DNA from: an uncultured Elusimicrobia bacterium
Lineage (GTDB): Bacteria > Elusimicrobiota > Elusimicrobia > 2-02-FULL-39-32
Direction: 5' to 3'
DNA length: 64,000 nt
NCBI GenBank assembly: GCA_964523525.1
Contig: CAZFYO010000002.1
Span: 133,038-197,037 of the forward strand
The notes beneath the pieces are model-generated. The model saw only the letters and a list, made by a program, of their open reading frames with translations, did not search any database and had not been told where the DNA came from. The translations under genes were made by a program, and so were the position numbers. This document shows positions 1 through 64,000 of this stretch, one piece after another. The stretch's first letter is position 1; each line of letters begins with the position of its first letter.

Positions 1-152
1 TTCGCACCCCCATCGTCACGGCGCACGTCGCGACCGGCGCGTTCCTCCTGGGCTGCTCGTTTTTGCTGACGCTGATTTCTTATCCTCACGGCGCCCCCGG
101 CGCCGCCAAAACCGGAACGCTGTCGATGCTCCGTCCGCAGGGAGCCCAGTCA
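1..152 (+). CDS. 3' end of an upstream membrane protein gene (partial; possibly heme A synthase or another COX-associated membrane protein)
   Basis: Frame 3 is open from the window edge to TGA at 150-152 and encodes a hydrophobic C-terminus (…PIVTAHVATGAFLLGCSFLLTLISYPHGAPGAAKTG…). The stop overlaps the coxB ATG (ATGA). The assignment rests on context only. Confidence 0.3.
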
Positions 153-904
153 TGAACCTTTCCAACTACGGCTGGGGCCTGCCGGTCGCCGCTTCTTCTT
201 ACGCGGGCAAAATTGACGGCGCCCTGAACATACTGCACGCCGCCATGATCGTCATATTCGTTTTATGGGCCATCTATATGGCCTACTGCCTGGTCGTTTA
301 CCGCAAGGCCAAAACCCCGACGGCTGCCTATACGAAAGAACATTCGAAATGGGCGCTCCTCCCCGACTGGATCATCCTCGCTTTCGAAATCTGGCTGATA
401 TTCATCGTGGGAATTCCCATTTGGGCGCACATCCGCGAAGACCTGCCCAAGCCGGAAACCGCGACCGTGGTAAACCTCATCGCCGAGCAGTTCAGCTGGA
501 CGTTCCACTATCCCGGTCCGGACGGCAAGTTCGGCAAACAGGATTTGACCCTCATCAACTCCGATAACCCTGCGGGCCTCGTTGCCGACGACCCGGATGG
601 AAAGGACGACTTCATCAGCGTCAACGAGCTGCACGCCCCGATCGGCAAACCCATCCGCCTTGAGATGAGCTCTAAAGACGTCATCCACAGCTTTTTCGTT
701 CCCGAATTCCGCTCCAAACAGGACGTCGTGCCCGGCATGCGGATCCCCATGTGGTTCGAGCCGACCCTCACCGGCCGGTTCGAGATCGGCTGCGCCCAGC
801 TCTGCGGCACGGGCCACTTCAAGATGCGCGGCGACGTTTTCGTCACGACCCCGGAAGAGTACGATGCCTGGGTTCAAAAGCAACTCGCCGCAAAAGGAAT
901 CTAA
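152..904 (+). CDS. coxB: cytochrome c oxidase subunit II (CuA subunit, aa3-type; no fused cytochrome c domain)
   Basis: 250 aa with two N-terminal TM helices and the CuA motif HSFFVPEF…CAQLCGTGHFKM. A GGGAG RBS lies 7 nt upstream of the ATG. No CxxCH motif is present. Confidence 0.9.
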   Translation: MNLSNYGWGLPVAASSYAGKIDGALNILHAAMIVIFVLWAIYMAYCLVVYRKAKTPTAAYTKEHSKWALLPDWIILAFEIWLIFIVGIPIWAHIREDLPKPETATVVNLIAEQFSWTFHYPGPDGKFGKQDLTLINSDNPAGLVADDPDGKDDFISVNELHAPIGKPIRLEMSSKDVIHSFFVPEFRSKQDVVPGMRIPMWFEPTLTGRFEIGCAQLCGTGHFKMRGDVFVTTPEEYDAWVQKQLAAKGI

Positions 905-2625
905 TGTCCGAACACGCCCATCACCAAGACGAACCGTTTATCTGGAAATACGTTTTCTCGCTGGACCATAAGACGATCGGCATCCAGTATATGATCACCT
1001 CGCTGGTGTTCCTGCTCATCGGATTCTCGCTCGTCTTGCTCATGCGCTGGCAGTTGGCGTTCCCGGGCAGCCCCATTCCCATCATCGGCAATCTGCTGCC
1101 GAGCTTCGTCGCGGTCAACGGGGTCATGCACCCCGCCGCCTATAACTCGCTGGGCGCGATGCACGGAACCATCATGATATTCCTCGGCATCGTGCCGCTG
1201 GGCGTAGGCGCGTTCGGCAACTATTTCCTCCCGCTCCAGATCGGCGCGCCCGACATGGCGTTCCCGCGGCTTAACATGTCGTCCTACTGGGTTTACGCGG
1301 TCGGCGGCGTCCTGATGCTGCTCTCCTTCGTTCTTCCGGGCGGCGCCGCGCAGTCGGGCTGGACCTCCTACGCTCCGCTTTCCGTGATCTCCCCGGGCCA
1401 GACGACCTGGCTCATCGCCATGACGTTCCTTATTACGTCCTCGCTGCTCGGCTCCATAAATTTCATCGTGACGACGCTCAACATGCGCGTTTCGGGCCTC
1501 ACCTGGTCGCGCCTGCCGCTCTTCGTCTGGGCTCAGTTCATCACGGCGATTCTCCTGCTGTTCGCGTTCCCCGTGCTGCAGGCGGGCGCCTTCATGCAGC
1601 TGCTGGACCGCGTCGCCGGAACCAGCTTTTATATCCCGAAGGGCCTGATGGTCGGCGGCGTGATCATCGACCACGCGGGCGGCGGCAGCGCGCTGATGTG
1701 GCAGCACCTTTTCTGGTTCCTGGCGCATCCCGAAGTGTACGTGCTCCTGCTCCCGGCGATGGGCATCGTGGCCGAGATCCTCGCCAACGGAACGCGCAAG
1801 CCGCTTTTCGGCTACAAGGAAATCGCGGGCTCGTTCTCGTTCATCGCGTTCCTCTCCTTCGTGGTCTGGGCGCACCACATGTTCGTGAGCGGCATGAAGA
1901 CGTCGCTCAGTTATCTTTTTATGACGACCACCATGACGATTTCGATTCCGTCGGTCGCGATCCTCACGTGTTTCCTGCTCAGCCTGAAAGGCGCATCCAT
2001 TCGCTATCACGTACCCATGATGTTCGCGCTCGCGTTCCTGCCCATGTTCGGCATCGGCGGCCTCACGGGCCTGCCGCTCGGATTCACGCCCACCGACGTT
2101 TATCTGCACGATACTTATTATGTTATCGGCCATTTCCATTACGTCGTGGTCACGGGCACGCTCATCGCGCTCATGGGCGGCATCTACTACTGGTTTCCGA
2201 AGATGTTCGGCCGCTCCATGAACATGAAGTGGGGCAAAATCCATTTCTGGGGCACGCTGGTCACCATGAACGGAATTTTCTTCCCGATGTTCATCCAGGG
2301 AATGGCCGGCGTCCAGCGCCGGCTGTTTGACCCCACGGTGCAGGCGCACAATGTCATCGTGCAACCGCTGAATATTTTGATGACGTCCAGCGCGGCCCTG
2401 CTCCTGCTCTTCCAGATTCCCTTCATCGTGAACTTCTTCCACAGCATGTTCCACGGAGAGAAAGCCCCGGAAAACCCCTGGGACGCGACCACTCTCGAAT
2501 GGGCCTGCCCGTCGCCGCCGCTCCCGCACCAGAATTTCAAGACGGAACCCAAGGTTTACCGTGAACCTTACGAATACAGCGTGCCCGGGCACAAAACGGA
2601 CTTTTACCCTCAGCACCACCCATAA
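904..2625 (+). CDS. coxA: cytochrome c oxidase subunit I
   Basis: Starts at MSEHAHHQDEPFIW, and the ATG overlaps the coxB TAA by 1 nt. Polytopic, with canonical heme-copper oxidase motifs (WFLAHPEVYVLLLP, HHMFV, GHFHYVV). Confidence 0.92.
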   Translation: MSEHAHHQDEPFIWKYVFSLDHKTIGIQYMITSLVFLLIGFSLVLLMRWQLAFPGSPIPIIGNLLPSFVAVNGVMHPAAYNSLGAMHGTIMIFLGIVPLGVGAFGNYFLPLQIGAPDMAFPRLNMSSYWVYAVGGVLMLLSFVLPGGAAQSGWTSYAPLSVISPGQTTWLIAMTFLITSSLLGSINFIVTTLNMRVSGLTWSRLPLFVWAQFITAILLLFAFPVLQAGAFMQLLDRVAGTSFYIPKGLMVGGVIIDHAGGGSALMWQHLFWFLAHPEVYVLLLPAMGIVAEILANGTRKPLFGYKEIAGSFSFIAFLSFVVWAHHMFVSGMKTSLSYLFMTTTMTISIPSVAILTCFLLSLKGASIRYHVPMMFALAFLPMFGIGGLTGLPLGFTPTDVYLHDTYYVIGHFHYVVVTGTLIALMGGIYYWFPKMFGRSMNMKWGKIHFWGTLVTMNGIFFPMFIQGMAGVQRRLFDPTVQAHNVIVQPLNILMTSSAALLLLFQIPFIVNFFHSMFHGEKAPENPWDATTLEWACPSPPLPHQNFKTEPKVYREPYEYSVPGHKTDFYPQHHP

Positions 2626-2643
2626 TTAGGGACAGACACTATT

Positions 2644-3228
2644 ATGAATCTAATGATGAACAACGCGGACACTCATACGGGAATCCCCAGCGGAAAGCTG
2701 GGAATGTGGGTCTTTTTGGCGTCCGAAGTCATGCTCTTCGGCGGATTTATCAGCGCCTACGTCATCCTGCGGGCCGGCAGCGACTATTTTCCAATGCCGC
2801 CGCGCGAGATGCTGGGCGTTCCGCTCGCCACCCTCAACACGTTCGTGCTCATATCGAGCTCCGTCACCATGGTCCTGGCTCTGGACGCGATCCAAAAGGG
2901 CAACGTCGCGAAGCTCAAAAAGTTTCTGGCCGTCACCATCGCGCTCGCATGCTGCTTTTTGGCCATCAAATCCTACGAGTACCCGCATAAGTGGCACGAG
3001 GGAATCACGATTTCCAGCGGACTCTTCGGCTCCTTTTATTACACCATGACCGGCCTCCACATGCTGCACGTGCTGGGAGGCATCGGCTTCATCGGATACC
3101 TTTTGATGAGGGCGAACCAGGGACGCATCAACGAGAAGAATTACGCGCGGGTGGAATACGCCGGACTCTACTGGCACTTCGTCGATCTGGTCTGGGTCAT
3201 CCTCTTCCCCATCTTTTATTTGCTTTAA
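2644..3228 (+). CDS. coxC: cytochrome c oxidase subunit III
   Basis: 194 aa multi-TM protein with a typical COX3 C-terminal half (…GLYWHFVDLVWVILFPIFYLL). An AGGGA RBS lies upstream. Confidence 0.85.
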   Translation: MNLMMNNADTHTGIPSGKLGMWVFLASEVMLFGGFISAYVILRAGSDYFPMPPREMLGVPLATLNTFVLISSSVTMVLALDAIQKGNVAKLKKFLAVTIALACCFLAIKSYEYPHKWHEGITISSGLFGSFYYTMTGLHMLHVLGGIGFIGYLLMRANQGRINEKNYARVEYAGLYWHFVDLVWVILFPIFYLL

Positions 3229-3240
3229 TAAGGAATCACG

Positions 3241-3531
3241 ATGAACGGCGAAACGGCGAACCACGAAAGCCACACGAAAACCTACCTGACGATCTTCGGC
3301 ATTCTCATCCTTTTGACGGGTGCGACCGTCGGAGTTTCGTACATCCACATGGCGAGGCCGGCGGCGATCAGCGTGGGACTCCTCATTGCGGCGGTCAAAG
3401 TTTCGCTCATCGTTGCCTTCTTCATGCACATGAAACAGGAAGGCCGGATCATCCGGGGTCTCTTCCTCACCGCGTTCCTGCTCGTCATGGTCCTGCTTTT
3501 CTTCGTTCTGCCGGACCTGGGTTGGAAGTGA
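3241..3531 (+). CDS. cytochrome c oxidase subunit IV (prokaryotic CoxD/COX4_pro-like small subunit)
   Basis: 96 aa with three predicted TM helices, immediately downstream of coxC. The size and hydropathy fit bacterial subunit IV. Confidence 0.55.
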   Translation: MNGETANHESHTKTYLTIFGILILLTGATVGVSYIHMARPAAISVGLLIAAVKVSLIVAFFMHMKQEGRIIRGLFLTAFLLVMVLLFFVLPDLGWK

Positions 3532-3767
3532 TGGCCCGGATTTTTTTCCCGGCGGTCCTGTCGCTTCCTTTATTTTTCCCTTCGGCCGTTCTGGCCTGCT
3601 CGGTCTGCATGAAGGGCGCGACTCCCGACGCCCAGCGCGCGTACTTTTGGGGGATATTGATGCTCCTGTGCCTCCCATTCATTCTTTTCTCCATCATCGG
3701 AAGCAAAATCTTCCTCAGCATCCGCAAGAAGGCTCAGGGGTCCGGGTCGGGATCCCATGCCGTCTGA
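3531..3767 (+). CDS. small two-TM membrane protein with a CxxC motif (candidate oxidase assembly or Cu-handling factor)
   Basis: The ATG overlaps the subunit IV stop (TGATG). Encodes about 79 aa (MARIFFPAVLSLPLFFPSAVLACSVCMKG…) inside the 2991..3767 frame. No recognisable family. Confidence 0.35.
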   Translation: MARIFFPAVLSLPLFFPSAVLACSVCMKGATPDAQRAYFWGILMLLCLPFILFSIIGSKIFLSIRKKAQGSGSGSHAV

Positions 3768-4677
3768 AGTCCGTTCTCTCCCCTTCCTTTCCCGCGCCGG
3801 CGCTTTAAGTTTCGTCCAAAAATCCAAGGCCTACTTTTCGCTCGGCAAACCGGGCATCGCCTTTTCGGTCCTCATCACCACTTTCGCCGGCTACATGGCG
3901 GGGCTTTCCGTCCGGCCCGATGCGGCTTTTTCGCCCTCCACCCTGTTCCACACCCTCCTCGGGACGTTCTGCGTCTCGATGGGAGCGGGCGCGCTGAACA
4001 TGCTCCTGGAAAACGACAGCGACGCGCTCATGGACCGCACGAAAGACCGCCCCATCCCCTCGGGCAAAGTCCCGGCGCACCACGCGTTCCTGCTGGGCGG
4101 ATTCATCGCGAGTTTCGGCGTCGCGCACCTGGCGGCGACTTCCAACCTCCGCGCAGCCTTCGCGGCCGGCATCAGCCTGGTCCTGTATCTCGTTTTCTAC
4201 ACGCCCATGAAGAAATCCAGCCGCGCTTCCACCGCGGTGGGCGCCGTCGCGGGCGCTCTGCCCCCGATCATCGGATGGAACGCCGCGGGCGCCGCCTTCG
4301 GATGGAACGCCGCGTCCCTGTTCGCGATCCTCTTCCTCTGGCAGTTCCCGCACTTCCTGGCGCTTTTCTTTCTCTACCGCAGCGATTTTGCCCGCGCGGG
4401 AATCCGGACGCTCTTCCCTGCGGATGAAGACGGCCGCCGGACCGCGAAAGCCGTTCAGATTCTCTCCGTCGCTCTTGCCGCGCTCAGCGCTCTTCCCCTT
4501 GCGCTCGGCCTCGGAGGCCCGGCCTACGTCGGGGTCGCGTCCCTGCTGAACGGCTACCTGATCTTCTCGGCTTTCCGTTTCGCCCGAAAAAGCGACGCCT
4601 CCGGCGCCCGGCAATACTTTCTCGCCACCGTGATCTATCTGCCTCTGCTGTTCCTGGCCCTGGCGTTCCGGATCTAG
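3757..4677 (+). CDS. ctaB: protoheme IX farnesyltransferase (heme O synthase, UbiA family)
   Basis: 306 aa polytopic protein with a UbiA-type N-terminus (…LGKPGIAFSVLITTFAGYMAG…) and Asp-rich loop (NMLLENDSDALMDRTKDRP). Lies in a cox operon context. Confidence 0.85.
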   Translation: MPSEVRSLPFLSRAGALSFVQKSKAYFSLGKPGIAFSVLITTFAGYMAGLSVRPDAAFSPSTLFHTLLGTFCVSMGAGALNMLLENDSDALMDRTKDRPIPSGKVPAHHAFLLGGFIASFGVAHLAATSNLRAAFAAGISLVLYLVFYTPMKKSSRASTAVGAVAGALPPIIGWNAAGAAFGWNAASLFAILFLWQFPHFLALFFLYRSDFARAGIRTLFPADEDGRRTAKAVQILSVALAALSALPLALGLGGPAYVGVASLLNGYLIFSAFRFARKSDASGARQYFLATVIYLPLLFLALAFRI

Positions 4678-4693
4678 GCTGAAGGGGTCCGCC

Positions 4694-5626
4694 ATTTCAA
4701 GCGACAACGCCCTGGAAATCCAGAACCTCGTTCACAGCTATCCCGTGTCCAAAAAGCCCGCGCTGGACGGCGTTTCCTTTTCCGTCCGCCGCGGCGAAAT
4801 CTTCGGTTTGCTCGGCCCCAACGGCGGCGGCAAGACCACGCTTTTCAAAATCCTCTCGACCCTGCTCGTTCCGTCCTCGGGCCGAGCATCGCTGTTTGGG
4901 CAGGACGTACTCGCCGCTTCCGACGCGGTCCGCAAAAAAATCGGCGTGGTGTTCCAGTCGCCGAGCCTCGACGCCAAACTCACCGTCAAAGAAAACCTCG
5001 TCCACCAGGGCCACCTCTACGGATTATCGGGCAAGCCACTCGAATCCAAGATTCAGGAAACTCTGGCCGCCCTGGCGCTTTCGGACCGGCGGGACGACCG
5101 CGTGGAGATTCTCTCGGGCGGATTAAAACGGCGCGCGGAAATCGCCAAAGGGCTCCTGCACAACCCGGAACTGCTTTTGATGGACGAGCCCAGCACGGGA
5201 CTCGATCCCGGCGCGCGCAAAGACCTCTGGGACCTGCTCGCGGAGCTTAAAAAAAGCGGCATGACGATCTGCGTGACCACGCACCTGATGGAAGAAGCTG
5301 AAAAATGCGACCGCCTTGCGATTTTGAGCGAAGGAAAACTGGTCGCCCTGGACCGGCCCGAAACTTTGAAGGAAGAAATCGGCGGAGACGTGATCTGGAT
5401 CCAATCGGAGCGCGCCGAAGAGCTCGCGCGCAAAATCAAATCCGACCTCGGCGTGGACGCCCGCGCGATCGAAGGAGCGGTCCGGGTGGAAAAGGAGCGC
5501 GGCCACGAATTTCTGCCGCAGCTCGCGACCCGGTACGCCGCGGACATCCAGTCGCTGACGCTGGCCAAACCCTCGCTGGAAGACGTTTTCATCCGCAAAA
5601 CCGGCCACCGGTTCTGGAAAATATAA
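4694..5626 (+). CDS. ABC transporter ATP-binding protein (ABC-2 / NodI-NosF-like); the start codon is uncertain
   Basis: Walker A LLGPNGGGKTT, signature LSGGLKRR, Walker B LLLMDEP. The track starts at GTG 4745, but the conserved N-terminal strand (LEIQNLVHSY) lies upstream at about 4712, so the true start is roughly 4680-4710. No canonical start codon is visible there. Confidence 0.8.
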   Translation: MSSDNALEIQNLVHSYPVSKKPALDGVSFSVRRGEIFGLLGPNGGGKTTLFKILSTLLVPSSGRASLFGQDVLAASDAVRKKIGVVFQSPSLDAKLTVKENLVHQGHLYGLSGKPLESKIQETLAALALSDRRDDRVEILSGGLKRRAEIAKGLLHNPELLLMDEPSTGLDPGARKDLWDLLAELKKSGMTICVTTHLMEEAEKCDRLAILSEGKLVALDRPETLKEEIGGDVIWIQSERAEELARKIKSDLGVDARAIEGAVRVEKERGHEFLPQLATRYAADIQSLTLAKPSLEDVFIRKTGHRFWKI

Positions 5627-6384
5627 TGCTCGCCGCTTATACGCTTTGGAAAAGAGAGATCGTGCGGTTCTACCGCCAGAGGAGCCGCGTCGTCGGCGCG
5701 CTGGTGCCGCCCGTCCTTTTTTGGTTTCTCATCGGCTCCGGCATGGGGTCTTCGTTCCGCCACCCGTCGGACTGGAGCGTCAGCTATCTCCAGTACTTTT
5801 TTCCCGGCACCGTCATCATGGTGGTGCTGTTTACCGCGATTTTTTCGACCATTTCCGTCATCGAAGACCGGCGCGAAGGATTTCTGCAGTCCGTGATGGC
5901 CGCACCCGTGCCTCGTTCCAGCGTCGCTCTCGGCAAAATTCTGGGCGGATCCACGCTTGCTTTCATGCAAGGGCTACTTTTCCTGGCGCTGGCGCCCCTT
6001 CTGGGCCTGCGATTCCCCTTTTCTTCCGCGCTGTTCGCCGCGTTCGTGCTTTTTCTAATCGCCTTCGGCCTCACGGGCCTCGGTTTCGCCATCGCCTGGC
6101 GGATGGATTCGACCCAGGGGTTTCACGCGGTCATGAACCTTTTCCTGATGCCCATGTGGTTTCTGTCCGGAACGCTTTTTCCGCTGGACGGCGTGCCGGT
6201 CTGGCTCAAGGCCGTCATGCTCGTCAACCCGCTCACCTACGGCGTCGCCGCGCTCCGAGCCGCGCTTTTCCCCTCCGCTGCGCCGGAGTTCCCGACCGTA
6301 GTCTGCGTAACGGTGACGCTCTTCTTCTGCTGGCTGATGCTCACGCTCTCCATATTCCTCGTGCGCAAACCGCTGAACAAATGA
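5626..6384 (+). CDS. ABC-2 family transporter permease
   Basis: ATG at 5626 overlaps the ATPase TAA (TAATG). About 252 aa with six TM helices typical of ABC-2 permeases (MLAAYTLWKREIVRFYRQRSR…). Confidence 0.75.
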   Translation: MLAAYTLWKREIVRFYRQRSRVVGALVPPVLFWFLIGSGMGSSFRHPSDWSVSYLQYFFPGTVIMVVLFTAIFSTISVIEDRREGFLQSVMAAPVPRSSVALGKILGGSTLAFMQGLLFLALAPLLGLRFPFSSALFAAFVLFLIAFGLTGLGFAIAWRMDSTQGFHAVMNLFLMPMWFLSGTLFPLDGVPVWLKAVMLVNPLTYGVAALRAALFPSAAPEFPTVVCVTVTLFFCWLMLTLSIFLVRKPLNK

Positions 6385-7397
6385 TGCGAATGACGCTTTT
6401 TCTGGCGATAACGGCGGCGATCACCGCCTTTCCCGCCGGAACCGGTTTAAGCGCGGCTGAAACGCAAACCGCGGCAATTGAAACGCATGCGGATCTGCCC
6501 ACTTTCGCCCTCATCGACGCCGGCGGCAAACTCACGCAAAAAAAAGATCTGCTGGGCAAAGTCTGGCTCGCCAATTTCATATTCACCCGCTGCGAAGGCC
6601 CATGCCCCATGCTGACGGGACGGTTCAAGACCCTGCAGAACAGGATTCCGAAAGAAGCGATGCTGGTATCGTTCAGCGTCGATCCCGAATTCGACGCGCC
6701 GCCGGTGCTGGACTACTACGCCAAGGAACAGGGCGCCGAAGACGGTCGCTGGATTTTTCTGACCGGGTCGGCCGCGAACATCACGCACCTCATGGCCGAC
6801 GGATTCAAGCTCGCCTTCGACTCCGGCGATCCCGAAAACCCCGGCCCGACGCTGACCCATTCGACCAAATTTGCCGCGGTGGACGCTCAAGGGAGGGTGC
6901 GGCGCTACTTCGACGGCGACGATCCGGAGGACGTGCGCAAAATCCCGCTTTATCTGAAACGCCTCGCGCTCGAGCACAAGGCCCCCTGGGCCATTCCGCT
7001 GCCCGCGGTGAACGCGGCGCTCAACCTCGCAAGCGCCCTGCTTCTGCTCAGCGGGTACCGCTTCATCCGCGCGCAAAAGATCGCCGCGCACCGCTGGTCC
7101 ATGACCGGCGCTTTCATCGCTTCGATTTTATTTTTGATTTCCTACCTGGCGTATCACCAGGCTGCGGGTTCGGTGGGATATTCGGGGGAAGGATGGATGA
7201 GGAAACTCTACTTCACGATCCTGATTTCGCATTCGATACTGGCCGCGGTCATCGTGCCGATGGCCGTCACCACGATCTACTTCGCCTGGCGAGGCCGGTT
7301 CGAAAGCCACAAGAAGCTCGCCCGATGGACCCTGCCGGTCTGGCTATACGTTTCGGTGACCGGGGTCGTCATCTACCGGATGCTTTACGGCGGTTAA
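6383..7397 (+). CDS. SCO1/SenC copper chaperone (thioredoxin-like) fused to a C-terminal DUF420 (CtaM-like) four-TM domain
   Basis: The ATG overlaps the permease stop. N-terminal signal/TM, then an SCO-type CxxxC motif (FTRCEGPCPM) and a downstream conserved His (THSTKF). The C-terminal ~150 aa has four TM helices with a DUF420-like pattern (HRWSMTGAF…WLYVSVTGVVIYRMLYGG). The 5646..7397 track ORF is a spurious 5' extension of this gene. Confidence 0.65.
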
Positions 7398-7732
7398 GCT
7401 CCGGGTTCGGGCGGGGCGTTTTCTTCCGGCTTAAAATATTTATCGACGAGCGCAGGCAAATCCGCCGCCGTCACCCCGCGGTACCACACCTGTTCTCCCG
7501 TCTCCGTAAAAACCATGATGTTGGGCCCCTGCTTGCAGACGTCCATGCAGCCCGACTTCGCCACGCGAATTTTCCCCTTCAGCCCCAGATTCTTCATCTC
7601 TTCCCGCAACAGTTCCACCAGGTTTTCGCCCCGGTTCTCGCCATACTCTGCGTTCCCGCAGGAGGTCTCGCCGTCCCGCTGGTGCGTGCAGACGAACATC
7701 ATCTTCCGGTAGGGGATTTTGGATTGTTTCAT
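7394..7732 (-). CDS. thioredoxin-like [2Fe-2S] ferredoxin domain protein
   Basis: 112 aa with a four-Cys pattern of CTHQRDGETSC followed by CMDVC (C-x9-C … C-x3-C), typical of NuoE-like 2Fe-2S ferredoxins. Overlaps the end of the convergent SCO1 gene by 4 nt. Confidence 0.55.
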   Translation of the reverse strand: MKQSKIPYRKMMFVCTHQRDGETSCGNAEYGENRGENLVELLREEMKNLGLKGKIRVAKSGCMDVCKQGPNIMVFTETGEQVWYRGVTAADLPALVDKYFKPEENAPPEPGA

Positions 7733-7754
7733 CGGTTTATGGCCGCAGCGCCGC

Positions 7755-10577
7755 TCAAAACGTCGGCCCGAGGCCGAAATAGAACGTCTGCTCGCCGTCC
7801 GACGTGCGCCGCGCGAAGTCCACGCGCAGGATGACCGGGAACGTCTGCAGGACGAACGTCTGGAAGCGCAGCCCGACGCCCAGGGAATGTTTCGCGTCGG
7901 TCATGTTCTGCACGAGCAGGTCGCCGCGCCGGTTCCAGAGCAGGCCGCTGTCCATGAAGAGCGCGCCGTAGATGTTCTTGAAAAGGAAGTCGGGAAAGAA
8001 GAACCATATGTGATAGTTGGCATTAAAGAAAATAGGAAAGCGGAATTCAATGTTGTTGATGAGAAAATTGTTGGCGGCGTTGCCGGCGTCGAAGCGGCCG
8101 TAGCCGCGGATCATGTCGTCGCCGCCCGCGCGGAACACCTGGCGGTCGCGTCCGAAGCTGGACCCGCCCCGCCACTGGATGGCAAGTGAGCTTTCCCGAT
8201 GCACGGGCACGAAATGCTGGAACGTCAGAAAATAATTGCGATAGTCGAGCGTGCTGTCGAAAGCGGCGTTGGCCTCCTCAGCCGAAGCGACCAGCCGGTA
8301 ACCGGCCGTCGTTTCCAGGTAGCGGCCGCGGCTCACGTCGCGGGTGTAGTTGAGCGAGGCCACGTTCTCGCGCCCCGCGAAACGGTAGCGCACGAAATCG
8401 TCGTCTTCAAACTGGATGCGCCGCTGGGTTGTGAGCATATGGAACTCCAGGGAATCGAAACGCCCGAGCGGACAGCTCACTCCAACCAGCTGGGCGTCCT
8501 CCCGCCGCGATTCCCGGGTCGTCAGGAACACGCTGTCCTGCGTGTCGCCCAGAAACCCCACGAAAAACTGCGGGCGAAACCGCAGGTAGGAGTAAAGGAC
8601 CTGGTAATTCAGGAAGCTGATGGCCGAAGCGTAGGAAACCGACGCCTGGAGCTGATGGTTTCCCAGGAGTTCCGACGCCTGCCAGTAGGCGGAAGTGAAG
8701 AAACCGTCCAGGGACGAGTAGTAGAGGATCGGAAAAAAGAAATCAGTCGAGGCGCGGAACTTGTAGGGCTTTCCCTCCGACGGCGATGCCTCGTTGCCCG
8801 TTTCGCCCTCCGATGGAGCGGTCGGCTCGGACCGGGCGGCCGCCGCGGAAGGCTGCGCCGCCGCCGCGAAAAGTTTTCCCGTTTCGGCGCGGTAGAGATG
8901 CTGCTCTCCCTGCCAATGCGACACAAACAAGACCTGCGAATCATCCGGAGAAAACGCCGGGTAAAAATTGCCCCCTATCACGTCGGTGAGGCGCCGGACC
9001 TGCCCTTCGGGGAGCGTCAGACGGTAAAGGTTGCGCGCGCCGCCGGCCTCGCCGATGAACAAAACGTCCCTTCCGGAAGATGAAACCGCCGGCTGGAACT
9101 CATGGCCGGGCAGATCGGTGACCTGCCGTTCCTTTCCGGAATCCAGCGCCAGGGTCCAGAGGTTCCGCTCGTAAATTTTGCCGGACTTCCGCGACTCGCG
9201 CGAAAATATCACGCCCCGCCCGTCCGGCAGGAAGCGGACGTCGCTTTCGTCTTCCAAAGTCTGGGTCAGGGGTTTCAGATTCTTTCCCCGGAGGTCTGAC
9301 ATGAAAATGTCCGTGACGCCGTCTTTCATCCCGACGAAGGCGATCCGCTCCCCGTCGGGAGAAAACTGCGGGGACACCACGCTGTCCAGCGAAGGGAACG
9401 CGACCGATTTCAGCCGGTCGCGCTTCATGTCATACAGGAAAAGATAGTCCTTCTGGCGGCGCTCGCCGGCGAACAGCAGCCAGCGGCCGTCCCTGGATAC
9501 GGAAAGACCGCTGCCCTGCTGGTGAATATTCTCCACCTTGCCCGGAAATTTTTTCTGGAGCCCGAGCGGCAGCGAGCGGGCGAGCGCGATATCGTGGCGG
9601 AAAATTTCGGTGAAGCCGTCCGCGTCCGACGTATAGACCAGCGATTTACCGTCCGGCAGCCAGGTCGGGTTGGCATGGAACACGGGATAAAGTCCGTCGG
9701 GATGGGTGAGCGCTTCGCCATATTCGAGGGGTGTCTTCATCCTGCTGATGTCATCCGCGTACTGTTCCGCGAGGTCCTCCCGGAACTTGGCGTCAAGCTC
9801 CTTCAGGCCGAGGCCGAGTATTTCTTCCAGCGAGCTGTTGATGTCGAACTTTTCCGTGATGTCTTCAAGCAGCAGGCCGACTTTTTCCGGACCGTATTCC
9901 CGCGCGATGAAATTGATGGCCGCGTTTCCGGTCTTGTAGGAAAGCGTCACCTGGTGCGGCTTCACGTGATTGAAGCCGTGCAGCATCCCGAGCGGGATGA
10001 GCTGGTCCGAAGCCACCGCGTCGCGCATCACCATGTCGCGCTCCACATCGTCGATATCGCCGGAGTAATGCTCCGCCATGCCTTCCATGAACCAGAGCGG
10101 GTAGAGCACCGACTTCAGGAGGCGCGCCGATTTCCAGAAGCCCGAATAGAGGACGTGAAACTGCGCGACGTGCGTGAACTCGTGGATGATCACGTGTTCG
10201 AGCCAGGTCCGGGAACCGTTATTGAACACGAGGAACCGGTCCTTGAACGCCTCCGTCACGCCTCCGGTACCCTCCCCCACGTCCACGATGTTGTTCTGCT
10301 CGAATTCGTTATGGTTGAGGAAGAGAAAAAAGTTGGACCTCTGGGGAATCGAGATGCCGAGGCCGCCGGTGACCGACGTATAGGCGTCTTCCAGCATTTC
10401 AGCGACCGCGGGAAGGACTTTCTCGGCGCCTTGATAATAATGAATATTGAAATGGGCCGTCTGGGACACTTTCCAGGCGAACTTTTTGGCGATCAGCTTG
10501 TTGTTTGCGGCGGGACGGACGAGAGAAGGGAAGAGAAGGAAAGCGCCGAGCAGAAGTCCCAGCCGGGAACGCTTCAT
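7755..10577 (-). CDS. secreted 940-aa multidomain protein with an HExxH peptidase-like domain, a TolB/PD40-type beta-propeller and a C-terminal Omp85/surface-antigen-like beta-barrel
   Basis: Signal peptide MKRSRLGLLLGAFLLFPSLVRPA, then an HEFTH zinc-binding-like motif (VIIHEFTHVAQFH). The centre has repeated PD40-like segments (FSPDG…, LPDG…, FSPDD…). The C-terminal ~350 aa is rich in alternating aromatic beta-strands and ends in an aromatic residue (…FYFGLGPTF), as outer-membrane barrels do. Confidence 0.55.
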   Translation of the reverse strand: MKRSRLGLLLGAFLLFPSLVRPAANNKLIAKKFAWKVSQTAHFNIHYYQGAEKVLPAVAEMLEDAYTSVTGGLGISIPQRSNFFLFLNHNEFEQNNIVDVGEGTGGVTEAFKDRFLVFNNGSRTWLEHVIIHEFTHVAQFHVLYSGFWKSARLLKSVLYPLWFMEGMAEHYSGDIDDVERDMVMRDAVASDQLIPLGMLHGFNHVKPHQVTLSYKTGNAAINFIAREYGPEKVGLLLEDITEKFDINSSLEEILGLGLKELDAKFREDLAEQYADDISRMKTPLEYGEALTHPDGLYPVFHANPTWLPDGKSLVYTSDADGFTEIFRHDIALARSLPLGLQKKFPGKVENIHQQGSGLSVSRDGRWLLFAGERRQKDYLFLYDMKRDRLKSVAFPSLDSVVSPQFSPDGERIAFVGMKDGVTDIFMSDLRGKNLKPLTQTLEDESDVRFLPDGRGVIFSRESRKSGKIYERNLWTLALDSGKERQVTDLPGHEFQPAVSSSGRDVLFIGEAGGARNLYRLTLPEGQVRRLTDVIGGNFYPAFSPDDSQVLFVSHWQGEQHLYRAETGKLFAAAAQPSAAAARSEPTAPSEGETGNEASPSEGKPYKFRASTDFFFPILYYSSLDGFFTSAYWQASELLGNHQLQASVSYASAISFLNYQVLYSYLRFRPQFFVGFLGDTQDSVFLTTRESRREDAQLVGVSCPLGRFDSLEFHMLTTQRRIQFEDDDFVRYRFAGRENVASLNYTRDVSRGRYLETTAGYRLVASAEEANAAFDSTLDYRNYFLTFQHFVPVHRESSLAIQWRGGSSFGRDRQVFRAGGDDMIRGYGRFDAGNAANNFLINNIEFRFPIFFNANYHIWFFFPDFLFKNIYGALFMDSGLLWNRRGDLLVQNMTDAKHSLGVGLRFQTFVLQTFPVILRVDFARRTSDGEQTFYFGLGPTF

Positions 10578-11495
10578 TTACTTTATTTTGAGGAGTTTCT
10601 TCAGATTCTTGATCTTGGTCCTGGCGGTCTGGCTCCGGGGCGCGGCGGCCGACCATTTGTTGTAATAGTCGAGCGCCTTTTCGTTCTGCCCCATGTTTTC
10701 GTAGCTGACCGCGAGGATCTCGAGCAGGGCCGGGTCGCCCGAGCCGCGCTGCTGTTCGGGTTCGGCCGCCTGCGCCGCCTTCTGCCATTCCTTCTTGCGG
10801 TAATAAAGCTTGGCCAATGTAAACCCGACGCCGGGAGGCAGGCTTTCCCCGAGCGAAACGGCGCGCTCGAGATATCCGATCGCCTGGTCTTCGGTCTGGC
10901 GGATCTTTGCGGCGTCTTCGGGAGACGGCCGCGGGTTTTTGCTCTGGATGGATTCCGCGACCTGCTGGTAAGCGAGACCGCAGTTGATGATCGAGGTATA
11001 GTCCTTCGCGTTGTCGTCGATCAGGGCCTGGTAGCGGGCGATGGATTCCTCCCACTTTCCGGAGCGGAACAGGAGCCGCGCCAGGCGCAGTTTGATTTCC
11101 CGGTCTTCCGGCTGGTGGTTCAGAAAACGTTCATACTGCTTCTGCGCTTCCTCAAAAAGCGATATGTTCTCGTAGAGCACTCCCGAATAGTAGAAGATGC
11201 GCTCGTCGAACGCTCCGCCCTTCCGCGCCGCGTTGAGCGAGTTCAAAGCGTCCGCGTAGTGATCCGCCCCCATCCAATAGTAAATCACGCCCCGGTCCAC
11301 CAGCGATTTCAGGTCGTTGGGGTTTTTGGTCAGGTCTTCTTCCTTATCTTTGAGCAGGGATTCCAGTTTCGAGGCGGAGGGAGGGGCGTCGTTCAGCCGC
11401 GGGAAAAAGCGGTGATTGGAGCGCCGTTGGACCCAGAACACGATGAAGCCCAATGCCAGAACAAGGACGAGGGAACGGCGGAGTACGGAATTCAA
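10578..11495 (-). CDS. TPR-repeat protein with an N-terminal membrane anchor
   Basis: 305 aa with an N-terminal TM helix (LVLVLALGFIVFWV) and several 34-aa TPR-like repeats (…ALNSLNAARKGG…, GKWEESIARYQALID…, AIGYLERAVSLGE…, NEKALDYYNKW…). Confidence 0.6.
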   Translation of the reverse strand: MNSVLRRSLVLVLALGFIVFWVQRRSNHRFFPRLNDAPPSASKLESLLKDKEEDLTKNPNDLKSLVDRGVIYYWMGADHYADALNSLNAARKGGAFDERIFYYSGVLYENISLFEEAQKQYERFLNHQPEDREIKLRLARLLFRSGKWEESIARYQALIDDNAKDYTSIINCGLAYQQVAESIQSKNPRPSPEDAAKIRQTEDQAIGYLERAVSLGESLPPGVGFTLAKLYYRKKEWQKAAQAAEPEQQRGSGDPALLEILAVSYENMGQNEKALDYYNKWSAAAPRSQTARTKIKNLKKLLKIK

Positions 11496-11519
11496 AACGG
11501 ATGGGACGTCGGGTCGCGG

Positions 11520-13211
11520 TTACTCGAAAAGGTCGCCCAAGGCGGGTCCGGGGGTGTTGCCCGAATATTTGCGGACCGCCGCGCGCTGCAAATCTCTGTC
11601 CAGCTGGCGGATGGAGATGTGGATCTTGCGCTCTTTGGCGTCTACCAGCATGATCTTGCCTTCAATTTCCTGACCTTCCTTGAGGACGTCCGAAACTTTT
11701 TCAAATTTTTCCGTGGAGACCTCGCCGTAAGGGACAAACCCTTCGACGTCCGGCTCGAGCGCGACCACCGCGCCCGCGTCGTTCACCTGCGATACCACGC
11801 CCTTCACTTTTTTGCCCTTGGCGTAAGTCTCGAAGGGGTTGGCTTTGAGCTGTTTCAAGCCCAGCGAAATTTTTTCCTTCTGAGGGTCGATCTCGAGGAC
11901 CTTGGCTTCGATCTCCTGGCCCGGCTTCAATACGTCCTCAGGATGGCGGACGCGCTTGGCCCAGGAAAAATCGGAAATGTGGATGAGGCCTTCCATGCCG
12001 GCTTCGAGCCGGGCGAATGCGCCAAAGGGCGCCAGAGACGTTACCGTCACCTTCACGGTGCTGCCCTCGGGGTACTTCTGCATCAGGCTGTCCCAGGGGT
12101 TTTCCCCCACGCGCTTGAGCGAGAGCGAAATTTTCTCTTTTTCGCGGTTGGCGGAGAGAACCTTCACTTCCAGTTCCTGTCCCACTTTGAACAGCTCTTT
12201 CGGGTTCTGAGTTTCGTGTTTCCAGGAAATCTCCGTCTGGTGCAGGAGTCCTTCGACCTGCGGCGCCAGCTCTAAAAATACTCCGAAATCGGTGAATGAG
12301 GTGATCTTTCCCTTGACGACGGCGCCGGCCGGGAAACGCTGCTCGACGTTTTCCCAGGGGTGGGGCATGAGGGACTTCCGCGACAGGGAAACCTTCTCGG
12401 TCTGAGGGTCCATCTTGATGATTTTGACGTCGATCTGCTGGCCGACCTTGAGGACGTCGGAAACCTTCTTCGTGTGGGCCCATTCGAGCTCGCCGATGTG
12501 GAGCAGGCCTTCGATGCCGCCGATATCCACGAACGCCCCGAAAGTGGTGATGCCCGTCACGACGCCCTGCCGGACGTCTCCCACCTTGATATGCTGGAGG
12601 GTTTCGGCTTTTTTCTTGGCGTTTTCTTCCGCGACGAACGTTTTGCGCGATAAAACGAGGTTGTTCTTGCGAACGTCGAATTCCATGATGTATGCGGTGA
12701 GCGTCTGGCCGACCCATTTCTCGAGGTTGCGGCTCATGCGGACGTCCACCTGGGACGCAGGCATGAAGCCCGTTAACCCGCTGAGGCACTCGACGGTGAG
12801 TCCGCCCTTGATGAGAGCCTTCACCTTGACGGGAATCGGGGTCTTGTTCTTGTGCAGCTCCTGGACCTCGCGCCACGACGTCCGGTCGCGCGCAGCTTTC
12901 CAGGAAACGGTGAGATAACCTTCGACCCGGGAGCTGGAATCGCGCAGGACCTGAACGGAGTCCCCCACCGCGAACGGAGCCTCTTCGCCGAACTCCGATT
13001 TCGGGATAAGCGCTTCGGCTTTGGAGCCCGTGTTTACGAGCGCGCCGTCCTTGTTGAAGCTGACGACCCGCACCGTGATGAACGAGCCGTTCTGGGAATC
13101 TGCGCCGCCCGCCGACTCTTCCTGAGCCAGCAGTTCGGCCATTCCCATTTCTTCGGGCTGCGCGTCGGATCCGTTTCCGGAGAGAATTTTTTCGTCTAAT
13201 GTTTCCGTCAT
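11520..13211 (-). CDS. rpsA: 30S ribosomal protein S1
   Basis: 563 aa with six tandem S1/OB-fold repeats (the GxV…G…FGAFV…GLLHISE pattern recurs). Sits in the conserved aroA-cmk-rpsA neighbourhood. Confidence 0.9.
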   Translation of the reverse strand: MTETLDEKILSGNGSDAQPEEMGMAELLAQEESAGGADSQNGSFITVRVVSFNKDGALVNTGSKAEALIPKSEFGEEAPFAVGDSVQVLRDSSSRVEGYLTVSWKAARDRTSWREVQELHKNKTPIPVKVKALIKGGLTVECLSGLTGFMPASQVDVRMSRNLEKWVGQTLTAYIMEFDVRKNNLVLSRKTFVAEENAKKKAETLQHIKVGDVRQGVVTGITTFGAFVDIGGIEGLLHIGELEWAHTKKVSDVLKVGQQIDVKIIKMDPQTEKVSLSRKSLMPHPWENVEQRFPAGAVVKGKITSFTDFGVFLELAPQVEGLLHQTEISWKHETQNPKELFKVGQELEVKVLSANREKEKISLSLKRVGENPWDSLMQKYPEGSTVKVTVTSLAPFGAFARLEAGMEGLIHISDFSWAKRVRHPEDVLKPGQEIEAKVLEIDPQKEKISLGLKQLKANPFETYAKGKKVKGVVSQVNDAGAVVALEPDVEGFVPYGEVSTEKFEKVSDVLKEGQEIEGKIMLVDAKERKIHISIRQLDRDLQRAAVRKYSGNTPGPALGDLFE

Positions 13212-13229
13212 AAATTTATTGTGCGAGTA

Positions 13230-13856
13230 TTATAACATTTTGATTTTTGTGTCTGCAACCAAACGCATCACGCGGTCGGCGAATATTTGATATTCCGCCT
13301 TCTCGTCGTCCACGGGTTTGGGATAAATCGGGGCCAGATACTGCACGCGAATCTTCTTAAACCGCATCATCTTGTTGGTGTTCCACACGCAGACCGGGAC
13401 CACGGGAACTTTCGCCTTGTAGGCGAGCATGCCGACGCCGGACTTGGCTTTTCCCACGAGGCCCGTCTTGTTGCGCCGCCCTTCGGGAAACACGAGCACG
13501 ATCTGCCCGCTCTGCAAAAGGTGCTGCGCGTGCTTGAACGCGCCGATGTCATGCTCGAAGCGCTTCACCGGGAACGCGTTCACCTGCCTGATGATCCAGC
13601 CGAGGACCGGGACGTTGAACAATTCTTCTTTCGCGAAATAAAAAATGGCCCGGTCGAGGAAACAGCCGACGAGAGGCGGATCGGCGAAAGACTGATGGTT
13701 GGCGGCCAGCAGGACGCCGCCGGTTTTGGGAACGTTTTCCAGGCCCGTCACTTCCGTGCGCCAGAAGATTTTGAAGTAAAGGAAGATCAGGAACTGGGCG
13801 AAGGAATAAAAAGCCTGCTGCCAGGGCTTGGGGGGAACGTAGGCTTTATGCGTCAC
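13230..13856 (-). CDS. plsC: 1-acyl-sn-glycerol-3-phosphate acyltransferase
   Basis: 208 aa with the acyltransferase HX4D motif (AANHQSFADP) and an FPEGRR motif. Confidence 0.8.
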   Translation of the reverse strand: MTHKAYVPPKPWQQAFYSFAQFLIFLYFKIFWRTEVTGLENVPKTGGVLLAANHQSFADPPLVGCFLDRAIFYFAKEELFNVPVLGWIIRQVNAFPVKRFEHDIGAFKHAQHLLQSGQIVLVFPEGRRNKTGLVGKAKSGVGMLAYKAKVPVVPVCVWNTNKMMRFKKIRVQYLAPIYPKPVDDEKAEYQIFADRVMRLVADTKIKML

Positions 13857-14551
13857 GGCTTTTCTTTTCCTTTCATTGCGGCGTTCAACCGGACGTAATT
13901 CAAAAGCTTTTTTGCGGCCTGCTCGAGCGTGAGGCTGGTGGAATCGATCACGACCGCGTCTTTGGCGACGGCCAGCGGCGAGATGCCGCGGTTCTTGTCC
14001 TTGTAGTCGCGCTGCGCCAGAGCGTGAGCGATGCGATCAAGGCTGACGCGTTTGCCGCGCGCTTTGAGCTCGTTATAACGCCGGAGCGCGCGTTCGCGAG
14101 GCGATGCGTCCAGATAAAATTTGACCTGCGCCTTTGGGAATACCGCGGTGCCGATGTCGCGGCCTTCCATCACCACGCCGCCCTTGCGCCCCATGGCGCG
14201 CTGCTTGTTGCGCAGCACTTCGCGCACGCCGTGGACCTTGGCGATCTCGTTCGTGTGGCGGCTCACCCGCTCGCTGCGGATCTTGCCGCTGACTTCCTTT
14301 CCGTCCACGAACACGTGGAAGAGCCCTTTGCGGTCCTGCTTCAAATGGATAGCGGTCTTCTTCGCGAGGTGGGTGAGCTCTTCCTCATTATGGAGCCGCG
14401 CCTTGGTTTCGAGCGCTTTCCAGGTGACGGCGCGGTACATGGCGCCCGTATCGATATAGAGATATCCCATCTCGCGCGCCACGATCTTGGCGATGGTCGA
14501 TTTTCCCGCCCCCGCCGGCCCGTCAATCGCGACAATGAGCTTCTTCTTCAT
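13853..14551 (-). CDS. cmk: cytidylate kinase
   Basis: The real start is MKKKLIVAIDGPAGAGKSTIAK (P-loop) at 14551, which overlaps the aroA stop (ATGA). The track ORF is extended upstream to 14632. Confidence 0.85.
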   Translation of the reverse strand: MKKKLIVAIDGPAGAGKSTIAKIVAREMGYLYIDTGAMYRAVTWKALETKARLHNEEELTHLAKKTAIHLKQDRKGLFHVFVDGKEVSGKIRSERVSRHTNEIAKVHGVREVLRNKQRAMGRKGGVVMEGRDIGTAVFPKAQVKFYLDASPRERALRRYNELKARGKRVSLDRIAHALAQRDYKDKNRGISPLAVAKDAVVIDSTSLTLEQAAKKLLNYVRLNAAMKGKEKP

Positions 14552-15894
14552 GATATCAGGCCCTGCAGATCGTCCCAGAAGGACGGGAAGGAGATGGCGA
14601 TGCAGTCGAAATCTTCGATCATGGTGATCCATTTACCGGTGATGAGGCCTGCGACCGCAAGGCTCATGGCCATCCGATGGTCGTGATAGGAGCGCACGAC
14701 GGCGCCGGAAAGAGGCGTCGGCCCTTCGATGATCAGGCCGTCTTTTTTTTCGACGATGTTGGCGCTCATTTTTTTGAGTTCCGCCGCCACGGCGGCAAGG
14801 CGGTCCGATTCCTTCACGCGCAATTCTCCCGCGCCGCTGATCTCGGTGCGGCCGCTCGCCTGCGTGGCAAGCACCGACAATATGGGAATCTCGTCAATCA
14901 AAAGCGGAATTTCGGCGGGCCGCACTTCGACGCCTTTCAGCTCGGAATGGCGCACGCGCAGATTCCCGATGGGCTCGTTGTTCTCGTCGCGCCTCTTTTC
15001 GACTATAACTTTGGCGCCCATGCGGCGGATCACGTCCAAAAACCCCGTGCGGGTCGGATTTAAATTCACATTCAATATCGTCAAATCACTTTTGGGGACG
15101 AGGAGCGCGGCCGCGATGAAGAAAGCGGCGCTCGAAAAATCTCCCGGCACCGTGAAATTGAGCCCGTCCAAAACCGTTCCGCCCTCGATGGAAACGCTGT
15201 TTTCTTTGAGCAGATCGCCGGCCTTCTTGTAGCGGATCCGGGCTCCCATGCTTTCGAGCATGCGCTCCGTGTGGTCGCGCGACTTTTCGGGCTCCGTCAC
15301 GCTCGTGCGGCCTTTGGCGAAGAGCCCGGCCAGCAAAATGCTCGACTTCACCTGCGCGCTCGCCACCGCGCTCGTCCAATCAATGGACCGGAGCCCCGGG
15401 TTGCCGGTGATTTCAAGCGGCGCGGTGCCTTCCACGGTTGAGCGAATGCGCGCGCCCATGCGGAAGAGCGGCTCGATCACGCGCTTCATGGGGCGCTTCG
15501 AAAGCGACGCGTCGCCGATTAAGCGCGCCTTGAAATCCTGCGCGGAGAGTAACCCTGAAAGCAATCGCATCGTCGTGCCGGAGTTTCCGCAGTCGAGTGC
15601 GGCCGAGGGCGCCTTGAACTCGCGCAGCTTCGTCGCCGCGTTCCGCTTCCCTTTTTCGATCATCCACTCGTTCTTCCCTTTCCTGATTCGGACGCCGAGC
15701 TGGCTGAATGTCTTAAAAGTGGACAAACAATCTCCGGAACCCAATGGATTTTTGATGCGGGATGATTTTTCCGAGAGCGCGCCCAGAAAAATCCCGCGGT
15801 GCGTGATGGATTTATCGGCCGGAGGACGATATTCGCCCGAAAGCTTTTTCTTTTTCAATAAAAGGGATTCGATAGAGGCTGTTTTGGGAATCAT
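14548..15894 (-). CDS. aroA: 3-phosphoshikimate 1-carboxyvinyltransferase (EPSP synthase)
   Basis: 448 aa with an EPSPS N-terminus (…GEYRPPADKSITHRGIFLGALSE…) and the motifs LDCGNSGTTMRLL and RVKESDRL. Confidence 0.9.
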   Translation of the reverse strand: MIPKTASIESLLLKKKKLSGEYRPPADKSITHRGIFLGALSEKSSRIKNPLGSGDCLSTFKTFSQLGVRIRKGKNEWMIEKGKRNAATKLREFKAPSAALDCGNSGTTMRLLSGLLSAQDFKARLIGDASLSKRPMKRVIEPLFRMGARIRSTVEGTAPLEITGNPGLRSIDWTSAVASAQVKSSILLAGLFAKGRTSVTEPEKSRDHTERMLESMGARIRYKKAGDLLKENSVSIEGGTVLDGLNFTVPGDFSSAAFFIAAALLVPKSDLTILNVNLNPTRTGFLDVIRRMGAKVIVEKRRDENNEPIGNLRVRHSELKGVEVRPAEIPLLIDEIPILSVLATQASGRTEISGAGELRVKESDRLAAVAAELKKMSANIVEKKDGLIIEGPTPLSGAVVRSYHDHRMAMSLAVAGLITGKWITMIEDFDCIAISFPSFWDDLQGLIS

Positions 15895-15918
15895 GATGGC
15901 TTCAATGTTTTGCGCGGG

Positions 15919-16854
15919 TTAAGCCTTCCGGGATTTTTTGGCGAGGAGCGCGGCGCGGTCCTTGCGGGCCGCGGTAAAAAAGGGAAGCCAGGCCGAAGCC
16001 TGAGCGGACTGGCCGGACGCCGGACCCGGTGTTCCCCGCTCAATGTCGCGGATCAGGCGGGACAGGATATCGCGGTACGATTTAAGCGCGCCGGTCAGAA
16101 ATTTTTGGTTCGCGGAGCTGATCTCGGCCCATTGTTCGGGAGCAGAATCGGAAATGCGCGTCATGTCGCGGAACGAACCCGCCAGCAAGCGCGGCGTATT
16201 TTTGTCCCGCCGAGCCAAACCCGAAATGAGCTGAACCAACGCCGCCGACAACACATGAGGCAGATGGCTGGTCTGGGCCACGAGCAAATCGTGGATTTCC
16301 GGTCCCATCTCGACGCAATCCGCTCCGGCTGATTTCCAAAGAGACTTTAGAACCGACAAGGGTCGCAGGGTCCTGGAATCGCCGCCGGAACCACCGCCGA
16401 ATCCGCCATTGTTTCCCGCGCAAAGCACCACGGTCGCTCCCTGATACAGCGAAACGTCGGCGTTTTCGGAGCCGGTCTTTTCGGACCCGGCCAGCGGATG
16501 GCCGCCGATAAATTGGACGGAGGAGCTGGAAAACATATTCTCGGCGCCCGCGACGATATCGGATTTAACGCTGCCGATGTCAGTGACCACGGCGCCGCTT
16601 TTAAGATGCGGCAGGATTTTCCGGATTGTAGGCAGGATGGCGGAAACGGACGTGCAGAGAACGACGATATCGGCGCGGGAAACGCCTGCGGCCAAATCCG
16701 TGCTAACTTCGTCGCAGGTTCCGCGGCGTTTTGCCGCGGAAAGCTTTTTGGGATCGCGCCCGACTCCGATCACCCGGGCGAACTTCCTGCGCCGGAGCGC
16801 GAGGCCCAGCGAGCCCCCCATCATCCCCACCCCGATGATAGAGACGATTCGCAC
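15919..16854 (-). CDS. tyrA: prephenate dehydrogenase
   Basis: 311 aa with a Rossmann N-terminus (IIGVGMMGGSLGLAL) and a TyrA-type dimerisation domain. Lies in an aromatic amino acid gene cluster. Confidence 0.8.
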   Translation of the reverse strand: MRIVSIIGVGMMGGSLGLALRRRKFARVIGVGRDPKKLSAAKRRGTCDEVSTDLAAGVSRADIVVLCTSVSAILPTIRKILPHLKSGAVVTDIGSVKSDIVAGAENMFSSSSVQFIGGHPLAGSEKTGSENADVSLYQGATVVLCAGNNGGFGGGSGGDSRTLRPLSVLKSLWKSAGADCVEMGPEIHDLLVAQTSHLPHVLSAALVQLISGLARRDKNTPRLLAGSFRDMTRISDSAPEQWAEISSANQKFLTGALKSYRDILSRLIRDIERGTPGPASGQSAQASAWLPFFTAARKDRAALLAKKSRKA

Positions 16855-16857
16855 GGC

Positions 16858-17871
16858 TTAGACCGTTTTGCCGACCGCCGAGGCGACGCGGCGGATATCG
16901 CCCATCAGCTTTTCGAACATGGCGGGGAGAAGCGCCTGGTGTCCATCGGAAAGAGCTTCCGTCGGTTTCGGGTGAACCTCCACCATGATGGCGTCCGCTC
17001 CGGCCGCCACCGAAGCCAGAACAATCGGGTTGATGTAATCGCGCACACCCACGCCGTGCGAGGGGTCCACCATGATCGGCAGGTGCGATAAATGCTTGAC
17101 CACCGGGACCGCGTTGATGTCGATCGTGTTGCGCGTGGCGGTCTCGAACGTCCGGATGCCGCGCTCGCAAAGAATGACGTTGCGGTTGCCGCGCGACATG
17201 ATGTATTCGGCGCTCATCAGCCATTCTTCGATGGTGTTGGCGAGGCCGCGCTTCAGGATCACGGGCTTTTTGACTTCGCCTACTTCCTTCAGAAGGTCAA
17301 AATTCTGGGAGTTGCGCGCGCCGATCTGGAGCACATCGGCATATTTGGCGACCGCCGCAACCTGGCGCGTGTCCATAACTTCCGTTACGGTTGGCATCCC
17401 CACGGCTTTGCCGGCTTCGGCGAGGTGCTTGAGAGCAGTCAGTCCATGGCCCTGAAAGGCGTAGGGCGACGTGCGGGGCTTGAACGCGCCGCCGCGCAGA
17501 AGATGCGCTCCAGCCGCCTTTACCGCGCGCGCGCAGGCCATCAAATTATCCATTTTATCGATGGAACAGGGCCCGGCCACCACGACAACCTTGCCGCCGC
17601 CCACTTTCACGCCCTTGATATCAACGATCGTGTCGTCTTTTTTGAATTCGCGTCCGACCAGCTTGTAAGGCTTCACGATGGGCGTCACGGTTTCGACGAA
17701 ATCCATCGACTCAAAAAGGTCCTTGTACTTGTTCTCCCCTTCGCCGATCACGCCGATGACGACGCGCAGCGCGCCCTTGGAAATGTGCGGGGTGAACCCG
17801 AGATCCTTGATCTTTTTTGTAATGCTGTCGACGTCCGCTTTCTTAACGCCCGACTTCAATGTGAGTATCAT
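16858..17871 (-). CDS. aroF: 3-deoxy-7-phosphoheptulonate (DAHP) synthase, class I-beta, with an N-terminal ferredoxin-like regulatory domain
   Basis: 337 aa. The KDO8PS/DAHPS I-beta core includes KPRTSPYAFQG and ILCERGIRTFE. An N-terminal ~70 aa extension resembles the Thermotoga-type regulatory domain. Confidence 0.85.
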   Translation of the reverse strand: MILTLKSGVKKADVDSITKKIKDLGFTPHISKGALRVVIGVIGEGENKYKDLFESMDFVETVTPIVKPYKLVGREFKKDDTIVDIKGVKVGGGKVVVVAGPCSIDKMDNLMACARAVKAAGAHLLRGGAFKPRTSPYAFQGHGLTALKHLAEAGKAVGMPTVTEVMDTRQVAAVAKYADVLQIGARNSQNFDLLKEVGEVKKPVILKRGLANTIEEWLMSAEYIMSRGNRNVILCERGIRTFETATRNTIDINAVPVVKHLSHLPIMVDPSHGVGVRDYINPIVLASVAAGADAIMVEVHPKPTEALSDGHQALLPAMFEKLMGDIRRVASAVGKTV

Positions 17872-17900
17872 GCGACTCTCCTTAAATTAGGGACAGCGCC

Positions 17901-19073
17901 CTATTTTCCCAAAACTCGCTTCAAATTTTCGATGAAAAATTTGTTCTCGGCGGCGGTGCCCACCGTCACGCGGAAATGATTGGTGTAGCCGTACTCGTTC
18001 ATCGCCCGCACAATGACGCCGCGGCGGAGCATCTTTTCAAAAACCTCGCTGCCCGTCTTCGGCGACGCGTCCACCAGAAAAAAATTGCCGGCGGACGGGA
18101 CGTAGGGCAGACCCATCGCGGAAAGTTCCCCTTCAAGATATTTCATTCCTTTGCGCACCAGCTCGACGCTCTTTTTGACGTGACCGGAATCCTTGAGCGC
18201 CTCGATGGCCGCCGCCTGCGACAGGCTCGTCACGTTAAACGGCGGGCGCACGCGGTCCATGATCTCGACGGCTTCCGCGCTCATCACGCCGTAGCCCACG
18301 CGCAGGCCCGCGAGGCCGTAGATTTTAGAGAACGTTCGGAGCACGACCACGTTCCAGCCCTTGCGGAAATAGTCCAGCGACTCGGGGTAGTCCGGCATGA
18401 GTCCGTTCGCAAACTCGTAATAGGCCTCGTCGAAAACGACCAGGGGCATCGTCCGCTGATCCGAAGCCAGGGACTGCTCTTTCAGCAGCGCGAAAAATCG
18501 CGCTACCTCGGACCGGCTCGCGTAGGTTCCGGTCGGGTTGTTCGGATTGGCGATGAAAATCGCCTTGGTGCGCGGGGTTGCCGCGCGCGCCATCGCTTCG
18601 AGATCGTGCGCATAGCCGCGCGTCGGGACGACCACGGATTTCGCGCCCATCAGGTCCGCCGCCATCTTATAGCGCGTGAAGGCGTGCTCCGAGATCACGA
18701 CTTCGTCGTCCGGATTGAAAAATGTTTTGCCGATGATTTCGATCAGCTCGTCCGAACCCGCGCCCAGAATCACTTCGGACGGTTTCACCTTGAGGTGTTT
18801 GGCCAGGGCGATGCGGAGCGGGGTACCGGCGCTCGCGGGATATTGAAAGATCATTCCCGCCGACTTCTTCACCGCGGCCACGGCCATTTTGGAGGCGCCC
18901 AGCGCGTTTTCGTTCGAAGCCAGCTTCACGATCTTCTTCAATCCCAGCTCGCGGCGGACTTCCTCCACCGGCTTTCCGGGCAAATAGGGTTCGAAACCCC
19001 GGATCTGAGGCCTGCAATATTTTTCCAAGCTCATGGAAGCCAACAGATTATCATTTTCCCTCTGAAAACTCAA
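17901..19073 (-). CDS. hisC: histidinol-phosphate / aromatic aminotransferase (class II PLP aminotransferase)
   Basis: 390 aa of HisC-family sequence (…YPESLDYFRKGWNVVVLRTFSKIYGLAGLRVGY… PLP-lysine region). Given the pheA/tyrA/aroF neighbours it probably serves Phe/Tyr synthesis as well. Confidence 0.8.
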   Translation of the reverse strand: MSFQRENDNLLASMSLEKYCRPQIRGFEPYLPGKPVEEVRRELGLKKIVKLASNENALGASKMAVAAVKKSAGMIFQYPASAGTPLRIALAKHLKVKPSEVILGAGSDELIEIIGKTFFNPDDEVVISEHAFTRYKMAADLMGAKSVVVPTRGYAHDLEAMARAATPRTKAIFIANPNNPTGTYASRSEVARFFALLKEQSLASDQRTMPLVVFDEAYYEFANGLMPDYPESLDYFRKGWNVVVLRTFSKIYGLAGLRVGYGVMSAEAVEIMDRVRPPFNVTSLSQAAAIEALKDSGHVKKSVELVRKGMKYLEGELSAMGLPYVPSAGNFFLVDASPKTGSEVFEKMLRRGVIVRAMNEYGYTNHFRVTVGTAAENKFFIENLKRVLGK

Positions 19074-19095
19074 TCGGGAGAGCCCGGGGACGGCG

Positions 19096-20163
19096 TTAGT
19101 CGCAGCGGGGGTAGGAACCGAGGATTTTGATCCGCAGGCAGGATTTCCGGAGCTCGGAAAGCATCTCCTGGATTTTGGGATTGGTGGAATGGCCCATGAA
19201 GTCGACGTAAAAGATGTACTCCCAGGCCTTCTTTTTGGACGGCCGGGATTCGATCTTCGTGAGGTTGAGGTTGAAGTTCTTGAAGATGAGCAAAATGTCG
19301 TTCAGCGCGCCGATCTTGTCCTTGATGGAGAAGAGGATCGAAGTCTTGTCGTGGCCGGACGAGACCGGGACCTGGCGGCCGATGACGAGAAAGCGCGTGA
19401 AGTTCTGGTCGAAATCCTGAATATTGGGGGCGGCGACCTTGAGATTATAGAGCTTGGCGGCGAGCGCGGAGGCGATGGCGGCGGCGGAACCGTCGAGCGA
19501 CGCCTGGCAGGCAGCGTCCGCGGTGGAAGCGGATTCATGAATCTCCACGCCCGGCAGATGGCTCTCGAGCCATTTGCGGCATTGCGCGATGGCCTGCGGG
19601 TGCGAGTAGACGCGCTTGATCTTGGCGGTCTGCCCCGGCGACGACAGCAGATAATGGGCGATCGGCTCCTCGCGCTCCGCGCAGATCACGAGGTCCGACT
19701 CCGTGAACATGTCGAGCGTGTGGTTCACCACGCCTTCCGTGGAATTTTCGATGGGAACGACGCCGTAATCGGCGCGGCTCCGCTCCACTTCGACGAAAAC
19801 ATCCGAAATGGATTTCTGCGGTAGCATCTCGGAGCTTTTGCCGAAATGCTTGATGGCGACCTGGTGAGTGAAAGTGGCTTCGGGGCCGAGGAACGCGACG
19901 CGCAATTTGCGCTGGACGTTGCGGCAGGCGTTGAACACTTCGCGGAAAATGGAATCGATGTCTTCTTCGCGCAGCGGGCTGATCTTTTTGGAAATCAACC
20001 GGTTGATGATTTCCTGCTCGCGCGCGCTGGAATAGACTTCGCTGCCCGACTTGCTTTTGAGCTTCCCGATGGTTTTCGCCAGACCGGCGCGGCGCACGAG
20101 CTGATCGACGATTTTAGCGTCGATATCGTCGATCTTGCGCCGCAGCTTTTCTATTGATTCCAT
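19096..20163 (-). CDS. pheA: bifunctional chorismate mutase / prephenate dehydratase
   Basis: 355 aa with an N-terminal AroQ chorismate mutase helix (IEKLRRKIDDIDAKIVDQLVRRAGLAK), a PDT domain (RVAFLGPEATFTHQ) and a C-terminal ACT domain. Confidence 0.85.
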   Translation of the reverse strand: MESIEKLRRKIDDIDAKIVDQLVRRAGLAKTIGKLKSKSGSEVYSSAREQEIINRLISKKISPLREEDIDSIFREVFNACRNVQRKLRVAFLGPEATFTHQVAIKHFGKSSEMLPQKSISDVFVEVERSRADYGVVPIENSTEGVVNHTLDMFTESDLVICAEREEPIAHYLLSSPGQTAKIKRVYSHPQAIAQCRKWLESHLPGVEIHESASTADAACQASLDGSAAAIASALAAKLYNLKVAAPNIQDFDQNFTRFLVIGRQVPVSSGHDKTSILFSIKDKIGALNDILLIFKNFNLNLTKIESRPSKKKAWEYIFYVDFMGHSTNPKIQEMLSELRKSCLRIKILGSYPRCD

Positions 20164-20176
20164 AAAATCCTCATGT

Positions 20177-20836
20177 CTATATTTTTGCTATTAAAGAAAT
20201 CATGCGGTGCTCGGTTTTGTCGCGCCGCCAGGAGAAGTGGCGGTTGCCGCAGTACGTGCAATCTTCCGCCGCCTGGATGTTCGCCGCGGGAATTCCCGCT
20301 TCCTGCGCCTGGACCGCCACGGCTCGCTCCAGACTTAAAAACGTTTTTCCTTCTTTTTGGCTGAGCGCTTTGGGAAAAACTTTTGCCACGTCTTCCCCCA
20401 CTTCGTAACAACAGTCGCGGATATGGGCGCCGAACGAAACCTTCAAATCGGACGGATCGGACTTCCAGCGCTCGCGCATCAGGCTGATTCCCTTCTGCAC
20501 GATGCGGTTTTCCGCTCCGCGCCAGCCGCAGTGAAACGCGCCCACCACCTTGTTCCTATCGTCGGAGATGAGGACGGGCGCGCAATCCGCGCTGTAAATG
20601 CCAAGGACCAGCTGCTTTTGATCCGTCACCAGGCCGTCAAAACCTTCGTAGAGCCGGCGCTGGTTATTCTCGACAATGGCGATCTTGTCGCCATGGACCT
20701 GCTTGCAGGTGATTAAATTTTCAAAAGGGAGGCCCAGCTTCTGGAGCATCCCGCCGCGCACCGCGTCGTCCTTCGCGTTGCCGGAACTGGAATCGCTGGA
20801 CGCTTCGACGTACCAGCCCTTGCGCGAGATCCGCAC
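20177..20836 (-). CDS. pgeF: peptidoglycan editing factor PgeF / YfiH-family laccase-domain protein
   Basis: DUF152/YfiH motifs (CKQVHGDKIAIV; SADCAPVLI; HCGWRG). Occupies the usual position just downstream of ftsZ. The start may instead be the internal Met at about 20749. Confidence 0.75.
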   Translation of the reverse strand: MRISRKGWYVEASSDSSSGNAKDDAVRGGMLQKLGLPFENLITCKQVHGDKIAIVENNQRRLYEGFDGLVTDQKQLVLGIYSADCAPVLISDDRNKVVGAFHCGWRGAENRIVQKGISLMRERWKSDPSDLKVSFGAHIRDCCYEVGEDVAKVFPKALSQKEGKTFLSLERAVAVQAQEAGIPAANIQAAEDCTYCGNRHFSWRRDKTEHRMISLIAKI

Positions 20837-20848
20837 GGGCGGCTGAAC

Positions 20849-22033
20849 TCAGCTCAGCTTGTGCGTGCCGCCCTTGCGGCGCAAAAAAGCGGGACGGCGC
20901 AGATCGCCCAGATCGCTGTAGGGCTCGTCATTCTCATCGGCCGTAACCTTGAGGCGCGACGGAGCGGCGGGGTCGGACGGAGCCCGCCAGATCTGGCCTT
21001 CGTTCACGGGGATCCTGTAGTTGCGCTTCGAAGCGGCGGCGCTCGCGGAATTGGCGCGCTGCTGCTGGATCGGGAAGCCCGTGGATATCACGGTGATGCG
21101 GATCGAATCGTCCAGAGTTTCCTCGGTGCCCAGACCGCCGAACACCTTGGCGTCGGGCGAGACCACGGAGTAGATGTAGCTCATGGCGTCGCGCACTTCG
21201 TGCATGGTGACGCTGCGCTTCTTGCCGGAAATGTTGACGAGCAGTCCCTTGGCTCCGTCGATGGAAACGTTCTCGAGCAGGGGGCTCTGGATCGCCTGCT
21301 GGGCGGCGCGGATGGCGCGGTCGGGGCCGGTCGCTTCGCCGATGCCCATGAGCGCTTCTCCCGCGCCCGTCATGAGCGCTTTAACGTTGGCAAAATCCAT
21401 GTTCACTTCCTGCGGCCGCGTGATGACGTCCGATATGGCCTGGACGGCCTTCCTTAACACGTCGTCCACGATGCGGAAACAGTCTTCCCAGGGAGTGTCT
21501 TCCTCGACCACGCCGAAGAGCCGGTCGTTGGGAATGACGAGCACGGTATCCGCGAACTGGCGGATGTTCTTGATGCCCTGCTCGGCCTGGGCCGCGCGCA
21601 TGCGCCCTTCAAACTCGAAGGGGCGCGTGACGACGCCCACCGTCAAAATGCCCATTTCCTTGGCGACGCGCGCCACGACGGGCGCGGCGCCGGTGCCGGT
21701 TCCCCCGCCCATTCCGGCGGTGACGAAAACCATGTCGGAATCGGCGAGCGCGTTCTTCAAATCGTCCACGCTTTCTTCCGCCGCGAGGCGCCCCTTCTCG
21801 GGATCGCCGCCCGCTCCCAACCCCTTGGTGAGCGTCGCGCCCAACTGCATGCGGATCGGCGCCAGCGACTTGTGGCGCAGCCATTGAGCGTCGGTGTTGG
21901 CGGCCACGAATTCCACGTTCTGGACTTCGCTCTGGATCATGCGGTTCACGGCGTTGCCGCCGCCGCCGCCCAGTCCCACAACGCGCAGGATGGCCGGCTG
22001 GTCGGTAAAGTCTTCGGAAAACTTAATCTTCAT
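20849..22033 (-). CDS. ftsZ: cell division protein FtsZ
   Basis: 394 aa with the tubulin signature GGGTGTGAAP and the N-terminal GLGGGGGNAVNRM motif. Confidence 0.95.
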   Translation of the reverse strand: MKIKFSEDFTDQPAILRVVGLGGGGGNAVNRMIQSEVQNVEFVAANTDAQWLRHKSLAPIRMQLGATLTKGLGAGGDPEKGRLAAEESVDDLKNALADSDMVFVTAGMGGGTGTGAAPVVARVAKEMGILTVGVVTRPFEFEGRMRAAQAEQGIKNIRQFADTVLVIPNDRLFGVVEEDTPWEDCFRIVDDVLRKAVQAISDVITRPQEVNMDFANVKALMTGAGEALMGIGEATGPDRAIRAAQQAIQSPLLENVSIDGAKGLLVNISGKKRSVTMHEVRDAMSYIYSVVSPDAKVFGGLGTEETLDDSIRITVISTGFPIQQQRANSASAAASKRNYRIPVNEGQIWRAPSDPAAPSRLKVTADENDEPYSDLGDLRRPAFLRRKGGTHKLS

Positions 22034-22058
22034 GCGGGTCTCCTCGCCTGGTTGTGAT

Positions 22059-23291
22059 TTACAGAACCTCGTCCACCCATGCCATCACTTTCTTCATAAA
22101 CGAGCCGTTGCCGACCGTGCGGTGATTGCGCGTCCAGTCGCCGGCGTGCTTGTACTTCAAAAGCCCGATGGCCGTCGAATAAGTCGGATCGAAAACGATT
22201 TCCTGCGGGCCGTCCACGCCGATGGGCACGCCCAGGTGTACGCTCATGCCGAAAATTTCCTCGGCCGCCTTGTCGATGCCGGGCAGTTTGGAACAGCCGC
22301 CCGTGAGCACGATGCCGCCCGGGATGATTTCGGAGTAATTGGATTTCTGCAGTTCCTGCTGGATCAGCTCGAACACTTCCTCGATGCGGCTCTGGATGAT
22401 TTCGACCAGCGTGCGCTTCGGGACTTCCCGCTGGTTGCGGCCGTCCACCGCGACGAACTGGAGATTCATGTTGGAGTCGCCGTTCAGGAGGCTGCACATG
22501 GACAGCCCATGATGCTCTTTGAGCTCCTGCGCCACGGAAAAAGAGGTTTTAAGGCCGTACGATAAATCCTTGGTGATGAGCTCGCCGCCGATGGGCAGCT
22601 CTTTGGTGTAGCGGACGCTGCCGTCGACGTAAATCGTAAGGTTGGAAGTCTGCCCGCCCAGGTCGATGAGCGCGGCGCCGAGGTCCTTTTCTTCTTCGCT
22701 CACCACGCAGTCGCCCACGGCAAACGCGCCGTACACCAGGTCGCTGTACTCGAACCCGGCGAGGTTGATGGCTTTGACGATATTGGAAATATGGCTGGAG
22801 GAAGCGACCGCGATGTGGACGTCCACCGCAAGGTGCGAGCCTTCCATTCCGACGGGAACCATGACGCCGGACTGCTTGTCGACGGAAAAATCCTGCGGAA
22901 CGGTGTGGAGAATTTCGCGATCGGCGGAAAGCTGGATGGCTTTCGCGTTGGTGATCACATGCTCAAGGTCTTCGGCCGTGATTTCTTTGTCGGTGCGGGA
23001 AATGTTGATGGCGCCGCGGTGGTTGAACGTTTCGATGTGCGCCCCGCGCACTCCGACCAGCAACTTCTCGATGGTCTGGCCCGACGTTTCTTCCGCTTCG
23101 CTCACCGCGCGCTCGATGGCGCCGCGCGCTTCCGGAATATTGACGACGACTCCGCCCTTGATGCCGCGGCAGGGCGATTTGCCCGCGCCGAGCACCGTGA
23201 CGTGTCCCGTTTCCTCGTCGCGCGATCCGACGATCACGACGACCTGAGAACTCCCGATATCAATTCCCGCTTCTATCACCGATTTCGGCAT
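22059..23291 (-). CDS. ftsA: cell division protein FtsA
   Basis: 410 aa actin-like ATPase (IEAGIDIGSSQVVVIVG…; DLGGQTSNLTIY). Lies between ftsQ and ftsZ. Confidence 0.9.
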   Translation of the reverse strand: MPKSVIEAGIDIGSSQVVVIVGSRDEETGHVTVLGAGKSPCRGIKGGVVVNIPEARGAIERAVSEAEETSGQTIEKLLVGVRGAHIETFNHRGAINISRTDKEITAEDLEHVITNAKAIQLSADREILHTVPQDFSVDKQSGVMVPVGMEGSHLAVDVHIAVASSSHISNIVKAINLAGFEYSDLVYGAFAVGDCVVSEEEKDLGAALIDLGGQTSNLTIYVDGSVRYTKELPIGGELITKDLSYGLKTSFSVAQELKEHHGLSMCSLLNGDSNMNLQFVAVDGRNQREVPKRTLVEIIQSRIEEVFELIQQELQKSNYSEIIPGGIVLTGGCSKLPGIDKAAEEIFGMSVHLGVPIGVDGPQEIVFDPTYSTAIGLLKYKHAGDWTRNHRTVGNGSFMKKVMAWVDEVL

Positions 23292-23297
23292 GCTTTC

Positions 23298-24206
23298 TTA
23301 TCCTTTTAAATTTGACTTGGGTTCCGCCTGACTGATCTTCGTTTTCGGCCGGACGATGACCCGGCCCACCACTTCGCGCTCTTCGCCCAGCGCCGACGTT
23401 GAACGCTGCGGAACGCCGCGCAGGTTCACGTACTCCACTTCGATGGACCGCGCGACGAGGTCCCGCCAGACGTCGCGCAGGCGCCGGTACTTCTCGTCAA
23501 AGGTCGAGGCATCGTACGCGCCCCAGACGATGCGCAGGACCTGCCCGCCGAACGCGGGCGAGCGCACGTAAACGTTGAGCTCGTTCCACTGGTCCAGCGT
23601 CAGCTTGCGCAAGGCCAAGGGGTCTCCGCCCTGGCCCAAATCCGATTCCGCTTCCTTCCACGCGGCCAGGAACGCCAGGGCCCGCTGACGGTCTTCCGCC
23701 GCGGGCAAAACCGCTTCGGGAAGCTCCGCCGCCTCCGAGGGCGTCAGCGCCGCCGGAAAGACCGCGCCTTCGGAATCCAAAGCCTTCATGGAATCCTCGC
23801 GGCCGTCGGATTTGACCAGAGCCACCGGTTGGCGCAACGAATATTCCACTTTAATCCCGTCGGGCAGAACGCGCGCGACCTTCAAAGAACGGAGCTGCGG
23901 ATACTGCTTCATCCAATCGCGCTCGGCGCTTCCGAGGTCCAGACTGAACGCCGATCGACCTTTGAAGCGCGAAACTTTGGACTTCATTTCCGACGCAATT
24001 TTAGGATCGGCCTCCGAAACCTCGAACGATTTTATCATAAAAAAATCGGAAACAAATAGGAAGCGGTGCAGGGCGCCGGCCGCGATGGCGAACAGGACAA
24101 CGAACGCGAACTTTCCGAAAAGAAACGAGCGGATCCTGCCGAATCGCTCGCGCCGGACTTTGCTGCGCAGCGTGACCCGCTGGCGCCTTTTCCCCCGCCG
24201 CATCAT
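23298..24206 (-). CDS. ftsQ: cell division protein FtsQ/DivIB (POTRA-domain, single TM)
   Basis: 302 aa with a basic N-terminus, one TM helix (FAFVVLFAIAAGALHRFLFV) and a periplasmic domain. Lies between ddl and ftsA. Confidence 0.6.
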   Translation of the reverse strand: MMRRGKRRQRVTLRSKVRRERFGRIRSFLFGKFAFVVLFAIAAGALHRFLFVSDFFMIKSFEVSEADPKIASEMKSKVSRFKGRSAFSLDLGSAERDWMKQYPQLRSLKVARVLPDGIKVEYSLRQPVALVKSDGREDSMKALDSEGAVFPAALTPSEAAELPEAVLPAAEDRQRALAFLAAWKEAESDLGQGGDPLALRKLTLDQWNELNVYVRSPAFGGQVLRIVWGAYDASTFDEKYRRLRDVWRDLVARSIEVEYVNLRGVPQRSTSALGEEREVVGRVIVRPKTKISQAEPKSNLKG

Positions 24207-24225
24207 TGAAGATCCCCCGGCAAAC

Positions 24226-25134
24226 TCATAAAGATTCCCTGACCATTTCCAGCAGCAGCGCCTCGAAGGAATAGCCCGCGGCTTTCGCGGATTCCGGGAA
24301 AAGCGACGTCTCCGTCATGCCGGGAATGGAATTGAGCTCGAGCGCCCAGGGGCGGTTTTGTTTATCGACGATAAAATCCGTGCGCGAATACCCGCGGCAG
24401 CCGAGCGCGCGGTGCGCTTCAAGCGCGTAACGGCGGCAGAGCCCGTCCGCTTCCGCCGTGATGCGCGCGGGGATCAGATGGTTCGACATCCCCTTCCCGT
24501 ATTTTGATTTGTAATCGTAAAACTTTCCCTTCGGCACGATCTCGATGACCGGGAGCGCTTCGCCGTTCAGCACGGGAACCGTCACTTCGGTGCCCGCGAT
24601 GAATTTTTCGGCCAGCAGCCGCTTCGAAATTTTGCGAGCCGCTTTAAGCGCCGCCGAAGCGCCGGACGCGCTCCGCACGATGCTGACGCCGATCGCCGAG
24701 CCGCCGTCCACCGGCTTCACGACATAAGGCGGCTTGAACGAAACGGAATGGTCTCCGGATTCCAGGATTTGAAAGGGCGCCGTGGGAATTTTGTGGTGCG
24801 CGAAAACGATTTTGGTCGCGGCCTTGTCCATGGAAAGAGAACTGGCCAGCACGCCGGACCCTGAATAAGGAATTTTCATCACGTCCAGCATGCCCTGAAC
24901 GGTCCCATCTTCCCCCGGTTTTCCGTGCAGGGCGATGAAACAGAACCCCGCCCCGCTGTCTTTGATTTTTTTGGCCAGATCCGCGCCCGCCTCGATGCCG
25001 ACAGCGCGCAGTCCGAGTTTTTTGAATCCGTTCAGAACGGCCTTCCCCGTGCGGCGCGACACCGCCGCTTCGGGCGACGGCCCCCCGTAAAGCACCGCGA
25101 TTTTCATCCTTTTGAGTTTGGCTAAAGTATCCAT
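24226..25134 (-). CDS. ddl: D-alanine--D-alanine ligase
   Basis: ATP-grasp Ddl motifs (MKIAVLYGGPSPE…; HGKPGEDGTVQG; ELNSIPGMTETSLFP). The track ORF starts at 25182 and would overlap murB by 32 nt. A start at Met 25134 or 25107 is more likely. Confidence 0.85.
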   Translation of the reverse strand: MDTLAKLKRMKIAVLYGGPSPEAAVSRRTGKAVLNGFKKLGLRAVGIEAGADLAKKIKDSGAGFCFIALHGKPGEDGTVQGMLDVMKIPYSGSGVLASSLSMDKAATKIVFAHHKIPTAPFQILESGDHSVSFKPPYVVKPVDGGSAIGVSIVRSASGASAALKAARKISKRLLAEKFIAGTEVTVPVLNGEALPVIEIVPKGKFYDYKSKYGKGMSNHLIPARITAEADGLCRRYALEAHRALGCRGYSRTDFIVDKQNRPWALELNSIPGMTETSLFPESAKAAGYSFEALLLEMVRESL

Positions 25135-25150
25135 TAAATTGCTTCCTTGA

Positions 25151-26032
25151 CTAGCGTCCGACCATTTTGATTTCGGGCTCAAGGTCCACGCCGCATTTCT
25201 CTTTGACGGTCTTTTGCGCGTGCGCCACCAGGGCCTGAAAATCCTTCGCGGTGGCGCCGCCCGTGTTGACGAAAAAATTGGCGTGCTTGGGCGAAACCTG
25301 CGCCGCGCCGATTTTGAACCCTTTGAGCCCCGCCTGCTCGATCAGCTTCGCGGAAAAATTTCCCTCGGGATTTTTGAAAATGGAGCCGACGTTTTGCGTG
25401 CCGATGGGCTGGGTCTCGAGCCGTCTCGACAAAAATTCCTGGATGATTTTGAGCGTGGATTCTTTTTTGGCGGGAACAAGCTTCAGCGTGGCGAAGCACA
25501 GGATTTTTCCGCCCAGAGACGACCATCGGTACTTAAAATCAATCGCGTTGGCCGGTATGATTTTCATATTTTCCTGCTCATCCAGCACTTCGACGGATTG
25601 CGTGATGGTCCCCAGCCACAATTCGCGCGTGCCGCAGTTCATGATGAGCCCGCCGCCGACGGTTCCCGGGACGCCCACCAGAGGCTCCGCTCCTCCCAAC
25701 CCTTTTTCGGCGCAGGCTTTCACCAAAGTCGGCAAAAATACTCCCGCGCCGGCGCGCACCGTGTCTCCAGAAAACGTGAAGGTTTCGAATTCCCCCCGCA
25801 AGCGGATGACCAGCCCAGCGATGCCGGCATCGCTCACCAAAAGGTTCGAGCCGGCCCCCAGGATGAAAACAGGAATCTGTTTGGATTTTGAGAACGAAAT
25901 GAGGGATTTTAGATGGGAAACGGAGGCCGCTTCGGCGTACCACTCGGCGGGACCGCCGATGCCGAGCGTGGTGTGTTTGGACATTGGCTCGTTCGTCGAG
26001 ATCCGAGCACCTGATTCAAGCAACTGCTCCAT
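25151..26032 (-). CDS. murB: UDP-N-acetylenolpyruvoylglucosamine reductase
   Basis: 293 aa with an FAD-binding N-terminus (…HTTLGIGGPAEWY…FILGAGSNLLVSD) and a MurB C-terminal domain (…KNPEGNFSAKLIEQAGLKGFKIGAAQVS…). Confidence 0.85.
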   Translation of the reverse strand: MEQLLESGARISTNEPMSKHTTLGIGGPAEWYAEAASVSHLKSLISFSKSKQIPVFILGAGSNLLVSDAGIAGLVIRLRGEFETFTFSGDTVRAGAGVFLPTLVKACAEKGLGGAEPLVGVPGTVGGGLIMNCGTRELWLGTITQSVEVLDEQENMKIIPANAIDFKYRWSSLGGKILCFATLKLVPAKKESTLKIIQEFLSRRLETQPIGTQNVGSIFKNPEGNFSAKLIEQAGLKGFKIGAAQVSPKHANFFVNTGGATAKDFQALVAHAQKTVKEKCGVDLEPEIKMVGR

Positions 26033-26080
26033 GGAATGAAAGGGTACAAAATCGTTCCGGTCATGTCAAAAAAGCGTGGA

Positions 26081-29000
26081 TCAAGCTTGTTTCGCAATCA
26101 ATTCAGCGTCGCGCCAGATATTATCGATGTCGTTGCCATCGATCAGAGGCATGGCCTGAAAAAGGTCATTGATCACAAGTATCATTCCCTGCTTCAGCAG
26201 AGAAATCTGGGGCAGCACGGAGTATCCGGATAAATTCCCCATGAGGCCGCGATGAACGATGAAGACGTGCGTGCCGAAACCTTCCCGGCGGACACCTTCC
26301 GTCAAAGCATCCAATGCATTCCAGTTGACGTTCCAACCAGAAACCTCGTGCAGCGGATCAAACAAATTCTCGCTGCCCATAAAGAGCACTCGGACGATAC
26401 CTAACTCTCTTGCATATTGGGCGATGCGGTCCTTTTGATCCTGCGATAGGCCCGGCGCAAAAAAGCCAACTGCCGGCGCGTCGCGGCTGAGCTCTTCCGG
26501 ACGCTCTAACCTAGATAAAACGTTCATTGCAAACTCCTCGGCATCGGCACTCGGCGGAATTACGACGCCGATAAAGGGACGCTTGCTTTCCGAAAGAACG
26601 GTCGACAAGCGGCCGCCGATATCGGAGAATTCAACACCATTTAGAATCGCATCCACCGCATCGCGCAGAACCTGATCTATCGCGGGCGTTTTCGCAGAAT
26701 ATTTTGATTGACCCATCCCGCGTTTGATCCGAATCTGCTTTGCGATTTCGCGGACGAGAACATCCTGATCCAAGACCTTGGAAACGCCAGGCAGGGCTGC
26801 GTGATGCAAGACGCCACCCAAATCTTCCACACCGGATTTCTCAACCGGGCCAAGGATGGCGCCGATATGCGGCTCATCGCCGCTAACCAACAGACGCGCG
26901 ACGATTTCTTCCGGGGATGCGCTCCACCTCTCAGGAATGACACTTATCAAAGAACGGACCCAGCGAATCAAATTCGTTACAGGCCGATGAATCGCGTATA
27001 TATAAAGCGTTTGAAATCCTCTGTCCGTAAGAAATTGAGCAAATGAAAGAGACCGGTTCATCTTCAGGCGTATGAACTCGTGCCGATCAAAAATTGTTTC
27101 CAGCACCTGCGTACGAAGCGAAGCCAAGTCGGGCGACTCAGGATCAGATGAAATAAGACGCACGAGCCATTCCGAAATTTCCAACGTTTGGCGGCCATTT
27201 TCATTGATCACGCGAGCCTCTGCCTTGCCGCGATGTCCAAGATATGAATTAACGCGCACCTCAACGCTGTCCCACAGGCCACCTTCAAGAAGATGATATC
27301 CCGCTAATATATGCCTCAAGCGCTCAATGGCAAATAATTTTTCTGCGGAAGTTACAGGTTCGGACGAAACACTAAATGAAATTTTGGCCTTTTCAACCCA
27401 TCTGCGCTCTCTGCCGAAAGCTATACTTTGCAAGGCGAACAAGGACGCCGTGGTGAAGGAGAAAATCACAAACGACGGGCGCAGAAAATCCGGCACCGAT
27501 AAGCCCGATACCTGCCCCGCGAGAAGAAGAGCGGACTCCAGGGTAAACAGCAGGCCAGCAGAACCCGCGACAAAGCCGAAAGCGCGGCCCGCCCTCCGGA
27601 CATGGACCAGATCGTATGGCGAACCTGATTCCGCCGCGCGCTCCATCAGCCGATCAGAGCGGTTGCGGAGCCTGTCTGCCTCGGAAAGATATGCATCGCG
27701 AACCCGGTCGATGGAGGTTTGTGACGCCTGTCGACGCAATACGCTGATCGCAGCGCGAACAGCCGCATCAAATTCTCCTGCAGCGGCGCGGGGATCGCTG
27801 GACCAGCGCTCTTGCATTCTGATATCCGCCGCCGCTAAATTCTCCCAGCGCGCCAGGGTGTCCCGGATATACAACGGCCGATCCTCCCGGACGACAGCAA
27901 TGAGCTCGTCAGTACCGATCTTGAAAATATCTTCCGGTTTTTCCAAAATCCCCTTCGCAACTGCGAGTCGGCCCTGATTCAGCATCATTCGAGCGATTTT
28001 CCTCTGAAACGGAACGATCAGGTGGTGTCCGTCTTCGCGCAGGACGATCTCCATCCGCGACAAGGCGAGGATCACTTTTAGTTCAGGAAGCTTTTCAAAT
28101 ATATGCCTCGCATTTTGCTCATATCGGCCCGTTTCTTCCGATTGAGCCAAGAGCTGTTCGAGGACATCCGGAATTCTCGCTTCGATCTCTGCCGGGGAAA
28201 TGGAATTCATAGCAAGGACTTTGATATTCCCCATGGCTTCAGTGTTCCCGGTTTCAAAATCAGGATATTTGGACTCGAAGGCCAGTAGGCGTGCCCGGCT
28301 GGCGATCAGATCATAGAGAACCGGATCCTGGCCGCGAATTTTCTCGGCATCGTAGTCCTCCCAGCCGGAAAAAAGCCGGGCCAGCAACGGTATGCCGATG
28401 GTCGCGCCGCTTTTCAACCGGCCGTGCAGGTCCATGAGATACCGCGGCGTATCATCCAAAAGCTCGATATGCTCGCGCGTTTCCTTGTATTTGTCGGACC
28501 ATCCCCGAACCGCGTTCAGGATTTCAGGCGCGCCCATCTCCAACCTTTGTGCAATAGCAGCTGCCGCATCAACCCGGTTATCATTATTCAATTCAAACGC
28601 CGCCACAGCTGAAGGCGTCCGGCGGATTCGTTCCAGCAAGGCATAAATTTCCTTATCCTTGGCCCGAGACAACTCCAGCACCCAGCCTGGCTTGATGTCG
28701 CTTCGGAATGGATTAATGCTGCCGGATGGCAAGATGTCCGACACCGCAACGTCCCTTAAGTACGGATGCAGCTCCTTATGCAGATAAACGAGCCGGGGAC
28801 GGACGAGGTTTTCATCAACGATGACATCCAGCCAGAAACCGATGTGCATCCACACAAACGCATCAATCAACGCGTCTACCATCGCATCGACGTTTGAAGA
28901 ATCTAGGGTCTCGATGGATTCCGTGAACATCGCGAACTGCTGAAATCCCCTCCACCGGGCTTCATAGAGGTCTAAATAATCCTCCAGCGACAGGCCTTCG

Positions 29001-32000
29001 AGCCCGGAGAAAAAATGATAGATGTCTGCCGGATCGTTAGGAACCACCTGATGAAATAATGAAAGGCCCTTGGGCTCTGCTTTGATTTCGCGGCGCTGCG
29101 AGACCAGACGGAACGGGCTCCGCTCACCGTACGTCCCATTGAAAAAATCCGTCAGTTTATCCCAGGCCTTGTAATAGTAATCGAGCTGGAACCAGCCAAA
29201 CCCATCTGACCGGCGGCGCCACTCCCCTTCAAAATCATCTCCAAAAACCTCGGGCCGCTTGAGCTTGCTATCGGCCCAAGACCGAAATATTTCGTGAATT
29301 TCCTGACGCCCTTTAATCACGCTAAAAATGTCGGGATCTACGTTCCATATATTCAAATCCCGCTCTTCAATCAGGATGGGCATTTCGCCGAGGTATATCC
29401 TGCGGTGGTCCGCATCCAACGTGACGACCTGTCCGTTCCATTTTTTCAGGACATCAATGGCTTCGGCAGCGCCCACGATGCAGGGGATTCCTATGGCCTG
29501 GGCATTTTGCGCTGCGTGGGACGTAACCCCGCCATCCGTGGTCACCACCGCGGCCAGTTTTGCAAACACGGCATTCCACTCGTTGTTGGTATGGTGCGTC
29601 ACAAGAATCGCCCCCGGCGTTGCATCGCGATGCTGGTCCGTTGACTCTATGATTTGCAAGCGGCCGACCACTGCCCCCGTGTTTGCGATTCGGGATGACG
29701 CTCCCAATGTAACCTGGGGAGCCGACCGGGCGGTTTCCGATTTATCATCTACAACCGATACGGAAATCGTAAACTGGCCGCCGCTTTTATTTGCAGCTTT
29801 CACTGCCTTAGGTCGGGCCTGAAGGATATAAAGTTCACCATTCTCGCCAAAACAAAATTCGATATCGAGTTGCTCCGCCCAGTCCTTGTTCAGATAGTGT
29901 CTTTGAAGGTTCCCCGATAGGAGGCTCAACCTCAAAACCTCCACGTCACTCAAACTGGGGTCATCTCCAATTATGGACTCTTCGCGAACCCCGCCGCCCC
30001 TGCCCGCCGCAATGCGCGCCCGCTTAGGCACGATCGACTTGTCGAAAATAACGTCGCCCATATATCCCGTTATCCACCGATCACTGCCATAGCTGTTCTG
30101 CTGAACGACGCCTTCCCCAAGGCCGGGCTGGGCTTCAATGACGTGGAGAGGCCACTGCGTTTCATCATGCACCGTGAATAGCACTCCTGCGGCCTTGGGA
30201 TCCACGAATTGCTGGAGAACGACCGCCATTCGCGCCTCTTTTTCCGAAAAGCCGAGTGTTTTGCGGTGAGTGACGAACTCCTTCGAATAAAGACTGGCCC
30301 AGACTTTCTTGATATCGGAAAACAGTTCTTCTTCTGTGATGATGTGCAGGAAGGATTGCGCGAGCCCCGCGGCGGAGGAGCCCTCGATATCTTCAACGTT
30401 GGCGGAACTACGCGCCGCGACATCGCGGCCCAGTTTTCGAAAAACGTCGCTCAGCCCCTTTCGGAGCCCGACAGGCATTTCCATACGGGTGATACGTGTC
30501 CTGAGTGCCGAGGCCGTTTCCTCAATGCCGTTCTCGGACGATTCGGATTCCAGTTTTTCCACCAACCTTGAGACTTCCGGATCCGCGAGAACATAGCGTT
30601 CAAACGCGGCAGTGGTCAGCACTTCGGTCTCCGGAACCTTGAAATGAAGCCCATCTCGATTCCTGTAAACTTTGGAGATATCCCGGAGACGGTGCAGATT
30701 TAACCCCTTGCCCCCCACGAGGTGCAATCTGCCGGACATGGGATGCGCGGCCGGCAAAATGTCTGTGACCTGTGACCATATATCATCGTTTCCAAAATAG
30801 GGAGCAACCAGGTCCTGGGCGAAGTCCCGGGGCCCACGCAGGAAGCGGGCGCGGACCTTGTCCCAGTTTTCGAAGCGCATCAAATCGGAATCTGCGCCGT
30901 CATAATCCGGAGCCTGGCCCGAGACACCCAGGTTATCAATCGCGCGTTTCCGGGCTCCTTGCTTGCGGGTAATGATGCGGGATATTTCATTTTCTTCCGC
31001 AGCATTCAAGACATACACCATGAGCGTGGACTCGTCGTTCGAATCCATTGGAAATACGTAAGGAATTCCCGTCCGAGCCCGAACCTCCTCAGCTGCCGAC
31101 TGAACCGGGGACCGGGTGCGTTGAGGATTGACCGAATAGAGGCTCAGGCACCGCGTAAAAGAATTGTAGTCAGCGAAGATTTTTTCGCCGCGGAATCGGG
31201 AGGAGAAATCTCTCAAAATTTCGCGAAGCATTTCTTCTTCCAATTCACTGAAGGCAAAGAAATCATAGCTGATCATCCCGGTCCGAAAAGAACCGGCGCT
31301 ACCCACCGTTTCCAGCCTGCGGAGATCAGGCGTAATGCCCACTTCTTCCTGAACCGCGCGAGCAGCGGCGGCTTCCAGGGTCTCGCCATCTTTCGGTTTT
31401 CCATTGGCGGACACTGTCCACTTGTAGGGAAACGACCGCTTGAAGGCGCCGCGTTGCTGCAAAAGCACTTTACGACGGCTGGAATCCATGACCAGAATCT
31501 GGACCGAACGGCCACTGGTGCCTTGAGTCCAGCTTCCGCCACTCAGCGCTTTGGCGAAGAGCCGGGAAACGTAGCGCAGAGATAAGAGCTTATCCCGCAT
31601 ATCCAGCGCCGAACCAAACGCCAGGTTTCTCTCCATCTGGCTCTGAATTTCCTGGCCGGCTGTTCTGGATCCGGCGAAGTCCCCTTCGCCAAAACGTTCT
31701 CGCATTTTCTTCGCGCGCTCTACCTGCCCTTCCTGCACCGCACGGCGAACATCATCCCTGAGTTTATTTTCGGGCACGGAATACAGGAACTCCGCTGCAG
31801 TGCGATCAACTACCGGAAAGGATCCTCCAGCGGAGCGCATGATTCGCCTGTCCTGCCAACTTGCGGTAAAATAATCCGAACCCTGCGGCACATAGGCAAA
31901 GACGACTCCTCCTTTAGGCACACCGCTGACCGCCATAGAAAAATTTCCATAGGCTTCAAACAGATGAAATGCGGGCTTCTGGACATTGCGCAGCATTTCA

Positions 32001-35000
32001 AACTGAAGCGCTCCCACCGAAAACAGGTAATCCGCACCATTCACTGCAGCAAAAGCTTCTCCGGAAAGGCGGCTCATGTCGGTACCCTCATGCGGCGGAC
32101 CGTTCCCAATTAGATTAAAGCGCCCCTTCTCCTGCAGTCCCCTCAGCGGCTCAAAAATCGGGTCTTCCAGTATTTCAAGGGTACTCAAATAACTGAGATC
32201 AGTCCGGTAATTCGCCCTTTTGGGAATGAAGTTGATGCTCAAATTGGGACTCTCCAGCAGCATCTCCATCGCAAGTTTTAGAACGAGGACCGATTCGCCG
32301 TTGTCATCCGGCAGCCAGGCAACCGTAACGGGGGTTTTTGCATTCAGGACGGAGTTTTCGAAATGCGAATATGCGTCAATTGCGGGGACAGTGCTATCGA
32401 AGGACGCGAGCTTTTCCATGTTTGCCACGGCGATGGCATCCGCGGTACCAGACTCGCGCCCGTCATACATTTCGTATTTTAGGATTTCAAAAACACGCGC
32501 TGAACGCAGGAGGAGTTGGCGGACGGATAATCCCGGCTCGAATCGACGCAGCATAGCCAATGCGGTCGCATTGGAAAGATCGTTGCGCTCGCGGTAGGGA
32601 TCGAAATCGGGGTCCTGGATTTTTCCAGTCGCAATGATCTCTATGATTTGCATCGTGAGCAGGCCTCGTTGCCAAGTCGTAAGGCCGGACTCCAGGGAGG
32701 AACCGTCATCCATGGGAATTTTCCAGGCCAGTTCCAGGAGTTCCAGCCCGCGGGCCGTTAAGGTTGAAAGCGCTCGATCCTTGTCCTTCCGGCGCATCAG
32801 ACCGTTGGAAATTTTCTGATCCAGCCAAAGCGAAAGATCCCTTTCGATGAGCTTGCGTCCGACGATCCTATCTTCGCTCTCTTTTTCCATCCCGGCAACG
32901 TCGCCGGCAAGGTATGCGCTTGAAACATAACCACGGCCTACAATTTGCTCGAGGTCATGATTAGCCGCGGAAGGTGGTGACCGCGGCAGAAGGGTTTCCA
33001 GAATACGCCGGCGCTTGGCGGAGATGTCACGATATTGAATGGATTCTTTCCAGCCGAGATCTTTTTTAAGGATGTCATAAAGTTCGTGAATGGCGCTTTC
33101 AGATGACTGAAACTCGTTTACCGACGGTCTCACCTGATCCGAGATTGTGCCAGAGGATCTGAACTGACTGACAAAAACAAACGCATCAAATGCAATGTGG
33201 GCTGCGATTGCGGGCAGGGGATGAACGGCATACATCAGAAAAAGTGCGGACGAGCCCCATTGCAGGCGGCTCCAGGGAGAACCGCGCACCCGTCGCGGCG
33301 CGAGCGCGATAAAATATGGAACGTGCATGGCAGCGTACAGAGAGATCACGGCGAGGAATACCGGAGGCTCCAGCCAGCCCGGAAGGAGCCAGGCGCCCAA
33401 TATGATTTCTGCAAACGTTCCCGCCGCCCCTATCGCGGCAAGATGCGCGCGATTTCTCACTCCTGCCACTTGAGCAGCCAAATACGCCATTGAATTCGCG
33501 GCCGCGACTCTCGAACTGAAAATGGCCATCCGGGCGTCGACAAAAAGTGACAGAATTCGGCTGACCCCGGTAAATCCGGCACCTGCCTCATCCACGTTCA
33601 TTTGGCCCGTATCGGGGTCCTTTGAAACTGAATACTTCATGGATCCGTTGGGGCCCGAGACGGAAACCCGGACCCGTCCGGGCCCGGCATCTTGCAGCCG
33701 GGCCGTGAAGCCATTGGCCGCTTCGCCCAGCGCCATGGACATACCGGCATCCACCTCCCGGGCGTCGAGATGAGTATCTGCCCCGTTCGCGATTTCTTCA
33801 AGGGCGAGCCGATCAATCGCAGCGGATCGTTGCGCTTCTAAAGTCCATGGCTCGATTGAGACGAAAAGTTTTTCACCGCTAAAAAGCTTTTCGATGGGGG
33901 TTTTCTCCCGGGCGAAAATGGAAAGATATTGCGCGCCGCCGAAGGTTTCAATCTTTTCGACTTTCGGTGAAAGCGTCAGCACCGCTACGCCGGATGCAGA
34001 GATATCTTTTTCGATAGCGGACGAATGAAAGCCTCCCGCGACCAGCACCGCAACGTTGCTCCCGCGCTCCTTCATCTCCCGCAGGAGCTTGAAAGACATG
34101 GCGCGATCGCGAAGAGTCGCCTCTCTGAAAAACTCCTCAAACATCGCGAGCTCCGGATCTTTGCCTGCCAGAGATTGATACGCTCTCCACTCCCCGGGTG
34201 AGAGGGAATAGTCCAGAAGCCGGCCAGTTAGTCCCGCTGCGCGGGACTGCTCCAGTAGCCTTTTCTCATCCTCGGACCGGACCAGAACCCTGTATGCGGA
34301 GGCCTCCAACGCCCCCAGTTGATCAAAAAATTTATCTGAGCGGATCCCGTCCGACAGTGCGGCGTATCGGACGTACCGGACCAACTCCGGAAATTCAGAA
34401 AACCGGACGCCGTGCTTTTTCCCTATGCTCTCCAGCCGGCCGTAAAATTCCGAATGGTCAAGCTTGCCACATCGGTAAGCAATCGCAGCGTTTGCAAGAT
34501 TCTCGGATTCCCTCCGACCGATCGAGCGCGCCAGCTGCCCAAGAAAATCGCCGCGCTGTTTTTCCACCGCTCTGAAATCTATAGAAGATTCCATGTTCAG
34601 GACAACCAAAAATTTCCGCACTTCGTCGGAGTCCTCCGCCAGAGGTGTGACTGCAGCCAGGGCCCGGACGTACTGGCCCAGCGGGATCTTTTCGCCGCGA
34701 TGAGACTGCACCACCCTGTCGAACGCGAGGAGCCGGGGATTGAACGTCTCGAGTTTCCGGCGCTCCAGTTGCAGCTGAACTCGCTTCAGCTGCCGAAGTC
34801 GCGCGGGCGCGGCCGCGAAAGAACCGAGATAGGCGCTCACGTTCGCCGCGTAGCGCTGGCGGTCGTCCACGCCGGTAAAAATAGGAGCCCTGCGCGCGGT
34901 CAGGCCGGCATGCACGGGGCCGGTAATTTTATTTTTCTTCAGAAGGAAATCAGCGACTGTAACTGTCGATTCCAGCTTACCGGATGATCTGAATTTTTCC

Positions 35001-35461
35001 AGATCCAACGGACCAAAGGCGCCCTCGAGCGCAACGAAGTCGACACCGCCCTCATTGATCAGCTGGTGAACAGATGCTGATATATTTTTTTGAGCATCCT
35101 CATTCAGGTGAATGTCCTGAATATGGATCACGACAGGCTGTCCGGCTTTCCAACCGGGAGGAACCAGAGCCCTGCGAAGGTTTGAGAATTCAAGCGGCAG
35201 CCGCGGCAAATCTCCGGCAATTCCTGACAGGTCCTCGCGCGCATTCAAATCGGCAGAACGCAACGGGCGTAGGCCCGGCATAGCCACTGAAGGAGCGGAC
35301 GGGGCGGCCGCTTCTATCCAATGATTCACGGATCTAGCCTGATTGGCCAGGAGCAATGGGGCGGTTACAAAGTTTTGCAGGAGGCACGCGGCCAGAAAGA
35401 CCGCGAAAAGTTTGCGGCAGGGGTTCTGTCGGTGGGAAGTTCCGGCTAAGCGGAGACCCAT
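26081..35461 (-). CDS. giant multidomain membrane protein 1 (3126 aa). It has a signal anchor, a paralogous N-terminal domain, a TM cluster, a possible DUF89-like domain, a NUDIX domain and a PEP-utilising dikinase-like module
   Basis: Uninterrupted 9.38-kb ORF. The ATG at 35461 overlaps the stop of giant gene 2 by 16 nt. Domains were assigned from motifs read in the translation (see the separate entries). Confidence 0.85.
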   Translation of the reverse strand: MGLRLAGTSHRQNPCRKLFAVFLAACLLQNFVTAPLLLANQARSVNHWIEAAAPSAPSVAMPGLRPLRSADLNAREDLSGIAGDLPRLPLEFSNLRRALVPPGWKAGQPVVIHIQDIHLNEDAQKNISASVHQLINEGGVDFVALEGAFGPLDLEKFRSSGKLESTVTVADFLLKKNKITGPVHAGLTARRAPIFTGVDDRQRYAANVSAYLGSFAAAPARLRQLKRVQLQLERRKLETFNPRLLAFDRVVQSHRGEKIPLGQYVRALAAVTPLAEDSDEVRKFLVVLNMESSIDFRAVEKQRGDFLGQLARSIGRRESENLANAAIAYRCGKLDHSEFYGRLESIGKKHGVRFSEFPELVRYVRYAALSDGIRSDKFFDQLGALEASAYRVLVRSEDEKRLLEQSRAAGLTGRLLDYSLSPGEWRAYQSLAGKDPELAMFEEFFREATLRDRAMSFKLLREMKERGSNVAVLVAGGFHSSAIEKDISASGVAVLTLSPKVEKIETFGGAQYLSIFAREKTPIEKLFSGEKLFVSIEPWTLEAQRSAAIDRLALEEIANGADTHLDAREVDAGMSMALGEAANGFTARLQDAGPGRVRVSVSGPNGSMKYSVSKDPDTGQMNVDEAGAGFTGVSRILSLFVDARMAIFSSRVAAANSMAYLAAQVAGVRNRAHLAAIGAAGTFAEIILGAWLLPGWLEPPVFLAVISLYAAMHVPYFIALAPRRVRGSPWSRLQWGSSALFLMYAVHPLPAIAAHIAFDAFVFVSQFRSSGTISDQVRPSVNEFQSSESAIHELYDILKKDLGWKESIQYRDISAKRRRILETLLPRSPPSAANHDLEQIVGRGYVSSAYLAGDVAGMEKESEDRIVGRKLIERDLSLWLDQKISNGLMRRKDKDRALSTLTARGLELLELAWKIPMDDGSSLESGLTTWQRGLLTMQIIEIIATGKIQDPDFDPYRERNDLSNATALAMLRRFEPGLSVRQLLLRSARVFEILKYEMYDGRESGTADAIAVANMEKLASFDSTVPAIDAYSHFENSVLNAKTPVTVAWLPDDNGESVLVLKLAMEMLLESPNLSINFIPKRANYRTDLSYLSTLEILEDPIFEPLRGLQEKGRFNLIGNGPPHEGTDMSRLSGEAFAAVNGADYLFSVGALQFEMLRNVQKPAFHLFEAYGNFSMAVSGVPKGGVVFAYVPQGSDYFTASWQDRRIMRSAGGSFPVVDRTAAEFLYSVPENKLRDDVRRAVQEGQVERAKKMRERFGEGDFAGSRTAGQEIQSQMERNLAFGSALDMRDKLLSLRYVSRLFAKALSGGSWTQGTSGRSVQILVMDSSRRKVLLQQRGAFKRSFPYKWTVSANGKPKDGETLEAAAARAVQEEVGITPDLRRLETVGSAGSFRTGMISYDFFAFSELEEEMLREILRDFSSRFRGEKIFADYNSFTRCLSLYSVNPQRTRSPVQSAAEEVRARTGIPYVFPMDSNDESTLMVYVLNAAEENEISRIITRKQGARKRAIDNLGVSGQAPDYDGADSDLMRFENWDKVRARFLRGPRDFAQDLVAPYFGNDDIWSQVTDILPAAHPMSGRLHLVGGKGLNLHRLRDISKVYRNRDGLHFKVPETEVLTTAAFERYVLADPEVSRLVEKLESESSENGIEETASALRTRITRMEMPVGLRKGLSDVFRKLGRDVAARSSANVEDIEGSSAAGLAQSFLHIITEEELFSDIKKVWASLYSKEFVTHRKTLGFSEKEARMAVVLQQFVDPKAAGVLFTVHDETQWPLHVIEAQPGLGEGVVQQNSYGSDRWITGYMGDVIFDKSIVPKRARIAAGRGGGVREESIIGDDPSLSDVEVLRLSLLSGNLQRHYLNKDWAEQLDIEFCFGENGELYILQARPKAVKAANKSGGQFTISVSVVDDKSETARSAPQVTLGASSRIANTGAVVGRLQIIESTDQHRDATPGAILVTHHTNNEWNAVFAKLAAVVTTDGGVTSHAAQNAQAIGIPCIVGAAEAIDVLKKWNGQVVTLDADHRRIYLGEMPILIEERDLNIWNVDPDIFSVIKGRQEIHEIFRSWADSKLKRPEVFGDDFEGEWRRRSDGFGWFQLDYYYKAWDKLTDFFNGTYGERSPFRLVSQRREIKAEPKGLSLFHQVVPNDPADIYHFFSGLEGLSLEDYLDLYEARWRGFQQFAMFTESIETLDSSNVDAMVDALIDAFVWMHIGFWLDVIVDENLVRPRLVYLHKELHPYLRDVAVSDILPSGSINPFRSDIKPGWVLELSRAKDKEIYALLERIRRTPSAVAAFELNNDNRVDAAAAIAQRLEMGAPEILNAVRGWSDKYKETREHIELLDDTPRYLMDLHGRLKSGATIGIPLLARLFSGWEDYDAEKIRGQDPVLYDLIASRARLLAFESKYPDFETGNTEAMGNIKVLAMNSISPAEIEARIPDVLEQLLAQSEETGRYEQNARHIFEKLPELKVILALSRMEIVLREDGHHLIVPFQRKIARMMLNQGRLAVAKGILEKPEDIFKIGTDELIAVVREDRPLYIRDTLARWENLAAADIRMQERWSSDPRAAAGEFDAAVRAAISVLRRQASQTSIDRVRDAYLSEADRLRNRSDRLMERAAESGSPYDLVHVRRAGRAFGFVAGSAGLLFTLESALLLAGQVSGLSVPDFLRPSFVIFSFTTASLFALQSIAFGRERRWVEKAKISFSVSSEPVTSAEKLFAIERLRHILAGYHLLEGGLWDSVEVRVNSYLGHRGKAEARVINENGRQTLEISEWLVRLISSDPESPDLASLRTQVLETIFDRHEFIRLKMNRSLSFAQFLTDRGFQTLYIYAIHRPVTNLIRWVRSLISVIPERWSASPEEIVARLLVSGDEPHIGAILGPVEKSGVEDLGGVLHHAALPGVSKVLDQDVLVREIAKQIRIKRGMGQSKYSAKTPAIDQVLRDAVDAILNGVEFSDIGGRLSTVLSESKRPFIGVVIPPSADAEEFAMNVLSRLERPEELSRDAPAVGFFAPGLSQDQKDRIAQYARELGIVRVLFMGSENLFDPLHEVSGWNVNWNALDALTEGVRREGFGTHVFIVHRGLMGNLSGYSVLPQISLLKQGMILVINDLFQAMPLIDGNDIDNIWRDAELIAKQA
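29380..30715 (-). other. PEP-utilising-enzyme module inside giant protein 1: ATP-grasp nucleotide-binding domain plus phosphohistidine swivel domain, with no PEP/pyruvate TIM-barrel domain
   Basis: The VGGKGLNL glycine loop sits at 30700-30717. The …DIEFCFGENGELYILQARP motif ends the ATP-grasp part. The swivel domain reads GAILVTHHTNNEW…VVTTDGGVTSHAAQNAQAIGIPCIVG, with the catalytic His codon at 29516-29518. Confidence 0.75.
31130..31530 (-). other. NUDIX hydrolase domain inside giant protein 1 (non-canonical box with RA in place of RE)
   Basis: The Nudix box is GKPKDGETLEAAAARAVQEEVGI at about 31332-31401, matching Gx5Ex7R[E→A]UxEExGU, and is preceded by a VLLQQRGAFKRSFPYKWTVSANG strand. 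Confidence 0.55.
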
Positions 35462-38400
35462 ATAATTCGGTTGGCCTTCCAGCTGTTTTCTAGCGTTGCG
35501 GGGTTCAGTGTTTCAGCGGCATTGATTCGAAGGTTGCCAGTAGCGTCATCATAGGAAATCGCGCCTCTTTCACTATCGCTGAGATTGAGCTGTTCTAAAA
35601 TGGACCGGAGCATCCTCGCCGCCTGCGGACCTCTGAGGTTGATGGTTTTGCCGACGTCCAAGATCATGGCGACCCCTTCGATGTCCCACTTTGCCGCATT
35701 TTGGGTCAGGACCTGGATAACCAGGTTTGCTTTGGAGTGATACTGAGCCGCAATGCGGCCCGCTTGAGCCATGGCGTCGGCGGGAGTGTGATAGAGGATC
35801 ACGAAATCTTCGGGAAGCCCGGTGCCTTTTGAAATTTGTCCTTTCAACTGTTCGGCTTCGACTTCGGAAAGAGAAATCTGCGAAACGTCGAACGCCATGA
35901 ACATACGGCCTCGGCTTTCGGGATCGTCCCGATCTTGAAGAAGAGCGAGATAGTGATCGGCAAGCGCCGGAATCGCGGCAGAGATCCCCGAGGGCGAGCG
36001 CTGCGGCGCGCCGCTGTCGACCAGGAGGATCCGTGTTTCATTGAGATGTGACTCCGTCACGGCGGACAGGATTCTACCTTCGATCTTAGGCATCGGCATT
36101 TGCCTGGGAGAGAGAGCCGTTGAATCACCCTGGATATTGCGGACCGTAGCTTTAGATGCGAAGCCGGACAAAGCCAAACCAACAGCAGCAGTCCAAGAAC
36201 CCGGTCCCGAAATCAATACTACCGCCTGGCGCGGTAACAAGGCGGCAAATCGAGCGTTCTGAAGGGCCCCCATCCATTGGACCTTTGAGAAATACCGGGT
36301 AAGGGCATCCCTGCTCAATAATCCCCCGACCGCAGCCGCGCCTGCGGTGAATGCGATGGTCCCTCGTCCGGTTCCAACTGAGTGAACTTCTTCAAATTTG
36401 GAAAAGAGCGCTCCCACCACTGGAAGGACCTCAAGCAGTCGCCCAGCGCCGGCGAAGGAGGAGACGACATCCAGAGCCAGTTTTTCAGGAGCAACCGCAA
36501 GTCCCGAAGCCAGTTCGCCGAGCAGCTGCTGGGCGAGCTGATTCTGCCCGCCGACTGACAAGCCATGCCAGATGTCCGGGGCACCAGCAACGCCTGCAAA
36601 ACCCATAGCGGCAGCACTCAACGACGCAAACAGAACGAGAGGTTTGAATATGGAATGCGCGCGAACCGACAAAAAGGTTGCGGCGCCCGTTACAGCCGGC
36701 GCCGATTTCATTTCTCCAGAGTCCTTGATGTTCGCAGACGCGTTGATCCGCTGATGAACAACCGCGAGTATCGCGAAGGGGACTGCGGAATTCTGCATTC
36801 CCAGAACGGGGACCAATCCAGCAGCCAATCCCGAGAGTGCCGAAACCACAAGCACGTCTCGGCTGATCAGGACTTTCCAGTTCCAGCCGGAAACGTCAAA
36901 GACGGAGGAGCCGCTCCGCCTTTCCTGAACGACGCGGATTATATGGGAACTCAAAAGAGTGGACGCGGCGGCGATACCAAAGGAATGCCCCGCGGCATCT
37001 ACACCGAGCAACATCGCAAGCCAGGCGGGTAATGCGATCAGCAAGGTTTCGGCTAGCCAGGCGATCTCACGGTACTGCATGAAGCCGAATCTCTGGCCGG
37101 GTTTGAAAATCATTCCGCCACCCTTCGCTGACTTGAACGGGTTTGGAGTCCCGATCTTTTCAAAAAACTGATCCGCATTTTCAAACTCCGTAATTGGATA
37201 GCCGATCCAGGGCTTACCGGGATCAACAAGTTCCAAATACTCCGGCGGAATTTCCGTGCCTTTGAAATCACCCGCAAAATCGTAAAGCTCTCCGCCGCGG
37301 ACCCTGTTTTCCAGGATAGTGGGAGCGTCTTTTTTGACTCGCAGCCACAGGTAAGGAATATTCCACCGTGTACTCCCTTCGTAAGGCGAGTTTTGAATCG
37401 TTCCCAAATAAAACCGCGAGTCCCAAAAAAAGATCCTGTCCGGACGTTCGCCGCCCTGCGTGTGGCGCACACTTAATCCGTGTTCCTTGATCGAATTGAA
37501 ATCTCCCTTCGACTGGTGGAAAACGTACTGGTCGAGAGAGCGTTTGCTCTCCAGGACCGGCGTCATGGACCTCAGCAGGTCCAGGCCCCGAGGATCGGCA
37601 CCGACCAGATCTCCAGCGGTTTCGATGGCTTGCAGTTTGCCCATCAATTTCGCGTGGATATTCTGAAGCCTGCTCTCCACAGCCGGGGAAGTGATTTTTT
37701 TGAAATCGGTCCGCCGCCCCTCCCTCCGATCGAACTCATCGCGGTTTTGCCTCAAAGTGGGAATGGTCCAGCCCGTGCCGTAATATATATGATCGTCGTA
37801 TGTTTCCATGTAGGCGAGAAAATACAGTGTCCTGCGGGCAGCTTCTACCTCGTATGGATCGCCATAGGTCAAGATCCGCTGAATGCTTCGGTCCATAAGC
37901 CGGCCAATAACCCGCTCTAATACCGGGAGCAAAGCCGCGGGCTGCTCCGACTGGGCGATCAGGTATTTCCGGTACAGATTGAGCAGGAGGTGCTGCGCTC
38001 CAACCGTAGGTTGGGATAGCAGAGCGAATATCTGCTCTTCCCAGGCCGTGAGATCCTCCGGCATTGCCCCTATGAACCTCAGCACGTCCGCGGCGGCCTT
38101 CTCGTCCGCCGAATATTCCGCACCGAAAGGCAGCGTCGGGACATGTTCGAAATCAGGGATAACCGCGGCCGGAGATACGGGCGCAGCGTAATCGCTTTCC
38201 CGCAGAGCCGGAACGAGGGACGGGTCCACCGCGTTTTCATATATTTTCACGTATTGTGGAACCAATTCGTTCCAGGACTTTGGCGCGGACATGGCGCGGC
38301 GCTGCATGCCGGAGAAACCCTGCGACTGCTCTCTGTACAAAGCCAGAGCCTGCGTCAGGGCTCGAACATACGCGCGCTCCTGCGCCTGCGGATCCATGCT

Positions 38401-41400
38401 CGCGGAGCCGAATTTAAAGCCAGTACTTTCGACCAGGCTCTGCGCGGGATCAATGATGGTGTCAACCAGACCTCCCACCGCGCGGGCGATCGGGATCGCG
38501 CCGTAGCGCATCGCCTGCTGCTGCGCAATGCCGCCCGGCTCAAACAGGGACGGAATAAGGAAGATATCGCTTGCGGCGAAGATGCGACGCGCCACGATCG
38601 GATCAAAGCGGTTGATGAATACGACGCTTCCGGGATAGCGGATCGCCAGCCTCTGAAAGGCCTGCTCATATTTTTTTTCATCGGCGTTGGCGGTCCCCAA
38701 AATCACCAACTGCGCGCCGCTGTCAACCGCTTCCTGTACGTGGTTCAAAATCGTCTCCATGCCCTTTTGATATGTGAGCCGCGTCACCACCGCCAGAAGG
38801 GGCTTGCTCGCATCCTCTTCCAGATAGCCATAGCGCTTGCTCGCTGGGTCATTGGAGGGGCTGGAGTACCTGGCCTGCAGGGTCATCTTGTTTCGCGCCT
38901 TTTGATTAAATTTCTCGTCCGCGTCAAAAGGACTGTAGCCATCCTCATTCAAGACCGGATCGCTCTGAGGATCCCAGCTCACTATGTCTATACCGTTCAC
39001 AATGCCGGCAAAATCTCCGTCACGTGCCCGAAGCAGCCCATCGAGGCCCGTCTCAAAGTCGCCCGAAAGGATTTCATTGCGATACGAAGGGCTGACGGTA
39101 ACCAGCTTGTCGGCATAATACAAGCCGCCCTTGATCAGGCTGATATCGCCGTAATATTCGATCCCCTCCATATTGTTGACAGAAGCTGGCAACCCCATCG
39201 CTTCAAGCTCTTCAAACCAGCCGGAGGGAAACTTTCCCTGATAATCGTGTCCGATATTGTGGATCGTGAAAACGGTCGCCGGTATCTGCTCGCCGGGTTT
39301 GGCGGTCATTTTTAGAAATGGCGAGACGAGGCCCGTAACCCAGTCGTGACTATTGACCACATCGGGATCGAGGTTCAGGACCCGGATGGCTTCAACCGCA
39401 GCCCGGGAAAAGAGCGCTGCTTCCATGAACGCCTCCCGCCGGTCAGGATGGTAACCTTGACGAAAATATTTTCCGTTGGCCAGCAGATAAACCGTGACCC
39501 CGTCGGATTCCGCCTGAAGGATCCGGAAACGGACGAAGCCGCGGGCCGTCTTAACGCTGACGATTTTTCCGGTGTCTTTCGCGCGTCGTTCCAGCGCATC
39601 ATGGTGTCCGGGCAGGACTATCGATACGTTATGACCCGCCTCGCGCATGGCCATGGGAAGCTCTTTAATGAAGTCGCCGACGCCGCCCACCTTAAAAAAT
39701 CCGCCCATTTCATATGCGACATGTACGATTCGGCCCTGACCATTCTTCAACCGCTCAACCCGCTGATGCGCGCTTTCGAAGGGGCGTTCAGCCTGCTTTG
39801 GAAATACCGCGGCATGCGCCCAATCCAAAAGCTCTTTCTGACGAATGGCTTCAGCTCCGGGGACACGCTTGGAATCGATCAAAGCATCATGAGCGTCATC
39901 ATAATCAGCGCCTGGCCTCATCAAGAACTCGCGTAGCAACAGCTCCCTTTCAACGAGAGTTTGGATAAGCCTCAGCCTCGTGGCATCCTCTTCCTTGAGG
40001 AGGGAATCAAGGATGATCTTATTAATTGAAAATATTGCCTGTCCGCTATCCTTGACCACGAACGGAGCCAGGAGGAAATTATCCGGCCCCTCGATCAGTT
40101 CCCGTCCTTCGTGAACTCTAACGTCAACGTGGAGAATCCCCAGATTCGCCATGCGTTCGCTATTCGATTCGAACAAACGCCGAATTGATTCCAATACCGT
40201 CATTTCTTCAGTACTTAGTTCTGAGGGCACAGACTGCTGAAGCCAATCCGAAATGAGATTTTCAAAAAATTGCCGGAGCTGATCCGGAAATAACGATTCG
40301 AATTCCCTGACAAACCCGATGGAACCAGCCGCCGCCAATCTTTCCTTCAGAGAACCGTCAGCATCATCAATCATGTTCATGGATCTAAAAAATCTGGACC
40401 ACGGCACAAGAGTTAGAGAATACCGCATGATGAGCAGCTGGACCAACTGCTCCAGAGTCCCGACGTGCAGCGCTCCCTGGGTGGCGCGGGGCGCAGATGG
40501 GAGAGGCGCGATGGCTCGAGGCTCCTGTATTTGCGAGCGCGCACCGAGCAAGCTGCCCTCATCCGCCATGGCTGCGGGATATAATTCCACGCGGGGACCG
40601 TTTGCAGAGGCGCGGTATCCAGCGCTATGCAAAAAGTCGAGCAACTCGGCTCGCTGTCCCGGAGAAAAGCGGCTCATATCCAGAGACCTTACGTAGTCTT
40701 CAAAACGTTTTTCTCCGACGGTCAATTCCTGAAGCCGGCCCGTATTGCCCCCCGTGCGGATTGTGGCGGCAAGCTGAAGCAGCAGTTCGGGCGCGCTGGC
40801 CTGATCCATCATCGCCGCCATTTGACGTAGCGTGCCCATCGCAGCCTTGACCGTTTCCCCCCAGCCCGCCGACACGACGGAATCGGGGCCCGGCGTCCCC
40901 TCGGCGAATTTCATGACAAAGTTGACTCGAGCTTGATCGCCCTGGAACGACCCCAAAAGGCTGGATGCATCGCCCGTTTTGAATGGACCGAAGAAAACTG
41001 CCCGGCTTCTCAGGAAATGGAGGATGTCTTTCGGCAGAGGGGCTGCGGACGAAATGGTCGCGGGAAGATTCCTTAAGTTATGGGCATATGTGGAAAGCAG
41101 AGATTCCGTATTTTTCGGATCGAAACGCCGGACGGCCGCGACAGGGCCACGTGTCTCCGACAAGCCTTGCGTGTTGGACAGGCTTGGCCTTATCACACAG
41201 TACGGTATCTGACTCCGCCTCAGCTCAGCGACGATTCCAGAGGTATGGAATCCACCCGCCACCAGAACCACCCGTCCCGCTTTCTGATTTTTCGCTAACT
41301 TTACGGCGTTTTCCGCCAGGACGACATCCCGCTGATGAGCCCGCTCAAAATATTTTTGAACATATTCGGAATGGCTTTGAGTCAACGCGATTAATTTTTT

Positions 41401-42882
41401 CCATTGCCCCTCGGTCCCAATGGGATGCGTGCGTCCCGCATCTTGTTCCAAAGCATCAAACGCGGCGCGAAACTCATGCCAGCCCATCGCATGCTGTTCG
41501 TCCCTATAGCCCGCCCAATCCGCAGGCGACATCTCAAGCAGCCAGAGTTTTTCCTGAGTTTTCAGCCACCGCTCCAGTTCGAGAACCCGCCCAGCCAAAG
41601 CGCCCTCACCGCTCAAATCCCGCTGCGCCGCAAGCGTCAGAATCTTCAGGCTATCCTGAAGATTCTCAAGCGTGATGCCGTCTGCCTTCTTCAGGTATTC
41701 CACGTAGCGCGACGTATGAGGCAAATCAACAGAGTGGGTTCTTCCAAAATGGATAAATGCTCCATAATATTCGAGAGGACCCACCGAGCCCAGCCTGAAT
41801 TGGATACTGATAGCGGCGAGCCGCGAAAGGGCGTCTGAGCTGGCGCGGGTCTGCAGCTCCTTTATAAAAAAATTGCGCTCCTCCTCCATTTTTTCTTTGA
41901 TGAAAGATGATTCCATCATGCGAAGATCATCCACCGCTTTCAGCGTTGGCCCTGCCGCTGCGTTCCATACCCCGGGAGCAGCGGACTTCAAATAAGACAG
42001 ATAAGAATTGAGGGACAATTCGTTCTTTTCAAACCGTTTCAACTGTTTGTCCAAGGCCAATAGTTCGTGCGGATAGGCGCGGGACTTCAACCCGTCGATT
42101 TCTGAAAGAAGAGAACGGATGTTTAATCCCCCGGGCTGGCCGGCGGGATGCGCGGGACCGCTGGCGCCGACGATACGGTTTTGAACCGTGAAAATATTTT
42201 TTTGCAATGCGACGTTTTCACGGTACAGAGCCTCGTTTTCAACTCCCTCCACGTCTATGAATCCGGCCCCTTCGAGGATACTGAGATATTCCTCGCCGCT
42301 GATTTTCGCGCGCGCCAGAAGGTCCTCGGCCAGAGATTTCCGTATATTCTTATCGGGAAAAGCGTGCAGCCATTCCAGATCCACGCTCTTCCAGGCGCCT
42401 TCCACACCCACGACAAGCGGAGCCGCTGGCGAACCCGCGCGATCGGACTGGCGCTTCAGATATTGGAGGATAACCGCAAGATTGCGCTGCGCATGCAGAT
42501 AACCATGAGCGTCCTGAACATGGATAACCATCGGAGTTTTATCGGAGGCAGAAGGCCAGTATGTGTCGATAACTTGACCGGCGCCTGGAGGAATTTGCAG
42601 GCCCACCCCTTCCGCAAAGAGGCCGGGGACGGGTTGGGTCAGAAGATTCGCGTCTGTGGATGAACCCGACTTCGAGTCCATGCCGCTGATCGTTTCTAAT
42701 GCCTTGCGGCGTTCAGACCAGAGTGATGCCTGCGCCAGCGGTGGAGCCGCAGACGAAAAGACCAGGGAAAAACAGACGATGAATGTCGCCCCCCTGGACG
42801 CAAATGACAAATGATGTTTTCTGTTGTTTCCCATACGAATCAGCGGATATGCCGTCAGGCGCATGCCGCCCGATATCGGCAC
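35446..42882 (-). CDS. giant multidomain membrane protein 2 (2478 aa). It has a signal anchor, a paralogous N-terminal domain, an embedded GT5 glycogen/starch-synthase domain and a C-terminal polytopic TM cluster
   Basis: Uninterrupted 7.4-kb ORF. Candidate starts are GTG 42882, ATG 42864 and ATG 42834. Only 29 nt separate it from the stop of giant gene 3. Confidence 0.85.
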   Translation of the reverse strand: MPISGGMRLTAYPLIRMGNNRKHHLSFASRGATFIVCFSLVFSSAAPPLAQASLWSERRKALETISGMDSKSGSSTDANLLTQPVPGLFAEGVGLQIPPGAGQVIDTYWPSASDKTPMVIHVQDAHGYLHAQRNLAVILQYLKRQSDRAGSPAAPLVVGVEGAWKSVDLEWLHAFPDKNIRKSLAEDLLARAKISGEEYLSILEGAGFIDVEGVENEALYRENVALQKNIFTVQNRIVGASGPAHPAGQPGGLNIRSLLSEIDGLKSRAYPHELLALDKQLKRFEKNELSLNSYLSYLKSAAPGVWNAAAGPTLKAVDDLRMMESSFIKEKMEEERNFFIKELQTRASSDALSRLAAISIQFRLGSVGPLEYYGAFIHFGRTHSVDLPHTSRYVEYLKKADGITLENLQDSLKILTLAAQRDLSGEGALAGRVLELERWLKTQEKLWLLEMSPADWAGYRDEQHAMGWHEFRAAFDALEQDAGRTHPIGTEGQWKKLIALTQSHSEYVQKYFERAHQRDVVLAENAVKLAKNQKAGRVVLVAGGFHTSGIVAELRRSQIPYCVIRPSLSNTQGLSETRGPVAAVRRFDPKNTESLLSTYAHNLRNLPATISSAAPLPKDILHFLRSRAVFFGPFKTGDASSLLGSFQGDQARVNFVMKFAEGTPGPDSVVSAGWGETVKAAMGTLRQMAAMMDQASAPELLLQLAATIRTGGNTGRLQELTVGEKRFEDYVRSLDMSRFSPGQRAELLDFLHSAGYRASANGPRVELYPAAMADEGSLLGARSQIQEPRAIAPLPSAPRATQGALHVGTLEQLVQLLIMRYSLTLVPWSRFFRSMNMIDDADGSLKERLAAAGSIGFVREFESLFPDQLRQFFENLISDWLQQSVPSELSTEEMTVLESIRRLFESNSERMANLGILHVDVRVHEGRELIEGPDNFLLAPFVVKDSGQAIFSINKIILDSLLKEEDATRLRLIQTLVERELLLREFLMRPGADYDDAHDALIDSKRVPGAEAIRQKELLDWAHAAVFPKQAERPFESAHQRVERLKNGQGRIVHVAYEMGGFFKVGGVGDFIKELPMAMREAGHNVSIVLPGHHDALERRAKDTGKIVSVKTARGFVRFRILQAESDGVTVYLLANGKYFRQGYHPDRREAFMEAALFSRAAVEAIRVLNLDPDVVNSHDWVTGLVSPFLKMTAKPGEQIPATVFTIHNIGHDYQGKFPSGWFEELEAMGLPASVNNMEGIEYYGDISLIKGGLYYADKLVTVSPSYRNEILSGDFETGLDGLLRARDGDFAGIVNGIDIVSWDPQSDPVLNEDGYSPFDADEKFNQKARNKMTLQARYSSPSNDPASKRYGYLEEDASKPLLAVVTRLTYQKGMETILNHVQEAVDSGAQLVILGTANADEKKYEQAFQRLAIRYPGSVVFINRFDPIVARRIFAASDIFLIPSLFEPGGIAQQQAMRYGAIPIARAVGGLVDTIIDPAQSLVESTGFKFGSASMDPQAQERAYVRALTQALALYREQSQGFSGMQRRAMSAPKSWNELVPQYVKIYENAVDPSLVPALRESDYAAPVSPAAVIPDFEHVPTLPFGAEYSADEKAAADVLRFIGAMPEDLTAWEEQIFALLSQPTVGAQHLLLNLYRKYLIAQSEQPAALLPVLERVIGRLMDRSIQRILTYGDPYEVEAARRTLYFLAYMETYDDHIYYGTGWTIPTLRQNRDEFDRREGRRTDFKKITSPAVESRLQNIHAKLMGKLQAIETAGDLVGADPRGLDLLRSMTPVLESKRSLDQYVFHQSKGDFNSIKEHGLSVRHTQGGERPDRIFFWDSRFYLGTIQNSPYEGSTRWNIPYLWLRVKKDAPTILENRVRGGELYDFAGDFKGTEIPPEYLELVDPGKPWIGYPITEFENADQFFEKIGTPNPFKSAKGGGMIFKPGQRFGFMQYREIAWLAETLLIALPAWLAMLLGVDAAGHSFGIAAASTLLSSHIIRVVQERRSGSSVFDVSGWNWKVLISRDVLVVSALSGLAAGLVPVLGMQNSAVPFAILAVVHQRINASANIKDSGEMKSAPAVTGAATFLSVRAHSIFKPLVLFASLSAAAMGFAGVAGAPDIWHGLSVGGQNQLAQQLLGELASGLAVAPEKLALDVVSSFAGAGRLLEVLPVVGALFSKFEEVHSVGTGRGTIAFTAGAAAVGGLLSRDALTRYFSKVQWMGALQNARFAALLPRQAVVLISGPGSWTAAVGLALSGFASKATVRNIQGDSTALSPRQMPMPKIEGRILSAVTESHLNETRILLVDSGAPQRSPSGISAAIPALADHYLALLQDRDDPESRGRMFMAFDVSQISLSEVEAEQLKGQISKGTGLPEDFVILYHTPADAMAQAGRIAAQYHSKANLVIQVLTQNAAKWDIEGVAMILDVGKTINLRGPQAARMLRSILEQLNLSDSERGAISYDDATGNLRINAAETLNPATLENSWKANRIIWVSA
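38217..39735 (-). other. GT5 glycogen/starch synthase (GlgA-like) catalytic domain inside giant protein 2
   Basis: The N-terminal signature is VAYEMGGFFKVGGVGDFIKELP at 39661-39720 (KxGGL-type). The C-terminal Rossmann half reads …VTRLTYQKG…ILGTANADEKKYEQ…FLIPSLFEPGGIAQQQAMRYGAIPIARAVGGLVDTI. Confidence 0.8.
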
Positions 42883-42911
42883 GCGCCCTTAGGCCCCCAA
42901 ACTCTCAATAT

Positions 42912-45900
42912 TTATGCCTGACGCAGTATGACGCTGTTCGCCTTGATGTCTTCAAGGAGCGCATCGCTCGCTTTGATTTTGAAGACGGCGCTCAGGGAAT
43001 ACCACAGGACGAACATGATCTGATCCAGGTCCATTCCTGTCAGGTCAATCATGCTCGGATCGTCCGTCATCACCCTTTGGCCTTGATTCAAAATCAGCGG
43101 CCGCCCGCTGATTTGCATGACCTCGAGGAAACCCTTGACGTACAGTCTCCCATAATTCAGATCCATCACCTGCTTACCCCCGACCACCTGTTTCAGAACC
43201 TTATCATTGGTGTGAATCACCCGCACCCTCCCTTCATTCAGGGCGAGCAACAGGTTGTCCAGCCCGGGGCTCAGAACTCCCAGATTTCGCTGGTCGGAGA
43301 TCTTCTGTCTCAGGACCTGTTTGAGCTCGGCTAACGCGCCAGCCGAATTCCCCTTAATATCAACGATCATCTGTCCGGTCCGCTTCAGCGATCCATCGCC
43401 GATTTCAAGGCCGACTGATTCCAGGTACCCCTCGCTGTAAATGCGCCGGCCGCGAGCGATAATAATGCGATTGGCGAAGTCGGAATCTTTGCCCAACGCA
43501 TGGGGTAAAAGCTTTCCAGCCATCGCAGCGACTGCCATGAATGCGCGAGGCCAATCTTTACCGATCTTTACGCCGGAGACTGACGCCTCCCTTTCATGGC
43601 TCGCAATCAATATTTCGGCAACGCGCCGCGATGCGTCCGGATTGCCGGACCCGAACGTTCCTGCCGTCATCGCGAAAGAAACGGAATCCGCGAAAAAGCC
43701 GGTCTCGGAACGATCCTGGCGCAAGCGTTCACGGCGCTCGGAGATGATGGACTGCAGGGCCCTGACTGCCACGGCGGCCCGCTCCGCATCCTGCGGGCTT
43801 ACGAGCGCAACGTTGCCCTGGGTCACGACCCGGATCGCTATTTGAATGTCTTTGTCCGTAACGACGCTTTGGGTCTCACCCTCCAGGCCGACGCTCATCC
43901 CGCTCACCAACGATAGCAATCCGTAATTCATGATATGGCGGCTCAACGGCTCCGCGGTGGAGCGATCCATTCCGGACGAGATCAAATCGTCCAGGATCCC
44001 CGTAACGGACGGGAGATCCGTCAATTCCGGCTGGACGGGAGATCGGCCTGTGACAAAATTCCGGAGGCGGCCGAGCCCTTGATAAAGCGCGTCACGGAAA
44101 CCGACCGCGCCCACGAAGCCACCAACCAAATACCCCTGCTCAGTCCCGAGTGACGCGGAGACATCAGTTCCGGAACCTCCGAAACCCAAATATTGCATTA
44201 TGAGCGCGGTAATAGCTACAAACGGGAGAGCCAATACAACGATAGGCAGGATATCCCCCAGGCGGGATAGGACTCCGGGGCGAGTCCCGTCATTTTCATC
44301 CTGATTCCAACTCAGCGATGACTCGTCAACCTCAACCGCCGCGTGAATATCCCAAAACTTGAGCGACTGGCCCATGTAGTAGACAAAATAGGGAACAGTC
44401 CACCAGTGCGCATTTTTCCGAACGCGGGTGGACGAGGTGTCCATCATTTGCCGCACGTTCACGATATTAGAGATGCCCGATCTGTCTCTTAATGCCTGTA
44501 GTTCCCCGGGCTTAAATTCCTCGCCGGCCCGCTCAATGAATATGACGCCCATTGACTCTCCATCGTACCCGTCCAATTTTGACTCCATTTTGTCCTTGAG
44601 CTTTTTGGTTGTATCGGGCTGGATATTTCCGTTTTTAGTGACCTCCCAATAGCGATGATCCGACCCTACCATATAGGACCACTCCACGTTCACACCCCGG
44701 TTAAAGCTCATCAATCTGAAAATGCTCGTCTCTCCATCGGCATCCCGAAGATCGTCCTCCTCTTTGGCGATGGGCGAGTACTCAATGAAGGGCTCAAACG
44801 CCTTCAGCAGCTCGAGCGTGACCGCCTCTCGGATCGACAGGGTGCTCAAACCCGGTTTTCTTGTCGGGTCGCTGTTATCGATCATCACGACCACTTTATC
44901 GAGCTTATGCTCAGCAATCGACATGAGAGCAATGTGCCCCATCTGCCAGGGATCACCCTTCATTGGATAAAAGCCGATGCGGCCGGGTCGTCCGCCCTGA
45001 GTTTTGATCGATGCCCCGGTCTCGTCACCACGGCTCAACTTGATCTTTACAGCGTTCGGATCGGTCTCGCCACTTTTCACGTTGGCCTCGATTTTGTCGA
45101 CCGCCGCCAGCAGAGGCCCATAAATCTCATTTTCTATTTCTCTGACTATGCGGTCGTATTCCCAAATATTACTTTCCGCGTCAGGCACGGGATTCGCGGC
45201 GACATACTTTTCGGCGTACGCCAATGCCCATTCGCGCGAACGGAGCAGGTTTTCCCGCACACGCGCCACAGCTGCCAGTGCGTCGTCCGGTTCCTCCGGC
45301 CTGCGCGTCATCACGTTTGCGCGCCTCATCCCTTCCCGAGCCAGCTCAGCTCCCCGCTGGAAGAGCATGTTTCTGATTTCGAGCAGACCGGCGCGTACCG
45401 CGCTGACAGAACCGCTGTCAAAATATCGGCGCATCAGGCTCCTGTCCACCGCGTTCATTTGGGGACCGTACATGTCGGGAGACAAATTCCGCAAGTCCCG
45501 AGAAAGAGATTGGACCACATCGGTATCAGCCAGATTCTCAGAGGAAATCCTGTCCGCCAGGTCGTTCACGAAAGGATCTACGGCTGCGACGCGTTTGGCT
45601 GCGCCAATATCCCAAAACTGGATATTTTGGGCCATAAAATATATGGGAGCCGGCACCGTCCACCAATGCCTCTGCTTGCGAACGCGGGTCGCGGAGGTAA
45701 TATTCACGCCCTTGGGCTTAATGTTGTATATTTCTGATATTCCTGAGCGATTCCTCAGCTCCTGAAGAGTCAGCTCAATTTTTCCTCCCGCTTCAGCCCT
45801 TTCCCGGTCCTCATGAGTAAGGCTTTGCTTAAATTCATCACCGGTCCTTTCGAGGAAGATGATCCCCATGGGCTCACCTTCTCGGCCCTCCCGGCCATAG

Positions 45901-48900
45901 CCATCCAATCCATCAGCCATTTTTTGAGTAATCTTTTTCACAGTGTCCGGCATTCGCACGCCATTTCTAACGACTTCCCAGAATCGGTGGTCGCCGCCCA
46001 CAAAATAAAACCAAAGAACGTTCAGTCCGCGGTTAAACTGGATGAGCCGGAAAATGCTCGTTTCGCCGTCAGCGGTCCAGAGGTCTTCTTCTTCTTTTGC
46101 GATTGGAGTGTACTCGACAAATGGGGACGCGATTTTCATCAGCTCGATGGTCAGCGCTTCGCGCACGGATAAGGAGCTCAAGTCCGGCTTTCTCACAGGG
46201 TCGCTGTTATCGATCATGACCAGAATCTTGTCCAGCCCCTGCTCTGCCATCGCCCTCAAGGGCTGCGCCAGGTGCCCAATCTGCCAGGGATCTCCCTTCA
46301 TCGGCAGGAATCCGACTTTGGCCTGCCGCCCATCAGATTTTTCGATCGAAGGGGTGTTTTGATCGTTGCGGCTCAGCTTCAAGTGAACGGAATTGGGCTC
46401 GGTCACACCGTCAACGATATTCTTTTCAATTTGATCAATGACACCATTCGGCTCTAACAGCATGTCATAGATGCTCGCTATTTCAACATCGATCTCAACG
46501 TCGAACTCCTTTACAAAATCCTCAGAGGCACCAGAATCTTCCTTGTATGCTCTTGCGTAGGCCTCGGCCCATTTGCGAAGAACAATGACGTTTTCCCTAA
46601 ATTTTCTGATAGCTTCAAGGGCTGAATCGTCTTCGGATGGATAATTCAGCACCAAGCCCGACCGCCGCATACCGTCAAGTGCGAGATCAGCTCCCCGCTG
46701 GAAAAGCATGTTTCGTATTTGCAAAAGCCCCGCTTTGACCTCGGCCGTCGTCCCATTGGCGACGTAGCGGGACATTACGCTTTTATCGATCGCATTCATA
46801 TGCGCGCCGTACACTTTGGGAGTTAACGCGCGGGCTTCGGCAATGACTTTTTCCATAACAGCAGGATCGCTCAGGTTAGAGTCTTCGATTCGTTTGGCAA
46901 GATTCCCAGATGCTAAATCAATGTTGGCCTCAACCGAGCTGCCAATGGAATCAGAATCCTCCGGCAATTCCTCGTTGATCCTGGCGTCGCCGACAGTCTT
47001 GACGTGCGCATTCTTGGCGCCGCCGATCTCGGCAAAGATGATGTCCCGCCCCCACTGATACACCTGCTGGTTGATGCGGGCGCTTCCGGGGGTTTCTTCG
47101 ACTGTTTCCACGTAAATTCTGAACAGGGGTTCGGTGCCTGAAGCGCGGACGTTTACCCATCCGACGAGTTTGCCGGACGCGTCCGCGAGGCGGTAATAAT
47201 AACCGTCCATCGTTTCGGTCTTGATGACTCTCAACCCCGTGTTGCCGAGAACGGGTTGCTCTCCGCGCTCGATGGCCGCCTGAAATTCCTTTTGAGCCGC
47301 TTCGAATTTTTGCATCACCAAGCCCCGCGATCCTTGAACGCCCGCTTTGACGGCATCGACTTCGACGTCATAGCGCCCGTAATCGGGCCTGCGCGCCGCT
47401 TCATCGGCTTCCTGAAATAGGCCTTCCATGGAATTACCGGCCTGTTTCGCGCGGGCGGCGACGGTCAGGGCATAAAGCGTGCTGGCGAGTCCGTCCTTAT
47501 ATGGTAGCGCGCTTCCGAGGGCGATTCCCCCGTTTTCCTCAAAGGACAGGATGACGGTCTTGCCTTCTTCCTTGGCCCGGCGGATCTCGTTGTTTAGAAA
47601 CCGGAAACCGACCGCGGTCAGGCGGATGTTATCCTGCGGCACGCCGAAACTCGCGGCGATCGAATCCACCCAGGAGGTGGAAACGATGGAACGAACGACC
47701 ACGTATTTGGCGGGATCGAAATCGTCGCCCAGTCTTTCTTTTTCCGATTTCAAAAATCCGTAAACCTGAACGCTGGCGAGATCGTTGCCGCTGTAGAGGC
47801 GGACCGAGCCGTCCGCCTTCGGCGCCATGAGCCCCGAGCGGTCGAAATCTCCGTCGCCTGTAACCCCGGCGTCGCGCTTTTCCGAGCGAATCTGCTGCAT
47901 GGTTTTTTCCATGTTGGCCGCGGTGATTTCGCTGTTATTGCGCCCGCCAAACTCGGGATCCGCCTGGCCGTTGATGATCGTCACGTTCTGCCCGATGCCC
48001 AGGCGGTCGATGATTTCCTGCGCGACTCCGCCCACCACGCCATTCTGACCGTCGAATAGCGCGTTGATGCCGGAAGCGCGAATATCGTCCGGATTGACGC
48101 CGATGACGTTGATCAAATAGTCCACGTATTTTTCGATCGAGGGTTCTATAACTTCAACGAGTGGATGATTATCAAGGTCAAAATCCGAGCGGAGCATTTT
48201 GACGCGGCGGATTCCTTTTAGATGATCGACGATGGGGTTACTGACCGGGCTGTCGGCAAGACCACCTGTTCGGCCGTCAAAAAACTCAACGCCGCCGTCC
48301 GCCGCTGGATTGTGGCTGGCCGTAAAATTGACCATCATGGCGGACTTGGCGCCTTCATGCGGCCACATTTCGTAAAGGTTGAGAGGGGTGGACGCCGCGC
48401 GGCTCAGCAATTTCACCTTGATGCCGTTGGCGGCGAAAATGCGGGCCGCCATTTCCGCGTAGGCCTTTTCCGAAAGATCTTCGCCGGTTGCAGGGTGATT
48501 TCCCTGATGGCGGTGGTCGTAGCCGATCACGATCGTGGGTCTGCCGCGCCAGTCCGTTAGACCCGCTTCTCGGAAAGAAGAGCGGTTCTGGTTCATGTAG
48601 TCCGCAGCGCTCTGCATCAGGACGCGAATACGATCGGGAGAGAAAGTTCCGTTCGGATTTTTTTCGGATGGGAACCGCGCGCGCCAGCCGGCAGTGCCGA
48701 AGCGGATTTCGTCACGCTGTGCCCGTGTAATCTTGACAGGAACGCTTTCGATGCTGCCGTCGCCGGTCACCCCGGCCGCCATGGGCAAGCCCATCGCGCC
48801 GAAGACGGAAAGGTCATTATTGCCGGTCAGGAAGAAAATGACGGCGCCCAAAGTCGCGGAGATGAATGCCATGATGAAAAGCGGTTGTAAAGGAGGAAGA

Positions 48901-51203
48901 GTGGTGAGGGACTTGCGAAAGCCGGACGCTCCCTGAATCCAGCCGCGCACCTTCGCGGCGGCGCCGAATATCTGGCGGCGGACTTTGGCGACGGTGATGA
49001 TGATCACGGGGTGATTTTTGGTGCCGGCGCGGAACGCGAGGGGACCGGCATCGGCGAGATCGGACGGAACTTCGCTGCCCAAAAAGACGGTGCGGTCGCC
49101 CTGGCCTTCGATCGAAACTGCATACGTTCCGGCACCCAGAGCGGTGACATCCGCTTCGGCTCCCGCGATCTGCGTGGCGTTGGCCTTGCCGGCTTCAACG
49201 TCGTTCGCTTCGGCGCCCAAGGCGGCGGCGAGCGGAGCGGCAGCGCCGGTCATGAGGTTCCGCGGGTTGACGACTCCCGGATACTGACGGGCAGCGGTGG
49301 CGCTGGGCGGCATCAGGAACAGGCGTTCGCCGAGCAGCATTTTTTCCAGCGGCGTGCGGTTCGGAGAAAAAACGTGGAGGTAATCGGTGCCGGAGCCCGA
49401 AACTTTGCCGATGCGCGGGCGGAACACCGCGTAGGAGTAACCGCGGGCAGACATTTCCTCTTCGAGGCCGGGCGTGTGGAACCCGCCGGCGATCAGGACG
49501 GCGAACCCGCCGGACTGCTCTTTGATCTTCGCCGAGAGGTTGTCGGTGAGCGCGACGTTGCGGGCGTGCGACGCGGCGTAAAACGCTTCATGCGCGGACA
49601 AAAGTTGCGCGAAGGAACCGGATCCGGCGGCTAGCGCACCCGATACGGGAGCAGCCGAAGCGCTTTGGGCGCCGTCATTGCCGGACCGGGCGAAGTTCAG
49701 GACGCGGCCCGCGTTTTTGACGGGCTGTTCCACGGCGAGGGCGGCGACGCTCTTGCCGCTGGTCTTCACGATCTCCGAAAGCAGGCGGATGTTTTCCGGC
49801 AGGCGGACGATGCCCGCTTTGCGCGATTGGTAGGACTTCCAATCTTCGGGCGAAAGCTCCTGGCGCGTCATCTTCCCCGCGAGGCGGAGGTCCGACGCGT
49901 AATCAAAAACGTTCTTCTGCTCGGGCGTCTTCGCGAGGCGGCGGATCACCGCGCTTTCGATGCTTTCGAGATTGTCGAGCAGGGAATTGAAATCGATCCG
50001 CTCGGACATGAGCACGTACTGCACGTAGGCGTTGAAGCTTTTATACTGTTTCAAATCAATTTTGGCGTTCAAGAGCATGGCCTGGAGCGAGCGGTAATAG
50101 TCCGCGTAGCCGATCCGGCCGAGGCGGTAGGACACGCTCATCTGCAGGAGCTGGTTCAAGTCGGCGGGTTTTAGTTTTTTGGTGAGCGCGCCGATCAGCT
50201 CGTTGCGTTGTGATTCGACCGACTTGAAATCGAGGTCTTTTTCGACGCGGGCGAGCGACAGGTACTTGTCGAGCTCGGGGTAACGGCCGGAGTTCAGCTC
50301 GGGCGACCCCTCAAAAAAACGGATGTATTCCGCGAGGGTGATCTCGCGCTTATCAAATTTTCCTTCCAGGGTATCGAGCTTCGCGAGTTCGGGCGTCAGG
50401 ATGCGGCTCTTGACGGCCGCGAGGTCCGCGCTCATCGCCTCAATCATCGGCCCGGTTTTCTCGCGGGCTTCAAGGCCGTTGCGGTAGGCGGCGACGTTAT
50501 CAAGGTAGAGCTTTTCGTCTTCCACGCCCCAAAGCAGGGGTTCGCGCTCGGCCATCAGGCCGAAATATTCCGCGCCGTTGATGAGCGACTTTTGGATCAG
50601 CACTTCCCAGATTTCTTTCTGGATTTTGGGGTTTTTGAGCTGACGGTACTGGTTGATGTCGAACGCGCCGCTCGACCCTTCGAGGCCGACCAGGAGCCGG
50701 CGTCCGAGTTTGGTCTGGAGGTGCGAAAGCGTCTGCGCGATGTTTCTCTGCGCGGCTTCGACCTGGTGCGCGTCCTGGATCAGCAGGATAAAGGGAGCCG
50801 ACGGGTTCTTGGCCTGGTGCGCCTTGATCACCTCGCCGTAAGAATAAGGAACCGCGAGCAGGGGCTCGGGCAGGTTCCCCGCGTTGACGGCAGCGCGGAC
50901 GGAAGCGCCGGCCGATTTTCCCGGCAGGCCGCTTTGCTTGAGCGGCAGGGACATCGCCGGCTTCGCGCTTTCGGGCAGGAGGTTATCCATGCCGGCGGAA
51001 AAATTCTCCTGGATGTACCCCGCCGCCGAAGCGAGCTGGGTATGGGTTTCGGAGGCGCGGGTCTCCCCGCTGTTCCGAGCGGCCTTGCGCTGTTCCCACA
51101 GATTGGCTTCCGCCACGGGGACGGCAACCGACGTGTACAGCAGGGCCAGCGCGAGCGCCGACGCCGCAAATTTTTTGATGTGTTCCGCGATGATTTTAAG
51201 CAT
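42912..51203 (-). CDS. giant multidomain membrane protein 3 (about 2763 aa from the RBS-supported start). It has a signal anchor, a paralogous N-terminal domain, a complete phosphoglucomutase domain and two tandem HIGH-type nucleotidyltransferase units
   Basis: ORF track 42912..51257. The ATG at 51203 (MLKIIAEHIKK…) is preceded by GAGGGAG 7 nt upstream and lies 17 nt past the TAA of giant gene 4, so it is the likely start. Confidence 0.85.
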   Translation of the reverse strand: MLKIIAEHIKKFAASALALALLYTSVAVPVAEANLWEQRKAARNSGETRASETHTQLASAAGYIQENFSAGMDNLLPESAKPAMSLPLKQSGLPGKSAGASVRAAVNAGNLPEPLLAVPYSYGEVIKAHQAKNPSAPFILLIQDAHQVEAAQRNIAQTLSHLQTKLGRRLLVGLEGSSGAFDINQYRQLKNPKIQKEIWEVLIQKSLINGAEYFGLMAEREPLLWGVEDEKLYLDNVAAYRNGLEAREKTGPMIEAMSADLAAVKSRILTPELAKLDTLEGKFDKREITLAEYIRFFEGSPELNSGRYPELDKYLSLARVEKDLDFKSVESQRNELIGALTKKLKPADLNQLLQMSVSYRLGRIGYADYYRSLQAMLLNAKIDLKQYKSFNAYVQYVLMSERIDFNSLLDNLESIESAVIRRLAKTPEQKNVFDYASDLRLAGKMTRQELSPEDWKSYQSRKAGIVRLPENIRLLSEIVKTSGKSVAALAVEQPVKNAGRVLNFARSGNDGAQSASAAPVSGALAAGSGSFAQLLSAHEAFYAASHARNVALTDNLSAKIKEQSGGFAVLIAGGFHTPGLEEEMSARGYSYAVFRPRIGKVSGSGTDYLHVFSPNRTPLEKMLLGERLFLMPPSATAARQYPGVVNPRNLMTGAAAPLAAALGAEANDVEAGKANATQIAGAEADVTALGAGTYAVSIEGQGDRTVFLGSEVPSDLADAGPLAFRAGTKNHPVIIITVAKVRRQIFGAAAKVRGWIQGASGFRKSLTTLPPLQPLFIMAFISATLGAVIFFLTGNNDLSVFGAMGLPMAAGVTGDGSIESVPVKITRAQRDEIRFGTAGWRARFPSEKNPNGTFSPDRIRVLMQSAADYMNQNRSSFREAGLTDWRGRPTIVIGYDHRHQGNHPATGEDLSEKAYAEMAARIFAANGIKVKLLSRAASTPLNLYEMWPHEGAKSAMMVNFTASHNPAADGGVEFFDGRTGGLADSPVSNPIVDHLKGIRRVKMLRSDFDLDNHPLVEVIEPSIEKYVDYLINVIGVNPDDIRASGINALFDGQNGVVGGVAQEIIDRLGIGQNVTIINGQADPEFGGRNNSEITAANMEKTMQQIRSEKRDAGVTGDGDFDRSGLMAPKADGSVRLYSGNDLASVQVYGFLKSEKERLGDDFDPAKYVVVRSIVSTSWVDSIAASFGVPQDNIRLTAVGFRFLNNEIRRAKEEGKTVILSFEENGGIALGSALPYKDGLASTLYALTVAARAKQAGNSMEGLFQEADEAARRPDYGRYDVEVDAVKAGVQGSRGLVMQKFEAAQKEFQAAIERGEQPVLGNTGLRVIKTETMDGYYYRLADASGKLVGWVNVRASGTEPLFRIYVETVEETPGSARINQQVYQWGRDIIFAEIGGAKNAHVKTVGDARINEELPEDSDSIGSSVEANIDLASGNLAKRIEDSNLSDPAVMEKVIAEARALTPKVYGAHMNAIDKSVMSRYVANGTTAEVKAGLLQIRNMLFQRGADLALDGMRRSGLVLNYPSEDDSALEAIRKFRENVIVLRKWAEAYARAYKEDSGASEDFVKEFDVEIDVEIASIYDMLLEPNGVIDQIEKNIVDGVTEPNSVHLKLSRNDQNTPSIEKSDGRQAKVGFLPMKGDPWQIGHLAQPLRAMAEQGLDKILVMIDNSDPVRKPDLSSLSVREALTIELMKIASPFVEYTPIAKEEEDLWTADGETSIFRLIQFNRGLNVLWFYFVGGDHRFWEVVRNGVRMPDTVKKITQKMADGLDGYGREGREGEPMGIIFLERTGDEFKQSLTHEDRERAEAGGKIELTLQELRNRSGISEIYNIKPKGVNITSATRVRKQRHWWTVPAPIYFMAQNIQFWDIGAAKRVAAVDPFVNDLADRISSENLADTDVVQSLSRDLRNLSPDMYGPQMNAVDRSLMRRYFDSGSVSAVRAGLLEIRNMLFQRGAELAREGMRRANVMTRRPEEPDDALAAVARVRENLLRSREWALAYAEKYVAANPVPDAESNIWEYDRIVREIENEIYGPLLAAVDKIEANVKSGETDPNAVKIKLSRGDETGASIKTQGGRPGRIGFYPMKGDPWQMGHIALMSIAEHKLDKVVVMIDNSDPTRKPGLSTLSIREAVTLELLKAFEPFIEYSPIAKEEDDLRDADGETSIFRLMSFNRGVNVEWSYMVGSDHRYWEVTKNGNIQPDTTKKLKDKMESKLDGYDGESMGVIFIERAGEEFKPGELQALRDRSGISNIVNVRQMMDTSSTRVRKNAHWWTVPYFVYYMGQSLKFWDIHAAVEVDESSLSWNQDENDGTRPGVLSRLGDILPIVVLALPFVAITALIMQYLGFGGSGTDVSASLGTEQGYLVGGFVGAVGFRDALYQGLGRLRNFVTGRSPVQPELTDLPSVTGILDDLISSGMDRSTAEPLSRHIMNYGLLSLVSGMSVGLEGETQSVVTDKDIQIAIRVVTQGNVALVSPQDAERAAVAVRALQSIISERRERLRQDRSETGFFADSVSFAMTAGTFGSGNPDASRRVAEILIASHEREASVSGVKIGKDWPRAFMAVAAMAGKLLPHALGKDSDFANRIIIARGRRIYSEGYLESVGLEIGDGSLKRTGQMIVDIKGNSAGALAELKQVLRQKISDQRNLGVLSPGLDNLLLALNEGRVRVIHTNDKVLKQVVGGKQVMDLNYGRLYVKGFLEVMQISGRPLILNQGQRVMTDDPSMIDLTGMDLDQIMFVLWYSLSAVFKIKASDALLEDIKANSVILRQA
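44327..46895 (-). repeat. intragenic tandem duplication in giant gene 3: two ~1.3-kb units, each a helical region plus a HIGH-superfamily (NadD/NMNAT-like) nucleotidyltransferase domain
   Basis: Unit 1 runs about 45572-46895 and unit 2 about 44327-45545. They share roughly 65% aa identity. The GFLPMKGDPWQIGHL… and GFYPMKGDPWQMGHI… segments each carry a HxGH-like motif, followed by ITSATRVRK and DTSSTRVRK (SxTxxR). The duplication also shows as near-identical antisense ORFs at 44722-44970 and 46042-46362. Confidence 0.7.
47102..48725 (-). other. alpha-D-phosphohexomutase (phosphoglucomutase/phosphomannomutase) domain inside giant protein 3
   Basis: All four diagnostic motifs are present in order: FGTAGWRA, the active-site Ser loop TASHNP, the Mg loop GDGDFDRSG, and the phosphate-binding RASGTEP. 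Confidence 0.85.
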
Positions 51204-51216
51204 GGTATTCTCCCTC
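51204..51216 (-). promoter_or_regulatory. Shine-Dalgarno sequence (GAGGGAG) for giant gene 3, in the 17-nt spacer after the gene 4 stop
   Basis: The minus-strand sequence is GAGGGAGAATACC followed by the ATG at 51203, which implies translational coupling. Confidence 0.6.
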
Positions 51217-51220
51217 GATA

Positions 51221-54200
51221 TTACGCCTGTTTCAATATCATTTGGACTTCCGTCCAAAGTCTGTCAAAATCTTTCGGCTTGACCTGACGCGCGGGAAGCA
51301 CGAGAGCGCCGTCATTCCCCCGGGACGCGCCCGGTTCGACTTCCACTCCGCCCGCGTCGATGATCAGGGCGCGGATCTGCTCCGCCTCGCGGCCGTAGGC
51401 CCTGAACTCCACGCCCACGTTCACGAGCTGCTGGTACTTGAACGAGGTCAGGGTGATGTTCGTGCCTTCGATATTCAAATTGAGCGACTGAATGTCCTCC
51501 GGAGTGCCGATGACCTGAATGTCAGAGGTTTTCATCCCGCTGATTATTTCGTCGGCGCTGGTCAGGGCGAGGTCCTGAAGGATTTCGCTGCCCAGCGCCT
51601 GAAGTTTGAGCGCCGCCGCAAGCTGTTTGCGCGTCGCATCCTTGTCGGAAATCTGGAGCGCGGGGTCGTCGCTGTTGTAGACCACGCGGAAGTTCGCCGC
51701 GTTCTCGGGGTTGGCGCGGATCTGTGTGAGGACGCCCTCGACGATCAGCCGGTCGGGGCTGTTCTTGTCGGCCAGAGGGCTCGTGATGACCAATATGGTT
51801 CCCTTGCGGGAATCCGTTGTCGTGCGGTCGCCCAGCAACATCGTGCCGATCTCATGGGAGCTGGGCAGGTTCGATTCCACGAACGTCGTCTTGCCGAGGA
51901 GCCCGCCGAGCGCGCTGAGGTCAAATCGGTTCGAGATGAACGGCGCCGCGCGGACGAGCCGGTTCGCGTTGGCCGCGGCTGCCGTGAGGATCACGGCCGA
52001 AACCACGAGGACGACGGACTGCCAATGCGCGACCCCCGCCAGGAGGCCGATGGAATCCCACGGCATGCTGCGGATACGGTCGAGCTGGCTCGTGTAGGCG
52101 CCCATGGCCGCGACGTGCGCGATGGAGCCCGCGGGAGCGATCAGACCCCCGACTATTTTTTCCGGAACGCTGATGACGACGGAGCCGCCGAACTTCCAGG
52201 CCGCCAGGCCCGCCGTCCCGATGAACGCGCCCGCGATCGGGAGCGCCGCGATCACTCTGCCGCTCCGCGACGATGCCGTCACGCGCACTTTCACGTTGCC
52301 CGCGCGCTCGCGGATATACGCCGCCGATTCGCTCAAAAGCTGTTTGTACACCTGGCCCTTCTGGTCGGCCGCCATGTCCCGCGTGACCGGGGACTGCATT
52401 GCATCGCTGAGATCGGCGATGGGCCCCGAGTTGCGGGCGACCAGCATCGCCGTGCGTTCCGCCAGGTTGTCCGAAAGGAACGTCCGGCTTTCCTCCCTGA
52501 TCCGCCCCAGCGAGTTCGAAATCCTCGTTCCAATACCCCTGAACCCTGCGCTCAAGCCCGATGGAATCGCGCCAAACCGTTCGCGGCTGATATTCGCCCG
52601 GTTCAGCCCGGCCTGGACCGCGTTCGGAATCCCCGCCATCCGCGCCCTCTGCGCTTCGATGACGCCGCCGACTCGTCCGGTCACAGAACGCCACGCGTTT
52701 TTACCGACAACGGTCATTTCCATGTTTTCATCAAGCTGAACGCTTGCGACGCCCAGACCTGCCAGCACGGTATTCTTCACCTGAGTGCGATCGCCGATCT
52801 CATTCCCATCGGCATCCTGAGTGGTATAACTCACTTGCCGAACAAGCTGACGATATCTCTCCATCGTCATATTCCGCAAAACGGTTTTGGGATACAGCAG
52901 CAGGCCGAAGAACGAATGCGGGCTGAAATAATTACCATCCAAATACAGGTCCTCGGCGTTCCAGGTCTCTAGCGCGCTGGGGTTGCGCCATATGAAAATG
53001 ACTCTTCCGGCGGAGAAGTACGCGTGATAAGGGATCCTGCTATCCATCAGAAGTCCCGCCAGCCGGAATGTCATGTCCGCCAGGGCCGCGTCGTCATTAC
53101 TTTCCAGAACCGTGCTAACTCCGGGCAACCCTTCGACATTTTCGATCTCGCCCACGGTGACGCCGGAAACCTCACCCAACTGTTTGACCTTCATCCCCCG
53201 TTCCATCGGGAATTGGCCCCAATATAAGTGGTCGTGGAGCCGATGCAGAGCGCCTATACCGAGACTATTGATATATCCCTTGATGCCGCTCGCGCGATGG
53301 AATGAGATCAAATCGAATACGGCGTCACGAACGTCCTGCGCTTTATCAGTATCCCGGCTCGACAAAACCAGATTGACGTCATTTTCCGGGAAAAGCAGGG
53401 TGTCGTATGGCATCGAGGGTCTTCCGTCCGCGACCAGGCGGTAAGAACGCCCGTTGATCGCGACCGGCGGATCCACGCCTAAAGCGTGCTGATCTACCCA
53501 GCCTGCTTCAAGACTGAAGATATTGTCATCCGCCGGAGGGTTGGGATCAATCGCCTGCGCGACATCCGGCGCGACTGCTCCCTCTCCGTGACGCGGCGCG
53601 ATTTCATACGCCCTTCCCGCCACACGCCGGTTGGGACCGTCCAGATATCGCTGAGTTGTGGGCGCCGAAGGGGCGGTAATGCGGCTCAACTCACCCATTT
53701 TTATGCTCCACGAGGCACGAATAAGATCACCTGTAAGGGATAACTGTTGCTGGCCAGATGAGATCCTGCTTAATGCCCGCAAAGTATCTAATGACTTAGT
53801 CAAAGCATCGATCGCAATGGTATACCTTTCAATATTTGGGTTATAAAACGGATTCGGAGCCTCCCAAACCTCGTAATATTCATTATCAATCTGTCTGACC
53901 ACGTGAGCATATTGCTCAGCTTTCATGTAATCGTAGTGCAGTTGGCCAGAGTAAAGCGGCTCGCTGGAGCCATCACCGATCCTGGCAAGTTCAGACTGAT
54001 ATTTATTCAGGAGCAGTTCAAGTTTGGGAATTGCTTCGACATGACCAGCGTCCGCAGATGCACGAGCGAACTCAATATCTTTTAAATACTGCGGGCTTTT
54101 ATTCTGGAGCTCATTAATGTCCGAGTCAGGGATCCGACTGCGAGCAATCTTGATCCCGCCAATAGCGGCGATCAACGCTGGAATCACTAAAGCGGCGCCT

Positions 54201-57200
54201 AAGACCGGATGATCCGTAAAAAATCCTGTGATGGAATTGTAAATATTGAGCAATGGCAACCCAAATGGCAAACCCAGGGGCAGAATGCCCAATTTGTTAG
54301 ATACACCGCTTTCCACACCCCTGTCCTCTTCACCTGAAGGAGCAGCCACCTCAGAAATAATCTCCTTAACCCGCTCCTCGGCTTCCTTTATGCCTCTGGC
54401 TGAAACCGATCGTGTATTAATCGGAATGCGGTACCCGGATTGAGCCTCAGCCAAGGCGTCGTTCATTGCAGCGATCTGGCCGATTCTCTGCTCCAAAGTC
54501 CCGACGCTGTATCGCAGGAAGGAAGCGGAGGGAACGAAAGGGTATCGATCCTTGTAACGTTCGACCAACGCAGACAGAGCATCGATCTTGTTCTGCATCT
54601 GCGGAGATGCATTATGACGGAGCTCAGTCAGCCGGGCAACGGCCCGTTCCATCGCAATATCGAACGATTTTTTATTGAGCGCATTTCCTGCGGAGACCGC
54701 TCCCAGCCGCGGACCGGCCATCGTTGGAAGAGATGCTTCAGAAACTCCGGCAGATTCAGGCGCTTCACCCTCTGTCTGATCGGAATCGGAATCGGAATCG
54801 AAATCGAAATCGCGATCGGCTCCGCGTTCAGGACCCGTACGGAGGTCCGGACTGTCCGGCGAGGTCATATCGTCGGGCTCCACCCGCGCCACATTCCTCC
54901 GGATCGGATGATTCGGCAAGTTGAAAAGTCCGTTGATGGGAACCGCATTTGCCTCCGCAATCTTTGTGACCGCAATTATGCCGTTCTGCGATAACGTGGA
55001 GGTATTAAACGGAATTCGGATCTGCGCACCCGCATTCTCGAACCCATCGTTGACGGCCGTAATCTGCTCGACCCATCGTTCAAGATCAAATGGGCTATAA
55101 ATCAGGTATTCGGGGCGAGGCTCAAAATCATGGGCCGCGGAGATCCGGACCAATGAATCAATTCTGTTTTTAAGATCATTTGTGCGCGCCTTGTCGCGGA
55201 TCGCAGCGAGCAGGGGTGGCGTTGCGATGACTGCCGGACGAGCCGCGGCATGTGCGTGAGCTTCCTCAACGGACACGATCAACGGATCGGCGGCTTCAGA
55301 CCGTGATGGGATCATCCGGTTATCCCTGGACCAGTAATAGGCGCGGACCGATGCCAGCCATAACCGGGCGATCCGGGAAGGACGCAAGGTGGAAAATTCA
55401 AGTCGTGCCAGGGGAAGGGAATGCTTCGAGACATCAATGCCGCTCGCCTTGGCCAGCTCCAACACGGCTTCAACGCCCTGGGGCGACAATGTTTTTCCAT
55501 TCAGAGCTATTCTTACGCCGGAATCCGACCGCTCCAGCTCTCCATTGATGCGCACAATCGCATCGACCCACCGATTCAGCGCCGTGCTATCGTACGGAAG
55601 AAGTTCCCTGAGCGGGGTAAATGTATGAGCGCGCGAAAGTTCAATCAAATTTTCCACCCGGTCACGCAAACTGTCCGTCTGAGCTTCGGCGCCGATGGCC
55701 GCGATCTTTTCCAACGCCGCAGGGTCCGCGACTTCGGGATCCAGCGCCGACCGGACCAGCGAAAGCTGCCTGCCGATTCCATCCACAGGGGCCGGGAGCA
55801 ATAGGTTGTCCATGGACCAATCCTTTACATTCAACATCCCCGCACGATTTGCATTGGGGACGCCATCCTTCGCGATGATTTTATGCTCGAGGGAATGCCC
55901 GCCCCTGATACGTAGTCCGTTCAACCGCGCGCTGCGAGTGACGCTGGCAATGCCGTTTTGAGAAACGCTCGCGGCGTTGATTTTTACGGTATAGGCCGAC
56001 TGCTCATTGATGTTCGCCAAAGTTTCCACCCAGCGGTTCAAAGCACCGGACTCGTACCAAAGCATTTGCGGATCAGGCGCAAAATGATGCATGTTAGCAA
56101 GCTCAATGAGATTATCGATTCGGCTCCGAAGCTCGGCGCTATCTGACGATCCCCGAATTACCTCCAACCGCGCCAGACTGTCCGCCGACGGCTGATTCAT
56201 ATCGCGGACACCCTCTCCGCCCTCGGTTTTTGCCGCGAGCATTGTGGGATCCAGACTGAGCCGTTCAGTGATCCCGAATTTCCTGTCAAACATGGCATAG
56301 ACAGGAATATGCTTCCAGCTGTAGTTGCCGCGGTTCATAAACAAAACGTCGATCGCGATATAAAAAAGCGACAACGCGAAAAAGATCAATTCACCCACGA
56401 TGATCGTGGTCAGAAACAGCACATGAGGTGAACGCGCCAGAAGCACATTGGGCATCACGCCCACGGACCCATCACCCGTCATCACATGAGAGACGGAGGC
56501 GAGCGGCGTATGTGTCAGAAACTCAATAAACCCGCCGAAGATCGGCTGGGTGGCGGGCACTGAGACAAAAATCACGGCTGCCGAGATCAAAATTCCGATC
56601 AGAGTGGATTCGATCGCGACGAAACTGATCCTGTCACCCATCCATTGGATGCCGCGGAGCCCCGAGCGCGCTGGCGCGCGGATCAATATCCGAGCCAGAG
56701 GGAGCAGAAGGCCAATTCCACCCAGGACCAGCGCGGGAATCAGAGGGTTGTCTATCGTCGGCAGAATGAAGCCCAATGCCAGACCGAGCAGACCAAACTT
56801 CATCCCTGGCCATGCGTAATAAACCGCCAGCCGCGCAAGCCAAACAATCCGGCCAATCAAACCGGACTGGAATTTGTCGACCGCATCAAGCAAATTGAAC
56901 ATGCGGCCTGACACATATATATTCCAGAAGCGACGGGTGGAATCCCCCGGACCGAGGATTGTGCTTCTTCGAATATCCCTTTCTCCCCCGTACCGGAAAA
57001 ATCCGACGTAAACGTTGATAAACTGGAATATCACAAATGGTATACCGATAGCCATGAACAAAAACAGCCAGGATTGAGAAATCTGCTCGGGAAGGCTTAA
57101 CACATTCATCAGCAAGGCAACCGCCGTCAGAAAAATCATCGGGAACCAGGCGTTTCTCTTCGAATACTTATACTGACGCGAGTCGCTCATGTCTTTGGTT

Positions 57201-60200
57201 TCCGCCTGCCAGACTTCAAGCGAGTCGTAGGGCGAGGTCCTCAGTCTCTGCACGAAATCGCTGCGGCTCCGCGCGGCGCTGGCCTTGGCGCCGGAAAACT
57301 GCTCATAAAGCACCGGATTAATAATTGGCGTCACCATTGAGGCCGCAAATAGAGCCAGCAAGACGCTCCCGGCCAGCAAAATGGCTGGCGGAAAAAATGC
57401 GGAAAGGTAGCCGTTCAACACGATGATGAGCAGCGCCATACCGAACGTAAAAGTTTTCGGCGACGTGGCAAACGGCTCGTAAGCCGGTTTCGAGCCGCTC
57501 TGGCTCGGGTTGATGCCGATAGGCGGACCCTCGCCGCGCTCGATCACCTGATTGTGCGCCCGTATGCCATCACTTGTGGATTTCGTGTGGATGCCCAGGT
57601 TCGGCATATATATCGCGTTGGACATGGCCGTCTCCGCGATGCCCCAAATGAAATACAGGGGACCCATGATGAGAACGTTGGGGAGAAACATTACAAACTG
57701 GGCGAAAAGCTTCTCGAATGGATTAACGATCGTTCGACCGAACCACCAGGGGTTTAGAACGCTGTTGAACGTGGGACCCAGCGGCTTCGATAGCCACAGC
57801 AGGCCAAACAGGATGAATGAGAGCGTCCAAGCAGCGTCCGGGAGACGGTATTCGATCATTCCGGGAAGATAATTCATGTAGAAATAGCCGAGAATTAAAG
57901 TGAAGGCCCAGACCGGCGTTACAATGATCCCGAGTATCCCGAACCCGTGAAGAAATTTGCTCTGAATGCTGAGGGCCAGTGTTTTCCCCTTGGTTTTAAA
58001 ACTTTCCTGCGGCACCTCATTCTGAATATTCCACTTTTTGGCCAGAAAGAACAGGAAACTTCCCACGATGGGGCGGTCATCGATGATGGCGGCGATCAAT
58101 CTGGGCACCGACAGCAGAGCGACGCCGACGTTTCTCAGAATCGGCCGGGGGTGTTTGGCAATCTGATCATAGTTCTGTTCATAAATCTGGGCTGAGTTCC
58201 GGTGCCCGAACCGCGATTTGGAGAAAAAGACCATCCAGTCGATCTCCATTATGAATTGAAAAAGAAAGCTGCCGGCGACGCGATCTTTTTTCTTTTCGAG
58301 CGCGGTGACGGGACGCTTAACCTTATATTTTCCGTCCTTGGCCATTCTCCATATCGCGACGGAGTCCATCGCGCTTGCGCTCATGATCTCGTCTTCGCTG
58401 TTGATCCGGTTATAGATCAGGTTCCAGAACCTCTGGAAAACGGCTGGCGAATGCACGACCCGCAGCCCAAAATTCGTCAGCCAATGGTGTTCATAGCCCG
58501 AGGCGTAATACCCGCGCGTGAAATAAAAACCTGCGGGGTACCCCGGCATGGATTTAAATGCCATAGCGATGGATTCGTGTATACCGCAATACTTCCCGAA
58601 TGCTCGGATGACGCCCAAAAGCAGCGCGTTGAACTGTTGGGTAAACCACAGCCCCCTGTGGGCAAACACGCCCATGAACTGCAGCATAGAGTTCTTGGAT
58701 TCATAGCCGGTCATGGCCTGCATCATAAAATACTGGGCACTCTCAAGCGTTTCCATGAGCTTGGTAACGACCAGGGCCATGTACATGCCGGCCGCAGCCC
58801 AAAGCCAGTTGCCGTTATCCACCACCACGAAGAACCGCTCCCGCGCCTTGCCCGGCGTCTCGGGGAGCATGGACTCCATATAATCGGTTTCCCGCAGTTC
58901 CTCCCAGGGGATGAACGTACGCTCATCGCGCGAGGTGATGACGCCGTAGAAAAACGGTTTGCGCATAAACTCAAGCCCGTTGTCGAAAAACTTTTCGGTG
59001 CTCAGGATCAGGTCGCGCGTCACCGCGTCAACTCCAAGCTGCTGCAAACGCTGCATCGCGCTCTGAGGATCCATATCCAACAGGGATCTTGCCAGCGCAG
59101 CGCGCTGCGCCGCGTTGCCTTCGAAAGGTTCCAGGTGCTCATCAATTTCAGAAATCGAGGTGTTATAGTTCATCTCCCACATCGGTGTGCCGTACATCGG
59201 CATTCCCCAGATATACGTCTTGACCTCCTCAAGATTGATAATTTCCCGTTTCACCCGGTCTACGCGCGCGACGATACTCTCAACTTCGCTGCCGCTGAGC
59301 CTTTTGCCGCCTGCCAGTTCTAATCTGATCAGATATTGCCGGCCGCCGATCCCAGTCAAACGCAGAAGGGTCTCCGCGGTTTCGTTCCCGGATATTACTC
59401 CTGCCGGAAGTTCTTCGGCAATAGCGAGTACAGCTGCGGACTTGGCCTCATTGAACTCCCTGTCGTTGATCAGCTCCCACGGTCCCTGTTTCCGGATGGA
59501 GGCAATCTCTCTGAGTATTTTCTCGAACGCCTTGTCGTTATGATCGACGCTCTGCTCGATCAGCATCTGACGCGCAACCGGCTCAAGAGACGTCGCGAGC
59601 TTTCTGGCGAACAGAGGGATTTGCTCCGCCGGCATTACTTCGAGGTAATTATTGGAACTTTTGCCTTTAGCTTGCTCCTTTACGCGGTCCGCCATGACCC
59701 TCGTAAGAATATCGATGATGACTTTTTCGCCATTTTCCATCGCCTTGCGATATGCATCGGTTTCTGCCCCCATTCGTACGCCGTGGAACCTCACAGGCAT
59801 GGGAGAAGGGATTTTGGGATCGTCCAAAGCCGGCAGATACGACATGGTCTTGGTTTCAATAACAAGCGCCTCAATCGCCGACCTCTGGTCAGCGCCAAGA
59901 TCTGCAAGACCATTTAGCAGCATCGCGCGCTGGTTCGGAGTCGACCAGAGCAACCGCTTCGCGAAAGCAGTACGATCGCTCCAGACAGGAATCATTCCAA
60001 GAGCGCGGGCTACGCGCTCTTCCGGACGGCTCATGTCTCGGACTTCTTCCATGATGTCCAGCACGTCATTGATTTGCTGCGCATTTAAATCGAGTTGCGC
60101 ATTCAGTTCCTGAACCATCAGCAGCCGCGCGGTCATACCCGGGACCTGCCTGAGCGCTGCGTTCAACAGGTCATAAGCCAGCTTTTTGCGAGCGTCCTTA

Positions 60201-63200
60201 TTGATATCACCGTCAAAGATTCCCATGGCGGCAAGTCTCGGCTCTATTAAATCGATTTCGGTATCCAGCTGAGACCAAAATCGACCGGGCGTGCCATCAT
60301 TTCCGTTCACCGCGGTTTCAGCATGCATGGCGGTGGGCAACGGCTTTTTACCCGCCGAAGAACGCGCTAATACGATGAACCGCTCGTCGCCGTAGTGGAT
60401 GGTCCTGGACAAATCCGCGTTGGATACACTTCTTAGATCAACTCCTATCCTTGCCTCAAGGGTCGCGCGAAGCACAGCAGGATCTTTTCCGTTCCAACCG
60501 TAGAACTCATCGCCAATAGCGTCAATGTTCGCATGATTTTCGCCGGGCAAGAGGGCCGCAAGAGCGTCTTTAAAATCGGAACGAAGCATACCGTCCTGAT
60601 AATCTTCCTGGATTTTTCCGATCGTTCGCAGCTGCGCTTCGGTTAGAACCACACCATGGCGCGCCGCCACTTCCATCAATCGCGCCGAGAACCGAGCGGA
60701 GTCAAGACTATCGATATAGCCGTCCAGCATGATGTAAAGCTCGTCAACAGACTCCTTGACGAGAGCCTTCATCTGTTCATCAGTACGCCCACCCTGTATC
60801 TTGTGAAGAGCCAAGGCAAGAGCCGGTTCATCGACATATGTAAATTCCGCATGGTAAGGCCGCGCCATACGGGAGATGATTTTCTGGAAATCGCGATGGT
60901 TGGAATTTACGCTGCCGTAGCCCACGTTGATGGTGTTCCCAAGATCTCCCCTCCGCCTTCCCATAAAATCATTGACGTTGTTCCGGACATCAGCAGGTAA
61001 GCTGTGTTTATCCATCACCTCCGCAAGAGCATTAGGCTTTCCCGACTGCACGGCCAGGATCATCTCATACGCTAGGCCTTCCTGTTTGCCGGCGGCGACA
61101 GAACCCGCAACGATCCTCGCCAGCTCGGCCATCGCCGGATAAAAGGAGAACGCGTTATAAGACAGATCAAGATAGTGGCGGAAACGCTTGTCATTGTTGC
61201 CGCGGATTGATCGGGCCATTTTGTCGAAGAGTTCTATCGAAAAATATTTATCCAGCTGGTCGCCTGCAGGAATAGACGGGAAGAAGGGCATCTGCGCCTG
61301 AAAGTACTGGTGTTCCTTAAGACGATGGACCAGCTCGTATGCGCGGTGCTGCGGTCCCCGCAGAAGCTTGGTTTGTTCTACTTTTTGCGGGCTCACGAAT
61401 TTTCCGGTTCCCCGGCCCTGACCGTCAACTTCTTCCACGACCTTGCTGTCATCCAGATATTTCCAGTCGCGCACTTCCTCCACCATACCTGGAGGCGTTC
61501 CCATCCATTTTCCGAACCACTTCGTTGTCATCATGATCAGGAGACCGTGCGCGGCAAGAATGAACATCAGGACACCGGCAAGGATCGGGGAGGTAGAGAA
61601 GAGGCCAATATAGCCTGAGAAAATTGTCCAGATGCTGTCTGTATCGTAAAACACTGATGTCAGCGTGGACCCAATCATGAAATATACAAAGGTGATGGCA
61701 AATGCCCGAAACTGAGCGACGGTCTGTGCCATAATCAGGAACGGAATATTCCGAAGCAGCAGGACGGTGGGCAATATAAACAATACCAGAGGGATGACAT
61801 GAATTGCGCCTTCAAACGGATTAAGCACCGCGAGATTCCAATAAAGAAAGAAGACGGTCCAGAACGTCGTAACCATGCTGTTGATCATGATACGGATCCA
61901 GGCATGGCGGTGCGGGTGCCAGTCGTTGACATCTTCCTTATCAATGAGATATTCCCGATGGAACGTCGGGAAGAAGAAATTTCGGCGCGAGAAGCTGATC
62001 TTGTAGTGGACGAAAGGGTTGATCATATGGTGTCGGAGCCATCCGAGCACGGTCAGGCTGGTGAAGAAAAGTGATGTTATCAGGCTGGCAAAAGCGATAT
62101 TGGTGAGAGCGCCCGTTGTCTGATTTCCCTTATTAAGGCCGAAAAGATTATATTCGCCCAAGAAGAGCTTGGACCAGGGACGAGTCCACCATGGCCTCCC
62201 GTCAGGAATATCAGCGTAACTTTCCAGCTCCCTGTTTTCGACTTGGCGCAGAGGTTCGTTGATCGCCTTGTCGACTTTATAGATCAGGCGGTTCTTATCA
62301 TCCCGGGACATCGTGGGGAAGAAAATTTCCAACAACCCGATCCTGCGGTCGGGATTCTGATGGGAGTCCAGGGTTAGCAGAATTTCCAGATCGGTGATCT
62401 TGGATGTAATGCCGCTGGACCCTTCCACAGGTTCCGGCTTGAGTTTTTCCTGTTCAACGATAAACTCCCGGATTCTCCGGACTTCAGCCATCAGAACGTT
62501 GATTTGATAAGGCGGGATCTTTCTGGCGATCATCTCCGCGACAATTGCACCCTCGATTCTCTCGGCGCTGTTCTTCCCTTGGATAAAATGGGTCTGCAGG
62601 GTGAGGTCCAGGTCGGATCGATAATAAAGCTCGTTCACCAAGTCGCCCACACGGCCAAAGTTCTTCACCTTCTCCGGCTTTTCTGCGGCGAGAATACGGT
62701 CAAATAGACCCTTGAACTCCAGGTTGACAGCATCCCGGACAATCTGTGGAGAAGTTTTTTCGGGAACATAGAGTTTGGTCATTCCAAGTTCCAGAATCAT
62801 GTCAGCCGAAAACCGGATCTGCTCGTCCGGAATGTTGACTCCGGATGCGCGCTCAAACTCCGCCATACTTTCGACGGTCAGGAAAAGCTGCTCAAAAGTC
62901 TTCAGAATCTCCGGGCTTCGGGTCACGAACTCATTGCGAATCTGATCCACGCTGGCCGCGCGCTCGGTTTTCAGCAATTCTGGGCTGTCCGCTATATTGG
63001 TAGGTTTGTAAAGGATCCGATGGCCATCGCTGAAATCAGGCAGGGGAACGAGTCCGGACTGGATGGAGTTCACCGCCATCAGGCTGATTTCCTGGTCCCT
63101 GTACCCGTTCAGCCCGATTTCCGCCAGATATTCCTTGAGAGCGGCCTCGAGCATCACCTGCCAGGCAAAAAGGGTGAGAGCGCGCTCGATTCCCAGGTTG

Positions 63201-64000
63201 TACTCCTCCGAAAGCCCCGCCTTGACCACATCGGTGTCCAAGGGATCCTGGAAACCCTGCGCGTATATGGAACCCGTAATGCCGTTGACCTGGCCCTTTT
63301 GAACGGAAGTCAGTCCCAGATCCTCGGAAATCCCGTTGAGGATTCTGAAGATCTCCTGCGAATAGAGAGGAATGGTCGTGTCCCGGAAGAAGGCGTCTTC
63401 AGCGGAGATCTGAGACTGCAGCATGTCGTTGATAATATAATCAATGTCGCCGCGCTCCAGCCGCTGAATGCCATTGTCAGCGGAGAGCCGGCGCAACTGG
63501 GTCTCAAGGATCAGGGCGCTCTTATCGCTTTTTAACGCCTCGAAAGCCTGATTTTTGTAGCTGGCGGCCAGACTTTTTGAATAGGACGCGTAGGAGTCGA
63601 GCCGTTTTGTGTTCCTGTTGGCGATGTCATCCTTGATCGCGAGAATAAGCGCGGGATCGGCCTGCACCGTGATTCCCCTGAATATCGCATCTTCCGGCCT
63701 CTCGGAGCTTTCCAGACGGCCGTTCACCGGGACGCCGATACCGTTACCTTCAAACAAGAATTCGATGCCGCCGTCCACGACAAGGCTGATCGGCAATTTC
63801 GCAAGAGCCTCCGCAAGCAGCTGCTTATCGGATAGAGGGATATCTGGCAGCCGATAGTCCAGGATCTGGAAGTTTCTGTATTGCACGAAATTTCGGTTCT
63901 GCTCGGAGTTGTCGAACGCAAAATCTTCCCGGAGGCGCTCCTTAAGAGGATCGCCCGTGACGATCTTGTAGCGGACCGCGTCGGCATTGTCGCGGATCAG
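51221..64000 (-). CDS. giant polytopic membrane protein 4 (more than 4259 aa; N-terminus beyond the window edge). It has three large TM domains, four novel ~100-aa repeats, an acidic DSDSD linker and a conserved C-terminal tail
   Basis: The reading frame stays open from 51221 to position 64000 with no stop. Translating 63887-64000 by hand gives …LIRDNADAVRYKIVTGDPLKERLREDFAFDNSEQNRNFV before the GTG that the track reports as M. The true start therefore lies upstream of the window. Confidence 0.85.
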   Translation of the reverse strand: MIRDNADAVRYKIVTGDPLKERLREDFAFDNSEQNRNFVQYRNFQILDYRLPDIPLSDKQLLAEALAKLPISLVVDGGIEFLFEGNGIGVPVNGRLESSERPEDAIFRGITVQADPALILAIKDDIANRNTKRLDSYASYSKSLAASYKNQAFEALKSDKSALILETQLRRLSADNGIQRLERGDIDYIINDMLQSQISAEDAFFRDTTIPLYSQEIFRILNGISEDLGLTSVQKGQVNGITGSIYAQGFQDPLDTDVVKAGLSEEYNLGIERALTLFAWQVMLEAALKEYLAEIGLNGYRDQEISLMAVNSIQSGLVPLPDFSDGHRILYKPTNIADSPELLKTERAASVDQIRNEFVTRSPEILKTFEQLFLTVESMAEFERASGVNIPDEQIRFSADMILELGMTKLYVPEKTSPQIVRDAVNLEFKGLFDRILAAEKPEKVKNFGRVGDLVNELYYRSDLDLTLQTHFIQGKNSAERIEGAIVAEMIARKIPPYQINVLMAEVRRIREFIVEQEKLKPEPVEGSSGITSKITDLEILLTLDSHQNPDRRIGLLEIFFPTMSRDDKNRLIYKVDKAINEPLRQVENRELESYADIPDGRPWWTRPWSKLFLGEYNLFGLNKGNQTTGALTNIAFASLITSLFFTSLTVLGWLRHHMINPFVHYKISFSRRNFFFPTFHREYLIDKEDVNDWHPHRHAWIRIMINSMVTTFWTVFFLYWNLAVLNPFEGAIHVIPLVLFILPTVLLLRNIPFLIMAQTVAQFRAFAITFVYFMIGSTLTSVFYDTDSIWTIFSGYIGLFSTSPILAGVLMFILAAHGLLIMMTTKWFGKWMGTPPGMVEEVRDWKYLDDSKVVEEVDGQGRGTGKFVSPQKVEQTKLLRGPQHRAYELVHRLKEHQYFQAQMPFFPSIPAGDQLDKYFSIELFDKMARSIRGNNDKRFRHYLDLSYNAFSFYPAMAELARIVAGSVAAGKQEGLAYEMILAVQSGKPNALAEVMDKHSLPADVRNNVNDFMGRRRGDLGNTINVGYGSVNSNHRDFQKIISRMARPYHAEFTYVDEPALALALHKIQGGRTDEQMKALVKESVDELYIMLDGYIDSLDSARFSARLMEVAARHGVVLTEAQLRTIGKIQEDYQDGMLRSDFKDALAALLPGENHANIDAIGDEFYGWNGKDPAVLRATLEARIGVDLRSVSNADLSRTIHYGDERFIVLARSSAGKKPLPTAMHAETAVNGNDGTPGRFWSQLDTEIDLIEPRLAAMGIFDGDINKDARKKLAYDLLNAALRQVPGMTARLLMVQELNAQLDLNAQQINDVLDIMEEVRDMSRPEERVARALGMIPVWSDRTAFAKRLLWSTPNQRAMLLNGLADLGADQRSAIEALVIETKTMSYLPALDDPKIPSPMPVRFHGVRMGAETDAYRKAMENGEKVIIDILTRVMADRVKEQAKGKSSNNYLEVMPAEQIPLFARKLATSLEPVARQMLIEQSVDHNDKAFEKILREIASIRKQGPWELINDREFNEAKSAAVLAIAEELPAGVISGNETAETLLRLTGIGGRQYLIRLELAGGKRLSGSEVESIVARVDRVKREIINLEEVKTYIWGMPMYGTPMWEMNYNTSISEIDEHLEPFEGNAAQRAALARSLLDMDPQSAMQRLQQLGVDAVTRDLILSTEKFFDNGLEFMRKPFFYGVITSRDERTFIPWEELRETDYMESMLPETPGKARERFFVVVDNGNWLWAAAGMYMALVVTKLMETLESAQYFMMQAMTGYESKNSMLQFMGVFAHRGLWFTQQFNALLLGVIRAFGKYCGIHESIAMAFKSMPGYPAGFYFTRGYYASGYEHHWLTNFGLRVVHSPAVFQRFWNLIYNRINSEDEIMSASAMDSVAIWRMAKDGKYKVKRPVTALEKKKDRVAGSFLFQFIMEIDWMVFFSKSRFGHRNSAQIYEQNYDQIAKHPRPILRNVGVALLSVPRLIAAIIDDRPIVGSFLFFLAKKWNIQNEVPQESFKTKGKTLALSIQSKFLHGFGILGIIVTPVWAFTLILGYFYMNYLPGMIEYRLPDAAWTLSFILFGLLWLSKPLGPTFNSVLNPWWFGRTIVNPFEKLFAQFVMFLPNVLIMGPLYFIWGIAETAMSNAIYMPNLGIHTKSTSDGIRAHNQVIERGEGPPIGINPSQSGSKPAYEPFATSPKTFTFGMALLIIVLNGYLSAFFPPAILLAGSVLLALFAASMVTPIINPVLYEQFSGAKASAARSRSDFVQRLRTSPYDSLEVWQAETKDMSDSRQYKYSKRNAWFPMIFLTAVALLMNVLSLPEQISQSWLFLFMAIGIPFVIFQFINVYVGFFRYGGERDIRRSTILGPGDSTRRFWNIYVSGRMFNLLDAVDKFQSGLIGRIVWLARLAVYYAWPGMKFGLLGLALGFILPTIDNPLIPALVLGGIGLLLPLARILIRAPARSGLRGIQWMGDRISFVAIESTLIGILISAAVIFVSVPATQPIFGGFIEFLTHTPLASVSHVMTGDGSVGVMPNVLLARSPHVLFLTTIIVGELIFFALSLFYIAIDVLFMNRGNYSWKHIPVYAMFDRKFGITERLSLDPTMLAAKTEGGEGVRDMNQPSADSLARLEVIRGSSDSAELRSRIDNLIELANMHHFAPDPQMLWYESGALNRWVETLANINEQSAYTVKINAASVSQNGIASVTRSARLNGLRIRGGHSLEHKIIAKDGVPNANRAGMLNVKDWSMDNLLLPAPVDGIGRQLSLVRSALDPEVADPAALEKIAAIGAEAQTDSLRDRVENLIELSRAHTFTPLRELLPYDSTALNRWVDAIVRINGELERSDSGVRIALNGKTLSPQGVEAVLELAKASGIDVSKHSLPLARLEFSTLRPSRIARLWLASVRAYYWSRDNRMIPSRSEAADPLIVSVEEAHAHAAARPAVIATPPLLAAIRDKARTNDLKNRIDSLVRISAAHDFEPRPEYLIYSPFDLERWVEQITAVNDGFENAGAQIRIPFNTSTLSQNGIIAVTKIAEANAVPINGLFNLPNHPIRRNVARVEPDDMTSPDSPDLRTGPERGADRDFDFDSDSDSDQTEGEAPESAGVSEASLPTMAGPRLGAVSAGNALNKKSFDIAMERAVARLTELRHNASPQMQNKIDALSALVERYKDRYPFVPSASFLRYSVGTLEQRIGQIAAMNDALAEAQSGYRIPINTRSVSARGIKEAEERVKEIISEVAAPSGEEDRGVESGVSNKLGILPLGLPFGLPLLNIYNSITGFFTDHPVLGAALVIPALIAAIGGIKIARSRIPDSDINELQNKSPQYLKDIEFARASADAGHVEAIPKLELLLNKYQSELARIGDGSSEPLYSGQLHYDYMKAEQYAHVVRQIDNEYYEVWEAPNPFYNPNIERYTIAIDALTKSLDTLRALSRISSGQQQLSLTGDLIRASWSIKMGELSRITAPSAPTTQRYLDGPNRRVAGRAYEIAPRHGEGAVAPDVAQAIDPNPPADDNIFSLEAGWVDQHALGVDPPVAINGRSYRLVADGRPSMPYDTLLFPENDVNLVLSSRDTDKAQDVRDAVFDLISFHRASGIKGYINSLGIGALHRLHDHLYWGQFPMERGMKVKQLGEVSGVTVGEIENVEGLPGVSTVLESNDDAALADMTFRLAGLLMDSRIPYHAYFSAGRVIFIWRNPSALETWNAEDLYLDGNYFSPHSFFGLLLYPKTVLRNMTMERYRQLVRQVSYTTQDADGNEIGDRTQVKNTVLAGLGVASVQLDENMEMTVVGKNAWRSVTGRVGGVIEAQRARMAGIPNAVQAGLNRANISRERFGAIPSGLSAGFRGIGTRISNSLGRIREESRTFLSDNLAERTAMLVARNSGPIADLSDAMQSPVTRDMAADQKGQVYKQLLSESAAYIRERAGNVKVRVTASSRSGRVIAALPIAGAFIGTAGLAAWKFGGSVVISVPEKIVGGLIAPAGSIAHVAAMGAYTSQLDRIRSMPWDSIGLLAGVAHWQSVVLVVSAVILTAAAANANRLVRAAPFISNRFDLSALGGLLGKTTFVESNLPSSHEIGTMLLGDRTTTDSRKGTILVITSPLADKNSPDRLIVEGVLTQIRANPENAANFRVVYNSDDPALQISDKDATRKQLAAALKLQALGSEILQDLALTSADEIISGMKTSDIQVIGTPEDIQSLNLNIEGTNITLTSFKYQQLVNVGVEFRAYGREAEQIRALIIDAGGVEVEPGASRGNDGALVLPARQVKPKDFDRLWTEVQMILKQA
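54346..56191 (-). repeat. four divergent ~100-aa protein repeats in giant protein 4, a domain family I do not recognise
   Basis: Each repeat carries R[IV][DE]NLIEL…H.F.P…L.Y…L.RWV..I..[IV]N… and then a RI..N…[LV]S.NGI..V pattern. The copies begin RIDNLIELANMHHFAPDP, RVENLIELSRAHTFTPLR, RIDSLVRISAAHDFEPRP and KIDALSALVERYKDRYPF, with about 30-40% pairwise identity. Confidence 0.6.
54779..54815. repeat. hexanucleotide microsatellite (TCGGAA)3(TCGAAA)2 encoding the acidic linker DFDFDSDSDSD in giant protein 4
   Basis: The sequence reads tcggaatcggaatcggaatcgaaatcgaaatcg directly. The minus-strand translation is …DRDFDFDSDSDSDQ…. Confidence 0.8.

What the first reader, a model, noticed from the sequence alone, without database searches (positions are those of the whole stretch)
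29380..30715. Dikinase-like module lacking a PEP/pyruvate domain, possibly a glucan-water-dikinase-like or Rph-like phosphotransferase
The module has the ATP-grasp domain and the His swivel domain (GGVTSHAA…IGIPCIVG) of PEP synthase/PPDK. The protein then continues into unrelated sequence with no C-terminal TIM-barrel PEP-binding domain. This two-domain arrangement is the one used by enzymes that transfer the ATP beta-phosphate to non-pyruvate acceptors, such as rifampicin phosphotransferase and the plant and algal alpha-glucan water dikinases. With a glycogen synthase in the adjacent giant protein, glucan phosphorylation is an attractive hypothesis.
Basis: inference. Interest (0 to 1): 0.6.

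Follow-up and report, generated by a model that had tools for sequence, protein, structure and literature searches.

The report
Rearranged Rph-like dikinase in giant protein
A giant membrane protein carries a complete ATP-driven phosphate-transfer enzyme: its front half resembles PEP synthase, but its pyruvate-binding part is replaced by a substrate-binding domain like that of the rifampicin-phosphorylating enzyme, placed in an order not found described, so it almost certainly phosphorylates something other than pyruvate (target unknown, possibly a sugar or glucan).

Summary
Residues 1581-2019 of the 3126-aa ORF at 26081-35461 (-) contain a PPDK_N ATP-grasp domain (E 4e-51) and a His swivel domain (E 7e-18, catalytic His1982). 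No PEP/pyruvate barrel was found in any of the four giant ORFs. The downstream sequence is not "unrelated". Residues 2021-2613 form a conserved, confidently modelled helical domain (pLDDT 85). Its only coherent structural matches are six rifampin phosphotransferase (Rph) structures. Its C-terminal half is homologous to the Rph-type acceptor-binding domain (hhalign 94%, E 1e-7; score 68 against 13.5±2.2 for shuffles). It keeps Rph's essential Arg666-Glu667 phosphotransfer dyad as R2475-E2476. The module is therefore a full three-domain swivel dikinase in the order ATP-grasp, His, acceptor domain; Rph runs ATP-grasp, acceptor, His. A Nudix-fold domain precedes it. This roughly 1300-aa unit is a rare family: 90 clusters among 1.84 billion representatives, mostly Omnitrophota, either standalone or embedded in giants. 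The acceptor is unknown. A glucan acceptor is possible: a Saganbacteria homologue sits between two GT5 starch-synthase genes, and here a GT5 giant lies directly upstream. Most other loci show no GT5, and no carbohydrate-binding module was found. I rate it a new variant of a known kind, of moderate interest.

The parts
26081..35461 (-). Giant ORF G1 (3126 aa) that carries the unit. It has an N-terminal signal/anchor and hydrophobic clusters at about aa 674-719 and aa 2630-2682, which bracket the enzymatic region.
   Evidence: Similar-length homologues P0124 (3042 aa) and P0128 (3105 aa) appear.
30752..31594 (-). Nudix-fold domain plus a helical/beta extension (aa 1290-1570). It is conserved N-terminal to the dikinase in most family members. 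In G1 the Nudix box reads G-x5-E-x7-RAVQEEVGI; it is degenerate in the family consensus.
   Evidence: Pfam NUDIX at aa 1317-1392, E 2e-12. AF2 model pLDDT 88.3. Foldseek matches IPP isomerase, GDP-mannose mannosyl hydrolase, NUDT14 and ADP-ribose pyrophosphatase. Conservation is shown.
29786..30721 (-). ATP-grasp nucleotide-binding domain (PPDK_N, aa 1581-1892), with K1585 (GGKG) and R1684 (RSSA) in the ATP site.
29405..29617 (-). Phosphohistidine swivel domain (PEP-utilizers, aa 1949-2019). The catalytic His1982 lies in TTDGGVTSHAA (nt 29516-29518).
27623..29401 (-). Acceptor-binding domain (aa 2021-2613), mostly alpha-helical with a small beta-sheet. The C-terminal half (about aa 2262-2515) is homologous to the Rph-type substrate-binding domain. 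The N-terminal half carries family-specific invariant motifs (WRRRS, FQLDYYYxAWD, WMHxGFW).
   Evidence: AF2 model pLDDT 85.4, pTM 0.84. The Foldseek top hits are six Rph-Lm entries. hhalign gives Prob 94.2%, E 1.2e-7, with a shuffle control. The N-terminal half shows no profile match. Conservation is shown.
28022..28042 (-). LREDGHH motif (aa 2474-2480). R2475, E2476 and H2479 align with Rph-Lm Arg666, Glu667 and Lys670, the residues that position the phospho-His for the second transfer.
   Evidence: The alignment chain runs through. The mutagenesis is reported in PMC4844700. Conservation across the family is shown.
38224..39732 (-). Context: a GT5 glycogen/starch-synthase domain (aa 1051-1553 of giant G2, ORF 35446-42882). 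G2 overlaps the start of G1 by 16 nt.
   Evidence: (TIGR02095 glgA, 411.6 bits, above its cut-off of 328)
47067..48704 (-). Context: phosphoglucomutase/phosphomannomutase domains I-IV (aa 852-1397 of giant G3, ORF 42912-51257).

Best explanation
Residues about 1290-2613 of giant protein G1 form a self-contained enzyme unit: a Nudix-fold domain, an ATP-grasp domain, a phosphohistidine swivel domain and a C-terminal helical acceptor-binding domain. It most likely works as a water dikinase of the Rph / small-molecule-dikinase type. ATP binds the ATP-grasp domain. His1982 attacks the beta-phosphate, the gamma-phosphate is released as Pi, and AMP leaves. The swivel domain then carries the beta-phosphate to the C-terminal domain. 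There R2475, E2476 and H2479 (equivalent to Rph Arg666, Glu667 and Lys670) position the phospho-His for transfer to a hydroxyl of a bound acceptor. The acceptor is not pyruvate. The domain order is that of PEP synthase (ATP-grasp, His, third domain), but the third domain is of the Rph type rather than the PEP/pyruvate TIM barrel. The following are shown here: the presence and conservation of all three domains and their key residues, the absence of a barrel, and the homology of the C-terminal half to the Rph-type domain. The following are inferred: actual catalysis, its direction, and the acceptor. My best guess for the acceptor is a carbohydrate-related hydroxyl compound (a sugar, polyol, sugar-nucleotide or glucan), held with low confidence.
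For: ATP-grasp and His domains were found with E 4e-51 and 7e-18, and no PF02896 was found. The ATP-site residues and the catalytic His are conserved across 15 of 16 diverse family members. The downstream 593 aa are conserved in every homologue that covers the region: 13 proteins at 26-42% identity, with invariant R, H, K, E, D, Y and W residues. The AF2 model of this region is confident (pLDDT 85.4, pTM 0.84) and helical, not a barrel. The only coherent Foldseek PDB hits are six Listeria Rph entries at probability 0.90-1.00, although the query contained no ATP-grasp or His domain. Profile-profile alignment to the middle domain of Rph-like proteins gives Prob 94.2%, E 1.2e-7 and score 68.4. 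Thirty column-shuffled controls gave 13.5±2.2 (maximum 19.2) and the reversed control gave 15.1. The alignment places R2475-E2476 on Rph-Lm R666-E667. Their Ala substitutions abolish the second phosphotransfer but not the ATP partial reaction (PMC4844700). In an exhaustive HMM search, every family member tested with the Pfam models whose sequence extends that far has PPDK_N and His directly upstream of this domain. The unit also exists as a standalone protein of about 1350-1460 aa, so it is an autonomous enzyme that has been fused into giants.
Against: There is no biochemical evidence. Foldseek E-values (1.6e-3) and TM-scores (0.25) to Rph are weak. Only the C-terminal half of the domain shows profile homology; the N-terminal half shows none. 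In more distant family branches the dyad varies: FMEDAHQ lacks the Arg and MRNDMH lacks the Glu. No model coordinates were available, so I could not check that His1982 can reach R2475. Membrane topology is uncertain, and an ATP-dependent enzyme must face the cytoplasm.
Confidence: 0.7

Rival explanations
1. It is a bacterial alpha-glucan (glycogen) water dikinase. The unit would phosphorylate the glucan made by the adjacent GT5 synthase, as plant GWD does for starch. The Nudix domain could act on ADP-glucose. This is a special case of the main explanation with a defined acceptor.
For: A GT5 glycogen-synthase domain lies in the giant directly upstream, overlapping G1 by 16 nt, and PGM/PMM lies in the next giant. 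In Saganbacteria contig JABMQY010000085.1 the standalone orthologue (39% identity over 1291 aa) sits between two same-strand GT5 genes, one of which overlaps it. A related giant is followed by a giant with PMI, PGM and NTP_transferase domains. The top structural matches of the Nudix domain include sugar-nucleotide hydrolases. GWD also uses an all-helical central domain as its presumed acceptor site (PMC13553574).
Against: No CBM45, CBM20 or other carbohydrate-binding module was detected in G1. By tblastn and a custom HMM, GT5 is found within 10 kb only at the window and L006, out of about 27 loci. None of 16 polypeptides carrying the unit contains PF08323. Standalone homologues sit next to unrelated genes: inositol-1-phosphate synthase, GT2 genes, a GH17 gene and mobile elements. 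The demonstrable homology is to small-molecule dikinases, and the domain order differs from GWD.
Confidence: 0.17
2. It is a VadK-like regulatory kinase. The module would autophosphorylate on His and pass the phosphate to a protein partner, or simply sense ATP, with the C-terminal domain serving as a protein-interaction or scaffold domain inside the giant protein.
For: A PPDK relative without a PEP/pyruvate domain works this way in M. tuberculosis (PMC13400623). Giant Omnitrophota proteins are rich in signalling domains (preprint 10.64898/2026.06.07.730766).
Against: Unlike VadK, this family always carries a large conserved third domain. That domain retains the Rph-type Arg-Glu phosphotransfer motif and many invariant polar residues, which is typical of a substrate pocket.
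Confidence: 0.08
3. It is an ordinary PEP synthase or PPDK that interconverts pyruvate and PEP, which is how PPDK_N domains in Omnitrophota giant proteins have been read in the literature.
For: The closest full-length sequence relatives of the front end are bona fide PEP synthases, and the best NCBIfam model is PpsA. West-Roberts et al. 2023 state that such domains interconvert pyruvate and PEP.
Against: No PF02896 was found in any of the four giants at E<=0.01 or in 12 family members' downstream regions at E<=10. The PpsA profile match ends at position 473 of 798. The downstream model is helical, not a TIM barrel. The downstream region gives no PDB sequence hit to PpsA or PPDK even at E<=10.
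Confidence: 0.02
4. It is a catalytically dead relic or structural spacer within a giant protein.
For: One family member (P0167) has lost the GGKG motif and the catalytic His. Giant proteins contain much sequence of unknown function.
Against: In G1 and 14 other members the ATP-site residues, the catalytic His and the acceptor-domain motifs are conserved at 20-40% overall identity. Standalone versions of the unit exist.
Confidence: 0.03

Closest known systems
Rifampin phosphotransferase (Rph; PDB 5FBS/5FBT/5FBU, 5HV1-3) and the wider small-molecule dikinase superfamily (PigC/RedH/HapC; two-component HpeHI, CreHI, phenylphosphate synthase PpsAB)
   Same: It has an ATP-grasp domain, a phosphohistidine swivel domain and a helical acceptor-binding domain. 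The Arg-Glu dyad that positions the phospho-His is conserved (R2475/E2476 = R666/E667). The presumed chemistry is ATP + acceptor-OH + H2O -> AMP + Pi + acceptor-phosphate.
   Different: The domain order is ATP-grasp, His, acceptor rather than ATP-grasp, acceptor, His. The N-terminal half of the acceptor domain shows no detectable sequence similarity, and no rifampin-binding signature was found. Lys670 is replaced by an invariant His. A Nudix-fold domain is fused upstream. The unit is often embedded in membrane-anchored giant proteins.
PEP synthase (PpsA) / pyruvate phosphate dikinase (PPDK)
   Same: The front end is colinear (ATP-grasp, linker, His domain), with a single-stretch match to PpsA profile positions 18-473. 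The GGxTSHAA catalytic loop is present. The overall order is ATP-grasp, His, third domain.
   Different: The third domain is not the PEP/pyruvate TIM barrel (PF02896) but an Rph-type helical domain, so pyruvate/PEP chemistry is not expected.
Plant/algal alpha-glucan water dikinase (GWD1; central domain PDB 9HA9)
   Same: It uses a swivel-His dikinase mechanism with a non-pyruvate acceptor and has an all-helical putative acceptor domain. It is genomically associated with alpha-glucan synthesis, here and in one Saganbacteria locus.
   Different: GWD has two N-terminal CBM45 modules and the order central domain, His, ATP-grasp. No CBM was found here. No sequence similarity to the GWD central domain was detected; I could not test structural similarity, and I could not confirm that 9HA9 was in the libraries searched.
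M. tuberculosis VadK (Rv1127c)
   Same: It is a PPDK/PpsA-derived protein that has lost the PEP/pyruvate domain while keeping the ATP-grasp and catalytic His domains in the same order.
   Different: VadK ends after the His domain and acts as an autophosphorylating regulator. The present family always has a large conserved acceptor domain after the His domain.
PPDK_N and NUDIX domains catalogued in Omnitrophota giant proteins ('Archaeovorins'; West-Roberts et al. 2023 preprint)
   Same: They are the same kind of object: PPDK_N and NUDIX are listed among the 20 most frequent domains of these giants.
   Different: That work read them as pyruvate/PEP-interconverting PPDK domains. It did not describe the missing barrel, the conserved C-terminal domain or the Nudix-dikinase unit.

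Membership tests
PEP synthase / PPDK | N-terminal ATP-grasp nucleotide-binding domain (PF01326) | tested here: met
   PPDK_N at aa 1581-1892, E 3.8e-51
PEP synthase / PPDK | Central swivel domain with the catalytic His in GGxTSHAA | tested here: met
   PF00391 at aa 1949-2019, E 6.8e-18. The motif GGVTSHAA carries His1982
PEP synthase / PPDK | C-terminal PEP/pyruvate-binding TIM barrel (PF02896) | tested here: not met
   No PF02896 hit. The PpsA profile match stops at 473/798. The downstream AF2 model is helical. There is no PDB sequence hit
Rph / small-molecule dikinase superfamily | ATP-grasp plus swivel His domains homologous to Rph | tested here: met
   Match to 5fbs with E 7.7e-39 in two stretches. 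NF041857 scores 178 bits, below its equivalog cut-off of 999
Rph / small-molecule dikinase superfamily | Helical acceptor-binding domain homologous to the RIF-binding domain | tested here: met
   Met for the C-terminal half only: hhalign Prob 94.2%, E 1.2e-7, against shuffled scores of 13.5±2.2. The Foldseek top hits are six Rph entries. The N-terminal half gives no signal
Rph / small-molecule dikinase superfamily | Arg-Glu(-Lys) block that positions the phospho-His (Rph-Lm R666/E667/K670) | tested here: met
   R2475/E2476/H2479 align to it. R and E are conserved in the close clade and vary in distant clades
Rph / small-molecule dikinase superfamily | Domain order ATP-grasp, acceptor, His, with the catalytic His near the C-terminus | tested here: not met
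   The His domain (1949-2019) precedes the acceptor domain (2021-2613). The same order holds in all ten additional family members scanned with Pfam, where the sequence is complete enough to tell
Rph (rifamycin-inactivating equivalog) | Rifampin-binding residues / equivalog-level score | tested here: not met
   NF041857 scores 178 bits against a cut-off of 999, and NF000283 scores 119 against 1700. There is no similarity in the N-terminal half of the acceptor domain
alpha-glucan water dikinase (GWD/PWD) | N-terminal starch-binding modules (CBM45 or CBM20) | tested here: not met
   Pfam finds no CBM family in G1 at E<=0.01
alpha-glucan water dikinase (GWD/PWD) | Order central domain, His domain, C-terminal ATP-binding domain | tested here: not met
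   The order here is ATP-grasp, His, helical domain. The GWD architecture is taken from PMC13553574
alpha-glucan water dikinase (GWD/PWD) | Transfer of the ATP beta-phosphate to glucan C6/C3 | not testable with these tools
   Only contextual evidence is available: GT5 lies adjacent here and in L006 but not at other loci
VadK-type truncated PPDK | Protein ends after the His domain (no third domain) | tested here: not met
   A conserved 593-aa domain follows the His domain
Nudix hydrolase | Nudix fold | tested here: met
   Pfam NUDIX E 2e-12. The AF2 model has pLDDT 88, and Foldseek matches IDI, Gmm, NUDT14 and ADPRase at probability 1.0
Nudix hydrolase | Intact Nudix box GX5EX7REUXEEXGU | tested here: inconclusive
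   G1 reads G-x5-E-x7-RAVQEEVGI, with the first Glu after Arg replaced by Ala. In the family only the final E and G are invariant

The most novel reading that the evidence does not exclude
This family is the first bacterial alpha-glucan (or other GT5-product) water dikinase. It would have arisen independently of plant GWD by joining a PpsA-type front end to an Rph-type acceptor domain and a Nudix (ADP-/NDP-sugar) module. It would act together with GT5 synthases to phosphorylate a storage or surface glucan in Omnitrophota, Saganbacteria and related uncultured lineages.
Probability: 0.15. Interest if true: 0.8.

Novelty: new variant of a known kind. Interest (0 to 1): 0.55.

Why it matters
PPDK_N domains are among the most frequent recognisable domains in the giant proteins of Omnitrophota, and they have been read as pyruvate/PEP-interconverting enzymes. 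This analysis indicates that the family containing the copy studied here cannot do that chemistry. It is instead a distinct, rare family of swivel-His dikinases. The family joins a PEP-synthase-like front end to an Rph-type acceptor domain in a domain order I did not find described, and a Nudix-fold domain is fused upstream. That changes how these organisms' metabolism should be reconstructed. It adds an architecture to the small-molecule dikinase superfamily, showing that the swivel mechanism tolerates either placement of the acceptor domain relative to the His domain. It also supplies a compact, expressible target, the roughly 1450-aa standalone orthologue flanked by two GT5 genes, for testing whether bacteria possess a dedicated glucan or sugar dikinase.

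Tried and rejected
- **Downstream region against known families.** Sequence searches of aa 2021-2700 against PDB found nothing relevant, as a single sequence at E<=10 and as a 12-sequence profile. Pfam at E<=10 gave only scattered single-member chance hits.
- **Weak single-sequence comparison.** hhalign of the family profile against one Rph-like sequence gave only Prob 24%. It became convincing only with a 13-sequence Rph-like alignment.
- **N-terminal half of the acceptor domain.** It shows no profile similarity to the N-terminal part of the Rph-like middle domain.
- **Conserved gene partner.** Standalone homologues lie next to a tRNA methyltransferase and GT2 genes, unknown genes, a GH17 gene, inositol-1-phosphate synthase and a GT28 gene, GT2 genes and mobile elements. 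No universal partner emerged.
- **GT5 association.** tblastn and a custom GT5 HMM over all 27 loci fetched by then found GT5 only in the window and L006.
- **Source organism.** It could not be named. G1 is in the protein collection from an NCBI contig of 264,502 bp, but without a name. An exact gene look-up failed. The FtsZ look-up returned only an unnamed SRA assembly contig. The GTDB scan found no locus closer than 43% identity.
- **Rejected readings.** Ordinary PpsA/PPDK is rejected because there is no barrel. GWD membership is rejected because there is no CBM and the order is different. A VadK-type truncation is rejected because a third domain is present.
Full report
**1. What is in the sequence**

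The window carries four consecutive giant ORFs on the minus strand:
- G4, 51221-63886, 4221 aa
- G3, 42912-51257, 2781 aa
- G2, 35446-42882, 2478 aa
- G1, 26081-35461, 3126 aa

The finding (29380-30715) maps to G1 residues about 1583-2027. Pfam finds three domains in G1: NUDIX at aa 1317-1392 (E 2e-12), PPDK_N at aa 1581-1892 (E 3.8e-51) and the PEP-utilizers mobile domain at aa 1949-2019 (E 6.8e-18). No PEP-utilizers_C barrel appears in G1 or in the other three giants.

The best NCBIfam model is PEP synthase PRK06464. It aligns in a single stretch to profile positions 18-473 of 798, at 234.7 bits against a cut-off of 598. The match therefore ends exactly where the PEP/pyruvate domain should begin. 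Sequence searches of solved structures hit Listeria rifampin phosphotransferase (5fbs, E 7.7e-39, two stretches) and PEP synthases (8a8e, 2ols).

The catalytic loop reads TTDGGVTSHAA, with the His at residue 1982. The ATP-site residues equivalent to Rph Lys22 and Arg117 are K1585 and R1684.

**2. The sequence after the His domain is the third domain of the enzyme**

A homology search with aa 1560-2640 found 13 proteins that cover 77-97% of the query at 27-42% identity. One of them is labelled Candidatus Omnitrophica. All 13 carry PF01326 and PF00391 and lack PF02896. The next-best hits are canonical PEP synthases that cover only the front 42%.

The downstream 593 aa align well across these proteins and contain many invariant polar and aromatic residues. 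The conserved motifs include WRRRS, FQLDYYYxAWDRLT, WMHFGFWLD, LSRxKDKEIY, WSxRYKxTxEDL, SDTxxYL and LREDGHHLIVPxQR.

An AlphaFold2 model of aa 2021-2640, built with this alignment, is confident (mean pLDDT 85.4, pTM 0.84). It is almost entirely alpha-helical with a small beta-sheet, so it is not a TIM barrel.

Neither the single sequence nor the family profile hits anything relevant in PDB sequences or Pfam.

**3. The third domain is of the Rph type**

Foldseek of the model against the PDB returned the Listeria Rph entries as its only coherent family. 5fbu, 5hv3, 5fbt, 5hv2 and 5hv1 took ranks 1-5 and 5fbs rank 7. Probabilities were 0.90-1.00 and alignments spanned up to 494 columns. E-values were weak (1.6e-3) and TM about 0.25. 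The query contained no ATP-grasp or His domain, so the match must be to Rph's RIF-binding domain.

I tested this independently with profiles.
- I took the middle domain of an Rph-like protein, P0022. Its flanks match Rph-Lm at E 1.9e-100.
- I collected its relatives and ran hhalign against the family profile A3.
- The result was Prob 94.2%, E 1.2e-7 and score 68.4 over 185 columns, covering domain residues 242-495.
- Thirty column-shuffled templates scored 13.5±2.2 (maximum 19.2), and the reversed template scored 15.1.

The alignment puts the G1 motif LREDGHH (aa 2474-2480) on P0022 MREDTHF. The phmmer alignment places that motif on Rph-Lm Y-R666-E667-Y-P-K670. Stogios et al. 2016 (PMC4844700) showed that Arg666 and Glu667 contact the rifampin phosphate and the catalytic His825. 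Their R666A and E667A variants lose rifampin phosphorylation but keep the ATP-side partial reaction. R2475, E2476 and H2479 are invariant or nearly invariant in the close family.

In more distant branches the motif reads FMEDAHQ or MR(N/K)DMH. Asp2477 is nearly invariant, and His2479 and Gln2486 are invariant.

The N-terminal half of the domain (aa 2021-2260) shows no profile similarity to the corresponding Rph-like region. This agrees with the observation of Stogios et al. that the substrate-specific parts diverge fastest.

**4. Architecture**

The unit is a complete three-domain swivel dikinase, but in the order ATP-grasp, His, acceptor domain.
- Rph, PigC/RedH and relatives run ATP-grasp, acceptor, His, with the His near the C-terminus (PMC4844700; PMC12167813).
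- GWD runs CBM45s, central domain, His, ATP-binding domain (PMC13553574).
- PpsA and PPDK share the present order, but their third domain is a TIM barrel.

The family therefore looks like a PpsA-type front end joined to an Rph-type back end. I found no paper describing this arrangement: one full-text search returned nothing, which is a limited check.

**5. The family**

An exhaustive profile search of 1.84 billion representative proteins with the acceptor domain found only 90 clusters at E<=1e-3, of which 64 were at E<=1e-30. G1 itself was among them as P0121.

In full-length hits the match begins several hundred residues from the N-terminus. Eight of ten further members scanned with Pfam, including weak ones such as P0190, P0200 and P0201, have PPDK_N and the His domain directly upstream. 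One of the other two (P0173) keeps the His domain only, and the remaining one (P0145, 571 aa), like the short fragment P0203, had no Pfam match.

Of 16 long members, 15 carry PPDK_N and His, and 5 pass the Pfam NUDIX model. The alignment consensus shows a Nudix-like region upstream in most of them. Other domains in the same polypeptides vary: HD, radical SAM, deaminase, GT4, histidine phosphatase, methyltransferases and DUF218. None of the 16 has GT5.

One member, P0167, has lost the GGKG motif and the catalytic His.

In GTDB species genomes the family occurs in MAGs labelled Omnitrophota (6 of 15 loci), FCPU426, Saganbacteria, Elusimicrobia, Planctomycetales/Planctomycetia, Phycisphaerae, Competibacteraceae and Methylococcaceae. 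The unit occurs standalone at about 1130-1460 aa, and inside ORFs of 2200 to more than 7200 aa.

**6. The Nudix domain**

The model of aa 1290-1580 has pLDDT 88.3. It matches IPP isomerase (TM up to 0.77 on the target), GDP-mannose mannosyl hydrolase, NUDT14 (UDP-glucose pyrophosphatase) and ADP-ribose pyrophosphatases.

In G1 the Nudix box reads G-x5-E-x7-RAVQEEVGI. In the family as a whole only the last Glu and Gly of the box are invariant. Hydrolase activity is therefore uncertain.

**7. Context and the glucan hypothesis**

In favour:
- G2 carries a GT5 glycogen/starch-synthase domain (TIGR02095, 411.6 bits, above its cut-off). G2 overlaps the G1 start by 16 nt. G3 carries PGM/PMM domains.
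- In Saganbacteria contig JABMQY010000085.1, the standalone orthologue (1459 aa, 39% identical over 1291 aa, all motifs present) lies between two same-strand GT5 genes. The upstream one overlaps it and has the canonical KSGGL motif.
- A related 3105-aa giant is followed by a giant with PMI, PGM and NTP_transferase domains.

Against:
- tblastn and a custom GT5 HMM find GT5 only at these two of the 27 loci held.
- Neighbours of standalone homologues are heterogeneous, although glycosyltransferases, a GH17 gene and inositol-1-phosphate synthase recur loosely.
- No carbohydrate-binding module is detectable in G1.
- The demonstrable homology is to small-molecule dikinases.

I therefore treat "glucan or other carbohydrate acceptor" as a plausible but unproven special case. 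The literature consulted names no bacterial glucan dikinase and treats it as open whether bacterial glycogen is phosphorylated at all (PMC13011383).

**8. Relation to the literature**

West-Roberts et al. (bioRxiv 10.1101/2023.11.21.568195) list PPDK_N and NUDIX among the 20 most frequent domains of Omnitrophota giant proteins. [quoted passage not shown] For the family analysed here, that reading is not supported.

A 2026 preprint groups starch synthase, GT1 and PGM as a "sugar metabolism" module in such giants, but does not mention PPDK_N.

**9. Verdict**

- Observation: confirmed.
- Interpretation: partly supported. The Rph-like mechanism holds. The claims of "unrelated downstream sequence" and "same arrangement as Rph/GWD" do not hold. 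Glucan phosphorylation remains open.
- Most likely function: a water dikinase that moves the ATP beta-phosphate via His1982 to a non-pyruvate, probably carbohydrate-related, acceptor bound in the C-terminal Rph-type domain. I hold the mechanism with confidence of about 0.7 and the acceptor with low confidence.
- Novelty: a new variant of a known kind.

**10. Limits**

- There is no biochemistry.
- I had no model coordinates.
- Only one structural library was usable.
- The Foldseek scores to Rph are weak.
- Topology was inferred only from a crude hydropathy scan.
- The source organism could not be named.

Noticed in passing
window 26081-63886 (-) and 15919-26032 (-): Four tandem giant ORFs (4221, 2781, 2478 and 3126 aa) lie directly upstream of murB, ddl, an unassigned 302-aa ORF at the position where ftsQ usually lies, ftsA and ftsZ. 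An aromatic amino-acid block follows (pheA, an aminotransferase, DAHP synthase, prephenate dehydrogenase). The giant array therefore sits inside or next to the division/cell-wall (dcw) cluster.
   Followed up: partly
window 51221-63886 (-): G4 (4221 aa) has no Pfam hit at E<=0.01. A crude hydropathy scan finds roughly 20 hydrophobic segments in clusters at aa ~600-790, 1916-2510, 3222-3247 and 3878-3966.
   Followed up: no
window 42912-51257 (-), aa 1632-1703 of G3: Besides PGM/PMM domains I-IV, G3 gives a weak NCBIfam hit (E 4e-4, far below the cut-off) to nicotinate-nucleotide adenylyltransferase. This may indicate a nucleotidyltransferase-like segment.
   Followed up: no
window 26001-47999 vs 1-26000: GC content is lower in most of the giant-gene region (0.52-0.57) than in the housekeeping region (0.57-0.62). 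There is a local rise to 0.61 at 48001-52000, around the G4/G3 junction.
   Followed up: no
L006 6016-13515 (Saganbacteria JABMQY010000085.1): This is a three-gene same-strand cluster: GT5 (KSGGL), the Nudix-dikinase gene (1459 aa), then GT5 (KSGGM). The first junction overlaps. hisG lies upstream, and an acyltransferase and an AMP-binding enzyme lie downstream on the opposite strand.
   Followed up: partly
L011 8573-17851 ('Planctomycetales' MAG CAZTQK010000015.1): Two tandem paralogues of the dikinase family (1128 and 1436 aa) are followed by a radical SAM/SPASM protein.
   Followed up: no
P0167 (3332 aa), alignment A4: This family member keeps the acceptor domain, but its GGKG ATP-site motif and catalytic His loop are lost. 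It is probably a pseudo-dikinase copy.
   Followed up: no
P0004 and P0007 (C-terminal ~250 aa after the acceptor domain): These two homologues have a conserved extra C-terminal domain beginning '...DADVLLVCGNSDL...'. Separately, one member of the 16-protein set hits DUF218. The two extra domains may be the same kind, but this was not checked.
   Followed up: no
L015 8370-11656 (Competibacteraceae JAXMFU010000004.1): The homologue in this gammaproteobacterial MAG is split over three overlapping or adjacent ORFs (591, 247 and 318 aa). This suggests frameshifts, from either a pseudogene or assembly errors.
   Followed up: no
L029/L030 (P0126 locus): A standalone family member is divergently adjacent to myo-inositol-1-phosphate synthase and an Omp85 protein, with a GT28/UDPGT glycosyltransferase nearby. 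The same arrangement appears on two independent contigs.
   Followed up: no
window 31595-33120 (-), G1 aa ~780-1289: About 500 residues between the first hydrophobic cluster and the Nudix domain have no Pfam hit. Their function is unknown.
   Followed up: no
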